64,000 nt of DNA, taken from the NCBI GenBank assembly GCA_964639965.1, contig CAZXGI010000004.1:3888-67887 (forward strand). The letters run 5' to 3'. Below are positions 1 to 64,000 of the stretch, piece after piece. The stretch comes from an uncultured Rhodospirillaceae bacterium (GTDB taxonomy: Bacteria; Pseudomonadota; Alphaproteobacteria; Rhodospirillales; UBA2165). The notes under the pieces were generated by a model. The model searched no databases. It had not been told where the DNA came from and worked only from the letters and a program-made list of their open reading frames with translations. The position numbers and the translations under genes were made by a program. The first letter of the stretch is position 1, and each line of letters starts with the position of its first letter.

Positions 1-1
1 T

Positions 2-163
2 GTTGTTAAACTCGATGGGCGAACCACAGAGGTCAATACATTCGGCGATCAAATTAAGATACCTCCTTTCAAAGTTCGTTCATTGAATCCAGGAATGCTA
101 TGCAAGGTCTTTTGGACCGGACCCGGTTCCACGGCTGGTAAATTAATTTGTGACAAGAAATGA
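2..163 (+). CDS. 3' end of an upstream gene (C-terminal 53 aa, family not recognised)
   Basis: Frame open from the window edge, ending at TGA 161-163 (..VVKLDGRTTEVNTFGDQIKIPPFKVRSLNPGMLCKVFWTGPGSTAGKLICDKK*), translated by hand. Confidence 0.35.
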   Translation, partial: VVKLDGRTTEVNTFGDQIKIPPFKVRSLNPGMLCKVFWTGPGSTAGKLICDKK

Positions 164-236
164 CGATGTTGTTCTATGGTTTCCTTCTCCAAAGTTTGGC
201 TGGCCGGAAGATTCTAAATTCTCAAAGGATTAAATA

Positions 237-1385
237 ATGGCCATAGATCGAAAAACATTTAAAGCCTTAATAGATGGTATTGAGCGTTATATAGCTGAAC
301 GATTAGTGCCAATGGAGAGATCTGTCGCCGAAAACGACGAGGTGCCAGCAGATATTATAACTGAAATGAGAGAACTGGGCCTATTTGGGCTATCTATACC
401 AGAAGAATACGGTGGCCTCGGGTTAAACATGAGCGAGGAAATTGAAGTAGCTATCTGTTTAGGCGCCACTACGCCGGCCTTTAGATCTGTATTCGGCACC
501 AATATAGGTATTGGCAGCCAAGGGATAATCATTGATGGCACCGAAGAGCAAAAAAAGCACTACCTACCCAAACTTGCTACAGGAGAAATTATTTCTTCTT
601 TTGCCCTAACAGAACCAGAAGCTGGTTCAGACGCAGGCTCATTAAAGACGCGCGCTGTAAAAAAGGGTAAAAATTATATTCTCAATGGTACCAAGCGGTA
701 TATTACGAATGCGCCCTCTGCTGATATTTTTACATTGATGGCGCGTACCGACCCTGAAACCTCCAGTGCCAAAGGTATAACGGCTTTTATTGTCGAACGA
801 AAAACAAAAGGGCTTAAGATAGGAACACCAGACAGAAAAATGGGGCAGCAAGGGGCAAAAACTGCAGATGTCATACTGCAAGACTGTGTCGTCCCTGAAA
901 GAAATATTATTGGGGGCGTCGAAGGTGTTGGTTTTAAAACAGCAATGAAAGTACTCGACCGCGGGCGTTTACACATTTCAGGTGTTAGTGTTGGTATTGC
1001 AGAAAGATTGATCAGAGAATGCATTTTATACACAAATGAACGGAAGCAATTTGGAAAATTAATATCGGAGTTCCAACTCATCCAAGCTATGCTCGCTGAT
1101 TCGAAAGCTGAAGCATATGCTGCTAAATGCATGGTATTTGATGCTGCCGCAAAAAAAGATAAAGGTGAAAATATAACCTTGGAAGCAGCCTGCACAAAAA
1201 TGTTCTCTACTGAAATGGTCGGTAAAGTGGCCGATAGAGCCGTACAAATATTTGGAGGGGCAGGTTATATTTCTGATTATCCAATTGAACGTCTTTATCG
1301 TGACGTGCGCCTTTTCCGTATCTACGAAGGAACAACCCAAATACAGCAATTGATTATAGCCCGCGAACTACTGAAAAAAAGATAA
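237..1385 (+). CDS. acyl-CoA dehydrogenase
   Basis: 382-aa ORF with ACAD hallmarks (FALTEPEAGSD, QIFGGAGY, RIYEGTTQIQ); AAAGGA Shine-Dalgarno upstream. Confidence 0.9.
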   Translation: MAIDRKTFKALIDGIERYIAERLVPMERSVAENDEVPADIITEMRELGLFGLSIPEEYGGLGLNMSEEIEVAICLGATTPAFRSVFGTNIGIGSQGIIIDGTEEQKKHYLPKLATGEIISSFALTEPEAGSDAGSLKTRAVKKGKNYILNGTKRYITNAPSADIFTLMARTDPETSSAKGITAFIVERKTKGLKIGTPDRKMGQQGAKTADVILQDCVVPERNIIGGVEGVGFKTAMKVLDRGRLHISGVSVGIAERLIRECILYTNERKQFGKLISEFQLIQAMLADSKAEAYAAKCMVFDAAAKKDKGENITLEAACTKMFSTEMVGKVADRAVQIFGGAGYISDYPIERLYRDVRLFRIYEGTTQIQQLIIARELLKKR

Positions 1386-1446
1386 TAAGCGGATCCAGTT
1401 TTATTATAAGACAATTCTTGCGTAGATAGTTACTTATTAAAGAACT

Positions 1447-1626
1447 CTATAAGTCTTTGCCTCTATCGGATTGCGGGCATTTTTCCTGTATATAAAATTC
1501 CGCGTTATAATCCTCACCATCACAACAATACGCTATTCCAGAGCCATTACATCTCGAGCAAGGAATTGCTCTATTGTTTTGAGATGCGATCAAGACCATG
1601 CCTTTATGGCATTCTGGGCATATCAC
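1447..1626 (-). CDS. hypothetical small Cys-rich zinc-ribbon-like protein (59 aa, GTG start), possibly a gene relic
   Basis: Hand translation: VICPECHKGMVLIASQNNRAIPCSRCNGSGIAYCCDGEDYNAEFYIQEKCPQSDRGKDL. Has CxxC plus a DnaJ-type CxxCxGxG motif and AAGGA upstream of the GTG. Absent from the ORF track (under 60 aa, non-ATG start). Confidence 0.3.
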   Translation of the reverse strand: MICPECHKGMVLIASQNNRAIPCSRCNGSGIAYCCDGEDYNAEFYIQEKCPQSDRGKDL

Positions 1627-2128
1627 TTTGCCAATTTCCTTTCGTTAGTCCGACAGAACTATCTAGTGCCAAAATTTTACGAAACCCGACTCCGGCCCAG
1701 GCGTTTCTATTATAACTGGATAGCCAAAGCATTGCCCAGTTTTCTAAAAGACGAGATCTTTATAGAATTCAGACAACTAAATTTAAACTATAGCTATCAT
1801 CAGGCGCAACAAATCTATGGCTCTGGTGGTGATTTAACCTATCTTTTTCACCATATTTTTGCTCATTATTGGTATTAGCTGCTTCGAGAACGATACCAGG
1901 CCTTAAGTATTGTGGGCGTGTGCTTGATAGCTGTAATGGCTCAACCATTTCGTTCACCTCTCTGGATTACTAGATATTTGGTCAAATTTTATTATTAACA
2001 CTACATATAGTGCCATCAATTTATTAAAAAAATGTAAAATTTAGCTATAAACGGCAAAATTTGCCTAAATCTGAACAAAATGAGAGATATTTCTATAAAA
2101 AAAACACTCTATATCATATAACTCCGGA

Positions 2129-2599
2129 TTATTTCTTCGACTCCAAAAAGTTAACCATTTTAATAACGTCCGTAGCTTCCATTCGACATAATGGACCGGA
2201 GCTATATGAAGACATTATAACCTTGCCTTGCCCATCGAGAATAAATTCGGAAGGCTGAATCAACCCTCTTCGGTCTTCCCACCAAGAGCCCATAAGGTCC
2301 CGGTGTGTTTCTCCAGCTCCATATCCTATAGGAAAAGATAACTCATCAGCCACCTCTTGAGCCTTATCTTCCGGATCAACACTGGCAGCAAATATCTTTA
2401 TGTTTCGGTCATTAAACTCAACAATTTCACCTTCAAAACCGACTAACTGTCGGCGACAATAAGGTCACCAATGTCCACGGTAAAAAAGCACCACGTTATA
2501 ATTTCCATCCATATCAGCGGGTAGCGTTATTTTGCCGCCACCGACCAAATCTATAGACATTATTGGGAATTGGGATCCGGTACCTAACTTCTCATTCAT
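2129..2599 (-). CDS. AhpC/TSA (peroxiredoxin/redoxin)-like thiol oxidoreductase with in-frame TGA at codon 45; candidate selenoprotein (UxxC), otherwise a pseudogene
   Basis: One frame is open from ATG 2599 to the stop at 2129 apart from TGA at 2465-2467. Translation: MNEKLGTGSQFPIMSIDLVGGGKITLPADMDGNYNVVLFYRGHW[TGA]PYCRRQLVGFEGEIVEFNDRNIKIFAASVDPEDKAQEVADELSFPIGYG... The TGA replaces the first Cys of the thioredoxin-fold WCPYC motif. The ORF track shows only the last 74 aa (2129..2353). Confidence 0.6.
2430..2464 (-). promoter_or_regulatory. SECIS-like stem-loop immediately 3' of the in-frame UGA
   Basis: mRNA reads UGA-CCUU-AUUGUCG-CCGAC-AGUUA-GUCGG-UUUUG-AAGG. Outer 4-bp stem, internal loop, inner 5-bp stem (plus a G-U pair), 5-nt apical loop containing GU. 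The apical loop begins 16 nt after the UGA. Confidence 0.4.
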
Positions 2600-2988
2600 T
2601 TTATATTCCTAGACAACAAATTAAACAAAACCACAAATAGACTTTAGATAGTGATAATATTACACAGAATCCTATATGGCTCAAACGGGAAAGTAGCCCC
2701 ACCAATTAACAATATCTCACGACTTTTTGTTTTCATTAAACCAATATTCTTTCAGCCATTTTAATAAATTACCTCTTTAAGATAACTATAATAAAAAATC
2801 AATTCTCCATCACTTTTGTAGCTTCCAGAAATACATGCTTACAATGTTTCCATGATATAATAATTATGACAAGCGTAGGCAGGTTCTTATACAATTGACA
2901 GTAAACTGATGTCGCTAGCAGAAAATTGTACAGAATGAAATTGACACAAGGTTAATCCATAAAAACAAAGTGTGATTTGGAGGCTTAA

Positions 2989-3612
2989 ATGCAATATTTT
3001 ACTTGGGGAATTAATAAGCCGGGGACTAACGAAAAACGAACGTCCCTGATAAAAAAACATTGGGGTTATATTGCAAATTATGAGAAAAAACTGATCGCAC
3101 GGGGCCCTGTGATGGATCCTGATGACCTTAGCGTTGTTATCGGATCCATTCATATAGTGGAACTTGCAAACCTTACCGAAGCAGAAGCTTTTTCCTATGA
3201 GGAACCCTTCGCCAAGGCTGGTCTTTTTAAATCTGTTTTCATAAGCCAGTTCAAACTAAAGCTCAAAAGAACTCAATTCGATTTTATCAGCAATCCTGAT
3301 TTTTTGCGCTTTTTTATATACTGTCCAGTAATGATGCACTCTAAAAAAAAGACCTCCGAATTAACGAGGGCTCATGAAGCTTATTGTAAAAAATTCGACA
3401 AACATTTCATCTGCCGCGGTTCGCTTATATCCAACAACAGCATCTGGCAAGGCAATATATATTTTGTTGAGTTTGCCAATAGAATTGATGTTGATAACTT
3501 TCTTAAAAATGATCCTTTTACAAAGTCGAGCGTTTACGATAAGACAGAAACATTTCGCTGGACAATGGGGGGGCCAGAGAACCTCAACGCCGCCGGGACT
3601 TTAGGCGAATAA
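2989..3612 (+). CDS. YciI-like (YCII-related) protein, apparently a tandem two-domain form
   Basis: 207-aa ORF with GGAGG Shine-Dalgarno. Two repeats of the YCII-like pattern (..RGPVMDPDD..GSIHIVE.. and ..CRGSLISNN..GNIYFVEF..). Confidence 0.65.
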   Translation: MQYFTWGINKPGTNEKRTSLIKKHWGYIANYEKKLIARGPVMDPDDLSVVIGSIHIVELANLTEAEAFSYEEPFAKAGLFKSVFISQFKLKLKRTQFDFISNPDFLRFFIYCPVMMHSKKKTSELTRAHEAYCKKFDKHFICRGSLISNNSIWQGNIYFVEFANRIDVDNFLKNDPFTKSSVYDKTETFRWTMGGPENLNAAGTLGE

Positions 3613-3626
3613 GGCACATTAACTTA

Positions 3627-4205
3627 TCAATTATCAAATACGATCAAATATTTTTTCAATAACTGCATCTGTGCAACTAAAAATAATATTGTCAAACTTA
3701 GTATTCCAAATACTTTAAAGTTAACCCAGAAATCAGTGGTTTGAGTGCGCCAAACTATCTCATTCAGCAAAGCCATAGAAAAAAAGAAAATTGCAAACCG
3801 ACGAGTAAAGAGAACCCACCCCTGCTGTTTCATTTTTATCGAAGCTCCAAGTAACTTTTCAAGAAACATATTTTTTGTATACAAACCAATCAAAAGGATC
3901 AAACCAAAGATAAACTGAATTATTGTAGGTTTCATCTTGATGAAAGTTTCATCCTTTAACCAGAGGGTTAATCCCCCAAAAAAAATAATTATACACCCCG
4001 TCACGATTGGCATGATCGGAAGTCGCCTTTCAACCAAAAACGAAAGAACTAGCACGACGAGTGTCGTAATAATTATAGCTGCGGTAGCCTTGAATAAATC
4101 AGTTGCCCAATATGTAACAAAAAAAACGATAAGTGGCCCGTACTCGACTATCGCCTTTAATACTTTAGGGTCAATAGAGGCCTTTTTTTCTTTTGGTTCG
4201 TTCAC
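3627..4205 (-). CDS. yciB: intracellular septation protein A (YciB/IspZ family)
   Basis: 192-aa five-TM protein whose N-terminal ..LKAIVEYGPLIVFFVTY.. region and overall pattern are typical of YciB. Confidence 0.8.
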   Translation of the reverse strand: MNEPKEKKASIDPKVLKAIVEYGPLIVFFVTYWATDLFKATAAIIITTLVVLVLSFLVERRLPIMPIVTGCIIIFFGGLTLWLKDETFIKMKPTIIQFIFGLILLIGLYTKNMFLEKLLGASIKMKQQGWVLFTRRFAIFFFSMALLNEIVWRTQTTDFWVNFKVFGILSLTILFLVAQMQLLKKYLIVFDN

Positions 4206-4338
4206 AAAATCTTCCTTTGAAAAATAATCCCACCGATAATTAGAATAACGCCCAAAATAAAAAATTAAAGTGCGTATTTACTTTAAGGGGGATACCCCCG
4301 AATATACACCTGCTAAAATATGCAACCTGAGGTAGTTT

Positions 4339-5316
4339 ATGTTTGCTCCTTTTTTCTTAAATCGCGTTTGGGCCTTATGGTCTTGGCTGGGTGGGGCTTT
4401 TATTTTGTTTTCCACATGGTACCAGGTGCAACTAGATGTAAAAATTACCGAATGGTTCCGAACCTTTTATGACACACTACAAAAAGCATTAAGCAAGCCT
4501 AATTCGGTGACGTTTGACGAATTCTTAACATACCTTATCGAATTTGCCCAAATTGCCGGTCTATGGATAGTAATAATGATTGTTACAGGTTTTTTTGTTT
4601 CGCACTGGGTTTTCAGATGGCGAACCGCAATGACCAATCGATATCAATCTCTTTGGAATGACGTAAAACACATAGAAGGTGCAGCCCAACGAATTCAGGA
4701 AGACACACTAAAATTTGCCAGAATAATGGAAACCTTAGGTGTTGGTCTCCTTGACTCAGTGATGACCTTATTTGCATTTGTACCGTTATTATGGGGTTTA
4801 TCCAAACAAATTACCGAATTACCTTGGATAGGAGAAGTCAATCATGGCTTGGTTTGGGTCGCTATTTTGGCCGCCTTAGGTGGAACCCTATTATTGGCAA
4901 TGGTAGGTATAAAATTACCAGGTATAGAATTTGATATACAAAAGGAGGAGGCTGCTTACCGCAAAGAACTAGTATTAGGGGAGGATAACCAGGATAGAGC
5001 CAAACTAAATATGCTCGAAGATCTTTATTTAAAAGTGCAAGGAATACATTTCAGATCTTATTTTCATTATCTATATTTTAATGCCTGTAAGTGGAGTTAT
5101 TTTCAGGGAATGGTGATTGTTCCCTATATAGCCCTGGCCCCAACAATTGTTACAGGTGTAGTAACGCTAGGTTTTGTTCAACAAATTGTCCGGGTTTTTG
5201 GCAGAGTTGAAAGCTCACTTCAATATTTGGTGCGCTCCTGGTCAACAATAGTTGAACTGATCTCCGTATTTAAACGGCTTAGAGCATTTGAAAGTGCTAT
5301 AAAACCAAAACCTTAA
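4339..5316 (+). CDS. SbmA/BacA-like inner-membrane transporter (no ATPase domain)
   Basis: 325-aa polytopic protein with an IEGAAQRIQEDTLKF segment resembling the conserved SbmA/BacA motif. Confidence 0.65.
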   Translation: MFAPFFLNRVWALWSWLGGAFILFSTWYQVQLDVKITEWFRTFYDTLQKALSKPNSVTFDEFLTYLIEFAQIAGLWIVIMIVTGFFVSHWVFRWRTAMTNRYQSLWNDVKHIEGAAQRIQEDTLKFARIMETLGVGLLDSVMTLFAFVPLLWGLSKQITELPWIGEVNHGLVWVAILAALGGTLLLAMVGIKLPGIEFDIQKEEAAYRKELVLGEDNQDRAKLNMLEDLYLKVQGIHFRSYFHYLYFNACKWSYFQGMVIVPYIALAPTIVTGVVTLGFVQQIVRVFGRVESSLQYLVRSWSTIVELISVFKRLRAFESAIKPKP

Positions 5317-5554
5317 CCCCTAATCAGTAATTAACCAATAAATCTTTGGGATCTATATTAAGATAAATTAGTCATTGCCAAGGCTCACTTCTTATTCAAA
5401 AGGGACCAGGCAAACCAAAATATGCAACCACATACCAAAACAGCAAAAACGACAAGTAGTAATCCTAACATGCAATTAGATTACAGCACCATAAAAATGA
5501 ATTCAACCTCACCTCAAAAGGATTTAATTCTAATAGGCCAAACAAATAAACTTC

Positions 5555-6487
5555 CTAATCTGGGCCATACTTACCTGTTAACTGGGGCGCATGGGGTGGT
5601 TCAAGACCCTTATTTTTCCTCTCCAGGCGTGTAGTTCTCTCCCATGTCCGCTTGAGATCATCACGAATATTTACTTTCAGCCGACCCAAACCCTCACACT
5701 CCAACTCAACGGTGTCTCCGTCATGAAAGGGGTTCAATCCTCCGTGATTTGTCCCAGTAGCAATAATATCTCCAGGTTCTAAGGTATGAACATGACTAAT
5801 AAACTCGATACACCGTTTAATATTATGTGCCATGTCATTTGTATTAAAATCCTGCATAATTTTCCCATTAACCCATAATTTAATGGGCAACTCCTGTGGG
5901 TTGTCGATCTCATCTTTTGTAACAAGGTAGGGTCCAATGGGAGTGAAAGTCTCACGACCTTTCATTTGAAAAAAAACATTCGAAGCTGGTGGCATTCCAC
6001 GCGCAGATCCGTCGATAAAATTTACATATCCAAAGACGTAATCCATGGCGTCATCCTGGTTTACCTCGTAACATCGTTTACCAATTACAACCCCTAACTC
6101 TGCCTCTCCTTCAAAGACCGTCGCAGGAATATCTTGAAGAACCATTGTGTCGTTTGGTCCTATAACGCTATTGGACGCTTTGGTGAATGCATTAATGGGA
6201 GGAGGCTCTGTTAATGTTCCGTCTTCCATATAGTTGACAGCCATACAGTCGATATTTACGGGACGTGGCAAAGGTGGCCGTATTTGAACATTATTAATTG
6301 GCAAACCTTTCTCACTAATCATAGCCTCTTCTAGGAGACTACGATATTGTTCAAAGTTCTCAATTAACCCATTGATCAGATCGTGTGGGCCCACCATTGG
6401 TATGTCGTTAACTTTACCGCTAACATCTATAACATTTTCCCCACTTAAAACTCCAAGTTTGAAATCATCAAAAAATAAAATTCTCAA
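5555..6487 (-). CDS. fumarylacetoacetate hydrolase (FAH) family protein
   Basis: 310-aa ORF with TTG start and GGGAG Shine-Dalgarno. FAH-domain patterns present (..GEAELGVVIGK.., ..FTPIGPYLVTKDEI.., ..PGDIIATGT..). Confidence 0.85.
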   Translation of the reverse strand: MRILFFDDFKLGVLSGENVIDVSGKVNDIPMVGPHDLINGLIENFEQYRSLLEEAMISEKGLPINNVQIRPPLPRPVNIDCMAVNYMEDGTLTEPPPINAFTKASNSVIGPNDTMVLQDIPATVFEGEAELGVVIGKRCYEVNQDDAMDYVFGYVNFIDGSARGMPPASNVFFQMKGRETFTPIGPYLVTKDEIDNPQELPIKLWVNGKIMQDFNTNDMAHNIKRCIEFISHVHTLEPGDIIATGTNHGGLNPFHDGDTVELECEGLGRLKVNIRDDLKRTWERTTRLERKNKGLEPPHAPQLTGKYGPD

Positions 6488-6633
6488 AACAACACTCCCT
6501 TATAGGTCATATAGTATTAGTCTTCATCATTCGGAAAAAACCTCAATGTTGCAAGAAAAATACTACAAAGGCGTGACAATTAAGTTAAATCCCTCCAAAA
6601 TTGCGTTCCATTACAAACAAGGGTTAGCAAATA

Positions 6634-7269
6634 ATGAATGTAAAAATAACTGACAAACATGTGCAAGAGGCATCAAAAATTTCAGCAGCAACGATGCATG
6701 AGGCCTCCGGAAAAATAGGCGCGCTTCCATCTTACATAAAACCTATTTCTTCTGACATGAAAATTTGTGGTCGTGCATATCCCATCAAAGGGCCCTCTGG
6801 TTGCAACCTTTGGCTTCATAGGGCTATTGCGAAAGCTAGGCAAGGAGATGTACTGATAGCAGATATCGGAGACGATAAAGAATTTGGATACTGGGGAGAT
6901 ATTATGGGCACTGGCTCAATGGCCAAAGGTATAACCGGACTAGTAATAGATGGATGTGTTCGCGATCAAATTGAATTGGCAGAAATGGGTTTTCCTGTTT
7001 TTGCTGCTGGCCTATGTATCCGAGGTACTGAAAAAAAATTCGATGGGATGGGATCCCTTGAAGAACCTATAACTATAGGCAAAATAACGATTAACCATGG
7101 TGATCTGGTTTTAGGCGATAACGACGGTGTTGTTATTATTCCCGCAGACCAAATCGAAGAAGGCATAGCAAAATCCCTAGAACGCGAAGGTAAGGAAGAA
7201 ACAACAAAAGAGTATCTCCGCAAAGGCAAAACAACAATGGAAATATATGATTGGCCAGAAAATACATAA
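6634..7269 (+). CDS. RraA-like protein / 4-hydroxy-4-methyl-2-oxoglutarate (CHA) aldolase family
   Basis: 211-aa ORF with RraA/aldolase-family patterns (..GDVLIADIG.., ..GLVIDGCVRD..). Confidence 0.8.
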   Translation: MNVKITDKHVQEASKISAATMHEASGKIGALPSYIKPISSDMKICGRAYPIKGPSGCNLWLHRAIAKARQGDVLIADIGDDKEFGYWGDIMGTGSMAKGITGLVIDGCVRDQIELAEMGFPVFAAGLCIRGTEKKFDGMGSLEEPITIGKITINHGDLVLGDNDGVVIIPADQIEEGIAKSLEREGKEETTKEYLRKGKTTMEIYDWPENT

Positions 7270-7284
7270 GAGAAGGAAATACCC

Positions 7285-8418
7285 GTGGCAAGTATTTTAA
7301 ATTTCCCCCCCATCCATTTTGATTTTGGAGCTATTAAGGAACTCGTTCCTGAGCTTAAAAAAAGAGAAATTGACCGCCCCCTCGTTATAACTGACCAAGG
7401 TCTTGTAGACCACGGTATCTACGAAAAACTTCGTAGTACATTGCCAATTGATATGAAGGTTTCTTTATTTGACAAAATTCCAGAGAACCCAACCATCTAT
7501 GGAGTTGAACAAGCCCTTAAAGTGTACAAGAAAAACAACTGTAACGGTATTATCGGGCTCGGTGGTGGATCTGTTCTCGATTCCGGAAAGGCTCTACGAG
7601 TTATAGCGACCCATGATATTTCGCTAATCGATGTTTTGTGTAATTTAGATAAAATTACGACTAATGTTGCACCTTACCTAACAATACCAACTACAGCTGG
7701 TACAGGTGCAGAAATTACGTTCGGGGGCGGAATTCATCCAGAACCTAATGCACCAGCTTTTGCTATTCGAAGCATACATGTAAGACCGGATCTCGCTATC
7801 TGTGACCCGGAATTTACCATGACATTACCTCCGCGGCTAACAGCTGCAACGGGTATGGATGCCCTCACTCATTGCGTTGAAGGTTTTTTATCCAAAAACT
7901 CCAACCCTCCAACTGAAGCAATTGCTCTAGATGGCATTCGGCGCGTTACCAATTTTATCGATCGTGCCGTAACGGATGGTAACGATCGCGAAGCACGTTC
8001 AGAAATGTCAATGGCAGCACTCGAGGGGGGAATGGCAATCTATATGGGATTGGGCCCAATCCACGCCCTATCAATGACGTTTGGAAATAGTCCGCTTCAT
8101 CATGGCACTCTTGTTACTGTAGCTATGCCAGCCATTATGAAATTTTATAACGGCAAAATTAAAGATAATGCCTTGGAGAAAATTGCTGAGGCAATGGGCC
8201 TTACCGCCGATAAGGAATCGGGAAGTCGTATCGCAGATGCTGTAGCAGAGATAAATAGTAGGCTGGGTCTTCCTTCAACTGTCCGGCAAATGGGTTATGA
8301 TAAGAATGATATTGAACAGATGGTGAGAGACGCTTGTGAAAGCGATTTTAATATCCCCGCACCTATTCGGCCAAATGCGGACGAATATGAGAAAATAGTT
8401 GTTGAAGTATTAGGTTAA
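7285..8418 (+). CDS. iron-containing alcohol dehydrogenase family oxidoreductase
   Basis: 377-aa ORF with GTG start after GAAGGAAA. Fe-ADH patterns present (GLGGGSVLDSGK, TTAGTGAE, DALTHCVE). Confidence 0.85.
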   Translation: MASILNFPPIHFDFGAIKELVPELKKREIDRPLVITDQGLVDHGIYEKLRSTLPIDMKVSLFDKIPENPTIYGVEQALKVYKKNNCNGIIGLGGGSVLDSGKALRVIATHDISLIDVLCNLDKITTNVAPYLTIPTTAGTGAEITFGGGIHPEPNAPAFAIRSIHVRPDLAICDPEFTMTLPPRLTAATGMDALTHCVEGFLSKNSNPPTEAIALDGIRRVTNFIDRAVTDGNDREARSEMSMAALEGGMAIYMGLGPIHALSMTFGNSPLHHGTLVTVAMPAIMKFYNGKIKDNALEKIAEAMGLTADKESGSRIADAVAEINSRLGLPSTVRQMGYDKNDIEQMVRDACESDFNIPAPIRPNADEYEKIVVEVLG

Positions 8419-8454
8419 GAAAATATTTATCACAAAAAGATGAAAACCTATTAG

Positions 8455-9198
8455 ATGGACATTTTTTCCAGCGTTTTGAGTTTCAATTTATTACTTGCGG
8501 CCTTTGCAGTATTTCCGAGTGGTATAATTCAAGGTTATGCCGGGTTTGGAGGAGTTTTGGTAGCTGTCCCATTCCTAGCTATCTTATTTGACCCAGTCAC
8601 GGGTTTTGCAATTATATTATTCGTAGTTTTATTTGGTCAGGGTTCTCATTTTTTAAAAGCAATAAGGAATGCAGATTGGAAAGAGGTTGGCCCGGTTGCC
8701 GGTGCCAGTGCAATTACGATGACAATCGGAATATTTTTCTTAGTGAAAACCGATCCAATATTTATACGCAAGTGTATGGGCATAATAATTCTCCTCATAA
8801 CCTTACTGATGGCGTCCGATTGGAATTACTCGGGGAAAAGAAGTTTGATAAGCAAGGTGTTTACGGGGGGGGTCTCTGGCACAATTACAGGTGGATTTGG
8901 AGTACCTGGGTTCCCGCTTCAAGTAATGTATTTTCATACCTCACTCTCAACTATTGACACAAAACGTTCTAATGTTTTAGCGGCGTTAGCTTGTGGTTTA
9001 GCTGTTGCAATTACTGGTCTCGCAATCCAAAATATTTATACCCAAGAAATGTTAATACGCGCAGTAGTAATTGCCCCAACATTTATCGTGGGAGCAAAAT
9101 TAGGAGAAATGATCTTTAAAGTGGCACCTACCGATTGGTTCAAGAGAATAACTTATCTGATTCTATTGGCCACCGCTATTATGTTGATTTTTTTTTAA
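8455..9198 (+). CDS. TauE/SafE family sulfite/organosulfonate exporter-like membrane protein
   Basis: 247-aa, roughly 8-TM protein with the glycine-rich repeats typical of TauE/SafE (DUF81). Confidence 0.75.
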   Translation: MDIFSSVLSFNLLLAAFAVFPSGIIQGYAGFGGVLVAVPFLAILFDPVTGFAIILFVVLFGQGSHFLKAIRNADWKEVGPVAGASAITMTIGIFFLVKTDPIFIRKCMGIIILLITLLMASDWNYSGKRSLISKVFTGGVSGTITGGFGVPGFPLQVMYFHTSLSTIDTKRSNVLAALACGLAVAITGLAIQNIYTQEMLIRAVVIAPTFIVGAKLGEMIFKVAPTDWFKRITYLILLATAIMLIFF

Positions 9199-9204
9199 AA
9201 CTAT

Positions 9205-10032
9205 TTAAAGGCCTTCGTCTTGTCCGTGAATATGATAAGCAATTTCCCGGACAGGTTTTCGTCCTCGACTATCAATACCTGTAGGCAACCAGGCACAGAC
9301 ATTTGCACCGGGAGACCAAACCGTTTTGCAGGGGCCCGGCACAAAGAACTCAACAAATTTAGCCTCTTTATCGCTTTCATTAATAAAAGTATGAAGCTCA
9401 TGCTCGTAATTGTAGAGAACGTCGCCAGTTTTAAACACCTCACGATCTCCATTTAGGAGAGCAGTAAGACTTCCCGAAATAATATACTGGAAATGTTCAG
9501 CTCCTACATGGTAATGCACGGGGGCAGCAGCACCTGGAGGATATGTAATCATCTCACCTTTAAAAGCGTTTGTTCCCGCCAATGCTTGCGTCGCCAAATA
9601 TACCCGCTTACGTTCATCATGCTCAGATTCTAAAACGGGCTCACGCGTCCAATCAGTAAAACATAAATCACCAGGCATATCTCCGACATCAAGGTCAAAC
9701 CGCAAAGCGTCTGGTATGCGTGCAACAAGCAGGGTTGAACCACTTTGACTGGAAATATACTTACCCTGATATCCTAGTGGTAAATATGAAATAAAATCAG
9801 GTGTTAACGTCCTGGATATTCCCTCCAATGATATTTGACCCGACAAGACCTGCACCCAGCCAATCATTCCCTGATCCAGCATCAAATCATATTCTCCTTT
9901 GGGTAGAATTTTTACATAGTCAAGCCGTATTTGATCATTCCCAATCACATCCCTGTTTAGCAATTGGATAACTTCACAGCCAGGGGATATGACTATCGGT
10001 TTTTGATCTTTTGCTCTTATTATTACGGGCAT
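9205..10032 (-). CDS. cupin domain protein (two-cupin architecture)
   Basis: 275-aa ORF. The C-terminal cupin has an HxHxxxE metal motif (PVHYHVGAEHFQYIISG). Confidence 0.65.
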   Translation of the reverse strand: MPVIIRAKDQKPIVISPGCEVIQLLNRDVIGNDQIRLDYVKILPKGEYDLMLDQGMIGWVQVLSGQISLEGISRTLTPDFISYLPLGYQGKYISSQSGSTLLVARIPDALRFDLDVGDMPGDLCFTDWTREPVLESEHDERKRVYLATQALAGTNAFKGEMITYPPGAAAPVHYHVGAEHFQYIISGSLTALLNGDREVFKTGDVLYNYEHELHTFINESDKEAKFVEFFVPGPCKTVWSPGANVCAWLPTGIDSRGRKPVREIAYHIHGQDEGL

Positions 10033-10049
10033 ATTAGATCTTCTACAAT

Positions 10050-10976
10050 TTACCCTTCAATAATTCCATTAACAAAATCTATAATATCAGGTCCGACACC
10101 ATTATCGCCAGAGCCAATAGAATAAACCTGAGACACATGATTATGACCAGACATTTGTTTATAGCGCGGAATCCAATCAAATTTGGAACCAATTTCCAAC
10201 AACAATTCTACGCTAAATCGTTCCCAATTAACGGGGTCGTATTCGGCCGTTGAAAGCATAAGAGGTGTATCACCATGATCAACATTACCTAAAACCCCCA
10301 TCTCTATATATTTCTCAGAGGGATCACCAAAATAAGCTATCTGATTGGGCGCTGCATTCTCGCGATCGTTTCCATAAACACCGGACATCAATATAGCTCC
10401 TGCACAACCTGGACCTTCATCATCTGGATGCATTGACTTTCTAAGAACATAGGTTGAAACATGAACTGCACCCGCTGACTGCCCCAACAAGAATATTTTT
10501 TTTGGGTCGCCCCCATATGATGAAATATTTTCTCTCGCCCAGTCGACGGTTTTAGCTACATCAGTGGCACCATCGGGCCATTTAGCATCTGGTGCCAATC
10601 GATAGGTCGCATTAATTCCAATCATATTATTTCGTACAAAAAAATTAGCTACGTTGCCATGTAACAAATCACCTTCAACATTCTTATGTCCCTGAACAAA
10701 ACCTCCGCCGTGAAAAAAAATAACCACGGGCAAGTCTTTCTTCTCAACCTCATTATGATGAATATCGAGAACATTTCGATCATCCGGCCCGTACGACACA
10801 TCACGTATTATATTAATACCAGTTCGATCAATTTTACTCAAAATAGGCAGATAAAGTTCTAGTGTTTTCTTAACAACATTGGGATCAAAGACCTTACCTA
10901 TATTACTAATTTCTGTTGCAACTTCATCGGGTATATTATGGACACTCTTTGACGTATCATTATTATCCTTGCTCAT
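10050..10976 (-). CDS. alpha/beta hydrolase (esterase/lipase, HGGG type)
   Basis: 308-aa ORF with oxyanion-hole FFHGGGF and nucleophile elbow GQSAG. Confidence 0.8.
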   Translation of the reverse strand: MSKDNNDTSKSVHNIPDEVATEISNIGKVFDPNVVKKTLELYLPILSKIDRTGINIIRDVSYGPDDRNVLDIHHNEVEKKDLPVVIFFHGGGFVQGHKNVEGDLLHGNVANFFVRNNMIGINATYRLAPDAKWPDGATDVAKTVDWARENISSYGGDPKKIFLLGQSAGAVHVSTYVLRKSMHPDDEGPGCAGAILMSGVYGNDRENAAPNQIAYFGDPSEKYIEMGVLGNVDHGDTPLMLSTAEYDPVNWERFSVELLLEIGSKFDWIPRYKQMSGHNHVSQVYSIGSGDNGVGPDIIDFVNGIIEG

Positions 10977-11069
10977 TTATACAACCTCATTTATTTTTCT
11001 GTTTTTTTTTCCCTATCAATTTAGAGTAATAAGGTAGGCTGACCAGTACAACAGTGATTAAGATATTTT

Positions 11070-11681
11070 TCAATCTCGAAGACCTCCCAAATTTTCAACA
11101 AATTCAATAATTTCCTGTAATCCAATATTTTCTTTAAGGTTTGAAAAATAGTAGGGCTTATCACCCCTCATCTGCCTCGCATCATGATCCATTACGTCAA
11201 GATCAGCTCCAACCAGCGGGGCAAGATCTATTTTATTAATAACTAACAAATCTGATCTTGTTATGCCGGGACCTCCTTTTCTCGGAATTTTATCACCGGC
11301 AGAGACGTCAATTACATAGATAGTAATATCAGCCAGCTCGGGCGAAAACGTAGCTGCTAGATTATCACCTCCGCTTTCTATAAATATAACATCAAGCCCT
11401 AAAAATTTTTCATTAAGTTGGGATACCGCCGATAAATTCATCGAAGCATCTTCACGGATTGCTGTATGCGGACATCCTCCTGTTTCAACTCCCAAAATTC
11501 TATCCGCTTCTAGTGCTCCTGATCTGGTTAGAAATTCCGCATCCTCTCGTGTGTATATATCGTTGGTAATCGCAGCAATATTAAATTCGTTACGCATCGA
11601 TTTACAAAGTCGTTCCAATAAGGCCGTCTTGCCAGTTCCAACCGGGCCGCCTATTCCAACTCTTAATGGATTTAAACTCAT
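11070..11681 (-). CDS. ureG: urease accessory GTPase UreG
   Basis: 203 aa; P-loop GPVGTGKT; strongly UreG-like throughout. Confidence 0.95.
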
Positions 11682-12388
11682 GATCTAAACAGCCGTGTAT
11701 ATTGCGTTTCATGATTCATCGAAGCTATATCAATAATAGGAGCAGCTGTACCGATTTCCTCAAAATTATCATGCAGCGCAGCCTCAATTGACGAATTTAT
11801 ATTCGATTTTATGGATTCAATACAACGTTGACCCGCCACTTGGCCAAGTGGGATCAAGCGAACCCCTGCCGATACCAGATTCGATGCAAATGAATGGAAA
11901 TAAGCTAATAATGCTGAACGAAGGGGCACATTTGCAATTGCTAATGCAATTGCTACTGCTATGGCGTAAGTTGGTTTTCTTTCTATCTTGCGCATAATAT
12001 CCATTAAATGCTGAATTTCCTTCAAATTTTTGACTTCCATAACTGTATCAAGAAAAGCAACCCCCTGTGATTCACTTTCCAGAGCCATTTCATTAGTAGC
12101 CCGCATAATATCTCCTCGTTCGACAACCCAACAAAGTCTATCAAAATTTTGATCCTTAACAGCTTGCCAAGCAATACGAAAAAACACCCCGTCAATACGA
12201 CCTGCCCCCTGAGACAGTGCTGCCTTAATCCAGACGCGCAATTGGGACTCATTTTGGATAAGCTTATCTTCAACGGCAAATTCAATACCGTGAGAATACA
12301 CATAACTCCCCACAGGAAAGCTGGGTGACAAGAAAGTCATTAAATCCAGAAATGCAGCGTCAGAACAATTATTTGTGGCCATGGACAT
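11678..12388 (-). CDS. ureF: urease accessory protein UreF
   Basis: UreF-like sequence positioned between ureE and ureG. The ORF is open to 12445, but the ATG at 12388 (MSMATNN..) gives a typical length and only a short overlap with ureE. Confidence 0.85.
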
Positions 12389-12845
12389 GCCCCCCAGAAT
12401 GTCCAGAAACGTCGTAGGCCCCCTTCTCAGGAGAAAATACTGCAACGTTTGGCGTTGTCACTGCACCTAAACCTTCGACCATATTTTTCAAAACGTGATC
12501 AAAAATAATTCGAACCGCGCCACATTCCAGAACTTGCAAAGGTATATGGCGATTCCCTATGTGCCAGGCAATTTTTGCGGTCTCGGACGCCGTTCTGCAC
12601 TTGATATCAAGAACATCTTCCTTTGCAGCCTTAACTTCAATCATACCACCTTTCTCTAAGATTAAGGCATCACCCTCGTCCATTTGAACGGCCTTCTCGA
12701 GATCTAGCATGAACGCTTCTCCACTATCATCGCGCATTTTTATTCGCCGACGATATCGATCTTCATAAGATAATGTCACAGTGCCTACAATATCATCAAC
12801 ATTGCCACTATTTGATGGAAGTATATTTGTTGCACGTCTCATCAA
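12369..12845 (-). CDS. ureE: urease accessory metallochaperone UreE
   Basis: 158 aa; His-rich C-terminus [12 protein letters not shown]; ATGA overlap with the ureC stop. Confidence 0.9.
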
Positions 12846-14554
12846 AACAAAAAGTACCTTTGTGCCATGGCGAGTTCATCAGCAGGCTCACAAATCAATA
12901 GCTCCCCGTCAGCTCTCACCTCATAGGTTTCAGGATCAACTTCAATTTTTGGCTGATAATCATTTAACTTCATATCTTTTTTCTTAACGGATCGAGTCCC
13001 AAAAACTGGTATCAATTCTCTTGAGAGGCCCAATGTACTGCTGATATTAGAATGAGCTGCAGCCTCAGATGTAAAAGTTATGGAACTTTCAATTAACGAT
13101 CTGCCAAATGCTCCAAACATAGGACGGTAATGCACAGGTTGAGGTGTTGGAATAGAGGCATTTGGATCCCCCATAGCTGCTGCAGCAATCGTGCCTGCTT
13201 TAAGAATAATATCGGGTTTAACGCCAAAAAACATAGGTTTCCATAAAACAAGATCGGCTAATTTACCAACTTCGATAGAACCTACATGTTCAGAAATTCC
13301 ATGTGAGATAGCTGGATTTATCGTATATTTTGCAATATATCTCTTCACTCGAACATTATCGTTCTCACCAGTCTCTCCGACCAAATGGCCGCGTTGTTTC
13401 TTCATCTTATCAGCCGTTTGCCATGTGCGAATTATTACTTCACCAACTCGCCCCATCGCCTGACTGTCTGATGCTATCATGGAAAATGCCCCAAGATCGT
13501 GAAGAATATCTTCAGCCGCTATAGTCTCTCGACGAATTCGGCTTTCCGCAAAGGCAATATCTTCAGGGATCCGAGAGTCCAAATGATGACAAACCATCAA
13601 CATGTCAAGATGTTCATCTACTGTGTTAACGGTGAATGGTCGCGTTGGATTAGTTGACGACGGCAACACATTCGCTTCACCGCATACTTTAATTATGTCA
13701 GGCGCATGGCCTCCACCTGCCCCTTCAGTATGGAAGGCATGTATAGTGCGATGCCTAAATGCTTCTATGGTATTCTCAACAAAACCAGCCTCATTCAAAG
13801 TGTCCGTGTGAATCGCAACCTGAACATCCATTTCATCTGCGACCCCGAGGCATGTATCGATGGCTGATGGAGTCGTGCCCCAATCCTCATGGAGTTTGAG
13901 ACCACAAACTCCGGCTTCGACTTGAGCCTTTAATTCATCAGGTTGTGATGAGTTACCCTTACCAAAAAAACCAAGGTTCATGGGTAACCCTTCTGCAGCT
14001 TGAAGCATACGGCTTATATGCCAGGCTCCAGGTGTACACGTTGTCGCATTCGTACCTTCCGCTGGCCCTGTTCCCCCACCAAGCATGGTTGTAATTCCTG
14101 AGTACAAAGCATCATCAACCTGCTGTGGACTAATCCAATGAATGTGAGCATCAATACCACCAGCCGTTAAAATGCGTCCTTCACCAGCTATAGCTTCGGT
14201 GCCTGGGCCAATTATGATATCAATATTTGATTGGATATCCGGATTACCCGCCTTGCCAATAGCATGGATACGCCCTTCCTTCAGTCCGACATCAGCTTTA
14301 AGAATACCCGAATGATCAACAATTAGTGCATTTGTTATGACGGTATCAACGGCTCCATTTGCTCGACTTATTTGAGATTGCCCCATACCATCACGGATGA
14401 CTTTTCCACCGCCAAATTTAACCTCTTCACCATAAAACGTCTTATCATCCTCGACTTCGATAAAAAGATCAGTATCAGCAAGACGAATTTTATCCCCAGT
14501 GGTGGGCCCATACATCGCAGCATATTCTGAGCGTTCTATCTCATAACCCATCAA
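12842..14554 (-). CDS. ureC: urease alpha subunit UreC
   Basis: 570 aa with canonical urease alpha sequence ([30 protein letters not shown]). Confidence 0.97.
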
Positions 14555-14856
14555 ACCTTGCCCTGTATTTTTGCATTAAAGCCAAACACAACCTGATCAC
14601 CTTCATATAAAACCAACTCGACCTCACGCACCTGACCAGGCTCAAAGCGAACCGCCGTACCAGCTGGGATATTGAGGCGGTAACCTCTGGTATTTTCGCG
14701 ATCAAATTCCAGGGCGCCATTTGATTCATAAAAATGAAAATGAGACCCCACTTGTATAGGACGATCGCCAGTATTAGTGATTTCTAGCTTCTGAGTAACT
14801 CGCCCTTCATTAAGGATAATTACCCCATCTGTTGTAACAATTTCTCCTGGGATCAT
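14551..14856 (-). CDS. ureB: urease beta subunit UreB
   Basis: 101 aa starting MIPGEI..., typical of UreB. Confidence 0.95.
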
Positions 14857-14865
14857 TATATTACC

Positions 14866-15168
14866 TCACCTTATTGGTTCATGTACGGTGACGAGTTTGG
14901 TTCCATCAGGAAATGTTGCTTCGACTTGGATATCCCCAATCATTTCCGGAATGCCATCCATTACTTGATCGCGTTGCAAAACATTTGCACCATCCGCCAT
15001 CAAATCAGCAACACGACGTCCATCTCTCGCACCTTCAACAACGAAGTCACTAATCAATGCGATGGCCTCGGGATAATTCAACTTAACACCGCGAGATAGT
15101 CTTTTTCGTGCAACCTCAGCAGCCATGGCAATTAAAAGTTTATCCTTTTCTCTGGGAGAAAGATTCAT
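14866..15168 (-). CDS. ureA: urease gamma subunit UreA
   Basis: 100 aa starting [13 protein letters not shown]..., typical of UreA. Confidence 0.95.
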
Positions 15169-15248
15169 ATTTGACCCTCCATAGAAACCTAAAATAGATT
15201 AAAGAAATTTATCCTGTAATAAATTAATATTCCACAATTTATTGTAAT

Positions 15249-16124
15249 TTACATATTCCATAATCGTGGCATTCTCGCTGGCAAGCCAATTAACTTATTA
15301 CGGAAATTCAGCCAAAAATCTCCAAAAGCATTCCGCAACTCCAATGTATCATTTCCAAGCCATCTCATAACTAAAATCCCGTTTACATGAGTTACTCCAG
15401 ACTTGACAGCCTTTTGGGAATTTCCAATAACATCTCGGGCAATAGTAAGCGCCTCCTCGGCATCCGGACCTACATAAACTGCTGTTGCCATCGCTACAGC
15501 ACCGTCAAAACAAGCCGGATCGCTTATTACCGAGCCTATATTTTTTTCGAGGTGCAACACATCGGACCAAATTAAACGCCCTTTATGCTCAATTTCCCAG
15601 ACATCACGTATCAACCCGTTCTCAAAATTCTCACCAAAACCCAATCGCCCAAATACAATTATCTCGCCTGCAAATAGACGGCCACCATCAATAACGTTGA
15701 TATTTTTTTTTCGATTCAAACGTGATCCTTCAAATAAAATTGTTTCCTGAGGAAGAAACTCTAGCCAACCACCAGTCTCTGATAAAAGGTTTATATTTAT
15801 CTCGGTATTTTCTCCATTTGAACGATAAATTTTCTCTGCTGCCTGGGCCATCACAAGGGCTCTCGCGTTCTCACCTATATTAACTTCTATCGAAATGACA
15901 TCACCACCGACAAGTCCACCCGATGTTGTCACGGTAACCGCATTCATAATTTCATCTTTCCGGGTAATGGGGAAAAGAAATCTTAAGGGATCGGAATGGT
16001 ATAAATCAATTATACGAGCATCTCCACCGGGAGCACACTCAATACTAAGCTCCGCTTTACCTTCAACTTTAATCTTCCCTGACGTCTTATTTAAATTTAG
16101 AGAGGGTGAGATAGCAACAGACAT
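15249..16124 (-). CDS. ureD: urease accessory protein UreD
   Basis: UreD-like sequence at the head of the operon. The ORF is open to 16274 (341 aa), but the ATG at 16124 (MSVAISPS..) has an AGGA-containing Shine-Dalgarno region and gives a typical length of about 290 aa. Confidence 0.8.
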   Translation of the reverse strand: MSVAISPSLNLNKTSGKIKVEGKAELSIECAPGGDARIIDLYHSDPLRFLFPITRKDEIMNAVTVTTSGGLVGGDVISIEVNIGENARALVMAQAAEKIYRSNGENTEININLLSETGGWLEFLPQETILFEGSRLNRKKNINVIDGGRLFAGEIIVFGRLGFGENFENGLIRDVWEIEHKGRLIWSDVLHLEKNIGSVISDPACFDGAVAMATAVYVGPDAEEALTIARDVIGNSQKAVKSGVTHVNGILVMRWLGNDTLELRNAFGDFWLNFRNKLIGLPARMPRLWNM

Positions 16125-16272
16125 TTCTCTTATCCTAGAAACAGATCTTAACGCAAAGATAGCATCGTTCCAAAATAATACAGGGTAAACATCAGACCAT
16201 TTTTTTGCAAACTCGATTTTTAGTCGACCTTTCGGAAAGGAAATATTATTATAAAACGGGAAGGCAGTTGAC

Positions 16273-16719
16273 ATGACTATCTTAGCTGGTGCACTGGAAA
16301 TAGACTGGAAGTGCCGTCATACTTGGCGACGCTCGTCTGTTAATACGCTTTGGTGTCTGCTCGGATGCTCAATCGGTGATTTCGGTACGATAGCTTTTTT
16401 TCAATTGAACTCTATCGCATGGCCAACAATAGCGATTATGTTATTAGCCATTTTGATGGGTTTGTTAACATCAATTTTATTAGAAACAATCATTCTAATT
16501 CGTCAAATGTCGATTCACCTCGCATTAAAAACGGCTTTAGGTATGTCTCTCATCTCCATGATCTCTATGGAGGTGGCTATGAATGTATTAGACGTTATTG
16601 TTACCGGAGGGGCAATTCTTACATGGACGGTCATTCCATTTATGCTGATTGTGGGGTTCATCACGCCACTTCCCTACAATTATTGGCGATTGAAAGCATT
16701 AGGTAAAGCCTGTCATTAA
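16273..16719 (+). CDS. DUF4396-like small integral membrane protein
   Basis: 148 aa, 4 TM, with an LGCSIGDFG motif resembling DUF4396; GGGAAGG Shine-Dalgarno. Confidence 0.55.
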   Translation: MTILAGALEIDWKCRHTWRRSSVNTLWCLLGCSIGDFGTIAFFQLNSIAWPTIAIMLLAILMGLLTSILLETIILIRQMSIHLALKTALGMSLISMISMEVAMNVLDVIVTGGAILTWTVIPFMLIVGFITPLPYNYWRLKALGKACH

Positions 16720-16778
16720 TTGAATCACATTTTAACAGTCCAACAATTACTCGATTGCCCCCCACAAAAATTTTTGTT

Positions 16779-18155
16779 TTAATGGCTTTTTATAAAATTG
16801 ACAAACCGTTCAGCCCACTTATTGGTTGTCAGACTTCTTTGATGAGTAAAACAAGCCAGCATATTCTTAATTATTAAGCCATCATGTTCGCCATCAATAC
16901 CGTGTCCTCGGACTACTCTATAGGCATAACGAAGGTTTTTTGATAAACCCTCAAGCGAAGCATAGTGAAATTCATGGGCGGGAATTTTATCGGTTATAGA
17001 CGGTGGCTGCGCTTCCGGCCACAAAGATTGTTTCGTTTCATTTAATCGAACATAACCACGTCCTATCGGCCTTTCATGCATTATTCCAGCCGCCGGAATG
17101 ACCCCCACCATATCAAACTTTTTTCCTTGCCAGCTCAAACTATTTGCCAAATATAATAAACCGCCGCATTCTGCGTAACAGGGCATTCCGCCTTCAATCA
17201 TATTATATATATCGGATTTAAGAGACAAATTTTCGGATAAAGCCTGCATATGCACTTCGGGAAATCCACCACCAATAAAAAGACCATCAGCCGTAGGTAA
17301 ATGACGGTCGTGTAATGCATCGAAAGAAACTAAATTGGCACCCGCCTGATTCAAAGCCTCCAAGTCATCATGGTAATAAAATCCAAAAGCTGCATCTTGA
17401 GCAATTGCAATCGTGATGGGTTTATTGGTCGTCGCTTTATTTCTAAGGATTTTTGGTTTCAGTCTAGGGACGGCTTTAGTAGCCATTTTCTCCACTGTGT
17501 CGATGTCAACTTCGGACTCGATCACCCGCGCTGTTCTCAAAACGTTTGAATCAGCTGAGGGCACCTCATTTGCTGGAACTAACCCTAGATGCCTTTCGAC
17601 AATCTTGAGTTCAGGACGCCTTCCAATAGCTCCGATAACCGTAAGGTCAGTATAACGCTCAATTGCAGCGCGCATCTTTGTTTCGTGGCGTTGACCGCCA
17701 ACTTTATTAAGTATAACCCCTGCAATTTTTATATCCTCTTCGAATGACTCATAGCCTTTAAGGAGTGGCGCGACACCGCGGGTCATACCATACGTGTCAA
17801 CAACCAAAATAATCGGAATACCAAGCAAGCGGGCTAAAGCTGAGTTGCTGTCAGACCCCTCAGGGTCCAACCCATCGAACAAGCCTTTATTTCCTTCAAT
17901 AAAAGTCAGATCCGCGCCCTTGCTAAATTTAGAAAAGAAATCAACAATCTCTTGATGGCTTTGGGTAAAAAAATCGAGATTACGGCAAGGAGCCTGAGCT
18001 GCGCGCCCGAGCCACATTGGATCGATATAATCGGGACCTTTTTTAAAAGGTTGTATCCTTAAGCCACGTTGCTGAAAAACGGCACAAAGCCCCATTGTAA
18101 CGGTCGTCTTGCCAGATGATTTTAGGGCAGCGGATATAATCAAACTCCCTGGCAT
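16779..18155 (-). CDS. dsrN: DsrN, cobyrinic acid a,c-diamide synthase-like siroheme amidase
   Basis: 458 aa; CobB/CbiA fold with N-terminal nucleotide loop (SGKTTVT) and C-terminal glutamine amidotransferase Cys (YAECGG); last gene of the dsr cluster. Confidence 0.85.
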   Translation of the reverse strand: MPGSLIISAALKSSGKTTVTMGLCAVFQQRGLRIQPFKKGPDYIDPMWLGRAAQAPCRNLDFFTQSHQEIVDFFSKFSKGADLTFIEGNKGLFDGLDPEGSDSNSALARLLGIPIILVVDTYGMTRGVAPLLKGYESFEEDIKIAGVILNKVGGQRHETKMRAAIERYTDLTVIGAIGRRPELKIVERHLGLVPANEVPSADSNVLRTARVIESEVDIDTVEKMATKAVPRLKPKILRNKATTNKPITIAIAQDAAFGFYYHDDLEALNQAGANLVSFDALHDRHLPTADGLFIGGGFPEVHMQALSENLSLKSDIYNMIEGGMPCYAECGGLLYLANSLSWQGKKFDMVGVIPAAGIMHERPIGRGYVRLNETKQSLWPEAQPPSITDKIPAHEFHYASLEGLSKNLRYAYRVVRGHGIDGEHDGLIIKNMLACFTHQRSLTTNKWAERFVNFIKSH

Positions 18156-18186
18156 CGTTTAGATAATCTCCTATCAAAGCATAGAA

Positions 18187-19404
18187 CTAGTTAGCGTTAT
18201 TAAATTTCGGATCGGTCACACTGTTTTCTAGAGATGTTGGTAAAAACCGTAACGCCTTTAAACCAATCATGATTATCAATACAGCAACCGAAATCCCGCC
18301 GATACCAAGTAAAAACTCGGGTAAAGTTGGAATATAACTCCGAACCACGCCATCAAAGAACGAACTTTTAACATCCATACCGGGAAACAAAACTAAAGGA
18401 AATGCTTGTCCTCCAATAATAATCACGTAAAGCTGAGAGAAACCTCCTATTATTACACAGCTAGCCGAAAGATAAATATTAGATCTTAATTTATTGAATC
18501 TCGAATAGAACAAAAGTAATAATGGAATTAGTGTTCCAATTAAAATCTGACCAATCCAGAAAAGAAAAGTATAAATTCCACCTTCTAACAGAACAAAACG
18601 TTCCACATCATGGTGCTCGGTAGCATACAAATTCGTCAAATGTTGTATCAACACAAAATATAAAACCACACCAACAAAAATACCTAATAACTTTCCGAGT
18701 CGTAAAACGATAAAATCTCCAAGAGGTCGATTGTCAGCTGCTGAAATAGTAGCCAAAATTAAAATAAACACCGCCAAACCAAGAGCAAATGACATGGCAA
18801 TAAACAGCGGAGCAAATACAGCTGCGTCATAACTTTGCCGAGCCACCAGAAAACCAAAAATAGAGCCTGTGCCAGTAGTAAGCACAAGACGCCAAACCAA
18901 CGCGATTATGCCGACAGAGGGTACAAAGACATTCATCCGCTTTTCAAGCATCATCCACAGATAAATACCGACGATGGCAATAAAGCCTATATAAAGAAAA
19001 ATATTCCAGGCAAAAATGGATTTAAAATTATAGGTTGTCATAGCAACTATAAGCCGGTCAGGTCTCCCCAAGTCTAGAACAAGGACGAGCAGACCACCCA
19101 CTAATAAAGCGATGGCAAGCAACCCAGAAAGCCTTGCGAGTGGCTTATATGTCGCTTTCCCAAAAACGGAGCTAATAGATGCAACGTTTAGTGCTCCTGA
19201 AGCAGCGACAATGAGAAAGATAGCAAATACATGCGGCACTCCCCAGACAACATTGTTATTCATGCCCGTTACATGATGTCCGTTTACCTCCATGTAATAA
19301 CCTGACAATGCTCCAGCTAACGTTACAAGGCCAACAAAAACAAATGATAAGTAGAATTTTCGTTCATCCCCCTGCAACTGCGAATAAGTGAAATTTCTTT
19401 GCAT
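18187..19404 (-). CDS. dsrP: DsrP, NrfD/PsrC-like polytopic membrane subunit
   Basis: 405 aa, roughly 10 TM, positioned after dsrO. Confidence 0.85.
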   Translation of the reverse strand: MQRNFTYSQLQGDERKFYLSFVFVGLVTLAGALSGYYMEVNGHHVTGMNNNVVWGVPHVFAIFLIVAASGALNVASISSVFGKATYKPLARLSGLLAIALLVGGLLVLVLDLGRPDRLIVAMTTYNFKSIFAWNIFLYIGFIAIVGIYLWMMLEKRMNVFVPSVGIIALVWRLVLTTGTGSIFGFLVARQSYDAAVFAPLFIAMSFALGLAVFILILATISAADNRPLGDFIVLRLGKLLGIFVGVVLYFVLIQHLTNLYATEHHDVERFVLLEGGIYTFLFWIGQILIGTLIPLLLLFYSRFNKLRSNIYLSASCVIIGGFSQLYVIIIGGQAFPLVLFPGMDVKSSFFDGVVRSYIPTLPEFLLGIGGISVAVLIIMIGLKALRFLPTSLENSVTDPKFNNAN

Positions 19405-19406
19405 AT

Positions 19407-20162
19407 CTAAATTCCCTGATACCGAACACCGAGATCCAGACCCAGATCGGCACGCACTTGTTGGGAGGCGTACTTTTCTAAACGTATAGAAATCTCGCTA
19501 TTCGGATCGTTTAGATCCCCAAACACCATTGCCTTACCCCCTGTCTCGGAGCATGCCTCAACACATGCGGGCGTACCTCCTTTATCAATTCTGTGCACAC
19601 AAAGCGTACAACTTTCAACAGTTCCTTTACCTCTTGGCACATCTGTTTTCTGATCTGTTAATTCTTCATGTACAAAGGATCGAGCTTGATAAGGACAAGC
19701 CACCATGCAGTAACGACAGCCGATACATGTGTGTTTGTCTACTAGCACTATGCCGTCAGCTCGCTTAAATGAGGCGCCCGTTGGACACACGTCAACACAA
19801 GGCGGGTGCGCACAATGCTGGCACATCATAGGCAATGAAATTTTATGGTTGGTTTTAGGGTTTCGAACCTCAAGTTTTCTAATCCACTGCGGATCCGTTT
19901 CTGGATGACCTGAGGAACCAATCCCATTTTCCTTAAAACATGCCGATACACATTCATTACAATCGACAGAACATTTTTGTGTGTCAATCAACATACCCCA
20001 GCGCACCTTCGGTGTAACGCCTTTAGTTTTCTCCGCTGAACTCGAGAAGCTAAACAAAGTTACTCCCGGAGCTATAGCTAGGCTAGCTGCTCCAGCGATA
20101 CCCGCGAGAAATTTACGGCGCGCTAATTCTGTATTTTCTTTATTTTTCATATCCTCAATCAT
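19407..20162 (-). CDS. dsrO: DsrO, periplasmic 4Fe-4S ferredoxin-like subunit
   Basis: 251 aa; Tat signal RRKFLAGIAG; multiple Cys clusters (CIGCRYCMVACP, CVHRIDKGGTPACVEAC). Confidence 0.88.
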   Translation of the reverse strand: MIEDMKNKENTELARRKFLAGIAGAASLAIAPGVTLFSFSSSAEKTKGVTPKVRWGMLIDTQKCSVDCNECVSACFKENGIGSSGHPETDPQWIRKLEVRNPKTNHKISLPMMCQHCAHPPCVDVCPTGASFKRADGIVLVDKHTCIGCRYCMVACPYQARSFVHEELTDQKTDVPRGKGTVESCTLCVHRIDKGGTPACVEACSETGGKAMVFGDLNDPNSEISIRLEKYASQQVRADLGLDLGVRYQGI

Positions 20163-20611
20163 CGTTTCAAATACTCCTGTAGGCGAAAAGATAAATCCGA
20201 TATAGTGTTCGATTCCAGTTCAACTATTGACGGTGGCTTAGAAGCGTGACATTGGAAACAGTCGACACTGACAGCAGCATAGTCATGACACGTGCGACAG
20301 AAGTGTTTTGGATTCTTATAAGAAACTGGCTTTTGATCTTCGCCATAAACCACATGACAGGCAATACATGCTTTTAAACTATGCTTCTGTGTGCGGATAC
20401 CGTCATGAACCGTTCTATCCCTTTTATGTATCATTAAATCCATATGATGGCGACGCATTAATTCTGCATGACCTTTCTCGGCGGGTTCAAGTGCTTTCGG
20501 TATAACAGGAGAAAGGCTCCGTTCTCCCCCATAAACCGGATTATAGGAAGCTAAATTCAATGCTATCCCACAGATAAATATATATAAGTAAATCTGTCCA
20601 CGTCGCCACAT
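20159..20611 (-). CDS. dsrJ: DsrJ, triheme cytochrome c
   Basis: 150 aa; signal/TM region followed by three CxxCH motifs (CIACH, CRTCH, CFQCH). Confidence 0.88.
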   Translation of the reverse strand: MWRRGQIYLYIFICGIALNLASYNPVYGGERSLSPVIPKALEPAEKGHAELMRRHHMDLMIHKRDRTVHDGIRTQKHSLKACIACHVVYGEDQKPVSYKNPKHFCRTCHDYAAVSVDCFQCHASKPPSIVELESNTISDLSFRLQEYLKR

Positions 20612-20627
20612 AACTTGTTATCCGGTA

Positions 20628-22571
20628 TTATTCGCCAAGCCCCATTTGTATATAACCAGAAGGACAAACATCAGCACAAATTTTACAGCCAATGCATTTT
20701 GTATAATCGGTATCCACATAACGGCCCAAAGCAGCCTGATCTTTCTTTACTTTAAAAACAGCAACTTGTGGACAATAAATAACACAGTTATTGCACTCGA
20801 AACACATTCCACAGCTCATGCAACGGTTACCTTCAGCCTGAGCCTCCTCCTCCGTGAGATTATGGATTCGTTCCTCAAAATTACCAAGAACTTGATCCTT
20901 ACTAATGTGAGTTTCTGGACGCCGTTTTCGAGCGTCGTATTCAAAATGCCCCAAAAACATTTCGTCGTGAGGGATTACCTGTGTTCCCGAGCGATCTTCA
21001 TAATTATGAACAGCAAAGTTATCTTCTGAAGTGCCGCGGGTTGGAGTATGATCAAAATTTTCGGGTTTTAACTCACGTTGTGCTAATTCGTTTAATAGAT
21101 TGAAGTGAAACACATCAACTTTTGGTCTTTTGTCAACTTGAATGCCGCCTAGAAAATTATTAATACTATCAGCTGCTACACGGCCTTGCCCGATTGCTGT
21201 AGTAAGAAGATGCGGTCTAATAATATCACCACCCGCAAAATGGGCTTCTTTATCTGTAACATTAAAGATTTTGTTAGTAGAAATAAAACCATTTCCATTA
21301 TCCAACTCTTCTAGTCCCACCATATCGCCCATTTGACCAATCGCCGACACAATAACATCGCACTCAATTTCAAATTCTGTGCCTTGACGAGGTACTGGTT
21401 TATTGCCATCCATGTCACATTCACACATACGAAGCGCTATCCCCCGGCCATTTTGATCTTGAATAACTTCAAGGGGCATAACTCCTCCCTTTAAATCTAC
21501 CCCTTCACGCTCTGCATCTTCGCGTTCCCGTTCTGCTGCGGTCATTTCCTCGATAGGAAATAGTGATGTCAAAACTGCATCGACACCTTCACGTTTCATC
21601 GTGCCTGCGATATCGTGTGCTGTGTGACCAAGCACGACATTCTCAGGCCGATCTTTTTCATGACTATTCAAAATATGTCCAATTCTTCTGGCTACCGAGG
21701 CAACGTCAATCGACGTGTCACCTCCGCCAACGACAACAACTTTTTTCGACGCAAATTGGAGGCGACCCTTATTGAATGCTTCCAGAAAGGCAACTCCACT
21801 TATACAATTTTCTGCATCTCCTCCTGGCACTGGCAATGGGCGCCCGGTCTGTGCTCCAATCGCCCAGAATATTGCATCAAACTCTTCTTCTATTTCTTTG
21901 GTAGAGATATCTGTCCCAACTTTTGTCTCCATCCGCGTTTCAATACCGATATCCAAAATTCGCTGAACCTCTGCATCGACCATATCACGTGGAGTTCTAT
22001 AACTTGGAATTCCATAGCGCATCATTCCTCCAAGCTTTGCATGTGCATCAAATATGGTAACGCCATGCCCCTCTCTTCTTAACTGAAACGCAGCAGATAA
22101 ACCCGCTGGCCCGCCGCCAATGACAGCAACTTTCTTTCCAGTTTCACGCTTTGGACCTTCCAATTTTAATTCATTTTCAATAGCCCAATCGCCGACATAT
22201 TGCTCAACCGCATTAATGCCAACGTAGTCATCCACTTCATTTCGATTACAACCATCCTCACACGGTGCCGGACAAACACGTCCCATTGTTGCAGGAAATG
22301 GATTGGCTTCTGCCATGCGATTAAATGCATATTCTTGCCACGACATACCTTCAACTGGTGGTTTATCAATACCGCGCGCTATGGAAAGCCAGCCACGTAT
22401 ATCATGACCAGAGGGACAACTACCCTGACAAGGAGGGGTTCGATGAACGTAAGTGGGACATTGATGTGAATGTCCTGCTGTGTGAATTTTTTCTAACCAT
22501 TCAGGTGGCGATTGATTACCATCTTCATAACGCCGCCAAGTAAGAGCAGTATCTTCATTCAAATCAACCAT
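20628..22571 (-). CDS. dsrL: DsrL, NAD(P)H:acceptor oxidoreductase (GltD-like flavoprotein with ferredoxin domain)
   Basis: Dinucleotide-binding VAVIGGGPAGLSAA; C-terminal CMSCGMCFECNNCVIYCP and CIGCKICADVCP. The ORF is open to 22622, but ATG 22571 follows AAGGGG and overlaps the dsrK stop (ATGGTTGA), which suggests translational coupling. Confidence 0.88.
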   Translation of the reverse strand: MVDLNEDTALTWRRYEDGNQSPPEWLEKIHTAGHSHQCPTYVHRTPPCQGSCPSGHDIRGWLSIARGIDKPPVEGMSWQEYAFNRMAEANPFPATMGRVCPAPCEDGCNRNEVDDYVGINAVEQYVGDWAIENELKLEGPKRETGKKVAVIGGGPAGLSAAFQLRREGHGVTIFDAHAKLGGMMRYGIPSYRTPRDMVDAEVQRILDIGIETRMETKVGTDISTKEIEEEFDAIFWAIGAQTGRPLPVPGGDAENCISGVAFLEAFNKGRLQFASKKVVVVGGGDTSIDVASVARRIGHILNSHEKDRPENVVLGHTAHDIAGTMKREGVDAVLTSLFPIEEMTAAEREREDAEREGVDLKGGVMPLEVIQDQNGRGIALRMCECDMDGNKPVPRQGTEFEIECDVIVSAIGQMGDMVGLEELDNGNGFISTNKIFNVTDKEAHFAGGDIIRPHLLTTAIGQGRVAADSINNFLGGIQVDKRPKVDVFHFNLLNELAQRELKPENFDHTPTRGTSEDNFAVHNYEDRSGTQVIPHDEMFLGHFEYDARKRRPETHISKDQVLGNFEERIHNLTEEEAQAEGNRCMSCGMCFECNNCVIYCPQVAVFKVKKDQAALGRYVDTDYTKCIGCKICADVCPSGYIQMGLGE

Positions 22572-24087
22572 CGGCCGCCCCTTCATTTTCTGGCCCTTTC
22601 TGTCCATCAAGTACAATGGCATTACTCACAAGTTCATGGACACTGATAATATCCGTCATTGCGAAACCATACATCGGCATCACTTTAGAAAACTGAGTTT
22701 TACAAATTGCACAAATAGCAGCCATATGTGTCACGCCATGATCTTTAACCACTTTCTCATATGCACTCATTCGTGGACTTGCACCTTTTGCTCTCAACTC
22801 CATCAAATCATCCGTTAATAAACCTCCACCGCCACCGCAACAGAAAGTATTTTCTTTGATGGTTTCCTCTGCCATATCGAAAAAATTATTACAGGTAGCT
22901 TTAATAATTTCCCGGGGTATCGTGAATTGTCCACCGGGAGTATTTCCCATTCGAGATCCTCGCGAAACATTGCACGAATCATGATAGGTAAGTGTCATAT
23001 GGTCATTAGCTGATTTATCCAATGTCAAAGCCCCATCTCTCATCAAGTTATATGTAAATTCGCATATATGTTGAGGTATGGGATAATTCTGATCTAGAAA
23101 ATCAAATGGTCCAACCAACGTATCCCAAAAGTTGTAGGCAACACGCCAGGCGTGACCACATTCTCCAACGACAATCCGTTTAACCCCCAACTCTAAGGCG
23201 GCATCTCTTATGCGTTCAGAAATTTTTCCCATTTGATCATGCGAGCCAATAAACATAGCAAAATTAGCCGCCTCGGAGGCCTTGGAACTCAATGTCCAAC
23301 TCACGTTCGACTGATGAAATACCTTTGCGTAACCGAGCAAACCATCAACATGGGGTTCAGCAAAAAAATCTGCACTTGGCGTAATTAACAAAATATCAGA
23401 ACCCTTTTGATCCAACGGCAGGCGAACAGCTACACCGGTATCATCTTCCAGATCTTCTTCCAAATCCTCAAGTGTTGCCCGTAATGCTTTTTCAGGTAGC
23501 CCTAGATTATTACCAATATCGTGCACTTTACCGATTATTTCATTACTATATTTCTGACCCATCCCGATGTGGTCCATAATCTCGCGAGCTGCCATAGAAA
23601 ATTCTGCAGTATCAATACCATAGGGACAATAAACCGAACATCGACGACATTGTGAACACTGATGATAATAACTATACCACTCATCGAGAACGTCCCGGGT
23701 TAAATCTTTCGCCCCAACCAACCAAGGAAACCATCTTCCTACCCAAGTAAAATAGCGGCGATAGACTTTTCGCATTAAATCTTGACGCGCAACCGGCATA
23801 TTTTTTGGGTCACCCGTTCCCAGAAAATAATGACATTTATCCGTACAGGCACCACACTTTACGCAAGCATCCATATAAACGCTCAGAGCCCCCTGCCCAT
23901 CCAATATTTCGCGAAATTTAGCAATGGCTTTATCGTGCCAATCGTCAACTAACTCACCGGGAAATCCCAACGCTGACTGATGGTCTGGAGCTGCTGAAAA
24001 CGGCTTACAATGTGCCATTACTCCTGGATCAATTTTCGGAATCTCAGTCGGTTCTTTTAGTTTAGGAACAGTAAAATCATTCATCAT
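22564..24087 (-). CDS. dsrK: DsrK, HdrD-like catalytic FeS subunit
   Basis: 507 aa; CVKCGACTDKC and CSQCRRCSVYCP clusters; CCG-domain motif FCCGGGGG. Confidence 0.92.
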   Translation of the reverse strand: MMNDFTVPKLKEPTEIPKIDPGVMAHCKPFSAAPDHQSALGFPGELVDDWHDKAIAKFREILDGQGALSVYMDACVKCGACTDKCHYFLGTGDPKNMPVARQDLMRKVYRRYFTWVGRWFPWLVGAKDLTRDVLDEWYSYYHQCSQCRRCSVYCPYGIDTAEFSMAAREIMDHIGMGQKYSNEIIGKVHDIGNNLGLPEKALRATLEDLEEDLEDDTGVAVRLPLDQKGSDILLITPSADFFAEPHVDGLLGYAKVFHQSNVSWTLSSKASEAANFAMFIGSHDQMGKISERIRDAALELGVKRIVVGECGHAWRVAYNFWDTLVGPFDFLDQNYPIPQHICEFTYNLMRDGALTLDKSANDHMTLTYHDSCNVSRGSRMGNTPGGQFTIPREIIKATCNNFFDMAEETIKENTFCCGGGGGLLTDDLMELRAKGASPRMSAYEKVVKDHGVTHMAAICAICKTQFSKVMPMYGFAMTDIISVHELVSNAIVLDGQKGPENEGAADG

Positions 24088-24813
24088 TTACTCTCCCGTC
24101 TCAACCGGTTTTGATACACCTGGAATGTAGCGCACTTCCCGGGGATTATCGACTTGATTTCGCGTGGGGCTAAAAAACACACCAGGAGCATGTAACAATT
24201 TGGAAAACGGAAAAATTATCATTAAAAGAGCAACCAAACCCAGATGGATAAGAACAGCAGGATCTTGGGGCAACGGTTGTAAATCAAAATACATAAGCCC
24301 AAGCATAAAAGCCTTAACGGCCACAATGTCTGTATGTTCAACGTATTTCATGAACAGACCACTGATAGCGATTGCTAATAACATAATGATCATCAGATGA
24401 TCAGATGGACCGGTAATGTAGCGGACACGCTCAACAAATACACGACGCACACCCAAGGCAAACAAACCTATAACAAAGGCAAAAGCAGCATAAACACCAA
24501 AAGGCTGAATGACGGTGATCCAACCCCAAACTGGATCAACAAAGTAACGCAAATGACGCAACAGAATAAAAACCATGGCAACATGAAATACCCAACCAAA
24601 TATCCATGTCCATTTATTGGCACGAAATAAACTTTGAAAAAGAATGACCTCGCGCAACATCCGCAAAACAACACCTTTTCGGGTCGTTGGCGCAGGTGTT
24701 GTAGGAATTTTCAATGGTACGACTGTTGTAGCATACTTTTTAATCTTAAAAGCAAGACCGCCTATAAGAACTAGAGTAGCTGCATAAAACAAAATAGCAT
24801 ATGCTATGTTCAC
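24088..24813 (-). CDS. dsrM: DsrM, NarI/HdrE-like membrane b-type cytochrome
   Basis: 241 aa, 5-6 TM, located directly upstream of dsrK with no gap. Confidence 0.88.
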   Translation of the reverse strand: MNIAYAILFYAATLVLIGGLAFKIKKYATTVVPLKIPTTPAPTTRKGVVLRMLREVILFQSLFRANKWTWIFGWVFHVAMVFILLRHLRYFVDPVWGWITVIQPFGVYAAFAFVIGLFALGVRRVFVERVRYITGPSDHLMIIMLLAIAISGLFMKYVEHTDIVAVKAFMLGLMYFDLQPLPQDPAVLIHLGLVALLMIIFPFSKLLHAPGVFFSPTRNQVDNPREVRYIPGVSKPVETGE

Positions 24814-24849
24814 GTCTGGCCTCTATAAAAATTCAAAGTTTCTAATCGG

Positions 24850-25182
24850 CTATACGCAGCCAGTGGGTTTAGGAAGGCCAGCAATTTTACAAGCCTGCTT
24901 AGCAGGGCCATATGGAAATAACTCATAAAGATACTTGCTATTGCCTTTATCAGCACCAAGAGACTTTTTAATTGCCTTTGTCAAAACACGAACCGCAGGG
25001 GCTATTTGGTATTCCTCATAGTAATCCCGAAGAAAATTTACCACTTCCCAATGATCATCACTCATATCGATATTTTCCGTTTCAGCAATTGCATCGGCTA
25101 ATTCCTCAGACCAGTTAGAAATGTCAGTAATATAACCCTCTTCATCTGCGCCAATAGTTTGATCATTTACCGAATATTCCAT
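24850..25182 (-). CDS. dsrC: DsrC sulfur-carrier protein
   Basis: 110 aa; C-terminal arm ..QACKIAGLPKPTGCV carries both conserved Cys. Confidence 0.93.
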   Translation of the reverse strand: MEYSVNDQTIGADEEGYITDISNWSEELADAIAETENIDMSDDHWEVVNFLRDYYEEYQIAPAVRVLTKAIKKSLGADKGNSKYLYELFPYGPAKQACKIAGLPKPTGCV

Positions 25183-25236
25183 TTGATTTTCTCCTTTTAA
25201 AATTTTTTCAATTTTCTTTTATTAATTTAAAGAAAC

Positions 25237-25545
25237 TTAAAGCCATGACTGAACAGAAGAGCATTCCTCAACCAAGTCAACAAACCCCGCATAGTCAATA
25301 AGCTGCAATTCATCAACAAGAGGTTTTTCACTTAAGCCTCTAGCTGCAAGATCCGGGGCTAGAGCGAAAATTTTTATCTCAGCATTCCGACCTACAATTT
25401 CATCACTCACCGTTGTATCAAGTAACGCACCATAGACCCCATCTTCAATCAACAGAATAGTAGAACCAGATTTTGCACGTCGCAAACAATCCGACAAAGA
25501 ATTGGTTTCAAACGGTGACTTATTTACTGTATGCAATAACGCCAC
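25237..25545 (-). CDS. dsrH: DsrH
   Basis: 102 aa; MALLHTVNKSP.. and a conserved Cys (SDCLRR); third gene of the dsrEFH set. Confidence 0.88.
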   Translation of the reverse strand: MALLHTVNKSPFETNSLSDCLRRAKSGSTILLIEDGVYGALLDTTVSDEIVGRNAEIKIFALAPDLAARGLSEKPLVDELQLIDYAGFVDLVEECSSVQSWL

Positions 25546-25554
25546 AATAAACTC

Positions 25555-25947
25555 CTAAAAGGAAACAATAACATCTTGCTGATCCATTAAATCAGCAACT
25601 TGTTGTGAGTCGAGTATCTCCACCGGTATTACAAGGTCATCTTCATCAAGACCCCTCGCTTTTAGTGACTCACGCTCAACATAAACCTTTTCAACTTCAT
25701 AGCCTTCCAATGCCCTATAAGTCGGGGAAAAATTTTTCATATTTATACCCGAAGTTTCCTGATCTTTCTTGATTTGGAATACGCCATCATCGATAAAAAC
25801 CATACTTACATCTTGATCGAATGCTGCCGTTATAAGTACGACTTCAAGTCCTTCTAGCGCGTAAACCGTCCCATAGGGCCCCTTGCGGTTAACATACATA
25901 AACTTCTTAACAGGGCCATCAAATTCATCATCTTCAAAATCCGCCAT
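25555..25947 (-). CDS. dsrF: DsrF
   Basis: 130-aa DsrE/F-fold protein between dsrE and dsrH. Confidence 0.85.
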   Translation of the reverse strand: MADFEDDEFDGPVKKFMYVNRKGPYGTVYALEGLEVVLITAAFDQDVSMVFIDDGVFQIKKDQETSGINMKNFSPTYRALEGYEVEKVYVERESLKARGLDEDDLVIPVEILDSQQVADLMDQQDVIVSF

Positions 25948-25957
25948 CGGTTATTTC

Positions 25958-26317
25958 CTAGTCCCCAAAAGTGATAAGTTTATCACCGGTTATACCCGCT
26001 TCAACTAGTTGGCCTAGACCCGAAATTTTGAATCCTTCGGCTAGCAAATCGTCGGTAATACCTCGGCGCATAGCTGCGGCAACGCAAACCACCAAGTCAA
26101 TACCATGCTCCTTTGCCAAATCAGACCAAAGAGTAACTAAATTGCGATCGTCACTTGGTGGATCAGCAAACTTGGTAGAATTATTTACGCCATCATGGTA
26201 AAAAAATACCCGCACAATTTCATGCCCTTTCTCTAACGCAGCTTTTGAGAAAAGATAGGCGGTATCTGAAGCCTGATGCGTAAACGGCCCTTCATTTACT
26301 AAAATCCCTAATTTCAT
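25958..26317 (-). CDS. dsrE: DsrE sulfurtransferase
   Basis: 119 aa; active-site Cys context LVVCVAAAMRRG. Confidence 0.9.
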   Translation of the reverse strand: MKLGILVNEGPFTHQASDTAYLFSKAALEKGHEIVRVFFYHDGVNNSTKFADPPSDDRNLVTLWSDLAKEHGIDLVVCVAAAMRRGITDDLLAEGFKISGLGQLVEAGITGDKLITFGD

Positions 26318-26331
26318 ATCATGTTTCCTTG

Positions 26332-27414
26332 TTAGAAGTGCACATGAGCTGAAGCATTGAGACTGTCGCGTGCCCCCCTGAAATCATCAATATGAAAGCG
26401 AGTAAAAGGAATATCTGCCAATTCAAAAAAACGTGGCCAACCAATTCTTTCAATCCATTCTCCTAAACGCTCCCAATCCCTGCCACCATCCTTGTAAGCG
26501 TAAAGAATTTTTTTCACAACCTCGCCTACCTCAGGCCAATGCGGCGGATTATTTGGCAATCCTGCTACCGCTAATTTATGAAAAGTAGGTTTGGAGCGGG
26601 CGTTAGAATGTTTTCCTCCAACCCAAACGGCAATTTTGGTTGATTCATCGCTATTAATTTGCATCGGAGGGCATGGAGCATAGCACGCTCCGCAGCAAAT
26701 ACACTTTTGTTCGTCAACTTCCAGAGATGGTTTACCGTTTACCAAAGCGGGTCGAATAGCGGCAACGGGACAACGAGCTACGACTGCGGGTCGTTCACAA
26801 ACATTTGCAACAAGATCATGATTGATCACAGGCGGTTTAGTGTATTGAACGTTTATAGCAATATCGCCCTGACCGCCGCAATTAATTTGACAACAAGATG
26901 TGGTTATTCTAACCCGATTCGGCATCTCCTCTTGAACAAACTCCTTGTGAAGATCATCCATTAAAGATTTCACGACGCCGGAGGCATCCGTACCCGGAAT
27001 ATCACAATGGAGCCAACCTTGTGTATGAGAAATCATAGAAACAGAGTTTCCAGTACCACCGATCGGAAAACCCTCGGCCTCTAATGCCTCTATAAGTGGA
27101 TCAACCTGTCCTTCACTACTAACCATATATTCTATATTACTGCGAGTAGTAAAGCGCACATGCCCTTCCGCTCGCAAATCCGCAATATCACATAGCTTCC
27201 TGATTGTATGGACGTCCATCTGGCGTTGCGTTCCAGCCCGAACAGTCCACACTTCATCTCCATTGTGGGCAACATGGTGTATAACGCCGGGCCGCGGGCG
27301 ATCATGCCACTTCCAGTTTCCGTAATTTTTCTTCAGCATTGGATGCATCTGAGGAAACGGGTCCATTACCCCAGTTTCATCAGGCCGACGCGGTTCAACT
27401 GCTGCTTCTGTCAT
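26332..27414 (-). CDS. dsrB: dissimilatory sulfite reductase beta subunit (oxidative-type cluster)
   Basis: 360 aa; TSCCQINCGGQGD, CPVAAIRP, CICCGACYAPCP. Confidence 0.95.
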   Translation of the reverse strand: MTEAAVEPRRPDETGVMDPFPQMHPMLKKNYGNWKWHDRPRPGVIHHVAHNGDEVWTVRAGTQRQMDVHTIRKLCDIADLRAEGHVRFTTRSNIEYMVSSEGQVDPLIEALEAEGFPIGGTGNSVSMISHTQGWLHCDIPGTDASGVVKSLMDDLHKEFVQEEMPNRVRITTSCCQINCGGQGDIAINVQYTKPPVINHDLVANVCERPAVVARCPVAAIRPALVNGKPSLEVDEQKCICCGACYAPCPPMQINSDESTKIAVWVGGKHSNARSKPTFHKLAVAGLPNNPPHWPEVGEVVKKILYAYKDGGRDWERLGEWIERIGWPRFFELADIPFTRFHIDDFRGARDSLNASAHVHF

Positions 27415-27426
27415 ATCCTGTCTCTC

Positions 27427-28710
27427 CTACTCAGCTGCGGTCTTAGAATTTTCCGCATCTTTGCGGTCATACCACTTATCAGCTTCAGCATCCCATTTTG
27501 ACGTATCTACATACGAGTTCGTTCGCGGATGATTGACCATGTTAGGATCTATTTCCACGCCGACACCATCGAGAAAATTAATCAGGCCAATCCGATCAAT
27601 TGTCTCACCGACTCGTTCATGTTCTAAAGCGTTTTCCGCAAAAAAATCTATTACATTTCCAGCTATTTCCTCGAGCTTTTCATAATCTTCATCTGTTTCA
27701 AGTTTGAGAAAAGGCACTACAACGGTTCCCATTTGATCACCTATTTTAAGAGACCGCTTGCCCCCTATCAGTATTGTCACGCCCTTATCATCGCCGGGGG
27801 AAAGAGCTTTATTCATGACATTTAGACAATGCATACAGCGAACACAACTCTCGTTGTCTACGTCGAGCGTATCATCATCATTAAGACTTAAGGCATTTGT
27901 CGGACAGCGCGTTATTACGTTATCTATAGTATATTTTCGACCGGCTTCGGCCACGTATTTCTTCACTTCTTCCTGATCCACCTTCATTTCATCGCGCCAA
28001 GTGCCAATTACCGCAAAATCGGCACGATGGATTGCGTTGACACAGTCATTAGCGCAGCCCGAGAACTTAAACTTAAACTTGTATGGCAAAGCTGGTCGAT
28101 GCATTTCGTCCAAAAACGCATTAATGATTTGCCGATGTGCCTTCACTTCATCATAGCAAGATTGCTCGCAACGGGCATGGCCAACACAACTCATCGAAGT
28201 TCGAAGAGCAGGCCCCGCTCCTCCCATATCAAGACCAATTTCATTCAAGCCGTCAAAAGCCTTTTGGACGTTTTCCGTTGTCGCGCCCTGAAACATTATA
28301 TCACCACTTTGCCCATGTAAGGCAATCAGACCTGACCCATGCTCTTCCCAAACATCACACATTTTGCGCAAAAGATCCGTGCTATAATGCATGCCGGCGG
28401 GTGGTTGAACGCGCAATGTATGAAACTCGCTAGATTCTGGGTATTTTTCGGGAACCTGCGAAAAGCGAGGAATAACACCTCCTCCATAACCAAAAACACT
28501 TACAGTACCGCCTTTCCAATAGCCAAGCCTCGTTTCATAAGAGTGCTCAAGCTGGCCCATTAGATCATTCATCATGGGTGCATATTGCTTATCGTCATCA
28601 TTCGCTAGTCTCTTAAGACCATCAACAAAACTGGGCCACTTACCACCCTGCAGTTCGTCTAATAAGGGCGTTTCGTGTTTTTCACCGTTGGATCTTTTCT
28701 TTTTACTCAT
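27427..28710 (-). CDS. dsrA: dissimilatory sulfite reductase alpha subunit (oxidative-type cluster)
   Basis: SCVGHARCEQSC, SGCANDC, ferredoxin insert CPTNAL..CVRCMHC. The ORF is open to 28782, but ATG 28710 (MSKKKRS..) follows a GGAGG Shine-Dalgarno at 8-nt spacing. Confidence 0.95.
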   Translation of the reverse strand: MSKKKRSNGEKHETPLLDELQGGKWPSFVDGLKRLANDDDKQYAPMMNDLMGQLEHSYETRLGYWKGGTVSVFGYGGGVIPRFSQVPEKYPESSEFHTLRVQPPAGMHYSTDLLRKMCDVWEEHGSGLIALHGQSGDIMFQGATTENVQKAFDGLNEIGLDMGGAGPALRTSMSCVGHARCEQSCYDEVKAHRQIINAFLDEMHRPALPYKFKFKFSGCANDCVNAIHRADFAVIGTWRDEMKVDQEEVKKYVAEAGRKYTIDNVITRCPTNALSLNDDDTLDVDNESCVRCMHCLNVMNKALSPGDDKGVTILIGGKRSLKIGDQMGTVVVPFLKLETDEDYEKLEEIAGNVIDFFAENALEHERVGETIDRIGLINFLDGVGVEIDPNMVNHPRTNSYVDTSKWDAEADKWYDRKDAENSKTAAE

Positions 28711-28779
28711 AAAAAAAGCCTCCGCACTAGATTTTTCAAAAGCTAAGTCCATGCAAAACAATAATCCACAGTAGACTGC

Positions 28780-28821
28780 CATTGATTATATATTACACTA
28801 TGATGTATGATATAATCAATG
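28780..28821. promoter_or_regulatory. perfect 12-bp inverted repeat (CATTGATTATAT-N18-ATATAATCAATG) overlapping a promoter-like TTGATT-N18-TAATAT upstream of dsrA; candidate operator
   Basis: Read directly from the sequence: arms at 28780-28791 and 28810-28821, 70-111 nt upstream of the preferred dsrA start. Confidence 0.35.
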
Positions 28822-28971
28822 TTTTACTAAAATATAAAATAAGGCATAAAATTTCAATGAAAATCTACAATTTAGTCTCAATAAGAATAAAAATACATAT
28901 ATAACAATGATTTAAAGTAAGAAATCTAATATTTTTTTCCTGTTACAGAAAATAGGGCCTTTTAACAAAAT

Positions 28972-29862
28972 ATGGGTATACCAATAAACATCAGTGATAA
29001 TGACATTTATCTGCGATGGCGAGATGAAAAACTTGAAAAATACCCCCGTAGTATTGAGGATTTAACGGTTAAAATTACCACACCTGGCGAGCCGAACAAA
29101 CATAATATAGAAAAATTAAAGGCTCTGTGTCTTAAATCCAACATGGTAATCTATAAAGCCCCTGAAGAAATTATTGAGAATAAAAACATTGCCTTAAACA
29201 TGGGTATTTCCCTTGGTCTACAGCATATTGAACGATCCTTAACAACTGAGAACGATGGCGTCAGCGAGTTATCAGTAATAGGGGCCGGTGTAAAAAGCCA
29301 TTATATCCCGTACACAGATAAACGGCTCGGTTGGCATACTGATGGTTGTTACAACGATACAAATAACCAAATAAATGGCTTTATATTGCACTGCGTTCGC
29401 GCTGCAAAAGATGGTGGTGAAAACCATCTACTTGACCCCGATATAGCTTATATTCTCTTGAGAGACGAAAACCCAGAATTTATTGAAGGTTTGATGCTAG
29501 ATGACGCACTAACTATCCCTCAAAATAAAGAAAATGGGATTATACTTCGAAAAAAACAAACTGGACCAGTTCTTACAATCCAGAAAAATAATCTTAATAC
29601 AGGTATTAGAGCAATTCACTTTCGTTATACAAGTCGCCAAACTTTTGTGCTGTGGAACAAGGATACTCGCACTCAAGGCGCATTGGACTTTCTAAAAAAA
29701 ACTCTCCAAGCTAGATGCCCATATATATTTCGCATAAAATTGCAACCAGGATCTGGTATCATTGGAAATAATATCCTTCATAATCGAACAAAGTTTAAAA
29801 ACGGCGAATCAAAAGCTGGTCAGCGTTTATTTTATAGAATCTACTATAAAGATAGAATATAG
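28972..29862 (+). CDS. TauD/TfdA-superfamily Fe(II)/2-oxoglutarate dioxygenase, gamma-butyrobetaine-hydroxylase-like
   Basis: 296 aa; HxD facial-triad context LGWHTDGCY..INGFILHCVRAAKDGGENHLLD and distal His/Arg NNILHNRTKF. Confidence 0.7.
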   Translation: MGIPINISDNDIYLRWRDEKLEKYPRSIEDLTVKITTPGEPNKHNIEKLKALCLKSNMVIYKAPEEIIENKNIALNMGISLGLQHIERSLTTENDGVSELSVIGAGVKSHYIPYTDKRLGWHTDGCYNDTNNQINGFILHCVRAAKDGGENHLLDPDIAYILLRDENPEFIEGLMLDDALTIPQNKENGIILRKKQTGPVLTIQKNNLNTGIRAIHFRYTSRQTFVLWNKDTRTQGALDFLKKTLQARCPYIFRIKLQPGSGIIGNNILHNRTKFKNGESKAGQRLFYRIYYKDRI

Positions 29863-29887
29863 AGTTATTAGATCGTAAGGAAAAAAA

Positions 29888-30163
29888 ATGGAAAAAAATA
29901 CACCTGTATCAATAGATAAAGCTACGGTTATTCCTTTAAGTCAAATTATAATTCAAAACCATGATGTAGTTACATTTGCCAAGTTGATGGAAGTGATAAA
30001 TCAAATGGGTGAAGGAGGAATGGTCTTGATGGAATTTGATTTAAAACCAGATTTTCCCGATACGCCAAGAGATTGGCAAAATCAATTAGAACTGGCATTT
30101 ATGACCAAATCTAGCCCATTTAGCCGACCCCCTGAAATAATAGAAAGACCGGAAGATAAATGA
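29888..30163 (+). CDS. hypothetical protein (91 aa), no family recognised
   Basis: AAGGA Shine-Dalgarno; lies 25 nt after the dioxygenase gene; no Cys, no TM. Confidence 0.5.
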   Translation: MEKNTPVSIDKATVIPLSQIIIQNHDVVTFAKLMEVINQMGEGGMVLMEFDLKPDFPDTPRDWQNQLELAFMTKSSPFSRPPEIIERPEDK

Positions 30164-30375
30164 CCCTCGAAACATTAAAGGAACTAAGTAGGATTGAAGC
30201 GCCTTATGGCCGCGAGATTATAATACAAAGTGTTACTCACGAAAGCGGCATGGAAATGTTGAGAGTGAGAATTAAAGAAGGATCGCGTTTTACAATACTG
30301 GATATTGATCAAGAGACAGCCCAAAAATGGGGGAAAGTTTTTTTGAGTTGGATTGAAACAGCAAGAGACCATTGA
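30160..30375 (+). CDS. hypothetical protein (71 aa), no family recognised
   Basis: ATGA start/stop overlap with the preceding ORF (translational coupling); predicted beta-beta-beta-alpha pattern. Confidence 0.5.
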   Translation: MTLETLKELSRIEAPYGREIIIQSVTHESGMEMLRVRIKEGSRFTILDIDQETAQKWGKVFLSWIETARDH

Positions 30376-30384
30376 TTATTTTTT

Positions 30385-30606
30385 TTAACCTTTTCTAATA
30401 TGGAATCTAAATAAACTAACTTCCTCTTCAAGTTTTATTAGTTCATGGCCCTGCGAACTGCAAAAAAGCTTAAAGTCCTCAACTGAATTGGGATCCGTCA
30501 CCTCAACGAGCAACGTCTCACCTTCTTCAATGCGCATTATGGCTTTTTTTAGTTTTAATATTGGAATAGGACAAACCAAACCCTTAGTATCGAGTCTTTC
30601 TACCAT
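30385..30606 (-). CDS. tusA: TusA/SirA-family sulfurtransferase
   Basis: 73 aa; DTKGLVCPIPILK (CPxP active site). Confidence 0.85.
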   Translation of the reverse strand: MVERLDTKGLVCPIPILKLKKAIMRIEEGETLLVEVTDPNSVEDFKLFCSSQGHELIKLEEEVSLFRFHIRKG

Positions 30607-30874
30607 TGGATCAATAAATTTCCAATTATAGTTGTTGCATTAGCTGATCTAAGATCCAGATATCGGCGAACGGGCATATTCAATAGAAAATCGCGCAATA
30701 GAACTTCAATCGGCATTGTTAATTCGGGTACACTCAAATTTACGCTCAAAATATAGCCTTCCTGTCCAAGTTTTATAGATATTCACATTAGAACAGTTTA
30801 ATGGTTTTGTCATAGGATACGATTTGCCTGTATAGTAACTCATAGGTTTAATCAACAAGGTATGAAAAACTGTC

Positions 30875-31651
30875 ATGATTAGTGAGCTAAAGATTTTGCC
30901 ATTGGAATTAAACGATGTTTCGCTTGAGATCAATGGCATGCGTTACATTAAAGACTTTAACTTAAAACTTGAGGCCAACACTACCACAATTGTTCTAGGA
31001 CCAAATGGAGCGGGGAAAAGTCTTTTCCTTCGTTTGTGTCATGGCCTAATAAAACCGACGGTTGGGTCAGTACGCTGGCTTGGGCCAGAAGGTGAAAACC
31101 CAAAAAGTCATCAAAGCATGGTATTTCAGAAACCTATAATGTTTAAACAATCAGTGAAAAGCAATCTACATTTTGGGCTTAAATCCCGAAAAATAAAAAA
31201 AACTAAAAGAGATCCTATTGTCGAACAAATTTTAGAAATAACGGGGTTAAGTCGACTAGCCTCTACTCCCGCGCGCGCATTATCCATAGGTGAGCAACAG
31301 CGTTTAGCGATTGGGCGAGCATGGACGCTCAGACCCGAAGTTCTTTTTCTTGATGAACCTACCGCAAATTTAGATCCAGCCGCAACGCATGTTGTCGAAG
31401 AAATTATCGGCAAAATCAAAAAAGCAGGAACCACAATTATCATGTCTACACATGACCTTGGCCAAGCAAAAAGATTGGCCGATAATATCCTGTTCTTAAA
31501 TCGAGGCCGAATATTGGAAAATAGTCCCGCAGCACAATTTCTTGATAAACCTAAGAATGACCTCGCACAATCTTTTTTGAGAGGGGAGCTTCTTTGGTGG
31601 CATCGAAAGAAACTAAAGCCCCCTGCAAATAAAAAGAATTACATAAGTTAA
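30875..31651 (+). CDS. ABC transporter ATP-binding protein (PstB/TupC-like), orphan
   Basis: Walker A GPNGAGKS, Q-loop MVFQKP, atypical signature LSIGEQQRL, Walker B LFLDEP, H-loop STHD. No permease or binding-protein gene is adjacent. Confidence 0.85.
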   Translation: MISELKILPLELNDVSLEINGMRYIKDFNLKLEANTTTIVLGPNGAGKSLFLRLCHGLIKPTVGSVRWLGPEGENPKSHQSMVFQKPIMFKQSVKSNLHFGLKSRKIKKTKRDPIVEQILEITGLSRLASTPARALSIGEQQRLAIGRAWTLRPEVLFLDEPTANLDPAATHVVEEIIGKIKKAGTTIIMSTHDLGQAKRLADNILFLNRGRILENSPAAQFLDKPKNDLAQSFLRGELLWWHRKKLKPPANKKNYIS

Positions 31652-32292
31652 ATCAAAAACAAATATAAAGGTACAAAGGATAAAATTATAAAGAATATGA
31701 TTTTTTTAAATGGAAACATGTTCATGAAGTTAAATGGAAAAGAAGTTTTGATATGCGACTGGCTCCATCCCCGGGCGTATTATTTATGCACGTAAAAAAT
31801 CGTCAGTTACCTGAAAATGACCATTTGTCGATTCATCCAGTAAATTGGATCCAGATTTGAGCCAGAAATCCGTTATTTTTCGTTCATCCTTTTAATACGA
31901 TGAACTATTAAATCGTCAATTTCCAATATTTTTACCCGATACTAGTATATTGTATATGTAATCTGTATAATAAATTACTATAAACTGACCTAAAGAGTAT
32001 CAAATTCATTTGAAAAATACACGTCTATCCAGCCTAACCAACGGTATTATTAATTAACCAATTGTCATATTTCAAAAACCAAAGCCTGAGAATTTCGCTT
32101 GGCACTCTGTAACTATTTAAACAAGAATTTCCAAGTATATTGTATTCTTCCAATATAAAAAAGATTCAAATTCAAGATAACGTTGAAAAATTATTATTAG
32201 TCTTAATTTAATCAATACGTTTTAATAAAATTAAAACCACCAAAAGAAACTCTCTCATTGCAACTTATCCCAACTTTTGCGACATATGGTGT

Positions 32293-33885
32293 ATGAATAA
32301 ATCGTCTGACTTTGCTGAAAAAAATAATAATTCCAACAACCGTACCATAATGCTGTGTATTCTAGATGGATGGGGCGAACGCGATGGCGGAGACGATAAC
32401 GCTATCCACCAAGCTCATACCCCGAATTGGGACCGCATGATTGGGGAATATCCTTCCTCGCGACTAAAAGCTTCGGATTTAGATGTGGGATTACCTGACG
32501 GGCAAATGGGAAATTCTGAGGTTGGGCATATGAACCTTGGCGCCGGAAGGATCGTTATGCAGGATTTACCATTAATTGACCAAGCAATCCAAGACGCTGC
32601 GCTTCAAGAAATACCGGCGCTAGTCGAACTCATTATGAGACTTAAAGAGAGTAAAGGTGTCTGCCACTTAGTTGGACTAACTTCACCAGGCGGGGTTCAT
32701 TCCCACCAAAATCACCTAATCGCTCTGGGAGAAATTCTTAACAACAAAAGTATTCCGAGCAAACTTCACGCTTTTATGGACGGACGAGATACAACTCCAT
32801 TGGGTGGCAAGAAATTTATAACTGATATTATAAAGAAAACCTCTAAATTCCCAAATTTCTCAATCGCAACAATAACGGGACGTTATTGGGCAATGGACCG
32901 AGATAATAATTGGGATCGAACCGAACGGGCTTATAACGCAATTGCCGAAGCCGAAGGTTTGCATAGCGACGACCCCATAAATGCTATCCAAAATAGTTAT
33001 GACAACGGGAAGACAGACGAGTTTATGCTACCTATCATTATTGGTGACTACAAAGGTATAAACGATGGTGACGGGATCTTAATGTTCAATTTTAGATCAG
33101 ACCGAGCTCGTCAAATCATCTCATGTTTTGCCGACCCAGAATTTTGTAGCTTCAAAAAAGTACGTAATACTAATTTGATAGCGCAAGTAACCATGACAGA
33201 ATATTCCAGCCATATCAGCCAATATACAAGCGCTTTATTCCCACAGCGGGAATTAAAAAAAATCCTTGGAGAGGTGGTCTCTGAAGCTGGATTAAAACAA
33301 CTCCGTGCCGCAGAAACAGAAAAATATGCGCATGTGACTTTCTTTTTTAATGGCGGAAGAGAAAAAATCTTTCCAAAGGAAGAACGCATACTTGTTCCCT
33401 CGCCAAAAGTTGAAACTTATGACCAGCAACCTGAGATGTCTGCCCTTGAATTAACCAATAAAATTGTCAACGCAATTAAATCTGAAAAATTTGATCTAAT
33501 TATTGCAAATTTTGCCAATGGGGATATGGTCGGGCATACAGGAATATACGAGGCAGCGGTAAAAGCTGCAGAGACAATTGACGGTTGCCTAAAGAAACTT
33601 GAAGAAGCGCTAATTGAGATCGGCGGTAGCATGCTAATTACCGCTGATCATGGTAATTTGGAACAAATGAACGATCACCAAAATAATGGGCCCCACACTG
33701 CCCATACTCTATCGCCAGTCCCAGTAATTATCGTAAACCCACCAAAATTCGTAGAGAGTCTCCGCGAAGGTGTGCTTGCTGATGTTGCACCAACATTACT
33801 GCAATTATTAGAATTACGCCAACCTGAAGAAATGACAGGCACTTCTTTAATTATCGGAAAAAATTCCAAAAATGCGTTCGCATAA
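32293..33885 (+). CDS. gpmI: 2,3-bisphosphoglycerate-independent phosphoglycerate mutase
   Basis: 530 aa; ILDGWG, GNSEVGHMNLGAGR, ITADHGN. Confidence 0.95.
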   Translation: MNKSSDFAEKNNNSNNRTIMLCILDGWGERDGGDDNAIHQAHTPNWDRMIGEYPSSRLKASDLDVGLPDGQMGNSEVGHMNLGAGRIVMQDLPLIDQAIQDAALQEIPALVELIMRLKESKGVCHLVGLTSPGGVHSHQNHLIALGEILNNKSIPSKLHAFMDGRDTTPLGGKKFITDIIKKTSKFPNFSIATITGRYWAMDRDNNWDRTERAYNAIAEAEGLHSDDPINAIQNSYDNGKTDEFMLPIIIGDYKGINDGDGILMFNFRSDRARQIISCFADPEFCSFKKVRNTNLIAQVTMTEYSSHISQYTSALFPQRELKKILGEVVSEAGLKQLRAAETEKYAHVTFFFNGGREKIFPKEERILVPSPKVETYDQQPEMSALELTNKIVNAIKSEKFDLIIANFANGDMVGHTGIYEAAVKAAETIDGCLKKLEEALIEIGGSMLITADHGNLEQMNDHQNNGPHTAHTLSPVPVIIVNPPKFVESLREGVLADVAPTLLQLLELRQPEEMTGTSLIIGKNSKNAFA

Positions 33886-35134
33886 TTTAAAAAAAACAAT
33901 ACTCCTTTTCATACTCTTTGTCCTATACCCACCCCAATATATCTTTGCTCAGCAACAAAATGTTGGACTAGATAAAAAAATTAAGGAGGTAGAAAGAGCT
34001 ATTGAAGAAGGAAGAAAGCGTAGCCAAAATCTGAAAAAGCGTGCAGATAGTCTAAAAAATGATCTCTCTAAAGCAAAACATGGGCGCATCGCTATTGCAC
34101 ATTCCGTGCAAAAATTAGAAAGAAAGCTATCAAAATTAGAAACGGAAATCAGCGATTTAAATGGGGCAGAAAATGAAAAGCGTAATTTATTAGAATCTAG
34201 GCGAGGACAATTTACTAACATTTTAATGGCCCTACAACGTATTTCACGATTGCCACCAGAAGCGATAATCGCCTACCCAGCAGGCGTAAATGATCTAATT
34301 AGAACTGCGGTTCTTTTACGATCAGCCATCCCTAAAATTGAAACCCAAGCTGCCCAGCTCCGTGAGGACATCGTTGTTCTTGCTGCTACACGAGAATTGA
34401 TTGCTAATCGTAAATTACAGCTTGATAATACCGGTCATGAATTTCGGAAAAAGCGCATAACTCTTGATCAACTTATTCGCCGCAAGGCAAAACAACACCA
34501 ACACGCAATTAGGCAACGGCGAAAAGCAGCGTCCAAAATTAAATCGCTGAGCAGCAAAGCAAAAAACCTTCGTGATTTATTTGCAAATCTAGAGCAGGAA
34601 AAAAAACTTCAATCGCTAAAAAAATCGAAACGAAGTCAGTCTCAGAAACCTAACATTAAGGAAAATAAAAAACAAAGTTCTAGCTATAAGAATAATAAAG
34701 TTGCACTCCTTGGTAGCCCCTTTAATCTTAAGCCTTTCGCATTGTCACGCGGATCTCTCCGCTTTCCAGCCGTTGGACGGATCTCTGGACGTTACGGCGA
34801 GACAATACGACGAGGCTTTACCCGGAAAGGTGTAACGTTAGAAACCCGTGCATTGGCTCAAGTAATCGCCCCACATAATGGTAAGGTCGTTTTTGCTGGT
34901 AATTTTCGCGGATACGGGCAACTCTTGATTATTGATCATGGAGAAGGATATCATACACTATTAGCAGGTATGGTACGAATTGATGGAACTATGGGCCAAT
35001 ATGTTTTATCAGGAGAACCAGTTGGCGTGATGGGAACCCCAAAAGATGGTAAACCGTCACTATACATAGAACTAAGACGTAATAGCCAGCCAATTAACCC
35101 AATACCGTGGCTAGCTAAGAACAAAGATAGTTAA
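33872..35134 (+). CDS. EnvC-like murein hydrolase activator / M23 (LytM) peptidase domain protein
   Basis: 420 aa; signal peptide, long coiled-coil region, C-terminal LytM domain (LLIIDHGEGYHTLLAG). Confidence 0.85.
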   Translation: MRSHNLKKTILLFILFVLYPPQYIFAQQQNVGLDKKIKEVERAIEEGRKRSQNLKKRADSLKNDLSKAKHGRIAIAHSVQKLERKLSKLETEISDLNGAENEKRNLLESRRGQFTNILMALQRISRLPPEAIIAYPAGVNDLIRTAVLLRSAIPKIETQAAQLREDIVVLAATRELIANRKLQLDNTGHEFRKKRITLDQLIRRKAKQHQHAIRQRRKAASKIKSLSSKAKNLRDLFANLEQEKKLQSLKKSKRSQSQKPNIKENKKQSSSYKNNKVALLGSPFNLKPFALSRGSLRFPAVGRISGRYGETIRRGFTRKGVTLETRALAQVIAPHNGKVVFAGNFRGYGQLLIIDHGEGYHTLLAGMVRIDGTMGQYVLSGEPVGVMGTPKDGKPSLYIELRRNSQPINPIPWLAKNKDS

Positions 35135-35149
35135 AAGCGAGGTAGGCAT

Positions 35150-36472
35150 ATGAAAAAACAATTATTTGCAATACTAATTCTAGCCCTCTCAATACCGATT
35201 ATTAGTCACCCAACTTGTCTCCAAGCAGCTGAAAAAGTCAAAGTTAAATCAAATATTGAAACATATCGCTTACTAAATCTTTTTGGAGACGTTTTTGAAC
35301 GAGTTCGCACAAGCTACGTAACCGAAATTTCAGATGAAGATTTAATCGAGGCTGCAATTACAGGCATGCTAACCTCGCTGGATCCCCACTCAAGTTACCT
35401 TAACGCGAAAAACTTCAAGGATATGAAGGTACAAACCCGAGGTAAATTTGGGGGTCTGGGTATAGAAGTAACAATGGAAGGCGGATTAATCAAAGTAGTC
35501 TCACCGATCGATGATACACCCGCTTATCGTGCGGGTCTAAAGTCAGGCGATTTAATAACTCATTTAGATGGCAAAAGAGTGCAGGGATTAACCCTTTCAG
35601 AGGCTGTCGACAAAATGCGTGGAAAAGTTGGCGAAGATATTAAACTCACCATCCTGCGTATCGGCAAAAGGCCCTTCAATGTTACAGTAACACGTGGCAT
35701 CATTCCTATTCGAACGGTCAGATCCCGAATTGAAGCCAAAGACATCGGCTATATCCGCATCTCATCTTTTAGTCAACCTACCGAAAAAGGTCTCAACAAG
35801 GCCATGGCAAGCATCAAAAAGAAACTTGGCGAAAAGTTTAGTGGTCTAGTGCTGGACTTAAGAAATAATCCTGGTGGTCTTCTTGATCAAGCCATCGCGG
35901 TCTCTGATGCTTTTCTGGAGAGAGGTGAAATCGTCTCAACTCGCGCCCGGAAAGAAGAAATGCATAAACGATTTCATGCAAAGCCAGGTGATCTAGCTGG
36001 TGGCAAACCAATTGTTGTTTTGATCAACGGTGGATCTGCAAGCGCTTCCGAAATTGTAGCCGGAGCCTTGCAAGATCATAAACGTGCAATCGTTCTCGGA
36101 ACAAAATCTTTTGGGAAGGGGTCTGTACAAACAATCATCCCACTTCAAGAACATGGAGCGATGCGTTTAACCACGTCCCGGTATTACACGCCATCAGGCC
36201 GAAGCATCCAAGAAATTGGTGTAACCCCGGACATTATCGTTGAGCCAGCTAAATTTGAAGCTGCCAAAACTCGAAAGCAACCTCGAGAAGGCGATTTGCG
36301 TGGCGCCCTAAAGAATGATAATAAAAAGAATAATTTGGAAGAAAACCCCAACGATAAATTAGGAAATTCGAAGAAAAATTCTGTTAGAATTAATATAACA
36401 GACTTCCAATTACAGCGGGCATTAGACCTTCTTCGTGGCGTCTCAATGTTTTCTCAACGGATTGAAGGATAG
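35150..36472 (+). CDS. ctpA: carboxy-terminal processing protease (S41)
   Basis: 440 aa; signal peptide, PDZ region, GGSASASEI and SFGKGSVQ motifs. Confidence 0.92.
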   Translation: MKKQLFAILILALSIPIISHPTCLQAAEKVKVKSNIETYRLLNLFGDVFERVRTSYVTEISDEDLIEAAITGMLTSLDPHSSYLNAKNFKDMKVQTRGKFGGLGIEVTMEGGLIKVVSPIDDTPAYRAGLKSGDLITHLDGKRVQGLTLSEAVDKMRGKVGEDIKLTILRIGKRPFNVTVTRGIIPIRTVRSRIEAKDIGYIRISSFSQPTEKGLNKAMASIKKKLGEKFSGLVLDLRNNPGGLLDQAIAVSDAFLERGEIVSTRARKEEMHKRFHAKPGDLAGGKPIVVLINGGSASASEIVAGALQDHKRAIVLGTKSFGKGSVQTIIPLQEHGAMRLTTSRYYTPSGRSIQEIGVTPDIIVEPAKFEAAKTRKQPREGDLRGALKNDNKKNNLEENPNDKLGNSKKNSVRINITDFQLQRALDLLRGVSMFSQRIEG

Positions 36473-36515
36473 ACCCATCATAATAGACGAAAACTAGAAC
36501 TTTCAGGAGCCTTGT

Positions 36516-38213
36516 ATGTCAGACGAAGAAACAAAAGCTGAAGCTGATAATATGGTTGACGATAACCAGCCTGATGAAAAAACTGGAGAATCAACAGAAA
36601 GTTCCTCAGACATCAAAGATGATGAGAACCAAAGCAATGCAGATGAAAGTGCCGAGAAAACTGAAGAGTCCGCAGAAAGTCAATCCGACTTTATAGTTGA
36701 TCCAAACCAAAAAAAACCAGATGAAAGCGAAGAACCAAATGTTAACAATATCTCATTAGATCCGGAACCCGAGACTGATACAATACATCAAGAAGATACT
36801 GAAGATCTGAAACTAAATGATATTGATTTACCTGACGGTGGATTTGATGAAGAAGATGAAACATCTAGTGGAAAGAAAAAGTGGATATTCATCGGTTCTG
36901 GTATCTTGCTCGTAGCGGTTTTTGGTGGCGCTGGAATATTTTATCTTAACGATTCAAATCTAATAAGCCAGAATAGCAAATCCAAGGAAGTCGCCCTGAG
37001 TTTAAAAATTCCCCGCAAATCAAAGCTGAAAAAGGGTCGAAAGAAGATGATTTCGTCTTCGAAGAAGCTACTCCAAGAAAGTTCGCCCATTTTGAATCGG
37101 AAGAGTTCCAATACCCTAAAATCATCAAGTAAATTAGAATCGATCAAAACATCAGATCCGGCTATAAACACAAAAAAGCCAAAGACCCTTAGTACGAAAA
37201 AAAAACCTCCTGAGCCTAAAAATTTACCAGATAAAAAAACTAAAATTCAGGAAAAAAAATCTAACCAATCTATTTCAGGTGCTAAAATACTCGCTGATGG
37301 TAGCCTCGTGATACCCTCTGTAACGGCAGCCGCCTTCAAGGGGATCCCAATGATGAAGAATCCTCTCCCCTTATCGGATCCCGATAAATCCTTAGGCGAA
37401 TCTGTGGGTGGAGGAGTAATACCAAGAATATCGACTGATGGCCGGAGACCATGGAAATTCTACGGGAAAACTTTTAATAAACAAACGACCTTGCCACGTA
37501 TCAGCATTATCATTAAAGATTTAGGTCTAAGTAAGGCAGCGACGACAGCCGCAATTAACCACACCCCATCCGAAGTTACATTAGCATTTAATCCTTATGC
37601 AAAAGGCGTCGCTAACTGGGTAAGTCTTGCCAGAGCAGTGGGTCATGAAACGTTGATCAAACTGCCTATGGAACCCATGGATTTCCCAATATCAGACCCG
37701 GGGCCATTTGCCCTCCAAGTAAGCTTGCAAGAAACAGAAAACATTGATCGACTGCGGTACATTCTATCAGTGTCGATGGGTAATGTCGGATTAATGCAAA
37801 TGATGGGAACACGTTTTGTTACGTCACGTAAAGCATTAGAACCTATACTTAAAGAAATACATTCCCGAGGGCTTTTGATGATCGATAATGGTTTGGCTAA
37901 AAAAAGTCAGATTATCAAAATTGCATCTGCGATTGGGTTGCCACGCGCGCGCAGTAATGTTTTTATTGATCAGAATGCTTCCCGTTCGAATATTAAGCGT
38001 AAACTTTCCGTATTGGAATCAATTGCAAAGAAAAATAGATCCGCTGTTGGTATCGCGCAACCACTTCCAAATTCGATTTCGCTGATTATGAGTTGGTCCA
38101 AAACTTTAGCTGAGAAAAAGTTGATCCTTGCGCCTATCTCTGCAATCGTAAAAGTTTCTGGTAACCTAAAGCAGCAAGCCAAGGATCAGGTCTCGAGTGA
38201 AACCAAAAAATAG
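36516..38213 (+). CDS. divergent polysaccharide deacetylase (YibQ-like) with long disordered N-terminal region
   Basis: 565 aa; acidic then Lys/Ser-rich low-complexity region of about 330 aa with one TM (WIFIGSGILLVAVFGGAGIFYL). The C-terminal roughly 230 aa are YibQ-like. Position between ctpA and rppH matches the usual synteny. Confidence 0.7.
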   Translation: MSDEETKAEADNMVDDNQPDEKTGESTESSSDIKDDENQSNADESAEKTEESAESQSDFIVDPNQKKPDESEEPNVNNISLDPEPETDTIHQEDTEDLKLNDIDLPDGGFDEEDETSSGKKKWIFIGSGILLVAVFGGAGIFYLNDSNLISQNSKSKEVALSLKIPRKSKLKKGRKKMISSSKKLLQESSPILNRKSSNTLKSSSKLESIKTSDPAINTKKPKTLSTKKKPPEPKNLPDKKTKIQEKKSNQSISGAKILADGSLVIPSVTAAAFKGIPMMKNPLPLSDPDKSLGESVGGGVIPRISTDGRRPWKFYGKTFNKQTTLPRISIIIKDLGLSKAATTAAINHTPSEVTLAFNPYAKGVANWVSLARAVGHETLIKLPMEPMDFPISDPGPFALQVSLQETENIDRLRYILSVSMGNVGLMQMMGTRFVTSRKALEPILKEIHSRGLLMIDNGLAKKSQIIKIASAIGLPRARSNVFIDQNASRSNIKRKLSVLESIAKKNRSAVGIAQPLPNSISLIMSWSKTLAEKKLILAPISAIVKVSGNLKQQAKDQVSSETKK

Positions 38214-38215
38214 TT

Positions 38216-38701
38216 GTGGCAACCAAATCAAATCTCCCTTATCGACCCTGTGCTGGAATTATGCTTTTTAATAAACAGGGACAAGTACTAGTTGGACAAC
38301 GACTTGATACATATCAAACCGCTTGGCAACTTCCACAAGGAGGCATCGAAAAGGGCGAAGAACCTATTGCAGCAGCCTTTCGCGAACTTAGGGAAGAGAT
38401 CGGCACCGACAATGCTGAATTAATTGGAGAAATAAAAAACTGGCTTAATTACGATTTACCTCCTGAGCTTATGGGCAAACTATGGGGTGGGCGCTTTCGA
38501 GGACAAACACAAAAATGGTTTGCTCTTCGTTTTTTGGGCACCGATATTGAAATTGACCCGAAAATTGTCGCCAATCCAGAATTTACTGCTTGGAAATGGG
38601 TTAACATTGCGGAAATACAAAAATTGGCTGTACCTTTTAAACGGTCTGTCTACAAAAATGTAGTAAACGAATTTACGCGATTCGCCAAAGCCCCCAAATA
38701 A
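38216..38701 (+). CDS. rppH: RNA pyrophosphohydrolase (Nudix)
   Basis: 161 aa with GTG start; Nudix box GGIEKGEEPIAAAFRELREEIG. Confidence 0.9.
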   Translation: MATKSNLPYRPCAGIMLFNKQGQVLVGQRLDTYQTAWQLPQGGIEKGEEPIAAAFRELREEIGTDNAELIGEIKNWLNYDLPPELMGKLWGGRFRGQTQKWFALRFLGTDIEIDPKIVANPEFTAWKWVNIAEIQKLAVPFKRSVYKNVVNEFTRFAKAPK

Positions 38702-39041
38702 ATATAAAATAAGTAAACAAATTTATAACTGTCCGTATAAAGAAGACCAAACCATCGTCTCTTTACAATTAATTGAAAGCGCCTAATATTGCCGGTCTTT
38801 AGGGGTTTTTTTATGGATTCTTAGTTTGCTCATTGTAATTTCCTATAATATGATAAAAATCCATGTTCTAGTGCAAAATAATTGTATATTGTTCGTTTCA
38901 ATGTAACCGTTACGCGTGAGTAAATTTAAATAAATTTTCATGAAAAAAATCTAATTATATCCAGTGGTGATTAATTTAAACAGTTAACGCGGCCAATATG
39001 TCGCTGCACTTTTTGTAAAAAATTTTAGGAGAGAAACAAGT

Positions 39042-40910
39042 ATGGAAGGATCAAACGCTGTCGCCATGGAGGGAGCCATTCGCGAACAGGTAGAAGATGT
39101 AGTCGTTCGATTTGCGGGTGATTCGGGTGACGGCGTTCAGATAACAGGTGGACAGTTTACATTAACGACAGCATTGGCCGGCAATGATTTATCAACATTT
39201 CCCGATTTTCCCGCTGAGATTAGAGCTCCGCAAGGTACCACTTTCGGCGTTTCAGCATTCCAAATTCACTTTGGATCTCGTGAAATCCGGACGGCAGGTG
39301 ATGCGCCAGATGTATTGGTAGCTCTCAATCCGGCCGCTTTGAAAGTTAACCTTGCCGATCTTACTAAAGGTGGATTAATCATTGCCGATACTGGTTCCTT
39401 TACAGAAAGAAACCTTAAAAAAGCCGGATATAGTAGCAACCCCATTGAAGATGGTTCTGTCGAGGGCTTCCGACTTATCACCTCTGATATAACAAAAAAT
39501 ACCCTCGAAGCAGTCAAAGAATTCGGCCTTTCCCAAAAGGAGGCCGTCCGCTGCAAAAACATGTACGCCCTTGGGCTAGTTTACTGGCTTTATGACCGTG
39601 ATCGATCGCCAACGACAACCTGGCTGAATGAAAAATTTGGCAAACGCCCGGAGATTGCTGAAGCTAATATTGCAGCAGTAAATGCGGGACATGCATTTGG
39701 CGAAACTATCGAAATATCAGGCGAGACCTCTTCTTATAAGGTAATGCCTGCGGCAATCGAACCTGGCCTTTATCGAACAATTACTGGAATTGAAGCTATT
39801 TCATTTGGTTTAATTGCAGGCGCACAAAAAGCTAATCTTCGAATGACCTTCGCCGGTTATCCAATTACGCCAGCTTCAGCTATTTTACACACTTTATCAA
39901 AACTTAAACAATTTGATATTATTACTTTTCAGGCCGAAGATGAAATAGCGGCAGTTGGCGCTGCTTTAGGCGGATCGTATGCTGGTACTCTAGGTGTTAC
40001 AGCGAGTTCTGGGCCTGGCATCGCACTCAAAACAGAAACTATCGGATTAGCTATATCGGTTGAGTTACCTCTTATAATCATTAACGTTCAACGTGCGGGG
40101 CCCTCAACTGGAATGCCGACCAAAACTGAACAATCTGATTTGCATCAAGCCGTATTGGGTCGCAACGCGGATAGTTCTTTGGTTGTAATATCAGCAAGCA
40201 CGCCTGCTGATAACTTTGACGTTGCAATTGAAGCTACGAGGCTCGCAACGAAGTATATGACACCGGTTATGTTGTTGACTGATGGTTATCTTGCTAATGC
40301 ATCGGAACCATGGAGGATACCTGATGCCGATAAAATTCCAGAATTCCCGGTAGAATTCATAAATAATTCTGACAAATTTAGTCCTACTAAACGCAATCCT
40401 GATACATTAGCTAGAAATTGGCCTATCCCTGGGACACCAAAACTTGAACATCGAATAGGTGGTATTGAAAAATCTTATGTGACAGGGAATATTTCATACG
40501 ACGCATCCAATCACCAAAAAATGACAGATGTCCGCAAAAATAAAATTGATGGTATTGCTAAAGACATCCCTGAACAAATAATTTCACGCGGTGACGAGAC
40601 TGGAGAGATTGCCGTGGTTGGTTGGGGTTCCACATTTGGTCCGATAACCCGCGCTGTTCAAAAAGTTCGAGCAGATGGGCATAGCATATCACACATTCAT
40701 ATTAGGTATATCTGGCCGTTACCCAGAAACTTAGGATCACTCTTAAAAAATTTCAAAAAGATAATAGTAGCCGAAATGAATACCGGACAACTGATAACCA
40801 TCCTACGTAGTCAATATTTAATTAGCGCCCAAGGCCTTAATAAAATATCTGGCCAACCTTTTAAAGTCTCCGAAATTGAAGAGGCTATCCGAAATAGTTT
40901 GGAGAATTAA
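39042..40910 (+). CDS. korA: 2-oxoglutarate/2-oxoacid:ferredoxin oxidoreductase alpha subunit
   Basis: 622 aa; RFAGDSGDGVQ N-terminal pattern and the fused gamma/alpha architecture typical of KorA. Confidence 0.9.
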   Translation: MEGSNAVAMEGAIREQVEDVVVRFAGDSGDGVQITGGQFTLTTALAGNDLSTFPDFPAEIRAPQGTTFGVSAFQIHFGSREIRTAGDAPDVLVALNPAALKVNLADLTKGGLIIADTGSFTERNLKKAGYSSNPIEDGSVEGFRLITSDITKNTLEAVKEFGLSQKEAVRCKNMYALGLVYWLYDRDRSPTTTWLNEKFGKRPEIAEANIAAVNAGHAFGETIEISGETSSYKVMPAAIEPGLYRTITGIEAISFGLIAGAQKANLRMTFAGYPITPASAILHTLSKLKQFDIITFQAEDEIAAVGAALGGSYAGTLGVTASSGPGIALKTETIGLAISVELPLIIINVQRAGPSTGMPTKTEQSDLHQAVLGRNADSSLVVISASTPADNFDVAIEATRLATKYMTPVMLLTDGYLANASEPWRIPDADKIPEFPVEFINNSDKFSPTKRNPDTLARNWPIPGTPKLEHRIGGIEKSYVTGNISYDASNHQKMTDVRKNKIDGIAKDIPEQIISRGDETGEIAVVGWGSTFGPITRAVQKVRADGHSISHIHIRYIWPLPRNLGSLLKNFKKIIVAEMNTGQLITILRSQYLISAQGLNKISGQPFKVSEIEEAIRNSLEN

Positions 40911-40914
40911 GCCT

Positions 40915-41940
40915 ATGAATAAAGTAACACCCCCGGCAGAATTAACTATTAAAGATTATGCATCAGATCAAGAAGTCCGCTGGTGCCCTGGTTGCGGAGA
41001 TTACTCAATTGTTCGAGCCATGCAAAAAACCTTAGCCGATCTTCAATCCCCTCCTGAAAAAACTGTTTTTATTTCTGGAATTGGCTGTGCAGCCCGGTTC
41101 CCTTACTATATGGCTACATATGGCTTCCATACTATTCACGGTCGCGCTGCCGCAATTGCAACCGGCACTAAGTTGGCTAATCCTGAACTAGATATTTGGG
41201 TTATCTCGGGTGATGGAGATTCACTCTCAATAGGAGGGAATCACTTGATGCACGTACTTCGCCGTAATGTCAATTTACAATATATTTTGTTTAATAATGA
41301 AATTTATGGCCTCACAAAAGGTCAATATTCACCAACCTCAAAAATTGGAACACGTTCACCCTCAACTCCAATGGGTTCAGTAGATAGCCCCCTCTCCGCC
41401 ACTCTGTTTGCACTTGGCTGTGGTGCTAGGTTTGTCGCTCGTGGGATCGACGCTCAACCCAAACACTTGCCAGAAGTTTTCAAGCGTGCACATGAACACA
41501 AAGGTGCATCATTCGTTGAAGTTTTCCAAAACTGCATTGTGTATAACGATGGAGTTTACGATCATTTTACGGCAAAAGACGTAGTTGCAGATAGACAAAT
41601 TCAAATTGTCCATGGTGAACGACTTTTATTTGGCAAAGACGGCAAGAAAGGTCTGCGGATGAAACCTGAGAAAATTGAATTGGAGGTTGTAACAATTGGA
41701 GAGGGAGGTATTACGGAAAAAGATATTTTGGTGCATGATGAGACCAACAAATTTCTAGCAACACTGTTAGCCCAAATGACCGGTCCCAGCTTCCCTGTGG
41801 CTATCGGGGTGCTTTATTGCAATCCTTCCGATACCTATGAAGATGCTGTCCATGCCCAGATTAGTTCTAAAAAGAAATCTGATCGGTCAACCAAGATAAA
41901 TGACCTTTTGCGAAATGGGCCAACATGGACAGTTAATTGA
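40915..41940 (+). CDS. korB: 2-oxoglutarate/2-oxoacid:ferredoxin oxidoreductase beta subunit
   Basis: ATG lies 4 nt after the korA stop; WCPGCGDY Cys motif and TPP-binding ISGDGDSLSIGGNH. Confidence 0.9.
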   Translation: MNKVTPPAELTIKDYASDQEVRWCPGCGDYSIVRAMQKTLADLQSPPEKTVFISGIGCAARFPYYMATYGFHTIHGRAAAIATGTKLANPELDIWVISGDGDSLSIGGNHLMHVLRRNVNLQYILFNNEIYGLTKGQYSPTSKIGTRSPSTPMGSVDSPLSATLFALGCGARFVARGIDAQPKHLPEVFKRAHEHKGASFVEVFQNCIVYNDGVYDHFTAKDVVADRQIQIVHGERLLFGKDGKKGLRMKPEKIELEVVTIGEGGITEKDILVHDETNKFLATLLAQMTGPSFPVAIGVLYCNPSDTYEDAVHAQISSKKKSDRSTKINDLLRNGPTWTVN

Positions 41941-42027
41941 CCGTTTGCAGGCTATTCTTTAATGAATAATTTGAGTCAATTTATTTTCCAAATTTAAAGA
42001 TATTTTCAATTTTAGGTCTTAAAGGAC

Positions 42028-42852
42028 ATGGAATTATTAAAGCATGTTTCAATAGTTAAATACTTACTGTTGAGTTCGATAATTAGTACATCGATTGCTT
42101 TATCAAAAGAGCCTGTCGGTTCTTTCATTCCCGGGACAAGTTTCAAAGATTGCCCAAATTGCCCAGAAATGTCAGTAATTCCAAGTGGAACGTTTATGAT
42201 GGGATCAACAAAAGGGAAAAAACGAGAATTGCCAATTACTAAAATTACCATAGCAAACCCTCTCGCCGTGAGTCGCTACGAAATAACCTTTGATGATTGG
42301 GATATCTGTTACGATGCTGAAGGTTGTTCAAAGAGACCTTCCGATAGGGGATGGGGGAGGGGCAAGAGACCAGTTATCAATGTCCTTCTAGAAGATATTC
42401 ATGAATACACTTCATGGTTAACAAAAAAAACAGGTTTTACCTACCGCCTACCTTCAGAATCTGAATGGGAATATGCCGCTAGAGCTGGCTCTCAAACTGA
42501 ATTTAGTTGGGGAGACCAAATGCAAATTGGAGCAGCTAATTGTCGTGGTTGTGGGACAGAATGGAGCGGTATAAAATCAGCTCCAGTTGGTCAATTTAAA
42601 GCTAACGCTTGGGGCCTTTATGATGTGCATGGCAACGTTCTTGAGTATGTAAGAGATTGTTGGTCTAAAAGTCATGACAACTTACCAACTGATGGATCAC
42701 CGAAAATTACTAAACACTGTTTAAGTAAAGTAGTTAAAGGTGGAGCTTGGTATTATCTGCCAAAAGTTTCCCGTTCGGCCTCCAGAGCACGCAATGACAA
42801 GCGAGTTATTAGTTATTTTATAGGCTTTCGAGTTTTACGTGAAATTGATTAA
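42028..42852 (+). CDS. formylglycine-generating enzyme (SUMF1/FGE) family protein, secreted
   Basis: 274 aa; signal peptide; YRLPSESEWEYAARAG, WGLYDVHGNVLEYV, KGGAWY. Confidence 0.85.
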   Translation: MELLKHVSIVKYLLLSSIISTSIALSKEPVGSFIPGTSFKDCPNCPEMSVIPSGTFMMGSTKGKKRELPITKITIANPLAVSRYEITFDDWDICYDAEGCSKRPSDRGWGRGKRPVINVLLEDIHEYTSWLTKKTGFTYRLPSESEWEYAARAGSQTEFSWGDQMQIGAANCRGCGTEWSGIKSAPVGQFKANAWGLYDVHGNVLEYVRDCWSKSHDNLPTDGSPKITKHCLSKVVKGGAWYYLPKVSRSASRARNDKRVISYFIGFRVLREID

Positions 42853-42942
42853 ATAACAATCACTCCAAGATAACAAAATAATTGCAAGTTAATCCTCAAA
42901 ATATGTTATATTTTTTTGTGTCGAACAAAGCGCATTGATATT

Positions 42943-43668
42943 ATGTGGTTAGATATTGCAGAACTTCAAGACTTCTATGATAACCCATTAGGTCAAATGG
43001 CTAGTCGTATAATTAGCCGCCACATGCGCGAAATTTGGCCCGACGTTACAGGCATGAGTATGTTGGGACTAGGATATTCAGCACCGTATCTAAATATGTT
43101 CCTTAATGAAGCCAGCAATATAATTGCCGCCATGCCCGCCTCGGAGGGAGCTAACTATTGGTCAGATCAAGCCTTCGGGCAAACCATCATTACGGATGAG
43201 ACTGAACTTCCTTTGGAAGACCTATCCATTGAGCGGGTCGTTTTAATCCATGGAGCCGAATTTAGCGAAGCCATTCGGCCAATGATGAGGGAAATATGGC
43301 GCATTTTGTCTAATAATGGACGATTAATGATAATTGTTCCAAACAGGAGAGGCGTCTGGGCAAGATTTGAGCGAACACCGTTTGGCCACGGAAGACCTTA
43401 TAGCAAATCACAGTTAATACAGCTACTAGGTGATACTTTATTCACTCCCACAAAAACAAACTCTGCCCTTTATATGCCGCCAACCCGTTTGAGCATGCTC
43501 ATCTCATCTGCTGCAGCATGGGAAAATATTGGCCGGCACTGGCTTGGCATACCAGGCCTAGCTGTGGGGGGAGTTATATCAATCGAGGCAAAAAAGCAGA
43601 TTTATGCGGTAACACCAAATGTTAACATTTCTAGGCAACGTGGCTATGTAACAATAACAAACCAGTAG
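42943..43668 (+). CDS. putative SAM-dependent methyltransferase (conserved alphaproteobacterial type)
   Basis: ORF is open from 42916; ATG 42943 (MWLDIAELQ..) is preferred. Weak class I methyltransferase-like pattern only. Confidence 0.5.
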   Translation: MWLDIAELQDFYDNPLGQMASRIISRHMREIWPDVTGMSMLGLGYSAPYLNMFLNEASNIIAAMPASEGANYWSDQAFGQTIITDETELPLEDLSIERVVLIHGAEFSEAIRPMMREIWRILSNNGRLMIIVPNRRGVWARFERTPFGHGRPYSKSQLIQLLGDTLFTPTKTNSALYMPPTRLSMLISSAAAWENIGRHWLGIPGLAVGGVISIEAKKQIYAVTPNVNISRQRGYVTITNQ

Positions 43669-43678
43669 CATTTTCTAA

Positions 43679-44308
43679 TTAAGATTTTTTGAGTAGAAAA
43701 ATCGCTTGTTCACCACGAAGATTGGCAAAACGCATTCCAGAGCTTCCAATTGCTCGCCTCCGCCCAACTCGGTCCAGTGCGAAACCGTTCTCAATCGTGA
43801 TGCCCAATGTGTAGCAAAGGTTGATAAAATCAGTAATTGTACAGAAATGAATATTCGGGGTATCGTACCAATTATAGGACAAAGTTTTTGTCTGAGGCAT
43901 TTTGCCAATAAACATCAAACTTGCACGCACTCGCCAATAACCAAAATTAGGAAATGAGACAATTGCTCGTTTGCCAATGCGAACAAGATTTTTTAGCACA
44001 TTATGAGGTTCTCGGGTTGCCTGCAGGGTTTGACCCAATATAACGTAGTCAAAGGCTTGATTTGGATAGTCGTCAAGATCTTGATCTGCATCACCTTGGA
44101 TAACAGACAAACCTGCTGAAACGCATGAGTTAACACCCTCTGAGCTTAACTCAATACCGCGGCCATCAACTTTCTTTTCACGGTTGAGATAATCTAGAAG
44201 CGTGCCGTCACCACAACCTACGTCAAGCGCCCGACAGCCTGGTTCTACCATCTTTGCAATAAGCTGAAGATCAACTCGAAGATTTATCTTTTTTTCTTGA
44301 GCAATCAT
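43679..44308 (-). CDS. metW: methionine biosynthesis protein MetW
   Basis: 209 aa; [15 protein letters not shown]; overlaps the metX stop. Confidence 0.9.
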
Positions 44309-45447
44309 ATTTTTGATAGTCCATATTTGTCAGCAGCTCCTTCCAAGAAACCTGCCAAGACTTTCCAAAATTCTGGTTCCTCAAGCAAAAATGCATCGTG
44401 GCCTTTGTCTGATTCTATTTCAGCAAAACTTACATTAGCAGCTACGGCATTTAGAGCCTTAACAACGGCTCGGCTCTCTGCAGTTTGATATAACCAATCA
44501 CTAGTAAAAGAGATTATACAAAATCTTGTTTTTACCCCTCGAAAAGCCTCCGCTAGAACACCACTCCCATAACGTTCAGCAATATCAAAATAATCCATTG
44601 CTCTTGTAATATACAAATATGAGTTTGCATCAAAGCGTTCGACAAACGTACTCCCCTGATGACGCAAATAACTCTCAACTTGAAAATCAGCATCGAAACC
44701 AAAAGTGATAGCTTCTCGATCTTGTAACCGCCGGCCGAACTTATTTTGCAAAGCGGGTTCCGACAAATAAGTTATGTGGGCAATCATTCTAGCAATGGCT
44801 AAGCCACGCTGAGGATAGCAGTCCTTGTTTAAATAATCACCACCTCTCCAATCTTGATCGGCCATGATAGCCTGTCGACCGACTTCATGAAATGCTATAT
44901 TTTGTGCGGAGTGATGGGGTGCTGTAGCAATGGGAACCGCAGAAAAAACACGGTCCGGAAAAGCTGCTGCCCATTCAAGAACTTGCATTCCACCCATCGA
45001 GCCACCAATTACACAGAAAAGTTTTTCTATTCCCAACGAATCTAGCAGTAGTGCTTGGGCACGAACCATATCACTAATTGTAATACCAGGAAATTGAAGC
45101 CCCCAGAAATCACCAGTATTAAGATTAATTTCCTTTGGCCCTGTCGACCCCATGCAACCACCAAGAATATTAGAACAAATAATAAAATATTTGTCTGTAT
45201 CCAAGATTTTACCCGAGCCTATAACTAGATGCCACCAACCAGGTTTCCCAGAATTTGGATTAATCCCACCTGCGAATTGATCTCCACTTAAAGCATGACA
45301 CACTAAAATAGCGTTGGATTTTTCAGAATTTAATTCACCATAAGTTTGATATGCTTGCGTAAAATTTGAAAGTTCAACACCGCAATCAAGAAGCAGGGGT
45401 TTTTCAACACCAAGAATGGCCTTATTACCAATATTATCTGTCGTCAT
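44305..45447 (-). CDS. metX: homoserine O-acetyltransferase
   Basis: 380 aa; alpha/beta fold with GGSMGGMQ nucleophile elbow; followed by metW. Confidence 0.93.
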
Positions 45448-45700
45448 GTGATTTACAGTTTTTTCATTCTTTGGTTATCTACATCTATATATATAGCTAT
45501 TTCTTTATAAATTACTTCTTATCAAATAGTTGTTAATATAAGTAAATTAGCAAAGAAACGTTAATATTGGAGTCATAGCTATGAACGGTGTCACAATCTG
45601 TCAATGTTTTCTTTGATTTTAAGTGCTTAGCAGACTATCACTGTCTAGCTAATATAGAAAAACTATAACAAATGGTTTTAAAAAAGTATTTTGTGATAAA

Positions 45701-46621
45701 ATGTCAGATGATAAAATAAAAACTTTAAGGGATAAAATTGATCAAATCGACAGTGAGATCCAGAATCTCCTGACCCGACGAGCTCAGATTTCGCTGGAAG
45801 TGAGAGATGCCAAAAAAATTCATGAAGCAAAGTTAAAGCCTGGCCGTGAAGCTCAAATCATACGTGCCCTCATAGACAGACATCACGGAAGCTTTCCAAA
45901 ACTTGAATTGATAAGAATTTGGCGCGAAATCCTAAGTACCTCGCTACAGTTACAAGGATCGTTTGATTTGGCTGTTTACAAGCCTGATAACAAAAGTGGT
46001 AATGACTGGGGATATTTATCATCTGCTCGCAGACATTTTGGTTCAAATACACCCATAACTACATACTCTTCTCAACGCCGGGTTATCGAAGCTGTTCTCG
46101 AAAATGAGTGCTCCGCAGGAATTTTGCCAATACCCACTCGGAATGAAGAAAATCCCTGGTGGCGATACGTAGCCGTACAAGGGAACACCGTAAAAAACGG
46201 TATTCCATCAAAACCCGCTCGAATTATTGCTAGGCTTCCTTTTGCTGCTCCAGAAACCAAACATGGGCCCTCCAGAAACGAATCAAAGGAGTGTGTAGTT
46301 ATTTCTAAGAGTGAAGCAGATCCATCGGGGCTTGATGAAACATACATAGTTCTTGATTTTTCAGTAAATATTTCAAGCTCCAGAATAGAAACTCGACTAA
46401 CAGAAAATAATCTGGCTAGCTCAATCTTATCTATTTGGCACGATTCAGAAGCACCTGAAAGATGGTTGTGCCTTTTATGTATTAGTGGATTTATAATAGC
46501 AGAAGATGACAAACTTAATCGATTTGCAGGAGGTTTTAGTGAAATATTAAATCAAATAACTATATTAGGTAGCTACGCTAAACCTTTCAACCCAGACAAA
46601 ATCAGTTCAAACAATATTTAG
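45701..46621 (+). CDS. chorismate mutase family protein (N-terminal CM_2 domain plus degenerate prephenate-dehydratase-like region)
   Basis: 306 aa; LRDKIDQIDSEIQNLLTRRAQISLEV helix typical of AroQ chorismate mutase; precedes hisC-tyrC. Confidence 0.75.
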   Translation: MSDDKIKTLRDKIDQIDSEIQNLLTRRAQISLEVRDAKKIHEAKLKPGREAQIIRALIDRHHGSFPKLELIRIWREILSTSLQLQGSFDLAVYKPDNKSGNDWGYLSSARRHFGSNTPITTYSSQRRVIEAVLENECSAGILPIPTRNEENPWWRYVAVQGNTVKNGIPSKPARIIARLPFAAPETKHGPSRNESKECVVISKSEADPSGLDETYIVLDFSVNISSSRIETRLTENNLASSILSIWHDSEAPERWLCLLCISGFIIAEDDKLNRFAGGFSEILNQITILGSYAKPFNPDKISSNNI

Positions 46622-46637
46622 TTAACAGGGATTAAAA

Positions 46638-47735
46638 ATGGCCTCCCCTAATCCACTAGACGGTTTAAAATCTATTGCCCCTTATATTGGTGGCGAATCT
46701 AAACTTACCGGATTCGATCGCATTATAAAACTTGCTTCAAATGAAGGCGCATTTGGTCCAAGTAAAAGAACGCTCGAAGCCCTAAGTTCCAATGCCTACG
46801 AATTTTGTCGTTATCCTGATGGTGATTGTGATGAACTGAGAGGTTTATTAGCTAGAAAGAATAATTTACCTAAAGACAATATTATTTGTGGTGCAGGTTC
46901 CGATGAACTTATCAGTTTACTTTGCAGATCTTACGCTGGACCCGGCGATGAAGTTCTCCATTCAGTCCATAGCTTTGCAATGTATCCAATATATGCCCGA
47001 ACTGTTCGTGCAACTGTTGTTACTGCGCAAGAGAATGATATTACTGTAGACGTTGATCAATTACTGAAACGCGTGACGGATAAAACAAAGTTATTATTTA
47101 TTGCAAATCCAAACAATCCGACAGGCACCTATATTCCAAAATCAGAAGTCCAACGCTTGATTGACCACTTACCAAAAACGGTTTTATTGGTTCTTGATGC
47201 TGCCTATTCAGAGTTTGTTGATATGGATGATTATTCAGACTGTTCAGAATTTGTATCGGCCAATGAAAATGTTGTCATGTTAAGAACATTTTCTAAAATC
47301 TATGGCATGGCTGGCTTAAGATTAGGTTGGATATATGCGCCAAATGGCGTAATTGATATTATCAATCGTATCCGCAGTCCATTCAATGTATCATATCCAG
47401 CGATAGTAGCGGGAATAGCAGCCACTAAAGATGAAGAATTTTTAGAATTATCTCAAGAACACAACAAAAAGTGGCTAAAATGGACAATGAATAGTATCCG
47501 AACTTTAGGACTTGAGGTGCCCGACAGCGTTTGTAATTTTGTGCTTATCCGCTTTCCCCAAGATGCGAATGCAGATTTAACGGCAGAGTCAGCTGACAAT
47601 TTTCTAAAATCTAAAGGCATTATTGTACGCCGCATGGGTGGTTATGGTTTACCCAACGCTTTAAGAATTTCAATTGGCACGGGTGAAGAAATGGAAATAA
47701 CTGTAAATGCGCTTACAAAATTTTTGAGCATATAA
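46638..47735 (+). CDS. hisC: histidinol-phosphate aminotransferase
   Basis: 365 aa; PLP-lysine context RTFSKIYGMAGLRLGW. Confidence 0.9.
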   Translation: MASPNPLDGLKSIAPYIGGESKLTGFDRIIKLASNEGAFGPSKRTLEALSSNAYEFCRYPDGDCDELRGLLARKNNLPKDNIICGAGSDELISLLCRSYAGPGDEVLHSVHSFAMYPIYARTVRATVVTAQENDITVDVDQLLKRVTDKTKLLFIANPNNPTGTYIPKSEVQRLIDHLPKTVLLVLDAAYSEFVDMDDYSDCSEFVSANENVVMLRTFSKIYGMAGLRLGWIYAPNGVIDIINRIRSPFNVSYPAIVAGIAATKDEEFLELSQEHNKKWLKWTMNSIRTLGLEVPDSVCNFVLIRFPQDANADLTAESADNFLKSKGIIVRRMGGYGLPNALRISIGTGEEMEITVNALTKFLSI

Positions 47736-47736
47736 A

Positions 47737-48645
47737 ATGAAAAAGAAATATTCAAAAAAAATATTCAAACGGATAGCTTTGATCGGAATTGGCCTGATCG
47801 GTTCATCAATAGCCCGTCGTGTTAAGCGTGATAATTTAGCTGACCATATTTCTGTTACTGCCCGTAGCCAAAAAAGTTTGGATAAAGCGGTTGAATTAGG
47901 TTTTGCTGATTCTGTTACACTTGAACAAAAAGATAGCGTAAAGAATGCAGATCTAATAGTTATCTGTTCGCCGATTGGAGTATATAAAGATATTATAAAA
48001 AATATTAGAACAAGCTTGAAGCCGGGAGCTATCATAACCGACGTAGGTTCTGTAAAACAGGCTGTTATTCGTGATCTAAGTCCCCATATTCCAGAAGGAG
48101 TTCAATTTGTTCCTGCCCACCCAGTGGCCGGAACAGAGCACTCAGGACCTGAGTCTGGATTTCCCGAATTGTTTGATGATCGATGGTGCATCATCACCCC
48201 AACGGACATAACAAACATAGAATCAGTCGATAAAGTAAAACAGTTCTGGCAATCACTTGGCTCTAATATAGAAATTATGGAGCCTGACCATCACGACTTG
48301 GTCATGGCTATGACTTCACACCTGCCCCATTTAATAGCCTATACGATCGTTGGGACAGCGACAGACCTTGAGAAATCTTTGACTAATGAAGTAATTAAAT
48401 TTTCGGCTGGTGGTTTTCGCGACTTCACCAGAATTGCAGCTTCTGATCCCACTATGTGGCGAGATGTATTCCTTAACAATCGTGATGCCGTCCTTGAAAT
48501 GCTGCAAAGGTTTAGTGAAGATATTACTGCCCTCCAACGTGCAATCCGTTGGGGTGAAGGAGATACGTTATACGAGTTATTTTCAAAGACCAGAAAAGCA
48601 CGTCGTGGCGTGATTGAAGCTAAACAAGAAAAAATGTATGACTGA
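47737..48645 (+). CDS. tyrC: prephenate/arogenate dehydrogenase
   Basis: 302 aa; Rossmann IALIGIGLIGSSIA; HPVAGTE catalytic region. Confidence 0.88.
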   Translation: MKKKYSKKIFKRIALIGIGLIGSSIARRVKRDNLADHISVTARSQKSLDKAVELGFADSVTLEQKDSVKNADLIVICSPIGVYKDIIKNIRTSLKPGAIITDVGSVKQAVIRDLSPHIPEGVQFVPAHPVAGTEHSGPESGFPELFDDRWCIITPTDITNIESVDKVKQFWQSLGSNIEIMEPDHHDLVMAMTSHLPHLIAYTIVGTATDLEKSLTNEVIKFSAGGFRDFTRIAASDPTMWRDVFLNNRDAVLEMLQRFSEDITALQRAIRWGEGDTLYELFSKTRKARRGVIEAKQEKMYD

Positions 48646-48669
48646 ACAACAAAACCTACCTACTTTCCC

Positions 48670-49854
48670 CTAATTATCACCCAAAGATCGTTTATCCCAA
48701 TTTATAGAAGGTAAATTCATTATTGGCACTGGGCCAACTGATACCTTTCTATCTTGGATCGTAAGGGGCAAACTAATACCTCTCTTTCCACTCGGATAAC
48801 GTTTTGAAATCCCTCTTAAAATAACTTTAGCCAATAACGCGGTGTTGGACCGAATAAATCCAGAAGCTTTTAGCTTATCCACGAAAGGCATTATCCCTTT
48901 GAAATTTATGGTCATTGCTAATAACGGTTGCAAATTTTGATCAAGCGCCAATGTTCCAGCCCCATGCGATTTTATGCTATCAGAATTCCCTTCAAAAGAA
49001 TCAATATCAATAATCCCGCCAGCATCACGCCACGTTTCAAGGTTATGCGAACTTAAAATAGGGTCCAGTTCTCCAACAATTCTCAAGTTCATAAAAAGTT
49101 TTTCTAAGTGATTACCAATAGGCAAGTTAACTGTTTTTGGTAAATAGATCCCTTTTAATTTTACTTGCAAAATCCGAGAAGGATTCTTTTTTACTTCAGA
49201 ATGCCCAATTTTACCTTGTAATGAATGCTGAGTGCTAAAAAAAACTGAATCAATCGCGGTCTCTATTTTTGACAACTTTTCTGCTATTTTTATTCCTCGA
49301 GCGTTGATTTTGATTTCTTCCAACCGTGGGAAGTGAGATATTTTAACATCAACATCAATCAATTCTGCTTCACTTTCAAAATTGTATATGACACCACCGT
49401 TTCTTATAGACAAGTTATTTGAACCACTTATATCGAGTTTAACACTATTAAAATTCCATGGCCTTACTTTGACGACAGCACGCTGGGCTTGCCAAATCCA
49501 TTTTTTCCTCTCTCCAGGTTTTTCATGTTGAATAACACCAAATGGTATTTGTAACTGAAAGTCGGTTATACCTATACGGAGATTCAATGGATATCCTGTA
49601 ATTGCTAACTTATCATATGAAACAAATATTCCATTCTTAGTTCCATGGCCTTTTAAATCTGCAATCGTGTTCTTTAGATATAAATTCATACCATACCAGA
49701 AAAATGTGTAAGTAATAACTATAAGTCCAAAGATAGATAGGCTAATTAAGAGATTTTTAGATTTTCTAGGTGAAAATAAATAATACCTAGGATGTTGGTT
49801 CTTAAGCACACCAAGCCCTATTTTTTCTATAATTTCGTTAATCGTTATTTTCAA
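48670..49854 (-). CDS. hypothetical membrane-anchored protein, DUF2125-like
   Basis: 394 aa with TTG start and a single N-terminal TM. The C-terminal pattern ..GAGTLALDQNLQP.. / ..LPLTIQDRKVSVGPVPI.. resembles DUF2125; synteny next to tyrC. Confidence 0.55.
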   Translation of the reverse strand: MKITINEIIEKIGLGVLKNQHPRYYLFSPRKSKNLLISLSIFGLIVITYTFFWYGMNLYLKNTIADLKGHGTKNGIFVSYDKLAITGYPLNLRIGITDFQLQIPFGVIQHEKPGERKKWIWQAQRAVVKVRPWNFNSVKLDISGSNNLSIRNGGVIYNFESEAELIDVDVKISHFPRLEEIKINARGIKIAEKLSKIETAIDSVFFSTQHSLQGKIGHSEVKKNPSRILQVKLKGIYLPKTVNLPIGNHLEKLFMNLRIVGELDPILSSHNLETWRDAGGIIDIDSFEGNSDSIKSHGAGTLALDQNLQPLLAMTINFKGIMPFVDKLKASGFIRSNTALLAKVILRGISKRYPSGKRGISLPLTIQDRKVSVGPVPIMNLPSINWDKRSLGDN

Positions 49855-49935
49855 ATCTAAGACCTTTCACCTTTAGAAAAGTTGTTTAAAAAATCCAATC
49901 TATTCCAAAGTAGGTGACCAATATAGCAAAAGTAA

Positions 49936-51522
49936 TTATTCTAGGATTTTAGCTTTCTGACTACTTTCCGCTTTGTCCCTTAGGACAAAACGTTGCAACT
50001 TGCCTGTCGCTGTTAAGGGCATTTCATCCAAGTAATATATACGACGAGGGCATTTGTATATCGACAGATTAGCCCTCAATGAAGCAATTAACTGTTTTTC
50101 AAAATCTTCCTTTGGGACGGCTAACTTTGGGGTAACTATGAATAGGGCTAAACGTATAAGACCATCCTCATTTGGTACTCCCACAATTGCCGCTTCAGTT
50201 ACTGCCTTATTTTTTAAAACTTCGGCCTCAATTTCGGCGGGGCTAACCCATTGACCTGAGATTTTAAGGATATCATCAATACGACCTTGATACTCATAAT
50301 AACCCAAGTCATCAAACGTAAACATATCATTAGTACAATACCAACCGTCCTTAAAAACTTCACGTGTTCTTTTTTTCATATTCCAGTATCCAGAAGCAAC
50401 ACATTCCATCTTAACCCATAGGATACCTGGGGTATTTGATTTTGTAATTACCTCACCGCTGTCATCGACTAACTTGACTTTAGTTTTTGGTGTCGGCAAT
50501 CCACAGGTTCCGGAAATTATTTTATCTGGACGATTGGCTAAAAACAAAAAACAGGTTTCAGTAGCGCCAATTCCTTCAAGGATGGGATGACCGGTTACCT
50601 CTGCCCATCGTGCAAAAAGAGTGCTCGGAAGTTTTTCACCCGCAGTAATATAATGACGCACATTCTTAAATTGCGATTTATTTGCAACACCTTCTCTCAA
50701 CATATTGCGGTAAAAAGTTGGAACACTAAGAAAAATTGTAGGTTTGTGTTGCTGAACAACGTTAGCTACAGCTTCGGCATCCGGCCATTCTGGGTAAAGT
50801 ATCGTGGTGGCACCTAATCTAATTGATGCAAGAAAACAGTGTGCCAACGAAAAAGCAAAGAACAACTTCGAAGATCCATAAATACGATCACCGGGACCAA
50901 CACCCAATATTTCACCCATTAAGTGATCCGCCGCTAAAATCGATTTTTGGCTATGAACTACACCTTTCGGCCTGCCTGTAGTGCCAGACGAATACATCCA
51001 AAAAGCAGGATCCTCTGGTTTTAATTTGACCGCATCTAATTGGTGCGAAGCACCTCCCATAATTTTTGGGAGATAATATAAATCTCCATGTTCGACATCA
51101 GTATTTATAATTTTAGGTCTCAAGGAAATATCTTTTGCAATGCCTCGATAACCAGATAAAAACACATCATCTAAGACAATAGCCTTAGCTTTACTATCGT
51201 TCATAGTATAAGCTACATCATCGGGATTTAGTCGGAGATTAATTGCAATCGGTATTGCTCCAATCTTTAATAGACCTAAATAAACATAAAAAAAAGCAGG
51301 GGTATCACGGACCATTATTATAACCCTATCTCCAATCGAGATATTGATTTTTAGGAAAGCATTACCCGCTTGATTCACGCGAGACCATAGTTGACTATAA
51401 TTGACAATCTCATCATCACAAATAATCGCGGCATCATGATCTTGACCACGTAGTTTAGATGGAGAAAGAATAATTTCGGCCATATTGACCTGATTATTTT
51501 CAAATGTCTTAGATAGTTGCAT
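49936..51522 (-). CDS. AMP-dependent acyl-CoA synthetase/ligase (benzoate-CoA-ligase-like)
   Basis: AMP-binding motif MYSSGTTGRPKGV. The ORF is open to 51597; ATG 51522 (MQLSKTF..) gives a typical length. Confidence 0.85.
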   Translation of the reverse strand: MQLSKTFENNQVNMAEIILSPSKLRGQDHDAAIICDDEIVNYSQLWSRVNQAGNAFLKINISIGDRVIIMVRDTPAFFYVYLGLLKIGAIPIAINLRLNPDDVAYTMNDSKAKAIVLDDVFLSGYRGIAKDISLRPKIINTDVEHGDLYYLPKIMGGASHQLDAVKLKPEDPAFWMYSSGTTGRPKGVVHSQKSILAADHLMGEILGVGPGDRIYGSSKLFFAFSLAHCFLASIRLGATTILYPEWPDAEAVANVVQQHKPTIFLSVPTFYRNMLREGVANKSQFKNVRHYITAGEKLPSTLFARWAEVTGHPILEGIGATETCFLFLANRPDKIISGTCGLPTPKTKVKLVDDSGEVITKSNTPGILWVKMECVASGYWNMKKRTREVFKDGWYCTNDMFTFDDLGYYEYQGRIDDILKISGQWVSPAEIEAEVLKNKAVTEAAIVGVPNEDGLIRLALFIVTPKLAVPKEDFEKQLIASLRANLSIYKCPRRIYYLDEMPLTATGKLQRFVLRDKAESSQKAKILE

Positions 51523-51688
51523 CAGAATCCCCCTAAGACTGATATAAAATGGCCATTTTTTTGACCACCAAATTAATTTAAAATATTGCCAAATCACTGA
51601 TCGTTTGTAATCTAGGACCGATCTAAGTGAAATAGAAAATTTAAAAAAATTATTTTTCTAGCAGAAAATAGATTTAGATTAAATAAGA

Positions 51689-52033
51689 ATGGGGGCTAAA
51701 ATTTTTAGCGCAAATGACAAAAAGTCGCCAATAATCAAAATTATCATATTATTATATAGTTTACCGTTAATATTAATGGCCTGTAGCAACAAGAATTTCG
51801 AATGGCAAAACCCAAAAAAATTGGAGGATTATTGGCCAGCTGATATTTCAAAATGCAAAATAATTGCCACAACACAACTCAACAGACAACTTGATATTGA
51901 AAATGATGCGAATTTTGATATTAAAAATGAGTTGAAAACACTATTCGAAAAACTTGATGCTGAAAAAAAATATAATTCTTACTATACTGATTGTCTTAAA
52001 GAAAAAGGTTATCAAAGAAATTTAGTTAAATAA
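51689..52033 (+). CDS. hypothetical lipoprotein
   Basis: 114 aa; lipobox LILMAC. Confidence 0.55.
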   Translation: MGAKIFSANDKKSPIIKIIILLYSLPLILMACSNKNFEWQNPKKLEDYWPADISKCKIIATTQLNRQLDIENDANFDIKNELKTLFEKLDAEKKYNSYYTDCLKEKGYQRNLVK

Positions 52034-52057
52034 TTAGAATGGCGATAAAGAAAAAAT

Positions 52058-54115
52058 ATGATTGACAACAACGATGAACTATTTTCTTCGCTTCTTATAG
52101 AATCTGGTATTGATAAATCGAAAGAAGCTATTTTAGATCTTATTGAAGGCGTCGCTGCAGGACCAAATCTTGAAGGCTCTGTAGGAGATCCAAATGCCTG
52201 GCTTAGACTTATTTCGCCCAATATGCCCAAAGCTCTGGTCGAATTATTACATATTGAACTTGAAAGAGTTAGAAAGATTGACGACGGATTAAATGAAAAC
52301 CCTGAGCCTATTACATTAAAGAAAAGACTTTCAGATCTCCGCCTGAAATTCAAAGATCATAAGATCTCAGGTTTCATCGTTCCATTAGCAGATGAACATC
52401 AGAATGAGTATATCCCCAAAAATTCTCAAAGGTTGGCATGGCTTACAGGATTTACGGGTTCTGCTGGTATAGCAATTATTCTAGAGCATAAGGCTGCAAT
52501 TTTTGTAGATGGTAGGTACTCTTTGCAAGTGAAGAACCAAGTTGACAATACCCTATTTGAAATAAATCATCTAAATAATACTTCTATTGATAAATGGCTA
52601 ACCAAATCTCTAACGCCTAATGACATCCTTGGCTATGATCCTTGGCTGCATACGACAGATGGAATTGCCAAGATCAACAAAACAATAGAAAAGGCTGACG
52701 GTAAACTTAAGGCCCTCGAAACCAATCTGATTGATTTAGTTTGGCAAAATAGGCCAAAGCCCCCTCTTACGCCAATTACATATATGCATCCTTCCTTTAC
52801 AGGTCAAAGTTCAAGAGATAAACGATCCAAGATTTCAAAATTGTTAAAAAAAGACGGAATAAGTTCCTACGTTCTTTCCGCTCCAGACTCTATCGCTTGG
52901 TTAGCCAATATTCGAGGTGGAGACGTACCCTATACACCTTTTTCTCTATCCTTCGCAATTCTCAATGTCGATGCTAGCCTCGATATTTATAATGATCCAA
53001 GAAAACTTTCTCCTGATGTTAGCAAAAAGCTAGAAACAGGCATTAGCGTATTCCCACGAGAAGACTTTCTACCCACTCTCCGCGCCCTCGGTAAAAAGAA
53101 TAAAGATGTAGGTGTTGACTTATCATCTTCTGCAGAAATTATCTCCGACACTCTTAAATCTTCTGGGGCACAAATACATAGAATCGTTGATCCTTGCGTA
53201 TTACCGAAAGCTAAAAAAAACTCATCTGAATTGAATGGTATGAGGAAGGCTCATTTGAGAGACGGCGTGGCACTAACAAGATTTATAGCTTGGCTAAAAG
53301 AAAATGCGCTGGATGGGCATTTAACAGAATTATCCGCTGCTGACAAATTAGAGAGCTTCCGGCAAGAAGAAAACAACTTCCAAGGGTTAAGTTTCCCAAC
53401 AATTTCTGGAAGCGGTCCGAATGGAGCCATTGTGCATTACCGTGCTACAAAAAAAAGCAACCGGAATATCGAAAGGGACACTCTTTATTTGGTAGATTCC
53501 GGGGCTCAATATTTAGATGGAACTACGGATGTAACGCGTACACTCTCAATTGGAATTCCTACTCCTGAGATGAAGGACCGTTTCACCCGAGTTCTTAAAG
53601 GTCATATCGCTCTAGCACTGGCAATATTTCCTCAAGGAACAACTGGTTCACAACTCGACATTCTTGCCCGAACTCCACTATGGGAAATTGGCCTTGATTA
53701 TGATCATGGCACTGGACATGGTGTTGGCAGTTACTTAGGCGTGCATGAAGGTCCACAACGAATTTCAAAAATTCCTAGTCATATAGCCTTAGAGCCGGGG
53801 ATGGTAATTTCAAATGAGCCAGGATATTATAAAATAAATGAATATGGAATTAGAATTGAAAACCTTGTTGCCGTTGTTGAATCGGCCTCGTCTTTGCCAG
53901 ATTTAAATACCGTGGGTTCCCCACTATTAAGCTTTGAAACCCTTACTTTAGCGCCAATAGACCTTTCTTTAGTAGAAATAAGTCTCTTAACTCAAACAGA
54001 GATCAATTGGTTAAACGAATACCATCTAAAAATTAGAAACTCGCTTTCGCCACTGTTAGACAAAAAAACACAGGATTGGCTAGAAATTAATCTGAAAGAT
54101 ATACATTCTCTATGA
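52058..54115 (+). CDS. Xaa-Pro aminopeptidase (M24B, aminopeptidase P family)
   Basis: 685 aa; HGTGHGVG, SNEPGYY, GIRIEN metal-ligand motifs; about 85 aa of N-terminal extension. Confidence 0.88.
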   Translation: MIDNNDELFSSLLIESGIDKSKEAILDLIEGVAAGPNLEGSVGDPNAWLRLISPNMPKALVELLHIELERVRKIDDGLNENPEPITLKKRLSDLRLKFKDHKISGFIVPLADEHQNEYIPKNSQRLAWLTGFTGSAGIAIILEHKAAIFVDGRYSLQVKNQVDNTLFEINHLNNTSIDKWLTKSLTPNDILGYDPWLHTTDGIAKINKTIEKADGKLKALETNLIDLVWQNRPKPPLTPITYMHPSFTGQSSRDKRSKISKLLKKDGISSYVLSAPDSIAWLANIRGGDVPYTPFSLSFAILNVDASLDIYNDPRKLSPDVSKKLETGISVFPREDFLPTLRALGKKNKDVGVDLSSSAEIISDTLKSSGAQIHRIVDPCVLPKAKKNSSELNGMRKAHLRDGVALTRFIAWLKENALDGHLTELSAADKLESFRQEENNFQGLSFPTISGSGPNGAIVHYRATKKSNRNIERDTLYLVDSGAQYLDGTTDVTRTLSIGIPTPEMKDRFTRVLKGHIALALAIFPQGTTGSQLDILARTPLWEIGLDYDHGTGHGVGSYLGVHEGPQRISKIPSHIALEPGMVISNEPGYYKINEYGIRIENLVAVVESASSLPDLNTVGSPLLSFETLTLAPIDLSLVEISLLTQTEINWLNEYHLKIRNSLSPLLDKKTQDWLEINLKDIHSL

Positions 54116-54428
54116 TATTTATGCATAATGATGTAGATTAAATTTAATAACGAGATTAAAATTCATTTGTTTGGTAGTAACAGCTAAATATGGTTATTAG
54201 ATTCAAATAATAATATAGAAATTTCGTCAATCTAATAGAGTATGGCTGATTACTAAGGAATTAAATTAGATATTTTTTTACCTTTTCAGACATTTTCTAT
54301 ATAAACGAATCAAATATTCGTAAGAGAATCTGATTGAAATCGCTTACCACTTGAATGATATTCGGATTTAGTCAGAATAGCACTACTTATAATAAACCAA
54401 AGTTACCAATAAAAATTTATAGTCAACC

Positions 54429-55838
54429 ATGAAAAATAAAAGACAAAAGAAACAGTCTGCGAATCCAATTTGGGGGGGGCGCTTTGAAGGTAGTCCTTCC
54501 GAATTAATGGAACAGATCAATGCCTCAGTTAATTTCGATAAGAGAATGTATTCTCAGGATATAACGGCGTCTAAAGCACATGCATCAATGCTAGTTAAAC
54601 AAAATATCATTTCTAATGAGGATGGAGCTTTAATTAATAAAGGGCTAGACCAGATTCTCGGTGAAATCGAAATCGGATCCTTCGAATATAAAATCTCTCT
54701 TGAAGATATCCACATGAACATTGAAACTAGACTTAAAGAAATAGTTGGTGATGTAGCTGGAAAGTTACACACAGCGAGATCAAGAAACGACCAAGTTGCA
54801 ACTGATTTTAAACTCTGGGTTAGGAAAGAACTCGACCAATTAGATAATACATTGAAATCTCTTCAAAAAACATTTATTAACCAAGCAGAAGACCATGCTT
54901 CAACAATTCTACCAGGCTTCACTCATTTGCAGTCAGCCCAGCCTATTACCCTTGGCCATCACTTGCTTTCATATGTTGAAATGATCGGCAGAGACCGCGG
55001 CAGAATAAAAGATTGCCGAGAACGATTGAATGAGAATCCTCTAGGATCTGGGGCTTTAGCTGGTACATCCTTTCCTATTGATAGGGATGCAACAACAAAA
55101 ACTCTTGGTTTTGCTCGACCCACATCCAATTCATTAGACGCTGTATCTGATCGAGATTTTGCTCTTGAATATCTTTCATTAGCATCAATTTTGTCCGTGC
55201 ACCTTTCTAGACTAGCAGAAGAAATTGTGGTTTGGGCGAGTACTCCATTTTCTTTTATTAATTTACCAGACTCATTTTCAACTGGCAGTTCAATGCTCCC
55301 ACAAAAAAGAAATCCGGACGCTGCAGAGCTGATACGAGCAAAAACAGGCCGAGTAATCGGAAACCTAACCAGCCTATTAATTACCATGAAGGGCTTACCC
55401 CTCGCATATAGCAAGGATATGCAAGAAGACAAAGAACCAGTTTTTGAAACAGCGGACACCCTAGCTCTTACTGTCAAAGTGATGACTGGGATTTTTGATG
55501 AAATAACCTATAATGTTGATAACATGTTAGCTGTAGCAAAAAATGCTAACTCCAGCGCGGTCGATTTAGCCGATTGGTTGGTTAAAGAGTTAGATAAACC
55601 GTTTCGCGACGCACATAGCATAAGTGGGAAAATGGTCAAACTTGCCGAAAAACAAAATAAATCTCTAGAAGAGCTTTCAATTGCCGATATGCAAAGCATA
55701 GAACCAAATATTACAGAAGATGTTTTTACCATCCTTAATATTGAGAATGCATTAAATGCGCGAAACAGCTTTGGAGCTACAGCGCCAAAGAATGTTGTAA
55801 AAGCTTGCGCTAAAGCGCGTCTAAAGTATCTTAAGTGA
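54429..55838 (+). CDS. argH: argininosuccinate lyase
   Basis: 469 aa; WGGRF and fumarate-lyase signature GSSMLPQKRNPD. Confidence 0.95.
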   Translation: MKNKRQKKQSANPIWGGRFEGSPSELMEQINASVNFDKRMYSQDITASKAHASMLVKQNIISNEDGALINKGLDQILGEIEIGSFEYKISLEDIHMNIETRLKEIVGDVAGKLHTARSRNDQVATDFKLWVRKELDQLDNTLKSLQKTFINQAEDHASTILPGFTHLQSAQPITLGHHLLSYVEMIGRDRGRIKDCRERLNENPLGSGALAGTSFPIDRDATTKTLGFARPTSNSLDAVSDRDFALEYLSLASILSVHLSRLAEEIVVWASTPFSFINLPDSFSTGSSMLPQKRNPDAAELIRAKTGRVIGNLTSLLITMKGLPLAYSKDMQEDKEPVFETADTLALTVKVMTGIFDEITYNVDNMLAVAKNANSSAVDLADWLVKELDKPFRDAHSISGKMVKLAEKQNKSLEELSIADMQSIEPNITEDVFTILNIENALNARNSFGATAPKNVVKACAKARLKYLK

Positions 55839-55859
55839 CGTATTTATGGATTTAATATA

Positions 55860-56009
55860 ATGGCACGTATTCGCTTGCACAGTTTAGTTTCAGCGTTAAC
55901 AGTTCTCTTAATGACACTATCGCTACTATCAGGTTGCGGTAAAAAAGGGAACCTTCAACCACCGGAAGGCGAGAAAACTGATTTCCCTCGCAAGTATCCC
56001 AGTTATTAG
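55860..56009 (+). CDS. small lipoprotein (49 aa), LptM/YifL-like, typical of the argH-lysA spacer
   Basis: Hand translation MARIRLHSLVSALTVLLMTLSLLSGCGKKGNLQPPEGEKTDFPRKYPSY; lipobox LLSGC; absent from the ORF track (under 60 aa). Confidence 0.6.
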   Translation: MARIRLHSLVSALTVLLMTLSLLSGCGKKGNLQPPEGEKTDFPRKYPSY

Positions 56010-56041
56010 TCATTCAAGAAATTATTTGAATAGCATCAAGT

Positions 56042-57304
56042 ATGAATTATTTTAAATATAAAAATGGAATTCTTTTTGCCGAAGATGTTAAGGTCTCCAA
56101 AATAGCTGATATAATTGGAACACCTTTTTATTGTTATTCAGCAACAAGTATTGAATACCATTTCAATCTTCTAAAGAAAGCACTCTCCGAACTTCCTGCG
56201 ACAATTTGTTATGCCGTCAAAGCTAATTCAAATATAGCAGTAATTAAAACACTTGCTGACATGGGTGCTGGCGCGGATGTTGTTTCATCGGGCGAATTAA
56301 CTCGCGCACTCAAAGCCGGTGTACCTGCAAAAAAAATCGTGTTTTCCGGAGTTGGCAAAACTACAGATGAACTTTCTCATGCCCTCAAAGAAGATATCTT
56401 GCAAATCAACATTGAATCAGAACCCGAACTTGAAATTCTTAATGAAATTGCTAAAGCTCTGGGAAAAAAAGCACAAGTTGCTCTGCGTATTAATCCAAAT
56501 ATAGATGCGTATACACACGATAAAATTTCAACCGGTCGATCTGAAGATAAATTCGGTATAGACTGGATGTGCATAAACGATGTTATTGAACGTGCTAATA
56601 AACTAAATAATATTAAAATCGTGGGACTTGCTATGCATATTGGGTCTCAATTGACCAAGCTCGAACCCTTTGAAAAAGCATTTATCCGCTTAGAAAATTT
56701 GGTTAAAGAGCTTCGTCTAAAAGATCATGAAATCTCACGAATAGATCTAGGTGGAGGCCTTGGAATTTCCTACGATGGGCAACCTACTCCAACGCCGTCG
56801 CAATATGGAAAAATAGTCAAAGCCATCTTTAAAAATCTAAACTGCGATTTATTATTCGAACCTGGGCGTTTTATTGTAGGTAACGCTGGTATATTAGTAA
56901 CTCAAGTGATCTATGAAAAAAAAGGAACAGACCGGCGTTTTTTGATACTAGATGCTGCAATGAATGATCTAATGAGACCATGCCTTTATGATGCTGAGCA
57001 TAGCATCATATCTCTCACCGAACCCAAAAAAAATGAAAATCTTGTTACCGTTGATGTGGTTGGACCGGTATGCGAATCCGGCGATATTTTCGCCTCGGGA
57101 TTAGATCTACCAGCAGCTAAATCTGGTGATCTATATGCTATTCACTCGGCAGGGGCGTACGGATCTGTAATGTCATCAACTTATAATAGTCGTCCCCTCA
57201 TTCCCGAAATTATGGTTAAAGGCAATAACTATTCAATTATCCGCAAACGAATAACACCAGAAAATTTTATCAACCATGAAACCCTTCCGGATTGGAGCAC
57301 TTAA
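56042..57304 (+). CDS. lysA: diaminopimelate decarboxylase
   Basis: 420 aa; PLP-Lys YAVKAN, GGGLGI, CESGD. Confidence 0.95.
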   Translation: MNYFKYKNGILFAEDVKVSKIADIIGTPFYCYSATSIEYHFNLLKKALSELPATICYAVKANSNIAVIKTLADMGAGADVVSSGELTRALKAGVPAKKIVFSGVGKTTDELSHALKEDILQINIESEPELEILNEIAKALGKKAQVALRINPNIDAYTHDKISTGRSEDKFGIDWMCINDVIERANKLNNIKIVGLAMHIGSQLTKLEPFEKAFIRLENLVKELRLKDHEISRIDLGGGLGISYDGQPTPTPSQYGKIVKAIFKNLNCDLLFEPGRFIVGNAGILVTQVIYEKKGTDRRFLILDAAMNDLMRPCLYDAEHSIISLTEPKKNENLVTVDVVGPVCESGDIFASGLDLPAAKSGDLYAIHSAGAYGSVMSSTYNSRPLIPEIMVKGNNYSIIRKRITPENFINHETLPDWST

Positions 57305-57696
57305 TTTATGCCTAATAAACAGAATTCAAGCCTTACAAATTAATAACTGAATCAACTCCCAATTTAATTTCTATAGAAAATTTAATATAAAAGTCAGTTT
57401 GTTTTATTTGATTGAACACCAACTGATATCCACCTTCCTCAAATAAAATTCAGTGGCAAACTATCTGCAAACAAATTGGGGAAATTTTTTTACTTTTTCT
57501 ATCACAATCTTAATAAGCTCACCTCTCATTTTAAATAACGAAACTCGAACGCTAATCCAACCACAATATCGAGAAATAGAACTTTCACTAGACGAATCTA
57601 AATTGGAAAAATTAACCTTATCCAATTTGATTTTCTTTTATCACGCAAAACGACTTAATTCGATAAACAAAAATTCGGCTCATTAACTTTCTCCCT

Positions 57697-57722
57697 AAAA
57701 AAGGGTCTTTTTATTAAGACCT
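57697..57722 (-). terminator. rho-independent terminator downstream of the Zn-ribbon gene
   Basis: Minus-strand RNA AGGUCUU-AAUAAA-AAGACCC followed by UUUUUU. Confidence 0.55.
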
Positions 57723-57867
57723 CAGGGATTACAAGCAAATTTCATGCCTGCAACGTAAAGCTAAAAAAGACTAATTATCAATTGTTTAAGAGGAACAAGA
57801 GAGTCGTTATCAAAGACCTAAGTATTTTAATCGGAAAATTTTTCCTTAATCAAACAAACAGAAAATA

Positions 57868-59115
57868 TTAATTTTCATTTTCTTTAGGTTTAACACTATC
57901 CGGCTTAACTGCTTTCGGCGGATTTTCGCCTAATGGAGTTTTACCTTTTTCATTGCGGGGTTTATCTCCAGTATCTGAAATAAAGGATCCATAGGTAATA
58001 TCTAGTCGTTTCGCCGTTTTTGGTAGCTTCTTAAATACCCCTGTAAACTTGACAAATTTTCCTGGGGCTAGCGTCAATTTTTCAGGTTTCACCTTCTGCG
58101 TTCGAACCACTTTATCTTTCCCGTCAATTGCTAGTAACAATATTTCCGGAACCCGTTGAATAGAATTAGAAACATTAGTGATTACTCCCTTGATTATTGT
58201 AACTGTTTTGCCATTGCGTTCTTCACGGACTGGATCATCAGATTTAATCTTTAATCCCTGACCAGGTATTGAAACCCCAAGACCAATCAACTCAAAAACA
58301 ATATTTGAGGCAGGTAATAATTCGACAACCATAACCCTCTTATAAACAGCACCTGCGCCAGCACCACCAATTATAATTAATAAAACCATAAACCAAACGA
58401 TAAATTTTTTTATGCCACCACCTTTCTTTTCCTCTTCTTCTGGTTCGGCATCAAAAGTAGGCGAATCAAACGGTTCTGGATCTGGGATATCCTCTGGATC
58501 CACAATATCAACCTCTTCGTCATTAGATTCCTCAGAAGCGATAGATACGATCGGTTCAGGGTCTTCCATATTCTCTAAATCATCAATGCTAACGCTCTCT
58601 GCCTCTTCTACTTCATTTTCATCAAGTATTGTGCTAACAGCTTCTTCATCTTCGGGTCCGAGCATCTCATCTAATTGTTCATCTGAAGGAATATCCTCTT
58701 CAACTACATCTGGAGTTGGGGTAGCAAGGGGCTCAGTAGCCTCAACAACCGCTTCTGGGGGCGGAGGGGGAACAGCAGGGGCTTCTGGAGGGGGCGACGC
58801 AACGGGTTCAGGAACAGGGGTGGTTATAGGTTCGGGAACATGTTCCTGAACCGGGGGTGGGTTATATACTGGACCTTGCTGGAGGGGTGCATTTGGTGGC
58901 TGAGGAACGGGAAAGTTCCCCGCCTGAGGAGATGCAGCATATGGTCCTGGTGACACATATTGCACCGGAATATACTGCGACTGCGTTTGCGGAGGTAACG
59001 GATATTGATGCCACGTATGGCTGCAGTTAAAACAGCGGACCATTTGGCCACTAGTTCCTATAGCGGAGCCGGAAACGCTAAATGATGTTGCGCAAGAAGG
59101 ACAAGAAAGATACAT
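57868..59115 (-). CDS. MJ0042-type zinc-ribbon protein with Pro-rich and acidic linker, one TM and a DUF3426-like C-terminal domain
   Basis: 415 aa; N-terminal CPSC..CFNC zinc ribbon; PPxP-rich and D/E-rich region; TM FIVWFMVLLIIIGGAGAGAV; divergent from ftsE. Confidence 0.7.
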   Translation of the reverse strand: MYLSCPSCATSFSVSGSAIGTSGQMVRCFNCSHTWHQYPLPPQTQSQYIPVQYVSPGPYAASPQAGNFPVPQPPNAPLQQGPVYNPPPVQEHVPEPITTPVPEPVASPPPEAPAVPPPPPEAVVEATEPLATPTPDVVEEDIPSDEQLDEMLGPEDEEAVSTILDENEVEEAESVSIDDLENMEDPEPIVSIASEESNDEEVDIVDPEDIPDPEPFDSPTFDAEPEEEEKKGGGIKKFIVWFMVLLIIIGGAGAGAVYKRVMVVELLPASNIVFELIGLGVSIPGQGLKIKSDDPVREERNGKTVTIIKGVITNVSNSIQRVPEILLLAIDGKDKVVRTQKVKPEKLTLAPGKFVKFTGVFKKLPKTAKRLDITYGSFISDTGDKPRNEKGKTPLGENPPKAVKPDSVKPKENEN

Positions 59116-59256
59116 AACCTACCAAAATAATTAATTTGTCACTATATTTATAGAAAAATGCTGTTCTGAACGCAAGCGGTGCTGGACGAAAGGGTAATTA
59201 GCATGCCATTCTCAGTCTAAACCAAACTCCAAAAAGAAGGTCAGAAACCATCTATT

Positions 59257-60003
59257 ATGACTGAAGTTGTTCGATTCGAGAATGTTGGGTTACGTTATGG
59301 CTTGGGGCCCGAAGTATTACAAGATATCACTTTTGGTCTGGAAGCAGGCTCATTCCACTTCTTGGTAGGCCCCAGTGGAGCAGGAAAATCTTCACTTTTA
59401 CGTCTAATGTACCTCGCCCACCGCCAAACCCGTGGACTTATTTCCTTGTTTGGGCAAGACACGATTGAGTTGCCTAGAGAAAAACTAACAAATATCCGAA
59501 GGCGTATCGGCGTTATGTTTCAGGACTTTAGGTTACTGCCACATCTTAGCGCTTTTGATAATGTGGCTTTACCTCTAAGAGTAGCCGGAGTTCGCGAATC
59601 GGAAATTAAACGACACGTTGAAGAACTGCTCGTTTGGGTGGCACTAGAGAATCATATGGATGTCAGACCACCTACAATGTCAGGTGGCCAGCAACAACGA
59701 GTTGCAATTGCCAGGGCGGTTATCTCTCGGCCAAAAATTCTATACGCGGATGAGCCCACCGGTAATGTTGATAGTCGCATAGCCGCACGACTAATGCATT
59801 TATTTGAAGAGCTCAATAAGCTTGGTACAACAGTCGTTATTGCTACCCACAATGAGTCAATAGTTAACGAATTTGGTCGACCCGTGCTGAAAATTGATTC
59901 TGGTCGGTTAGAAACTATCTCAAAAGTTCAGCTGAAAGAAAAAACAAGCAAATCAAAATTAAATATTACAACAGATTTGGGGGATCAAAGTGAGGTATCA
60001 TAG
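59257..60003 (+). CDS. ftsE: cell division ATP-binding protein FtsE
   Basis: 248 aa; Walker A GPSGAGKSS; signature MSGGQQQRVAIARA. Confidence 0.9.
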   Translation: MTEVVRFENVGLRYGLGPEVLQDITFGLEAGSFHFLVGPSGAGKSSLLRLMYLAHRQTRGLISLFGQDTIELPREKLTNIRRRIGVMFQDFRLLPHLSAFDNVALPLRVAGVRESEIKRHVEELLVWVALENHMDVRPPTMSGGQQQRVAIARAVISRPKILYADEPTGNVDSRIAARLMHLFEELNKLGTTVVIATHNESIVNEFGRPVLKIDSGRLETISKVQLKEKTSKSKLNITTDLGDQSEVS

Positions 60004-60005
60004 AG

Positions 60006-60887
60006 ATGCGCTTCAACCGCTATAATTTAGCCATAGAGAAAGATGATACCAATCGCTTTCTACCTTGGCTGATAGCATTCATGGCTTTACTGGCCGCCCT
60101 TTCCGTTGCTGGGCTCTTAATGCTCAAACAAATTTCGAGTGTCTTTGAATATAATAGCCAAGATAGTATGACAGTCCAAATTCCGGCTGCAGAAAATCCG
60201 AAATTTGATGAACAAAATACGATCAAAGTATTAATGGCTTTGAAAAAAGCTGAGGGTGTCATAAACACTACCAGAGTATCAAACGCCGAGATTAAAAAAT
60301 TGCTTCAGCCGTGGCTGGGGGACGCCGCAGGTTCGGAAGTGTTACCCTTACCCCAAATCATTGATGTTAAAATAGATCGCGAATCTAATTTGACAGCTGA
60401 AAAGCTCACTAACTTATTAATAAAAATCGTGCCTGGTATAAAGGTTGACGATCATAGCATATGGTTAAATAACTTGGTCGACACACTTCAATCAGCAGAG
60501 TTTATTGCTTTAGGCGTTGTTTTATTAATTACACTAGCAACTATAGGTACTGTGGTATTTACCACACGTACTGGAATGGGGATACATAGACAAACGATCG
60601 AAGTACTACATTTTGTAGGTGCCCAAGATGAATTTATCGCCCGTCAATTTGCGGCACGAGCTTTTATTGTTGGATTACAGGGCGGTTTCGGTGGAATTCT
60701 GCTTGCTATACCGATTCTGTATGCTTTTGAATATATTCTCAAGAACTTCGATTCAGGGCTGCTACCAAAAGCAGACCTTAATATTTCTATCTGGATTGGC
60801 GTAAGTTTCGTTATTCCTGTTGTTGCCATAATTGCAATGATGACCGCTCGATCTACAGTTATAAAAACACTGAAAAAAATGGTATAG
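60006..60887 (+). CDS. ftsX: cell division permease-like protein FtsX
   Basis: 293 aa; one N-terminal TM, a periplasmic domain, three C-terminal TM; follows ftsE. Confidence 0.85.
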   Translation: MRFNRYNLAIEKDDTNRFLPWLIAFMALLAALSVAGLLMLKQISSVFEYNSQDSMTVQIPAAENPKFDEQNTIKVLMALKKAEGVINTTRVSNAEIKKLLQPWLGDAAGSEVLPLPQIIDVKIDRESNLTAEKLTNLLIKIVPGIKVDDHSIWLNNLVDTLQSAEFIALGVVLLITLATIGTVVFTTRTGMGIHRQTIEVLHFVGAQDEFIARQFAARAFIVGLQGGFGGILLAIPILYAFEYILKNFDSGLLPKADLNISIWIGVSFVIPVVAIIAMMTARSTVIKTLKKMV

Positions 60888-60890
60888 CCG

Positions 60891-61523
60891 ATGACAGCAG
60901 TACGTAAGTTATTTAGGCCATTAAATTTAAATAAATACATAAAAATTGCACTAATTATTCTATGTATCACGATAATCCTTTGGTTTTATGGACTTATAAG
61001 ATTTTTACACATGATCCCGGATAAAATTACAAATGAAACCCAAACTACAGACGCTATTGTTGTGCTAACAGGCGGCAAAAATAGACTCAAAAAAGGTCTT
61101 CAGCTATTAACAACAAAAACGGCAAAAAAATTATTTATATCAGGCGTTTATCGCGGCAATGACGTTCGGCGATTACTCAAAATCCAACAACACAACCCAA
61201 CAGAGGTTTTATGCTGTATAAATCTTGGTTATGCAGCTACTTCAACAGCTGGAAACGCATTGGAAACCCACGAGTGGATAAAAAAAAACCAATTTAATTC
61301 AATCCAATTAGTTACGGCTAACTATCATATGCCGAGGAGTCTAATGTTATTCAAAAATGCAATGCCTAAAATAAAGATAATTCCTTCTCCTGTTTTTCCA
61401 GCACAATTTAAAAGAGCGGAATGGTGGGTCCAGCCAAGAACACTTTCGCTCATTATTAGTGAATATTTAAAATACTCTTTTGCAACAATTAGGAACTGGT
61501 TTGAACAAAAATGGGGCTCCTAG
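60891..61523 (+). CDS. YdcF/ElyC-like DUF218 protein
   Basis: 210 aa; N-terminal TM; AIVVLTGG and VTANYHMPR patterns. Confidence 0.75.
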   Translation: MTAVRKLFRPLNLNKYIKIALIILCITIILWFYGLIRFLHMIPDKITNETQTTDAIVVLTGGKNRLKKGLQLLTTKTAKKLFISGVYRGNDVRRLLKIQQHNPTEVLCCINLGYAATSTAGNALETHEWIKKNQFNSIQLVTANYHMPRSLMLFKNAMPKIKIIPSPVFPAQFKRAEWWVQPRTLSLIISEYLKYSFATIRNWFEQKWGS

Positions 61524-62275
61524 GGAGTTTGGTAAAATTCAAAATGATGTATTTTCGTTCGGGTTTATTTAATTTTTTATTTTTTAGTTGGACGGCTGTA
61601 GTTATCCTTCTCCTTTGGATTGCTATGCCGCTTTCTCCTTCGAAATTTCGGAGCGTTATCTCAATCTGGCCGAAAGGTTGTTTTGCTCTGCTAAAAATTA
61701 TCGGAATTACCTTTGAATTACGGGGACTAGAAAACGTTCCAAACGTCCCTGTATTATTTTCCGTAAAACACCAATCGGTATGGGAAACTATATTTTTTCT
61801 TTGGCATAATAAAGACAACGCTTATGTCATGAAATCAGAACTGGCCCGTATTCCTTTTTGGGGCTGGTATATGAAAAAAAGTGCCCACATTTTAGTGGAT
61901 CGGACTGGCGGCACAAAATCAATGCGTAGCATGATCAAAAAAGCTAAAGCAATTATGAACGATGGCCGTTCGATCATAATTTTTCCCGAAGGTACCCGCA
62001 TACCACCAGGTCGAATGGGCACTTTCCATCCAGGTGTTGCCGCACTTTATACACAATTAAATGCTACTGTCGTTCCTGTAGCCGTCAATACTGGTTATTT
62101 CTGGCCTCGCAGAAAATTTGTAAAAACACCCGGCAATATTATAATTGAATTTCTTCCACCCATTAAACCTGGAATCGACCGAAAAAAATTTATGATTCAA
62201 TTGCAAAACCAAATGAAAATGGCGACCGAACAGATAGAAAAAGAAGCTGAATTTAATGATTCAGAGCGAGAATGA
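61511..62275 (+). CDS. plsC: 1-acyl-sn-glycerol-3-phosphate acyltransferase
   Basis: Acyltransferase block VKHQSVWE and FPEGTR. An alternative ATG at 61544 avoids the overlap with the previous gene. Confidence 0.85.
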   Translation: MGLLGSLVKFKMMYFRSGLFNFLFFSWTAVVILLLWIAMPLSPSKFRSVISIWPKGCFALLKIIGITFELRGLENVPNVPVLFSVKHQSVWETIFFLWHNKDNAYVMKSELARIPFWGWYMKKSAHILVDRTGGTKSMRSMIKKAKAIMNDGRSIIIFPEGTRIPPGRMGTFHPGVAALYTQLNATVVPVAVNTGYFWPRRKFVKTPGNIIIEFLPPIKPGIDRKKFMIQLQNQMKMATEQIEKEAEFNDSERE

Positions 62276-62303
62276 ACTGAAAAAATCTTGCTGTTTTTAT
62301 ATT

Positions 62304-62329
62304 TTAAAAAAACCAATAACAGTTGGTTT
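62304..62329 (-). terminator. rho-independent terminator downstream of the GST-like gene
   Basis: AAACCAA-TAACAG-TTGGTTT hairpin. On the minus strand it is followed by a U-run (the A-run at 62306-62312 on the plus strand). Confidence 0.5.
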
Positions 62330-62386
62330 GCTTCAACCACTTTTGATAGCAATGCAAATTAATATAGACCAATATAAAGTATAATT

Positions 62387-63046
62387 TTATTTTTGAATAT
62401 TATTAAAAAAAATTATTGGACTGTCACCACCTTGCCACGCTGGGTATTTGTTCATAATCGCTCCAAAAATATCACTTGCTAATAAGTCGTTTAACCATTT
62501 TTGAAGTGCGCTAACAGGTAAAATATTAAACCAAGTCCGGTCTGTATTAGCAAACTGTCGAACGAACGGCATAATTGCGTAATCAGCTAAAGACGGTTTA
62601 GTGCCAAATAAATAATTATATTTACCCAAGCGCTCATTCAATAATCTTAAGAACCTTTCCCCCTCCGTCCGATACAACATTGGATCAGAGTTCTCATAAC
62701 GTTGAGCATATTTATAGTGATCCAGATTATACTTAAAATCCCCGTCAACATTTTTTATCAAATCCAACATATCTTCTAATTTACCGAACTCAGGGGTTAA
62801 CCAACCTAACGGATCATTTTGCTCTAATGCCCAGCACATTATCTCAAGGCTTTGTTCAATCACTAGCCCAGATGAAAATTCTAGAACCGGCACAGTACCC
62901 TTAGGGGATATATTGATAAGTTCTATTGGTTTATTATTCAGTAACACTTCACGAATCTCGCAAGTCTGACTGCTCGAAAAAAGCGCCATCCGAGCTCTCA
63001 TTGCGTAAGGGCAACGCCGAAAACTATAAAGAATTGGAAAACTCAA
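62387..63046 (-). CDS. glutathione S-transferase family protein (Cys-type, Grx2/omega-like N-terminal domain)
   Basis: 219 aa; N-terminal LYSFRRCPYAMRARMAL and TVPVLE patterns. Confidence 0.75.
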   Translation of the reverse strand: MSFPILYSFRRCPYAMRARMALFSSSQTCEIREVLLNNKPIELINISPKGTVPVLEFSSGLVIEQSLEIMCWALEQNDPLGWLTPEFGKLEDMLDLIKNVDGDFKYNLDHYKYAQRYENSDPMLYRTEGERFLRLLNERLGKYNYLFGTKPSLADYAIMPFVRQFANTDRTWFNILPVSALQKWLNDLLASDIFGAIMNKYPAWQGGDSPIIFFNNIQK

Positions 63047-63072
63047 ATCATACCCCTTAAATATGTAGTGGA

Positions 63073-64000
63073 TTATTCCAGACCCAAAAGTGGTTTGCTG
63101 CCAATGTGGATTTCATTTCGCGCATTCGCCAAGTCTATTTGTTTTTGCCGCTCAGCAAATCTCTTTTTTTGATCATCAGATGTAACCTCGCAGCATTTAG
63201 GGCAGCTAACTCCCAATTTGAATAACGGTGAGGACCTATCTTCACTATTTATGGCATGGCGACACGCATGACATAAATCATAATTACCTATCAACAAATC
63301 GTGACCGACTGATACACGTTCATCAAAAACAAAACATTCTCCTTTCCAAAGACTACTTTCTTCTGGCACTTCCTCAAGATACTTTAGGATACCTCCTTGA
63401 AGGTGGAATACGTCCTTATAACCTTTTTCCTTCAAATAAGAAGTGGACTTTTCGCAACGAACACCGCCGGTACAAAACATGGCAATCTTTTTATTTTTTA
63501 AAAAGTGATCGTTTTTTTTCACCCATTCCGGAAATTCTCTAAAGGATTTAGTATTGGGATCAACTGAACCAGGAAAACTACCAATTTCTATTTCATAATT
63601 ATTTCTAGTATCAATGACAACTACATCTGGGTTAGATATTAAATCATTCCAATCTAGCGGTTTCACATAAGTTCCAACAGCATTATTGGGATTCACACCG
63701 GGGACACCTATCGTTACAATCTCTTTTTTCAAACGCACCTTCATCCGTAAAAATGGTAGTTTGTTGGTATAAGAGGATTTATGTTCTAAATCACACAAAC
63801 GACGATCGGACCTGATATAATCCAAAATATTCGTGATGCTGTTTAAGGAGCCAGCAATAGTCCCATTGATACCTTCTTCCGCCAATAAAATCGTACCTAA
63901 AATTCCTTCGCTTAAAGACCTCTCAAGCAACGGAGCTTGAATATCTTTATAATTATCTAAGCTCGTAAATTGATAAAAAGCTGCAACACAGATGTTATTC
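63073..64000 (-). CDS. trhO: rhodanese-domain tRNA uridine(34) hydroxylase TrhO (YceA/UPF0176); 5' end likely just outside the window
   Basis: LLAEEGINGTIAG, rhodanese active site CTGGVRCE, C-terminal Cys-rich tail. The frame stays open to the window edge (..NNICVAAFYQFTSLDNYKDIQAPLLE..). Confidence 0.85.
   Translation of the reverse strand, partial: NNICVAAFYQFTSLDNYKDIQAPLLERSLSEGILGTILLAEEGINGTIAGSLNSITNILDYIRSDRRLCDLEHKSSYTNKLPFLRMKVRLKKEIVTIGVPGVNPNNAVGTYVKPLDWNDLISNPDVVVIDTRNNYEIEIGSFPGSVDPNTKSFREFPEWVKKNDHFLKNKKIAMFCTGGVRCEKSTSYLKEKGYKDVFHLQGGILKYLEEVPEESSLWKGECFVFDERVSVGHDLLIGNYDLCHACRHAINSEDRSSPLFKLGVSCPKCCEVTSDDQKKRFAERQKQIDLANARNEIHIGSKPLLGLE

Follow-up and report, generated by a model that had tools for sequence, protein, structure and literature searches.

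The window, by which we mean the whole 64,000-nucleotide stretch of DNA analyzed, comes from the chromosome of an uncultured alphaproteobacterium of marine origin with ~40% GC. It carries a urease cluster and a dsrAB-E...MK-L-OP-N cluster whose gene content, the sole basis of the assignment, is that of sulfur oxidizers, together with a 2-oxoacid:ferredoxin oxidoreductase and housekeeping genes. The gene considered here occupies 2129..2599 on the minus strand; the genes near it encode an acyl-CoA dehydrogenase and members of the YCII, IspA, and SbmA/BacA families. Its frame runs from an ATG (2599-2597) to a TAA (2131-2129) as 156 sense codons with a single internal stop, which direct translation places at codon 45, the TGA at 2465-2467. 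The original prediction had described a frame open from this ATG and interrupted by that TGA only, and the translation bears it out. Around the TGA the frame reads ...NYNVVLFYRGHW*PYCRRQLVGFEG..., so that the active-site context is FYRGHW-TGA-PYCRRQLVGFEG, with the core HW[TGA]PYCRRQL. The mechanical ORF list cuts the same gene into pieces of 44 aa (2465..2599) and 74 aa (2129..2353). The features of the locus are as follows.

2129..2599, minus strand: predicted selenoprotein coding sequence, complete (156 residues including Sec45, then TAA), for a Prx-like UxxC oxidoreductase
2465..2467, minus strand: TGA, codon 45, predicted to encode Sec; first position of the U-P-Y-C redox motif
2456..2458, minus strand: TGT codon of Cys48, the presumed resolving Cys; invariant in the family, and at the peroxidatic Cys position in Prx/PDB alignments
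2607..2610, minus strand: AGGA, a Shine-Dalgarno-like motif read from the sequence, of putative function, 7 nt 5′ of the ATG at 2599-2597
2438..2454, minus strand: predicted core bacterial SECIS hairpin, 17 nt, with a 6-bp stem and a 5-nt loop
2454-2449, minus strand: 5′ arm of the hairpin, GCCGAC
2448-2444, minus strand: loop of the hairpin, AGUUA
2443-2438, minus strand: 3′ arm of the hairpin, GUCGGU
2429..2465, minus strand: extended stem-loop, with outer ACCUU/AAGGU around the core; a fold of the window only, not conserved in homologs

The extent of the coding sequence is based on the translation, on Pfam matches across the TGA, on full-length alignment with 156-aa homologs, and on dN/dS 3′ of the TGA. 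With U replaced by C, the translation matches Pfam AhpC-TSA (PF00578) over residues 8-128 (E 9e-18, 64.8 bits) and Pfam Redoxin over residues 8-131, in both cases across the TGA. A scan for promoters and terminators over 1700-3000 gave nothing informative.

The hairpin 3′ of the UGA

The stem of the core hairpin starts 11 nt past the UGA and its loop 16 nt past it. Folded on its own, the 17-nt core has a free energy of -8.1 kcal/mol (z = -4.54). The 40 nt from the UGA, in which the outer ACCUU/AAGGU stem encloses the inner GCCGAC/GUCGGU stem, reach -13.5 kcal/mol (z = -3.48), and none of 200 shuffles is as stable. The outer CCUU/AAGG stem is mismatched already in L001, a relative with 87% identity, and is mismatched or absent in the other homologs. 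From 71 distinct homologous 48-mers, RNAalifold returns exactly the same 6-bp helix and nothing more. Of the structure first proposed for this site, the inner stem, the AGUUA loop, and the 16-nt spacing are therefore conserved, whereas the outer stem is present in the window but not kept among its relatives. An alternative hairpin that includes the UGA, seen in a 66-nt fold, was rejected, since the comparative fold supports the 6-bp hairpin alone.

Paired bases fill 96.9% of the cells of the 71-sequence alignment, compared with 5-55% when the 3′ partner is slid. In the same alignment two pairs change on both sides: pair 18-32 (CG/GC/UA) and pair 21-29 (GU/AU/GC/UA/UG), the latter having a U-U mismatch in 13 of the 71 sequences. 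Shuffles score 0.094 +/- 0.010 for covariation, and none of 500 reaches the 0.173 of the alignment itself. The loop AGUU, with Gln encoded by CAG and Leu by UUR, is invariant in all 71 sequences, including those from genomes of 60-71% GC, and the family consensus of the loop is AGUUR.

The published bSECIS model calls for a loop of 3-9 nt, a stem of 4-16 bp, a UGA-to-loop distance of 16-37 nt, a G within the first two loop positions, and a minimum free energy ≤ -7.5 kcal/mol (PMC13188914). The hairpin agrees with it throughout: the loop has 5 nt, with G at position 2 followed by U, the stem 6 bp, the spacing 16 nt, and the energy is -8.1 kcal/mol for the core and -13.5 kcal/mol for the 40 nt. 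The resemblance to bacterial SECIS elements that had been suspected from its geometry is thus confirmed by published criteria, and covariation adds to it. At both the gathering and permissive thresholds, Rfam gave no match of the hairpin to a SECIS family.

Homologs without TGA show how the hairpin relates to the codon and to the protein. The divergent Cys homolog L194 encodes similar residues through CAA and CUA and has no hairpin (-0.1 kcal/mol), which indicates that the protein sequence does not by itself dictate the structure. In L193 (TGT) and in L191 (CGA, with a frameshifted C terminus) the hairpin is intact, and in L192 (TGC) the stem is kept and the invariant loop U lost. By their sequences, these three look like recent departures from Sec.

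Conservation, selection, and the Sec machinery

TGA stands at codon 45 in 85 out of 85 family sequences: the window, four metagenome contigs, and 80 species-representative genomes. The last were obtained by comparing the family alignment with species-representative genomes, which gave 313 relatives; the best 80 of the 313 loci were analyzed. These 80 belong to Alphaproteobacteria (many named Rhodospirillales or Rhodospirillaceae) and to Burkholderiales and other Betaproteobacteria, the rest being a few Gammaproteobacteria and one Gemmatimonadaceae MAG.

Protein searches returned relatives of three types: full-length proteins of 156 aa in which W occupies the TGA column; a small number with Cys at that column (P0025, P0033, and P0043), as well as one with Arg and one with Gln; and hundreds of 105-107-aa proteins that begin just past the TGA, some of them on megabase-size contigs. 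In the DNA of P0001 the W is a TGA translated with the Mycoplasma-type code (code 4), and the DNA of the three Cys forms has TGT or TGC. The gene therefore shows the Sec/Cys pairing by which bacterial selenoprotein genes are recognized, and its TGA is kept in orthologs in which both flanks are conserved. Alignment of homologs across the TGA, with Cys or Sec at its column, had been suggested as a check, and the homologs do align on both sides of it. R111 and R139 are also invariant in the family.

Codon substitutions were compared on the two sides of the TGA. Between the window and L006 (87% protein identity), 52 of 72 synonymous and 13 of 261 nonsynonymous sites differ 3′ of the TGA (dN/dS ~0.02); on the 5′ side 17.5 of 27.7 synonymous and 9.5 of 104 nonsynonymous sites differ (dN/dS ~0.07). 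Against L001, L007, and L008, synonymous sites are saturated and nonsynonymous divergence 3′ of the TGA is 0.07-0.20. The low dN/dS 3′ of the UGA indicates that this region is translated in the window's lineage. Further disabling lesions in orthologs, which would have spoken against a Sec gene, were looked for, and purifying selection was found instead. Over the hairpin (codons 46-56), only one to two of 7.7 synonymous sites are changed relative to L001 and L006, compared with ~75% elsewhere; relative to L007 and L008, three to five of the 7.7 are changed. For the closest relatives, L001 and L006, this suppression of synonymous change indicates that the RNA element is under an extra constraint of its own.

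Searches of the 64-kb window with E. coli SelA, SelB, and SelD (tblastn) found no selA, selB, or selD, and ARAGORN found no tRNA genes in it, tRNA-Sec included. The 10 kb past its left end likewise contain no sel gene and no tRNA-Sec (tblastn and ARAGORN), and no selA, selB, selD, or tRNA-Sec lies within 10 kb on either side of the gene in L005-L008, the four genomes closest to the window; a look-up of the protein at the right end of the window gave no record. A scan for in-frame TGA codons in the window, L001, and L006-L008 revealed no convincing second selenoprotein gene. One long in-frame TGA, at 14866-14868, was rejected as a Sec codon, being the stop of ureA, after which ureB begins (MIPGE).

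Among the best 80 of the 313 loci, 38 have selA, selB, tRNA-Sec, or selD within the fetched flanks of 10 kb (tRNA-Sec at 35 loci, selA at 31, selB at 33, and selD at eight). Where at least 9 kb are available on both sides, sel genes are present at 19 of 34 loci. At ~20 loci the gene and tRNA-Sec are 27-300 nt apart, and the tRNA-Sec-linked loci are arranged either as selA-selB-selC with the gene next in line or convergently. An FdhF-like gene is nearby at only one of the 80. The most interesting by-product of the analysis is how tightly the selA-selB-selC operon is linked to this family in many Alpha- and Betaproteobacteria.

Three low-GC (39%-41%) marine contigs, L097, L164, and L112, carry selA-selB-tRNA-Sec. 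Their tetranucleotide correlation with the window (r about 0.95-0.965) is close to that of known clade members (0.964-0.979), and other low-GC loci have values of 0.58-0.90. We take these contigs as a lead to the Sec machinery of the window's clade, the link being compositional only. Contigs of this sort, with selA-selB-selC and 40%-41% GC, include MDTG01250304.1 and TARA_SAMEA6000948 scaffold_3564. Large protein searches also yielded P0166, a low-GC SelA; the Tara contigs that carry it resemble the window in tetranucleotide profile. P0166 is without close relatives, and nothing connects it to the MAG records of the clade. A further candidate for the clade's SelA, P0263, proved unrelated. Scanning metagenome contigs for the tRNA-Sec pattern gave three more low-GC contigs, none of them from the window's samples.

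Selenocysteine at codon 45 and the alternatives

We conclude that 2599..2129 on the minus strand is very probably one functional selenoprotein gene of the Prx-like 1 family, in which TGA specifies Sec. The conserved TGA, the covarying SECIS hairpin, and purifying selection support this reading over the pseudogene against which the original prediction had set it. Translation would start at ATG 2599; at the UGA of codon 45, the hairpin GCCGAC-AGUUA-GUCGGU would recruit SelB carrying Sec-tRNA(Sec), and Sec would be inserted there rather than the chain terminated.

A pseudogene would have arisen through a nonsense mutation of TGC or TGT to TGA in a Cys-type peroxiredoxin-like gene, the 3′ part of which is now decaying. 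Gene callers do cut the gene into pieces of 44 aa and 74 or 105 aa, and no Sec machinery is visible near it, but decay is very improbable given that the same TGA recurs in every one of the 85 sequences, across three proteobacterial classes, that the window frame has no further stops or frameshifts, and that nonsynonymous divergence 3′ of the TGA is only 5%-7% where synonymous sites are saturated. An error of sequencing or assembly at 2465-2467, the true codon being TGC, TGT, or TGG, would take a single base change. We give it next to no credence: five assemblies made independently from different samples (JGI 3300009104, 3300008629, and 3300009339; ENA ERZ23498581; Logan SRR8062338) have the same 471-nt gene without a single difference, TGA included, which excludes a base-call error, and TGA is present in all the relatives as well. 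Public annotation in effect splits the locus, without recoding, into two small genes that encode a 44-aa peptide and an AhpC-like fragment of 74-105 aa, and hundreds of 105-107-aa entries are named 'peroxiredoxin family protein.' Against such a division, the Pfam domain and the predicted Prx fold extend over both halves, the downstream fragment alone is without the active-site motif, and the upstream 44 codons are likewise under purifying selection; the first start codon past the TGA in the window, moreover, is a GTG at 2353, 37 codons on and inside the domain. Two genes are thus very unlikely.

The UGA might also be decoded otherwise, either by near-cognate read-through with Trp or Cys, or, after a recent loss of selABCD, with a low yield of a Cys or Trp protein and a hairpin left as a fossil. 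The Sec machinery of the window's clade was not located in the window, in the 10 kb past its left end, or in the flanks of L005-L008, and SECIS fossils can outlast a change of codon, as the intact hairpins of the TGT homolog L193 and the CGA homolog L191 illustrate. However, four species-level relatives, otherwise saturated at synonymous sites, have all preserved both TGA and hairpin, and for the two closest of these, L001 and L006, synonymous change is suppressed specifically over the hairpin. Lineages abandoning Sec have switched the codon to TGT or TGC rather than retaining TGA. TGA is, moreover, an efficient stop for other genes of the window: it ends 10 of the 47 long ORFs, which indicates that the genetic code is standard. 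We therefore consider decoding by anything other than Sec improbable.

If the TGA does specify Sec, the source organism would have a selenium requirement and a working Sec-decoding system. For annotation, the gene and hundreds of its relatives stand in public databases either cut into pieces of 44 aa and 74-107 aa or translated by code 4 with Trp at the active site, which implies that marine and soil proteobacterial MAGs encode more selenoproteins than are currently counted. Earlier work described fdhA as the only selenoprotein, and the neighbor of the sel operon, in Alpha- and Betaproteobacteria (PMC1794560). A speculative reading of the linkage, which we hold to be doubtful, is that in aerobic Alpha- and Betaproteobacteria Prx-like 1 could go along with the Sec trait as its 'companion' selenoprotein, co-transferred with selA-selB-tRNA-Sec or serving selenium or Sec metabolism rather than acting as a generic antioxidant. 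It is suggested by the presence of sel genes at 38 of the 80 loci, often <300 nt from selC, with no fdhA nearby at 79 of the 80. If it were true, the gene would have come to lie apart from the sel operon in the lineage of the window's clade.

Fold, family, and comparison with known systems

An AlphaFold (AF2) model was made on P0025, a natural Cys homolog 58% identical to the window protein (pLDDT 92.4). In this model residue 45 lies at the N terminus of helix 46-57. The top 50 PDB matches of the model in Foldseek are all peroxiredoxins (TM 0.79-0.84), the best being 3hjp, 6q5v, and 3a2v (TM 0.82-0.84), so that by this model the fold is that of a Prx. No NCBIfam model matches the window protein at its cut-off. 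The weak matches are to peroxiredoxins, to ResA (20.3 bits against a cut-off of 170) and StoA (22.1 against 210), which does not support membership in the ResA/TlpA type, and to the SelL-related redox protein NF040769 (15.9 against 120). There is no signal peptide or membrane anchor, and the N terminus, MNEKLGTGSQFPIMSIDLVGGG, is not hydrophobic.

In alignments to solved structures, U45 and C48 fall on the CxxC of thioredoxin-like/ResA proteins, and the segment aligned to the Pro region of ResA is QPSEF. The peroxiredoxin alignments (6q5v and 3zvj) pair R41 with the Pro, U45 with the Thr of TxxC, and C48 with the peroxidatic Cys; the canonical motif PxxxTxxC is absent from the window protein. 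The initial assignment of the TGA to the first Cys of a CxxC motif in the AhpC/TSA/redoxin family accordingly stands for proteins of the thioredoxin/ResA type and fails for true peroxiredoxins, which have Thr at that position.

In the chemistry that we consider most likely, Sec and Cys form a redox couple carried by a Prx scaffold. The product would be cytoplasmic and have a Prx-like thioredoxin fold, with U45-P-Y-C48 lying where the first long helix begins. Sec would be the attacking nucleophile and Cys48 would resolve the intermediate to a selenenylsulfide, which a cellular thiol reductant would then reduce; the substrate may be a disulfide or sulfenate, or a peroxide.

The Sargasso Sea study reported a 'Prx-like protein' with a thioredoxin-like UXXC in place of the TXXU of Sec-Prx (PMC1088965), and the GOS selenoproteome listed 'Prx-like 1' (pfam00578, UxxC) with 225 selenoproteins (Zhang and Gladyshev 2008; PMC2398784). 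A 2026 review rates a 'Prx-like thiol:disulfide oxidoreductase' (PF00578, UxxC/UxxU) as a high-confidence prediction rather than an experimentally verified family (PMC13188914). These three are the same family. In the part of the GOS supplement examined, the '#Prx-like 1' sequences have the same active-site block as the window (FYRGHWUPYCRRQLVGF...), and one of them, JCVI_READ_1093012132367, is 58% identical to the window protein over 143 residues (E 3e-65). Strings of the window's own clade, whose members are 67%-94% identical to it, were not found in that part of the supplement. The window protein has both PF00578 with UxxC and similarity to published members. Judged by its sequence, the window gene is a further member of the already predicted Prx-like 1 selenoprotein family, with no new mechanism or family involved.

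Like the SECIS elements of the E. coli fdhF/fdnG type and the bSECISearch consensus, the hairpin lies directly 3′ of the UGA within the ORF. With both it also shares a small apical loop with G then U at positions 2-3 and a UGA-to-loop distance of 16 nt. It differs in having a stem of just 6 bp, without a bulged U or a lower stem that is conserved, and its sequence is unrelated to that of fdhF. The protein resembles canonical peroxiredoxins (BCP/PrxQ, Prx6, and Prx1/AhpC) in overall fold and in having Cys48 on the peroxidatic Cys, but in it Arg takes the place of the Pro and Sec that of the Thr. Its Sec is thus three residues N-terminal to the Prx catalytic position, as UxxC compared with the TxxU of Sec-Prx. 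With ResA, TlpA, and StoA (W-C-x-x-C) it has in common that U45 and C48 fall on their two Cys residues and a cis-Pro-type 'QPSEF' on their Pro; those proteins, however, are membrane-anchored or secreted, whereas the window protein is without a hydrophobic N terminus. With the published Prx-like 1 members, as they appear in the part of the GOS supplement examined, it shares PF00578, UxxC, marine origin, and the blocks WWEDRR, IQPSEF, and SSYSxGP.

Linkage of the Prx-like gene to sel genes

The Prx-like selenoprotein gene is frequently found close to the genes for selenocysteine synthesis and insertion. Among 80 species-level genomes (the best 80 of 313), 38 (within survey loci L009-L083) carry selA, selB, or tRNA-Sec <10 kb from the Prx-like gene, sometimes with selD also within this distance. 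In about 20 of the 80 loci, only 27-300 nt separate tRNA-Sec from the Prx-like gene. The 2006 literature describes fdhA as the sel-operon neighbor and the sole selenoprotein of Alpha- and Betaproteobacteria (PMC1794560); an FdhF-like gene lies near the Prx-like gene in only one of our 80 loci. We found no description of linkage between the Prx-like gene and the sel operon in the literature searched.

Example linked loci
L053, 9822-10471
L077, 9878-10471
L009, 10001-10676

Candidate Sec machinery and homologs without the TGA

Four low-GC (39%-41%) marine metagenome contigs (L097, L164, L112, and L125) carry tRNA-Sec, and the first three of these also have selA and selB (selA being partial in L112). 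Their tetranucleotide composition correlates with that of the window at r = 0.95-0.965, which makes them, on composition alone, candidates for the missing Sec machinery of the window's clade. On L097, the tRNA-Sec (8829-8924) is followed ∼90 nt downstream by a stretch (9015-9086) whose translation contains LYCMEADDVIRLIN and matches the C terminus of the Prx-like protein at 11 of 24 residues (E = 0.08). This is the position where the Prx-like gene sits in other lineages, and the stretch may be a relic of that gene or a chance match.

Three homologs have replaced the TGA while retaining the SECIS hairpin wholly or in part. They look like recent Sec-to-Cys conversions plus one decaying copy.

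Homologs with a replaced TGA
L193, gene 301-777: TGT; hairpin intact
L192, gene 301-780: TGC; hairpin kept, invariant loop U lost
L191, gene 1187-1867: CGA; hairpin intact, C terminus frameshifted

Other features of the window

Immediately 3' of the selenoprotein gene, all assemblies of the clade have a predicted small ORF (59-62 aa; 1769-1957, minus strand; 10476-10655 in the close relative L001), which has no match in Pfam. Besides the selenoprotein gene, the window has just one long ORF pair joined in frame by a TGA (14866-14868, minus strand; 100 aa upstream, 104 aa downstream), and this TGA was rejected as a Sec codon: It is the ureA stop, followed by an in-frame ureB start (MIPGE), within the urease cluster.

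Two Rfam matches run antisense to coding genes. The "5_ureB_sRNA" match (14110-14399, plus strand; 91.5 bits), inside the urease alpha-subunit gene, probably reflects coding-sequence conservation rather than an sRNA, and the "Rickettsia sRNA47" match (35858-36149, minus strand; 70.7 bits), within an S41 peptidase gene, is likely the same kind of artifact of that Rfam model.

A dsr cluster (16779-28782, minus strand), assigned from Pfam domains and gene order only, has a gene content that fits the reverse (sulfur-oxidizing) type; if this assignment is true, the organism would be a sulfur oxidizer.

Gene features of the window
11070-16274, minus: urease cluster (ureD, ureABC, ureE, ureF, ureG)
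16779-18155, minus: DsrN/CobB-like
18187-19404, minus: DsrP/NrfD
19407-20162, minus: DsrO-like
20628-22622, minus: DsrL-like
22564-24087, minus: DsrK-like
24088-24813, minus: DsrM-like
25555-25947, minus: DsrE
26332-27414, minus: DsrB (NIR_SIR pair with DsrA)
27427-28782, minus: DsrA (NIR_SIR pair with DsrB)
35150-36472: S41 peptidase (CtpA-like)

A fused SelD

At L021, one of the wider family's loci, SelD (13263-15494) is 743 aa long and carries a pyridine nucleotide-disulfide oxidoreductase domain fused at its N terminus; its gene adjoins tRNA-Sec, and the Prx-like gene is 4 kb away. This protein corresponds to the Ndh-SelD fusion already recorded in the GOS paper (PMC2398784).

Follow-up and report, generated by a model that had tools for sequence, protein, structure and literature searches.

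Reverse dissimilatory sulfite reductase (Dsr) is a major bacterial route of sulfur oxidation, used among others by bacteria of marine oxygen-minimum zones, and the locus described here raises the question of what a dioxygenase gene and two small open reading frames (ORFs) contribute between a divergent dsrA and a convergent tusA. The dioxygenase gene is dsrQ, which to our knowledge is among the few recurrent genes of dsr clusters that are still without a function. The name goes back to a tauD-like gene that is located upstream of dsrA and transcribed divergently from it in sulfur oxidizers (Lenk et al. 2012 ISME J 6:2178, as summarized by Löffler et al. 2020, PMC7596348). According to this summary, most reports of dsrQ concern sulfur oxidizers that are chemotrophic and (facultatively) aerobic, and the standing speculation on its product is a release of sulfite from sulfonates.

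In the literature searched, in which the paper of Lenk et al. is represented by the summary in PMC7596348, no mention of the two small downstream genes was found. What is new here is that the dsrQ unit of alphaproteobacteria regularly includes the two small partners, while the name dsrQ and the linkage with dsrA were already known. A first-pass annotation of this DNA had called the three genes an uncharacterized module and had recognized no family in either small ORF. Both statements hold for the 91-aa protein, here called s91, which matches no catalogued family, but the dioxygenase had already been named dsrQ and the 71-aa protein was already present in Pfam as DUF6967.

Organization of the locus

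The window, i.e., the whole 64-kb stretch of DNA that was analyzed, contains an oxidative (reverse) dsr cluster together with its dsrQ operon, and the host is a marine alphaproteobacterium of the Rhodospirillaceae type that is uncultured and low in GC. Identification of the genes downstream of dsrA gave the cluster order dsrABEFHCMKLJOPN with dsrA as the first gene. The ORFs and coordinates of the first-pass annotation, including the 25-nt gap behind dsrQ, the ATGA overlap of the small ORFs, and the 9-bp distance to the convergent tusA, were all confirmed in the sequence (Table 1). The dioxygenase gene has the properties that characterize dsrQ, as it encodes a member of the TauD/TfdA family, lies divergently upstream of dsrA in a cluster with dsrEFH and dsrL, and is orthologous to its counterparts at 33-69% identity. 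One of these counterparts, locus L022, is the Myxococcales SURF_8 cluster, in which the gene is named tauD/dsrQ in PMC7596348 and the order is dsrA<-->dsrQ-DUF6967. An exact look-up of the window's DsrQ protein returned no record.

Table 1. Features of the dsrQ locus and its surroundings (positions within the window)
Feature	Position	Strand	Remarks
dsrA, reverse-type dissimilatory sulfite reductase alpha subunit	27427..28710	-	Pfam NIR_SIR and NIR_SIR_ferr; 92% identity to DsrA of relative L001 (420 aa)
dsrA–dsrQ divergent control region	28711..28971		AT-rich, about 260 bp; alignment with three relatives
dsrQ, putative Fe(II)/2-oxoglutarate dioxygenase, TauD/TfdA superfamily, GBBH/TmpA-like clade	28972..29862	+	296 aa; Pfam TauD
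s91, 91-aa DsrQ-associated small protein	29888..30163	+	orphan family; starts 25 nt past the dsrQ stop
DUF6967 protein, 71 aa	30160..30375	+	Pfam PF22295; ATGA overlap with s91
tusA, sulfur-carrier protein	30385..30606	-	active-site Cys in CPIP; convergent, 9 bp from the DUF6967 stop; Pfam TusA

The dsrA ORF can be extended to position 28782 (27427-28782), and its true start is probably the Met codon at 28710, as in relatives. The alignment of the control region revealed two conserved blocks, ATTACAC (28792-28798) and TAATCAAT (28813-28820), while the remainder has diverged. Read on the minus strand, these blocks correspond to TTGATT-18 nt-TAATAT, from which we infer a likely dsrA promoter. 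A promoter-like site on the plus strand (TTGATT-18-TATGAT) is located at 28782-28811, and an inverted repeat of 18 nt, I1, extends over 28780-28797 and 28804-28821 with 89% complementarity. The s91 ORF has the sequence AAGGA upstream of its start, and Rfam gave no match in the region at E ≤ 1. Between the DUF6967 ORF and tusA no terminator-like (intrinsic) site was found. The convergent transcripts would overlap or terminate inside each other's genes, as had been proposed in the first-pass annotation.

Conservation of the dsrQ unit

The layout with dsrBA oriented leftward and dsrQ and small ORFs oriented rightward is kept in loci whose DsrQ identity ranges from about 69% to about 33%. It occurs in Rhodospirillales, Hyphomicrobiales, Gammaproteobacteria (Beggiatoa among them), and one Myxococcales MAG. 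This recurrence across classes speaks for the earlier suggestion of a dsr-linked accessory function. The three-gene order dsrQ-s91-DUF6967 is present in six further alphaproteobacterial lineages and is constant among the alphaproteobacterial relatives, and the s91 stop and the DUF6967 start overlap or abut in every locus in which both were called.

The linkage to dsr is also kept among 80 metagenomic DsrQ loci, as dsrA is located divergently upstream in 34 of the 47 loci that were evaluable for its position. Counted by architecture, DsrQ loci have both dsrA and small partners (24), neither of them (12), only dsrA (6), or only a partner (1); the small partners are almost confined to DsrQ loci with an adjacent dsrA. 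The six dsrA-linked loci that have neither of the small partners indicate that the enzyme can exist without them. In the DsrQ tree, the architectures are clade-coherent. dsrQ, s91, and DUF6967 form one co-inherited, translationally coupled unit that is transcribed divergently from dsrA and that is inherited together with dsrAB.

These results bear on the idea, raised with the word "inserted" in the first-pass annotation, that the module represents an insertion unrelated to dsr or that its small ORFs are not genes at all. With a GC content of 0.33-0.38, the module is indeed below dsrAB (0.44-0.47), but the flanking non-dsr genes are similarly low, neither mobile-element genes nor flanking repeats were seen around the module, and synteny is kept over a wide range of divergence. 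Both small ORFs are real genes: gene calls and conservation extend over numerous independent assemblies, s91 has a dN/dS of 0.047 in comparison with locus L013, and the DUF6967 protein scores above the Pfam gathering cutoff. An insertion of unrelated or non-genic sequence is refuted by synteny and selection and is hardly tenable any more.

In other lineages, dsrQ operons encode TusA-like proteins, DsrC-like proteins in which the C-terminal Cys arm is missing, DUF6967, and a full-length protein of the Cas6/Cmx6 family of RAMP proteins. All of these recurrent products are of macromolecule-binding types. The gamma-type accessory genes (P236, Cas6/Cmx6-like, and a second DsrC-like gene) are absent throughout the 64-kb window. 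A literature search on Cas6 in combination with dsrC and dsrAB found nothing relevant. On the Beggiatoa contig, dsrQ is directly followed by a methylase gene.

Further observations concern the wider neighborhoods. DsrQ-like genes that have no dsr genes nearby adjoin ubiU/V/T-like genes, which in their known form belong to the O2-independent pathway of ubiquinone formation, or hemerythrin. Sulfite-handling genes are found near the loci of some relatives, namely aprBA in L001 and TauE in L010.

The convergent tusA gene

The product of tusA has a clear match to Pfam TusA (E 4.9e-23, 81 bits vs. 28.6) with the motif GLVCPIPILK and stays below the NCBIfam equivalog cutoff for the E. coli-type TusA (61.3 vs. 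78). The gene is kept with a 7-bp gap in loci L001-L006, is absent from the matching position in L007, L109, and L110, and is replaced by EamA, sox, or FCSD genes in other alphaproteobacterial loci, while TusA-like genes recur inside some gamma-type dsrQ operons. tusA is a lineage-specific neighbor and not a fixed part of the unit. A general linkage with tusA did not hold up, because the convergent gene is restricted to the window and its L001-type relatives.

DsrQ and its possible substrates

TauD (PF02668) is the sole Pfam domain of DsrQ and covers residues 82-291 (E 5.6e-18, 66 bits vs. a cutoff of 27). The sequence carries RLGWHTDGCYND and GNNILHNRTKF, and a set of 20 diverse DsrQ sequences shows no variation at H122, D124, H270, R285, or R289. 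With residue roles assigned from motif position (the triad H122-x-D124...H270 and R285/R289), DsrQ appears to possess all residues expected for an active Fe(II)/2-oxoglutarate dioxygenase, and its activity, whatever it is, would therefore need O2 and 2-oxoglutarate. An invariant N-terminal motif, Y13-x2-W16-x3-K20-x4-P25, is specific for DsrQ.

In NCBIfam, DsrQ gave only sub-threshold matches to TMLD (44.4 bits vs. 268.3), TmpA (33.6 vs. 400), and GBBH (31.1 vs. 414.75) and no match to the TauD model. A DsrQ profile run against the PDB found TmpA (5.4e-9), GBBH (1e-5), and also DfmD, but no chain of TauD, AtsK, or TfdA at E ≤ 1; the matched chains comprise 383-403 aa and were aligned from about residue 186 on. 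Within the TauD/TfdA superfamily, these comparisons place DsrQ on the side of GBBH/TmpA and outside the taurine dioxygenases proper.

With TmpA, GBBH, TMLD, and DfmD as the closest families by sequence, DsrQ might use a small metabolite with a quaternary ammonium or sulfonium group and be co-regulated with dsr without a direct role in sulfur oxidation. This is decidedly improbable, as the scores are far under the curated cutoffs (44 vs. 268 bits), DsrQ does not have the N-terminal domain of GBBH and TMLD, and a divergent pairing with dsrA that is conserved across classes would be difficult to account for if the two genes had no functional connection.

The hypothesis already stated in the literature is that DsrQ is a sulfonate dioxygenase that hydroxylates the carbon next to the sulfonate group of taurine or of a similar sulfonate, either intracellular or ambient, whereupon the sulfite joins that produced by rDsrAB and the small proteins are accessory or irrelevant. 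The TauD/TfdA fold and the intact Fe/2-oxoglutarate site are in agreement with this, as is the invariant R289 in the R-x3-R motif, which we take to be located at the position of the arginine that binds the anionic group of small substrates in TauD, AtsK, and TfdA. The affinity to TmpA and GBBH would be in line with a quaternary-ammonium sulfonate, e.g., N-trimethyltaurine, and the aprBA and TauE genes near the L001 and L010 loci can also be reconciled with sulfite release. However, similarity to TauD at equivalog level is lacking, the nearest solved relatives use trimethylammonium compounds, and neither a sulfonate transporter nor an aldehyde-handling enzyme was seen in the neighborhoods with gene calls or Pfam annotation. 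The hypothesis also leaves unexplained why the small partners are nearly restricted to dsrA-linked DsrQ and why the operons repeatedly include DsrC-like, TusA-like, and Cas6-like proteins. We therefore regard a sulfonate dioxygenase as doubtful.

The small partner proteins

The orphan protein s91 is acidic, contains no Cys, and has a core of ~60 aa with the motif D-[LV]-[KR]-P-x-[FY]-x-D-T-P-x-x-W..LE.AF. It has no match in Pfam or NCBIfam, and its family comprises 72 representative clusters among 1.84e9 proteins, with 21 close homologs. DsrQ and/or DUF6967 are its neighbors in every context that was read except L106, an uninformative contig of 628 bp. The AF2 model (pLDDT 76 overall, 84-90 in the core) had no significant Foldseek match in the PDB, and the family profile likewise found nothing significant there.

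In comparison with L001, the dN of s91 (0.091) is near that of DsrA/B/C (0.05-0.07), whereas DsrQ reaches 0.303 in the same genome pair, in which synonymous sites are saturated. Across 19 diverse loci, conservation of the s91 family (0.52) is only about that of DsrQ (0.50), so that the very strong constraint on s91 is specific to the lineage of the window. The notion that s91 is uniformly as conserved as the core Dsr proteins was dropped, as it is true only in this lineage.

The DUF6967 protein matches PF22295 over profile positions 2-63 of 65 (E 1.8e-28, 98.6 bits vs. a gathering cutoff of 27). It is slightly acidic overall and has a conserved basic hairpin, R35-x-R37-I-K39-E-G-S-R43-F-T. Its AF2 model (pLDDT 92) predicts a ββββα fold of four strands and a helix, and the best fold matches in the PDB are PUR repeats and the PC4-like proteins SP_0782/YdbC (TM 0.5-0.69, Foldseek probability up to 1.0, E 0.18-1.3). 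The predicted fold thus weakly resembles PUR/PC4-like nucleic-acid binders, in a small topology that is common and at Foldseek E values that are not significant. The single marginal match of the DUF6967 profile in the PDB, an acyl carrier protein over 26 residues (E 0.0015), is regarded as chance.

A scan of genome contigs with one DUF6967 sequence as query returned 12 loci, all of them in a dsrQ/dsrA context and 11 directly downstream of dsrQ or s91; at locus L017, DUF6967 adjoins dsrA and a dsrQ ORF was not detected. A literature search on "DUF6967" yielded no papers. s91 and DUF6967 were also considered as homologous alternatives, which was dropped at an hhalign probability of 1.8%.

Proposed function of the dsrQ unit

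The best explanation overall combines the identity of the locus as a dsrQ operon with a partner-based step, and we consider this combination moderately probable. The mechanism in itself is put forward more tentatively; the most likely one would be an O2-dependent hydroxylation by DsrQ with or on the small partners, by which Dsr is tuned. DsrQ would then not represent a free-standing pathway of sulfonate catabolism. It would hydroxylate, dependent on O2, together with or on dedicated small protein partners, and this step would adapt or regulate Dsr sulfur oxidation in organisms that meet oxygen. s91 would be an obligatory partner or substrate of DsrQ, and DUF6967 with its PUR/PC4-like ββββα fold and conserved basic face may act as an effector by binding to nucleic acid or to a different polyanion. 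In this picture, tusA would be a mere lineage-specific neighbor from the sulfur relay.

An action via protein partners is suggested by the strong purifying selection on s91, which has a much lower dN than DsrQ, by the macromolecule-binding genes recurring in dsrQ operons, and by the likeness of the DUF6967 fold to PUR/PC4-like binders of ssDNA and RNA. It is further suggested by Methylovirgula HY1, where a DsrC-like protein without CysA is encoded between tusA/dsrE2A and dsrQ and is considered to be probably of the regulatory "RspA" type. A link to O2 is indicated by the occurrence of dsrQ mainly in (facultatively) aerobic chemotrophs and by the position of dsr-free DsrQ-like genes beside ubiU/V/T-like genes or hemerythrin. 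On balance, the evidence is somewhat unfavorable to a plain taurine-type enzyme. Adjacency and coupling of DsrQ with the small proteins stand for co-expression, not for contact, and the invariant R289 would fit a sulfonate or carboxylate substrate, which counts against the partner model, as do the dsrA-linked loci without the small partners, the restriction of the strong constraint on s91 to one lineage, and the weak statistics of the PUR/PC4 likeness.

In a more specific version, DsrQ and its partners would form a hydroxylase switch of reverse Dsr that senses O2 and 2-oxoglutarate. In the presence of O2, DsrQ would hydroxylate or engage s91 and thereby alter the binding of DUF6967 to the dsrA-dsrQ control region or to dsr mRNA, while Cas6/Cmx6-like and RspA-type DsrC-like proteins would take the role of DUF6967 in other lineages. 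In this detail, the switch is unlikely.

Dedicated, co-inherited small proteins turn the vague label "taurine dioxygenase-like" into testable ideas, i.e., complex formation, protein hydroxylation, nucleic-acid binding, and oxygen dependence, and the Cas6/Cmx6-like, DsrC-like, and TusA-like companions in other lineages feed into the same ideas. For metagenomic inventories of the sulfur cycle, dsrQ should not be counted as tauD and thus as a sign of organosulfonate use.

Comparison with known systems

The window's DsrQ is homologous to the dsrQ product of Myxococcales SURF_8 (E about 1e-67), which is encoded at the same position beside dsrA. With E. coli TauD it shares the superfamily, the Pfam domain, the HxD...H iron triad, and the R-x3-R motif on the C-terminal side, but no equivalog-level similarity was found (NCBIfam; PDB profile at E ≤ 1), and TauD is encoded in the tauABCD operon of sulfate starvation, whereas DsrQ is paired with dsrA. 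The TmpA/GBBH/TMLD clade provides the best sequence matches to DsrQ, both among solved structures and in curated families, with a common YxxxxxxxHTD...LHC...GG core. In contrast to GBBH and TMLD, DsrQ has no additional N-terminal domain, and its scores fall far below the family cutoffs of the clade.

As in the rhd-tusA-dsrE2 relay cluster, the window encodes a bona fide TusA with an active-site Cys, but there is no adjacent rhodanese or dsrE2 gene, and tusA is convergent and not co-transcribed. The regulatory "RspA"-type DsrC-like proteins have their parallel in the DsrC-like proteins without Cys arm that lie inside dsrQ operons of other lineages. With the PUR repeat (Pur-alpha, Borrelia Bpur) and the PC4-like SP_0782 and YdbC, the DUF6967 model has the ββββα topology in common over nearly its full length (rmsd 2.5-5 Å), at Foldseek E values short of significance and with no sequence similarity, and it has a conserved strand face with basic and aromatic residues. 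The proposed DsrQ switch would follow a logic similar to that of oxygen sensing by prolyl hydroxylases, with bacterial sulfur oxidation as the target.

Gene layout and control region

The window carries a dsrQ operon that is co-inherited with dsrAB and encodes an oxygenase and two dedicated small proteins. All ORFs, motifs and gaps described in the first-pass annotation, including the convergent tusA, were found in place. According to Löffler et al. 2020 (PMC7596348), it was Lenk et al. (2012) who introduced the name dsrQ for a tauD-annotated gene running opposite to dsrA. The Myxococcales SURF_8 contig treated there was recovered here via the 71-aa protein and shows the order dsrBA<-->dsrQ-DUF6967. 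Because of this name and gene order, the gene in the window is a dsrQ ortholog and not a new kind of element. Thus, the module is uncharacterized only in part: its dioxygenase gene has been named since 2012 and the 71-aa protein belongs to Pfam DUF6967, while the 91-aa protein has no family in Pfam or NCBIfam. New here are the definition of a conserved three-gene unit, the orphan 91-aa family, a fold lead for DUF6967, and a wider dsrQ operon repertoire.

Features of the window and of related loci retrieved for comparison (L numbers)
Feature	Coordinates	Strand	Remarks
dsrA, dsrB, then dsrEFHCMKLJOPN, then urease genes	upstream of dsrQ	-
Urease genes (ureD, gamma and beta subunits)	14110-16274	-	directly after dsrN
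Rfam 5_ureB_sRNA match	14110-14399	+	antisense to urease genes
Longest dsrA ORF	27427-28782	-	451 aa
Inverted repeat, 18 nt	28780-28797 / 28804-28821		CATTGATTATATATTACA / TGTATGATATAATCAATG; 89% complementary
Conserved block ATTACAC	28792-28798
Conserved block TAATCAAT	28813-28820
dsrQ	28972-29862	+	296 aa; Pfam TauD PF02668, E 5.6e-18; motifs RLGWHTDGCYND and GNNILHNRTKF
91-aa gene	29888-30163	+	25-nt gap after dsrQ
71-aa gene, DUF6967	30160-30375	+	ATGA overlap with 91-aa stop; Pfam 98.6 bits, above gathering score
tusA	30385-30606	-	convergent, 9 bp past 71-aa ORF; CPIP cysteine motif; Pfam TusA E 4.9e-23
ABC-transporter ATPase gene	30875-31651		no adjacent permease
AT-rich stretch, ~640 bp	31652-32292		GC about 0.31-0.33; no ORF >=40 aa
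Rfam Rickettsia sRNA47 match	35858-36149	-	70.7 bits; antisense within S41 peptidase (ctpA-like) gene
Two-subunit 2-oxoacid:ferredoxin oxidoreductase (POR/TPP domains), then FGE-sulfatase-family (formylglycine-generating-enzyme-like) gene	39042-42852		~9 kb from dsr cluster
Cas6/Cmx6-like protein	L029 6890-7585; L010 9875-10564; L070 1493-2122; L108 2281-2973		among 44 loci
Second DsrC/TusE-family protein	L029 7641-7979; L070 2162-2491; L033 4687-5055		same dsrQ operons
dsr-free DsrQ-like loci	L045 2059-6410; L096 2069-6413; L049, L055 around 2949-5903		radical-SAM, two U32-peptidase genes, DsrQ-like gene last; convergent SCP2; others beside hemerythrin

The longest dsrA ORF exceeds the DsrA proteins of relatives (417-427 aa) by ~24 codons; translation probably begins with the ATG at 28710, which has the conserved promoter-like blocks upstream of it. 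As DsrA of relatives starts at the Met matching this position, the dsrA-dsrQ intergenic region comprises ~260 bp. It contains two blocks that are conserved amid diverged sequence and whose minus-strand reading, TTGATT-18 nt-TAATAT, is a plausible dsrA promoter. The inverted repeat spans these blocks and puts a TTGATT hexamer on each strand, which also gives a promoter-like TTGATT-18-TATGAT on the plus strand. It could represent overlapping divergent promoters or an operator; in relatives, its left arm is not kept, only the right half and the ATTACAC block. No Rfam family matched in the dsrQ-tusA region, and no terminator-like hairpin was found between the 71-aa ORF and tusA.

Elsewhere in the window, dsrR and dsrS are absent after dsrN. 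The AT-rich stretch lies between the ABC-transporter ATPase gene and a phosphoglycerate mutase gene and gives nothing in Rfam at gathering score. The sRNA47 match is probably due to alphaproteobacterial coding sequence that is conserved, and not to an sRNA.

Linkage of dsrQ, the small genes, and dsrA

DsrQ relatives with 60%, 56%, 56%, 48%, and 46% identity all come from alphaproteobacterial MAGs or metagenome contigs and share the order dsrBA<-->dsrQ-(62-95 aa ORF)-DUF6967 with overlapping or abutting small genes. Searching with the DUF6967 sequence yielded 12 genome loci, all in dsrQ/dsrA context: 11 have the gene directly 3' of dsrQ or the small ORF, and one (L017) has it beside dsrA without a detected dsrQ ORF. 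A metagenome scan that used a DsrQ alignment as query returned 80 loci (~40% identity), which were annotated with HMMs built from our own alignments. A divergent dsrA is located upstream of DsrQ in 34 of the 47 loci that reach far enough in this direction; L063 is another such locus, missed through an over-extended ORF. A gene of the 91-aa family comes after DsrQ in 33 of the 69 loci that could be evaluated. The presence of any small partner goes along with dsrA adjacency: both occur in 24 metagenome loci, neither in 12, dsrA only in six, and a partner only in one. The operon architectures follow the clades of a neighbour-joining DsrQ tree. The initial reading as a dsr-linked accessory module was right, as the linkage is kept in alphaproteobacterial loci, the Myxococcales contig, and metagenome contigs. 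Only the window and the group of locus L001 have a convergent tusA gene; in other loci, an EamA, soxXYZAB or FCSD-like gene takes this position. Thus, dsrQ, the 91-aa gene and the DUF6967 gene form the conserved unit, and tusA is a lineage-specific neighbour.

Both small ORFs are real genes, being predicted by gene callers in independent assemblies. Compared with locus L013, dN/dS is 0.047 for the 91-aa gene and 0.112 for DsrQ. Synonymous sites are saturated between the window and L001, so dN is given: 0.091 for the 91-aa gene, 0.05-0.07 for DsrA/B/C, and 0.30-0.38 for DsrQ, DUF6967, and TusA. That the module is an unrelated insertion or a non-coding artefact is hardly credible, and less likely than the sulfonate hypothesis discussed below, as it is inherited with dsrAB and conserved as a unit across relatives.

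The small proteins

When 1.84 billion representatives were searched exhaustively with HMMER, only 72 clusters belonged to the 91-aa family. Its core of ~60 aa has the invariant pattern D..P.....P..W....E..F. Of four distant members that were looked up, three adjoin DsrQ and/or DUF6967, or DsrQ together with genes of Cas6-like and DsrC-like proteins; the remaining one lies on a contig of 628 bp (L106), too short to show neighbours. The AF2 model (pLDDT 76 overall, core 84-90) has a β-α-α-β-loop-α arrangement without significant fold matches in the PDB. DUF6967 is modelled (pLDDT 92) as four antiparallel strands with a C-terminal helix, and its conserved residues form a basic hairpin, R-x-R-I-[KR]-E-G-S-R-F-T. 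The top PDB matches of this predicted model are PUR repeats as well as SP_0782 and YdbC, which bind ssDNA and are PC4-like, with TM 0.5-0.69 and non-significant E-values of at least 0.18. The two small proteins are not homologous to each other.

Function of DsrQ

In an alignment of 20 diverse DsrQ sequences, the iron triad H122, D124, and H270 as well as R285 and R289 are invariant, and the N-terminal motif Y13/W16/K20/P25 is kept. DsrQ is thus predicted to be a catalytically intact O2/2OG-dependent oxygenase. Nearest by sequence are TmpA, GBBH, TMLD, and DfmD, with scores far under the family cutoffs. GBBH-type enzymes have an extra N-terminal domain, which DsrQ lacks, and an unrelated betaine-type function is improbable, less likely than sulfonate cleavage. 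The latter, in which DsrQ as a dioxygenase frees sulfite from sulfonates, is a speculation repeated by Löffler et al. 2020 (PMC7596348); later papers restate it or give DsrQ as of 'unknown function'. It is a serious rival, if a rather unlikely one: the invariant R289 would suit a small anionic substrate, and there are dsrA-linked DsrQ genes without any small partner. However, the DsrQ profile retrieved no TauD, AtsK or TfdA chains from the PDB at E<=1.

Tentatively favoured is that DsrQ would act through protein partners, in an accessory or regulatory role within the Dsr system of sulfur oxidisers that are exposed to oxygen. This is because the partner linkage is tight and exclusive, all genes recurring in dsrQ operons are of macromolecule-binding types, annotated neighbourhoods contain no transport or catabolic genes, the match to true TauD is poor, and paralogs sit in oxygen-related contexts. 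DsrQ-like genes without dsr within 5 kb group in a clade close to the third type of operon described below. Some are located in neighbourhoods that look like ubiU/ubiV/ubiT, others adjoin a hemerythrin gene, which gives a hint that the wider family has some role related to oxygen.

Comparison with other dsrQ operons

Gamma/beta-type loci have the order dsrQ-(91-aa family)-~236 aa-~230 aa-DsrC-like, and a third type has DUF6967-~210 aa-DsrC-like or TusA-like-~200 aa-dsrQ; the window has none of these extra genes. The 210-230-aa protein, present in 44 loci, aligns along its entire length with Pfam 'Cas6 Crispr' (PF09559; E 4e-57), and its NCBIfam score exceeds the cutoff for type I-MYXAN Cas6/Cmx6. 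It is thus a RAMP-family protein encoded within an operon for sulfur oxidation, and no CRISPR context was seen at its loci next to dsrA. Three such operons also encode TusA-like proteins that carry the Cys motif. At its C-terminus, the second DsrC-like protein has ...KGGY in place of ...PTGCV and thus lacks the catalytic cysteine arm. In Methylovirgula HY1, a DsrC-like protein without CysA, encoded between tusA/dsrE2A and dsrQ, is regarded in the paper on this strain as probably of the regulatory RspA type, and the KGGY proteins resemble these putative regulators.
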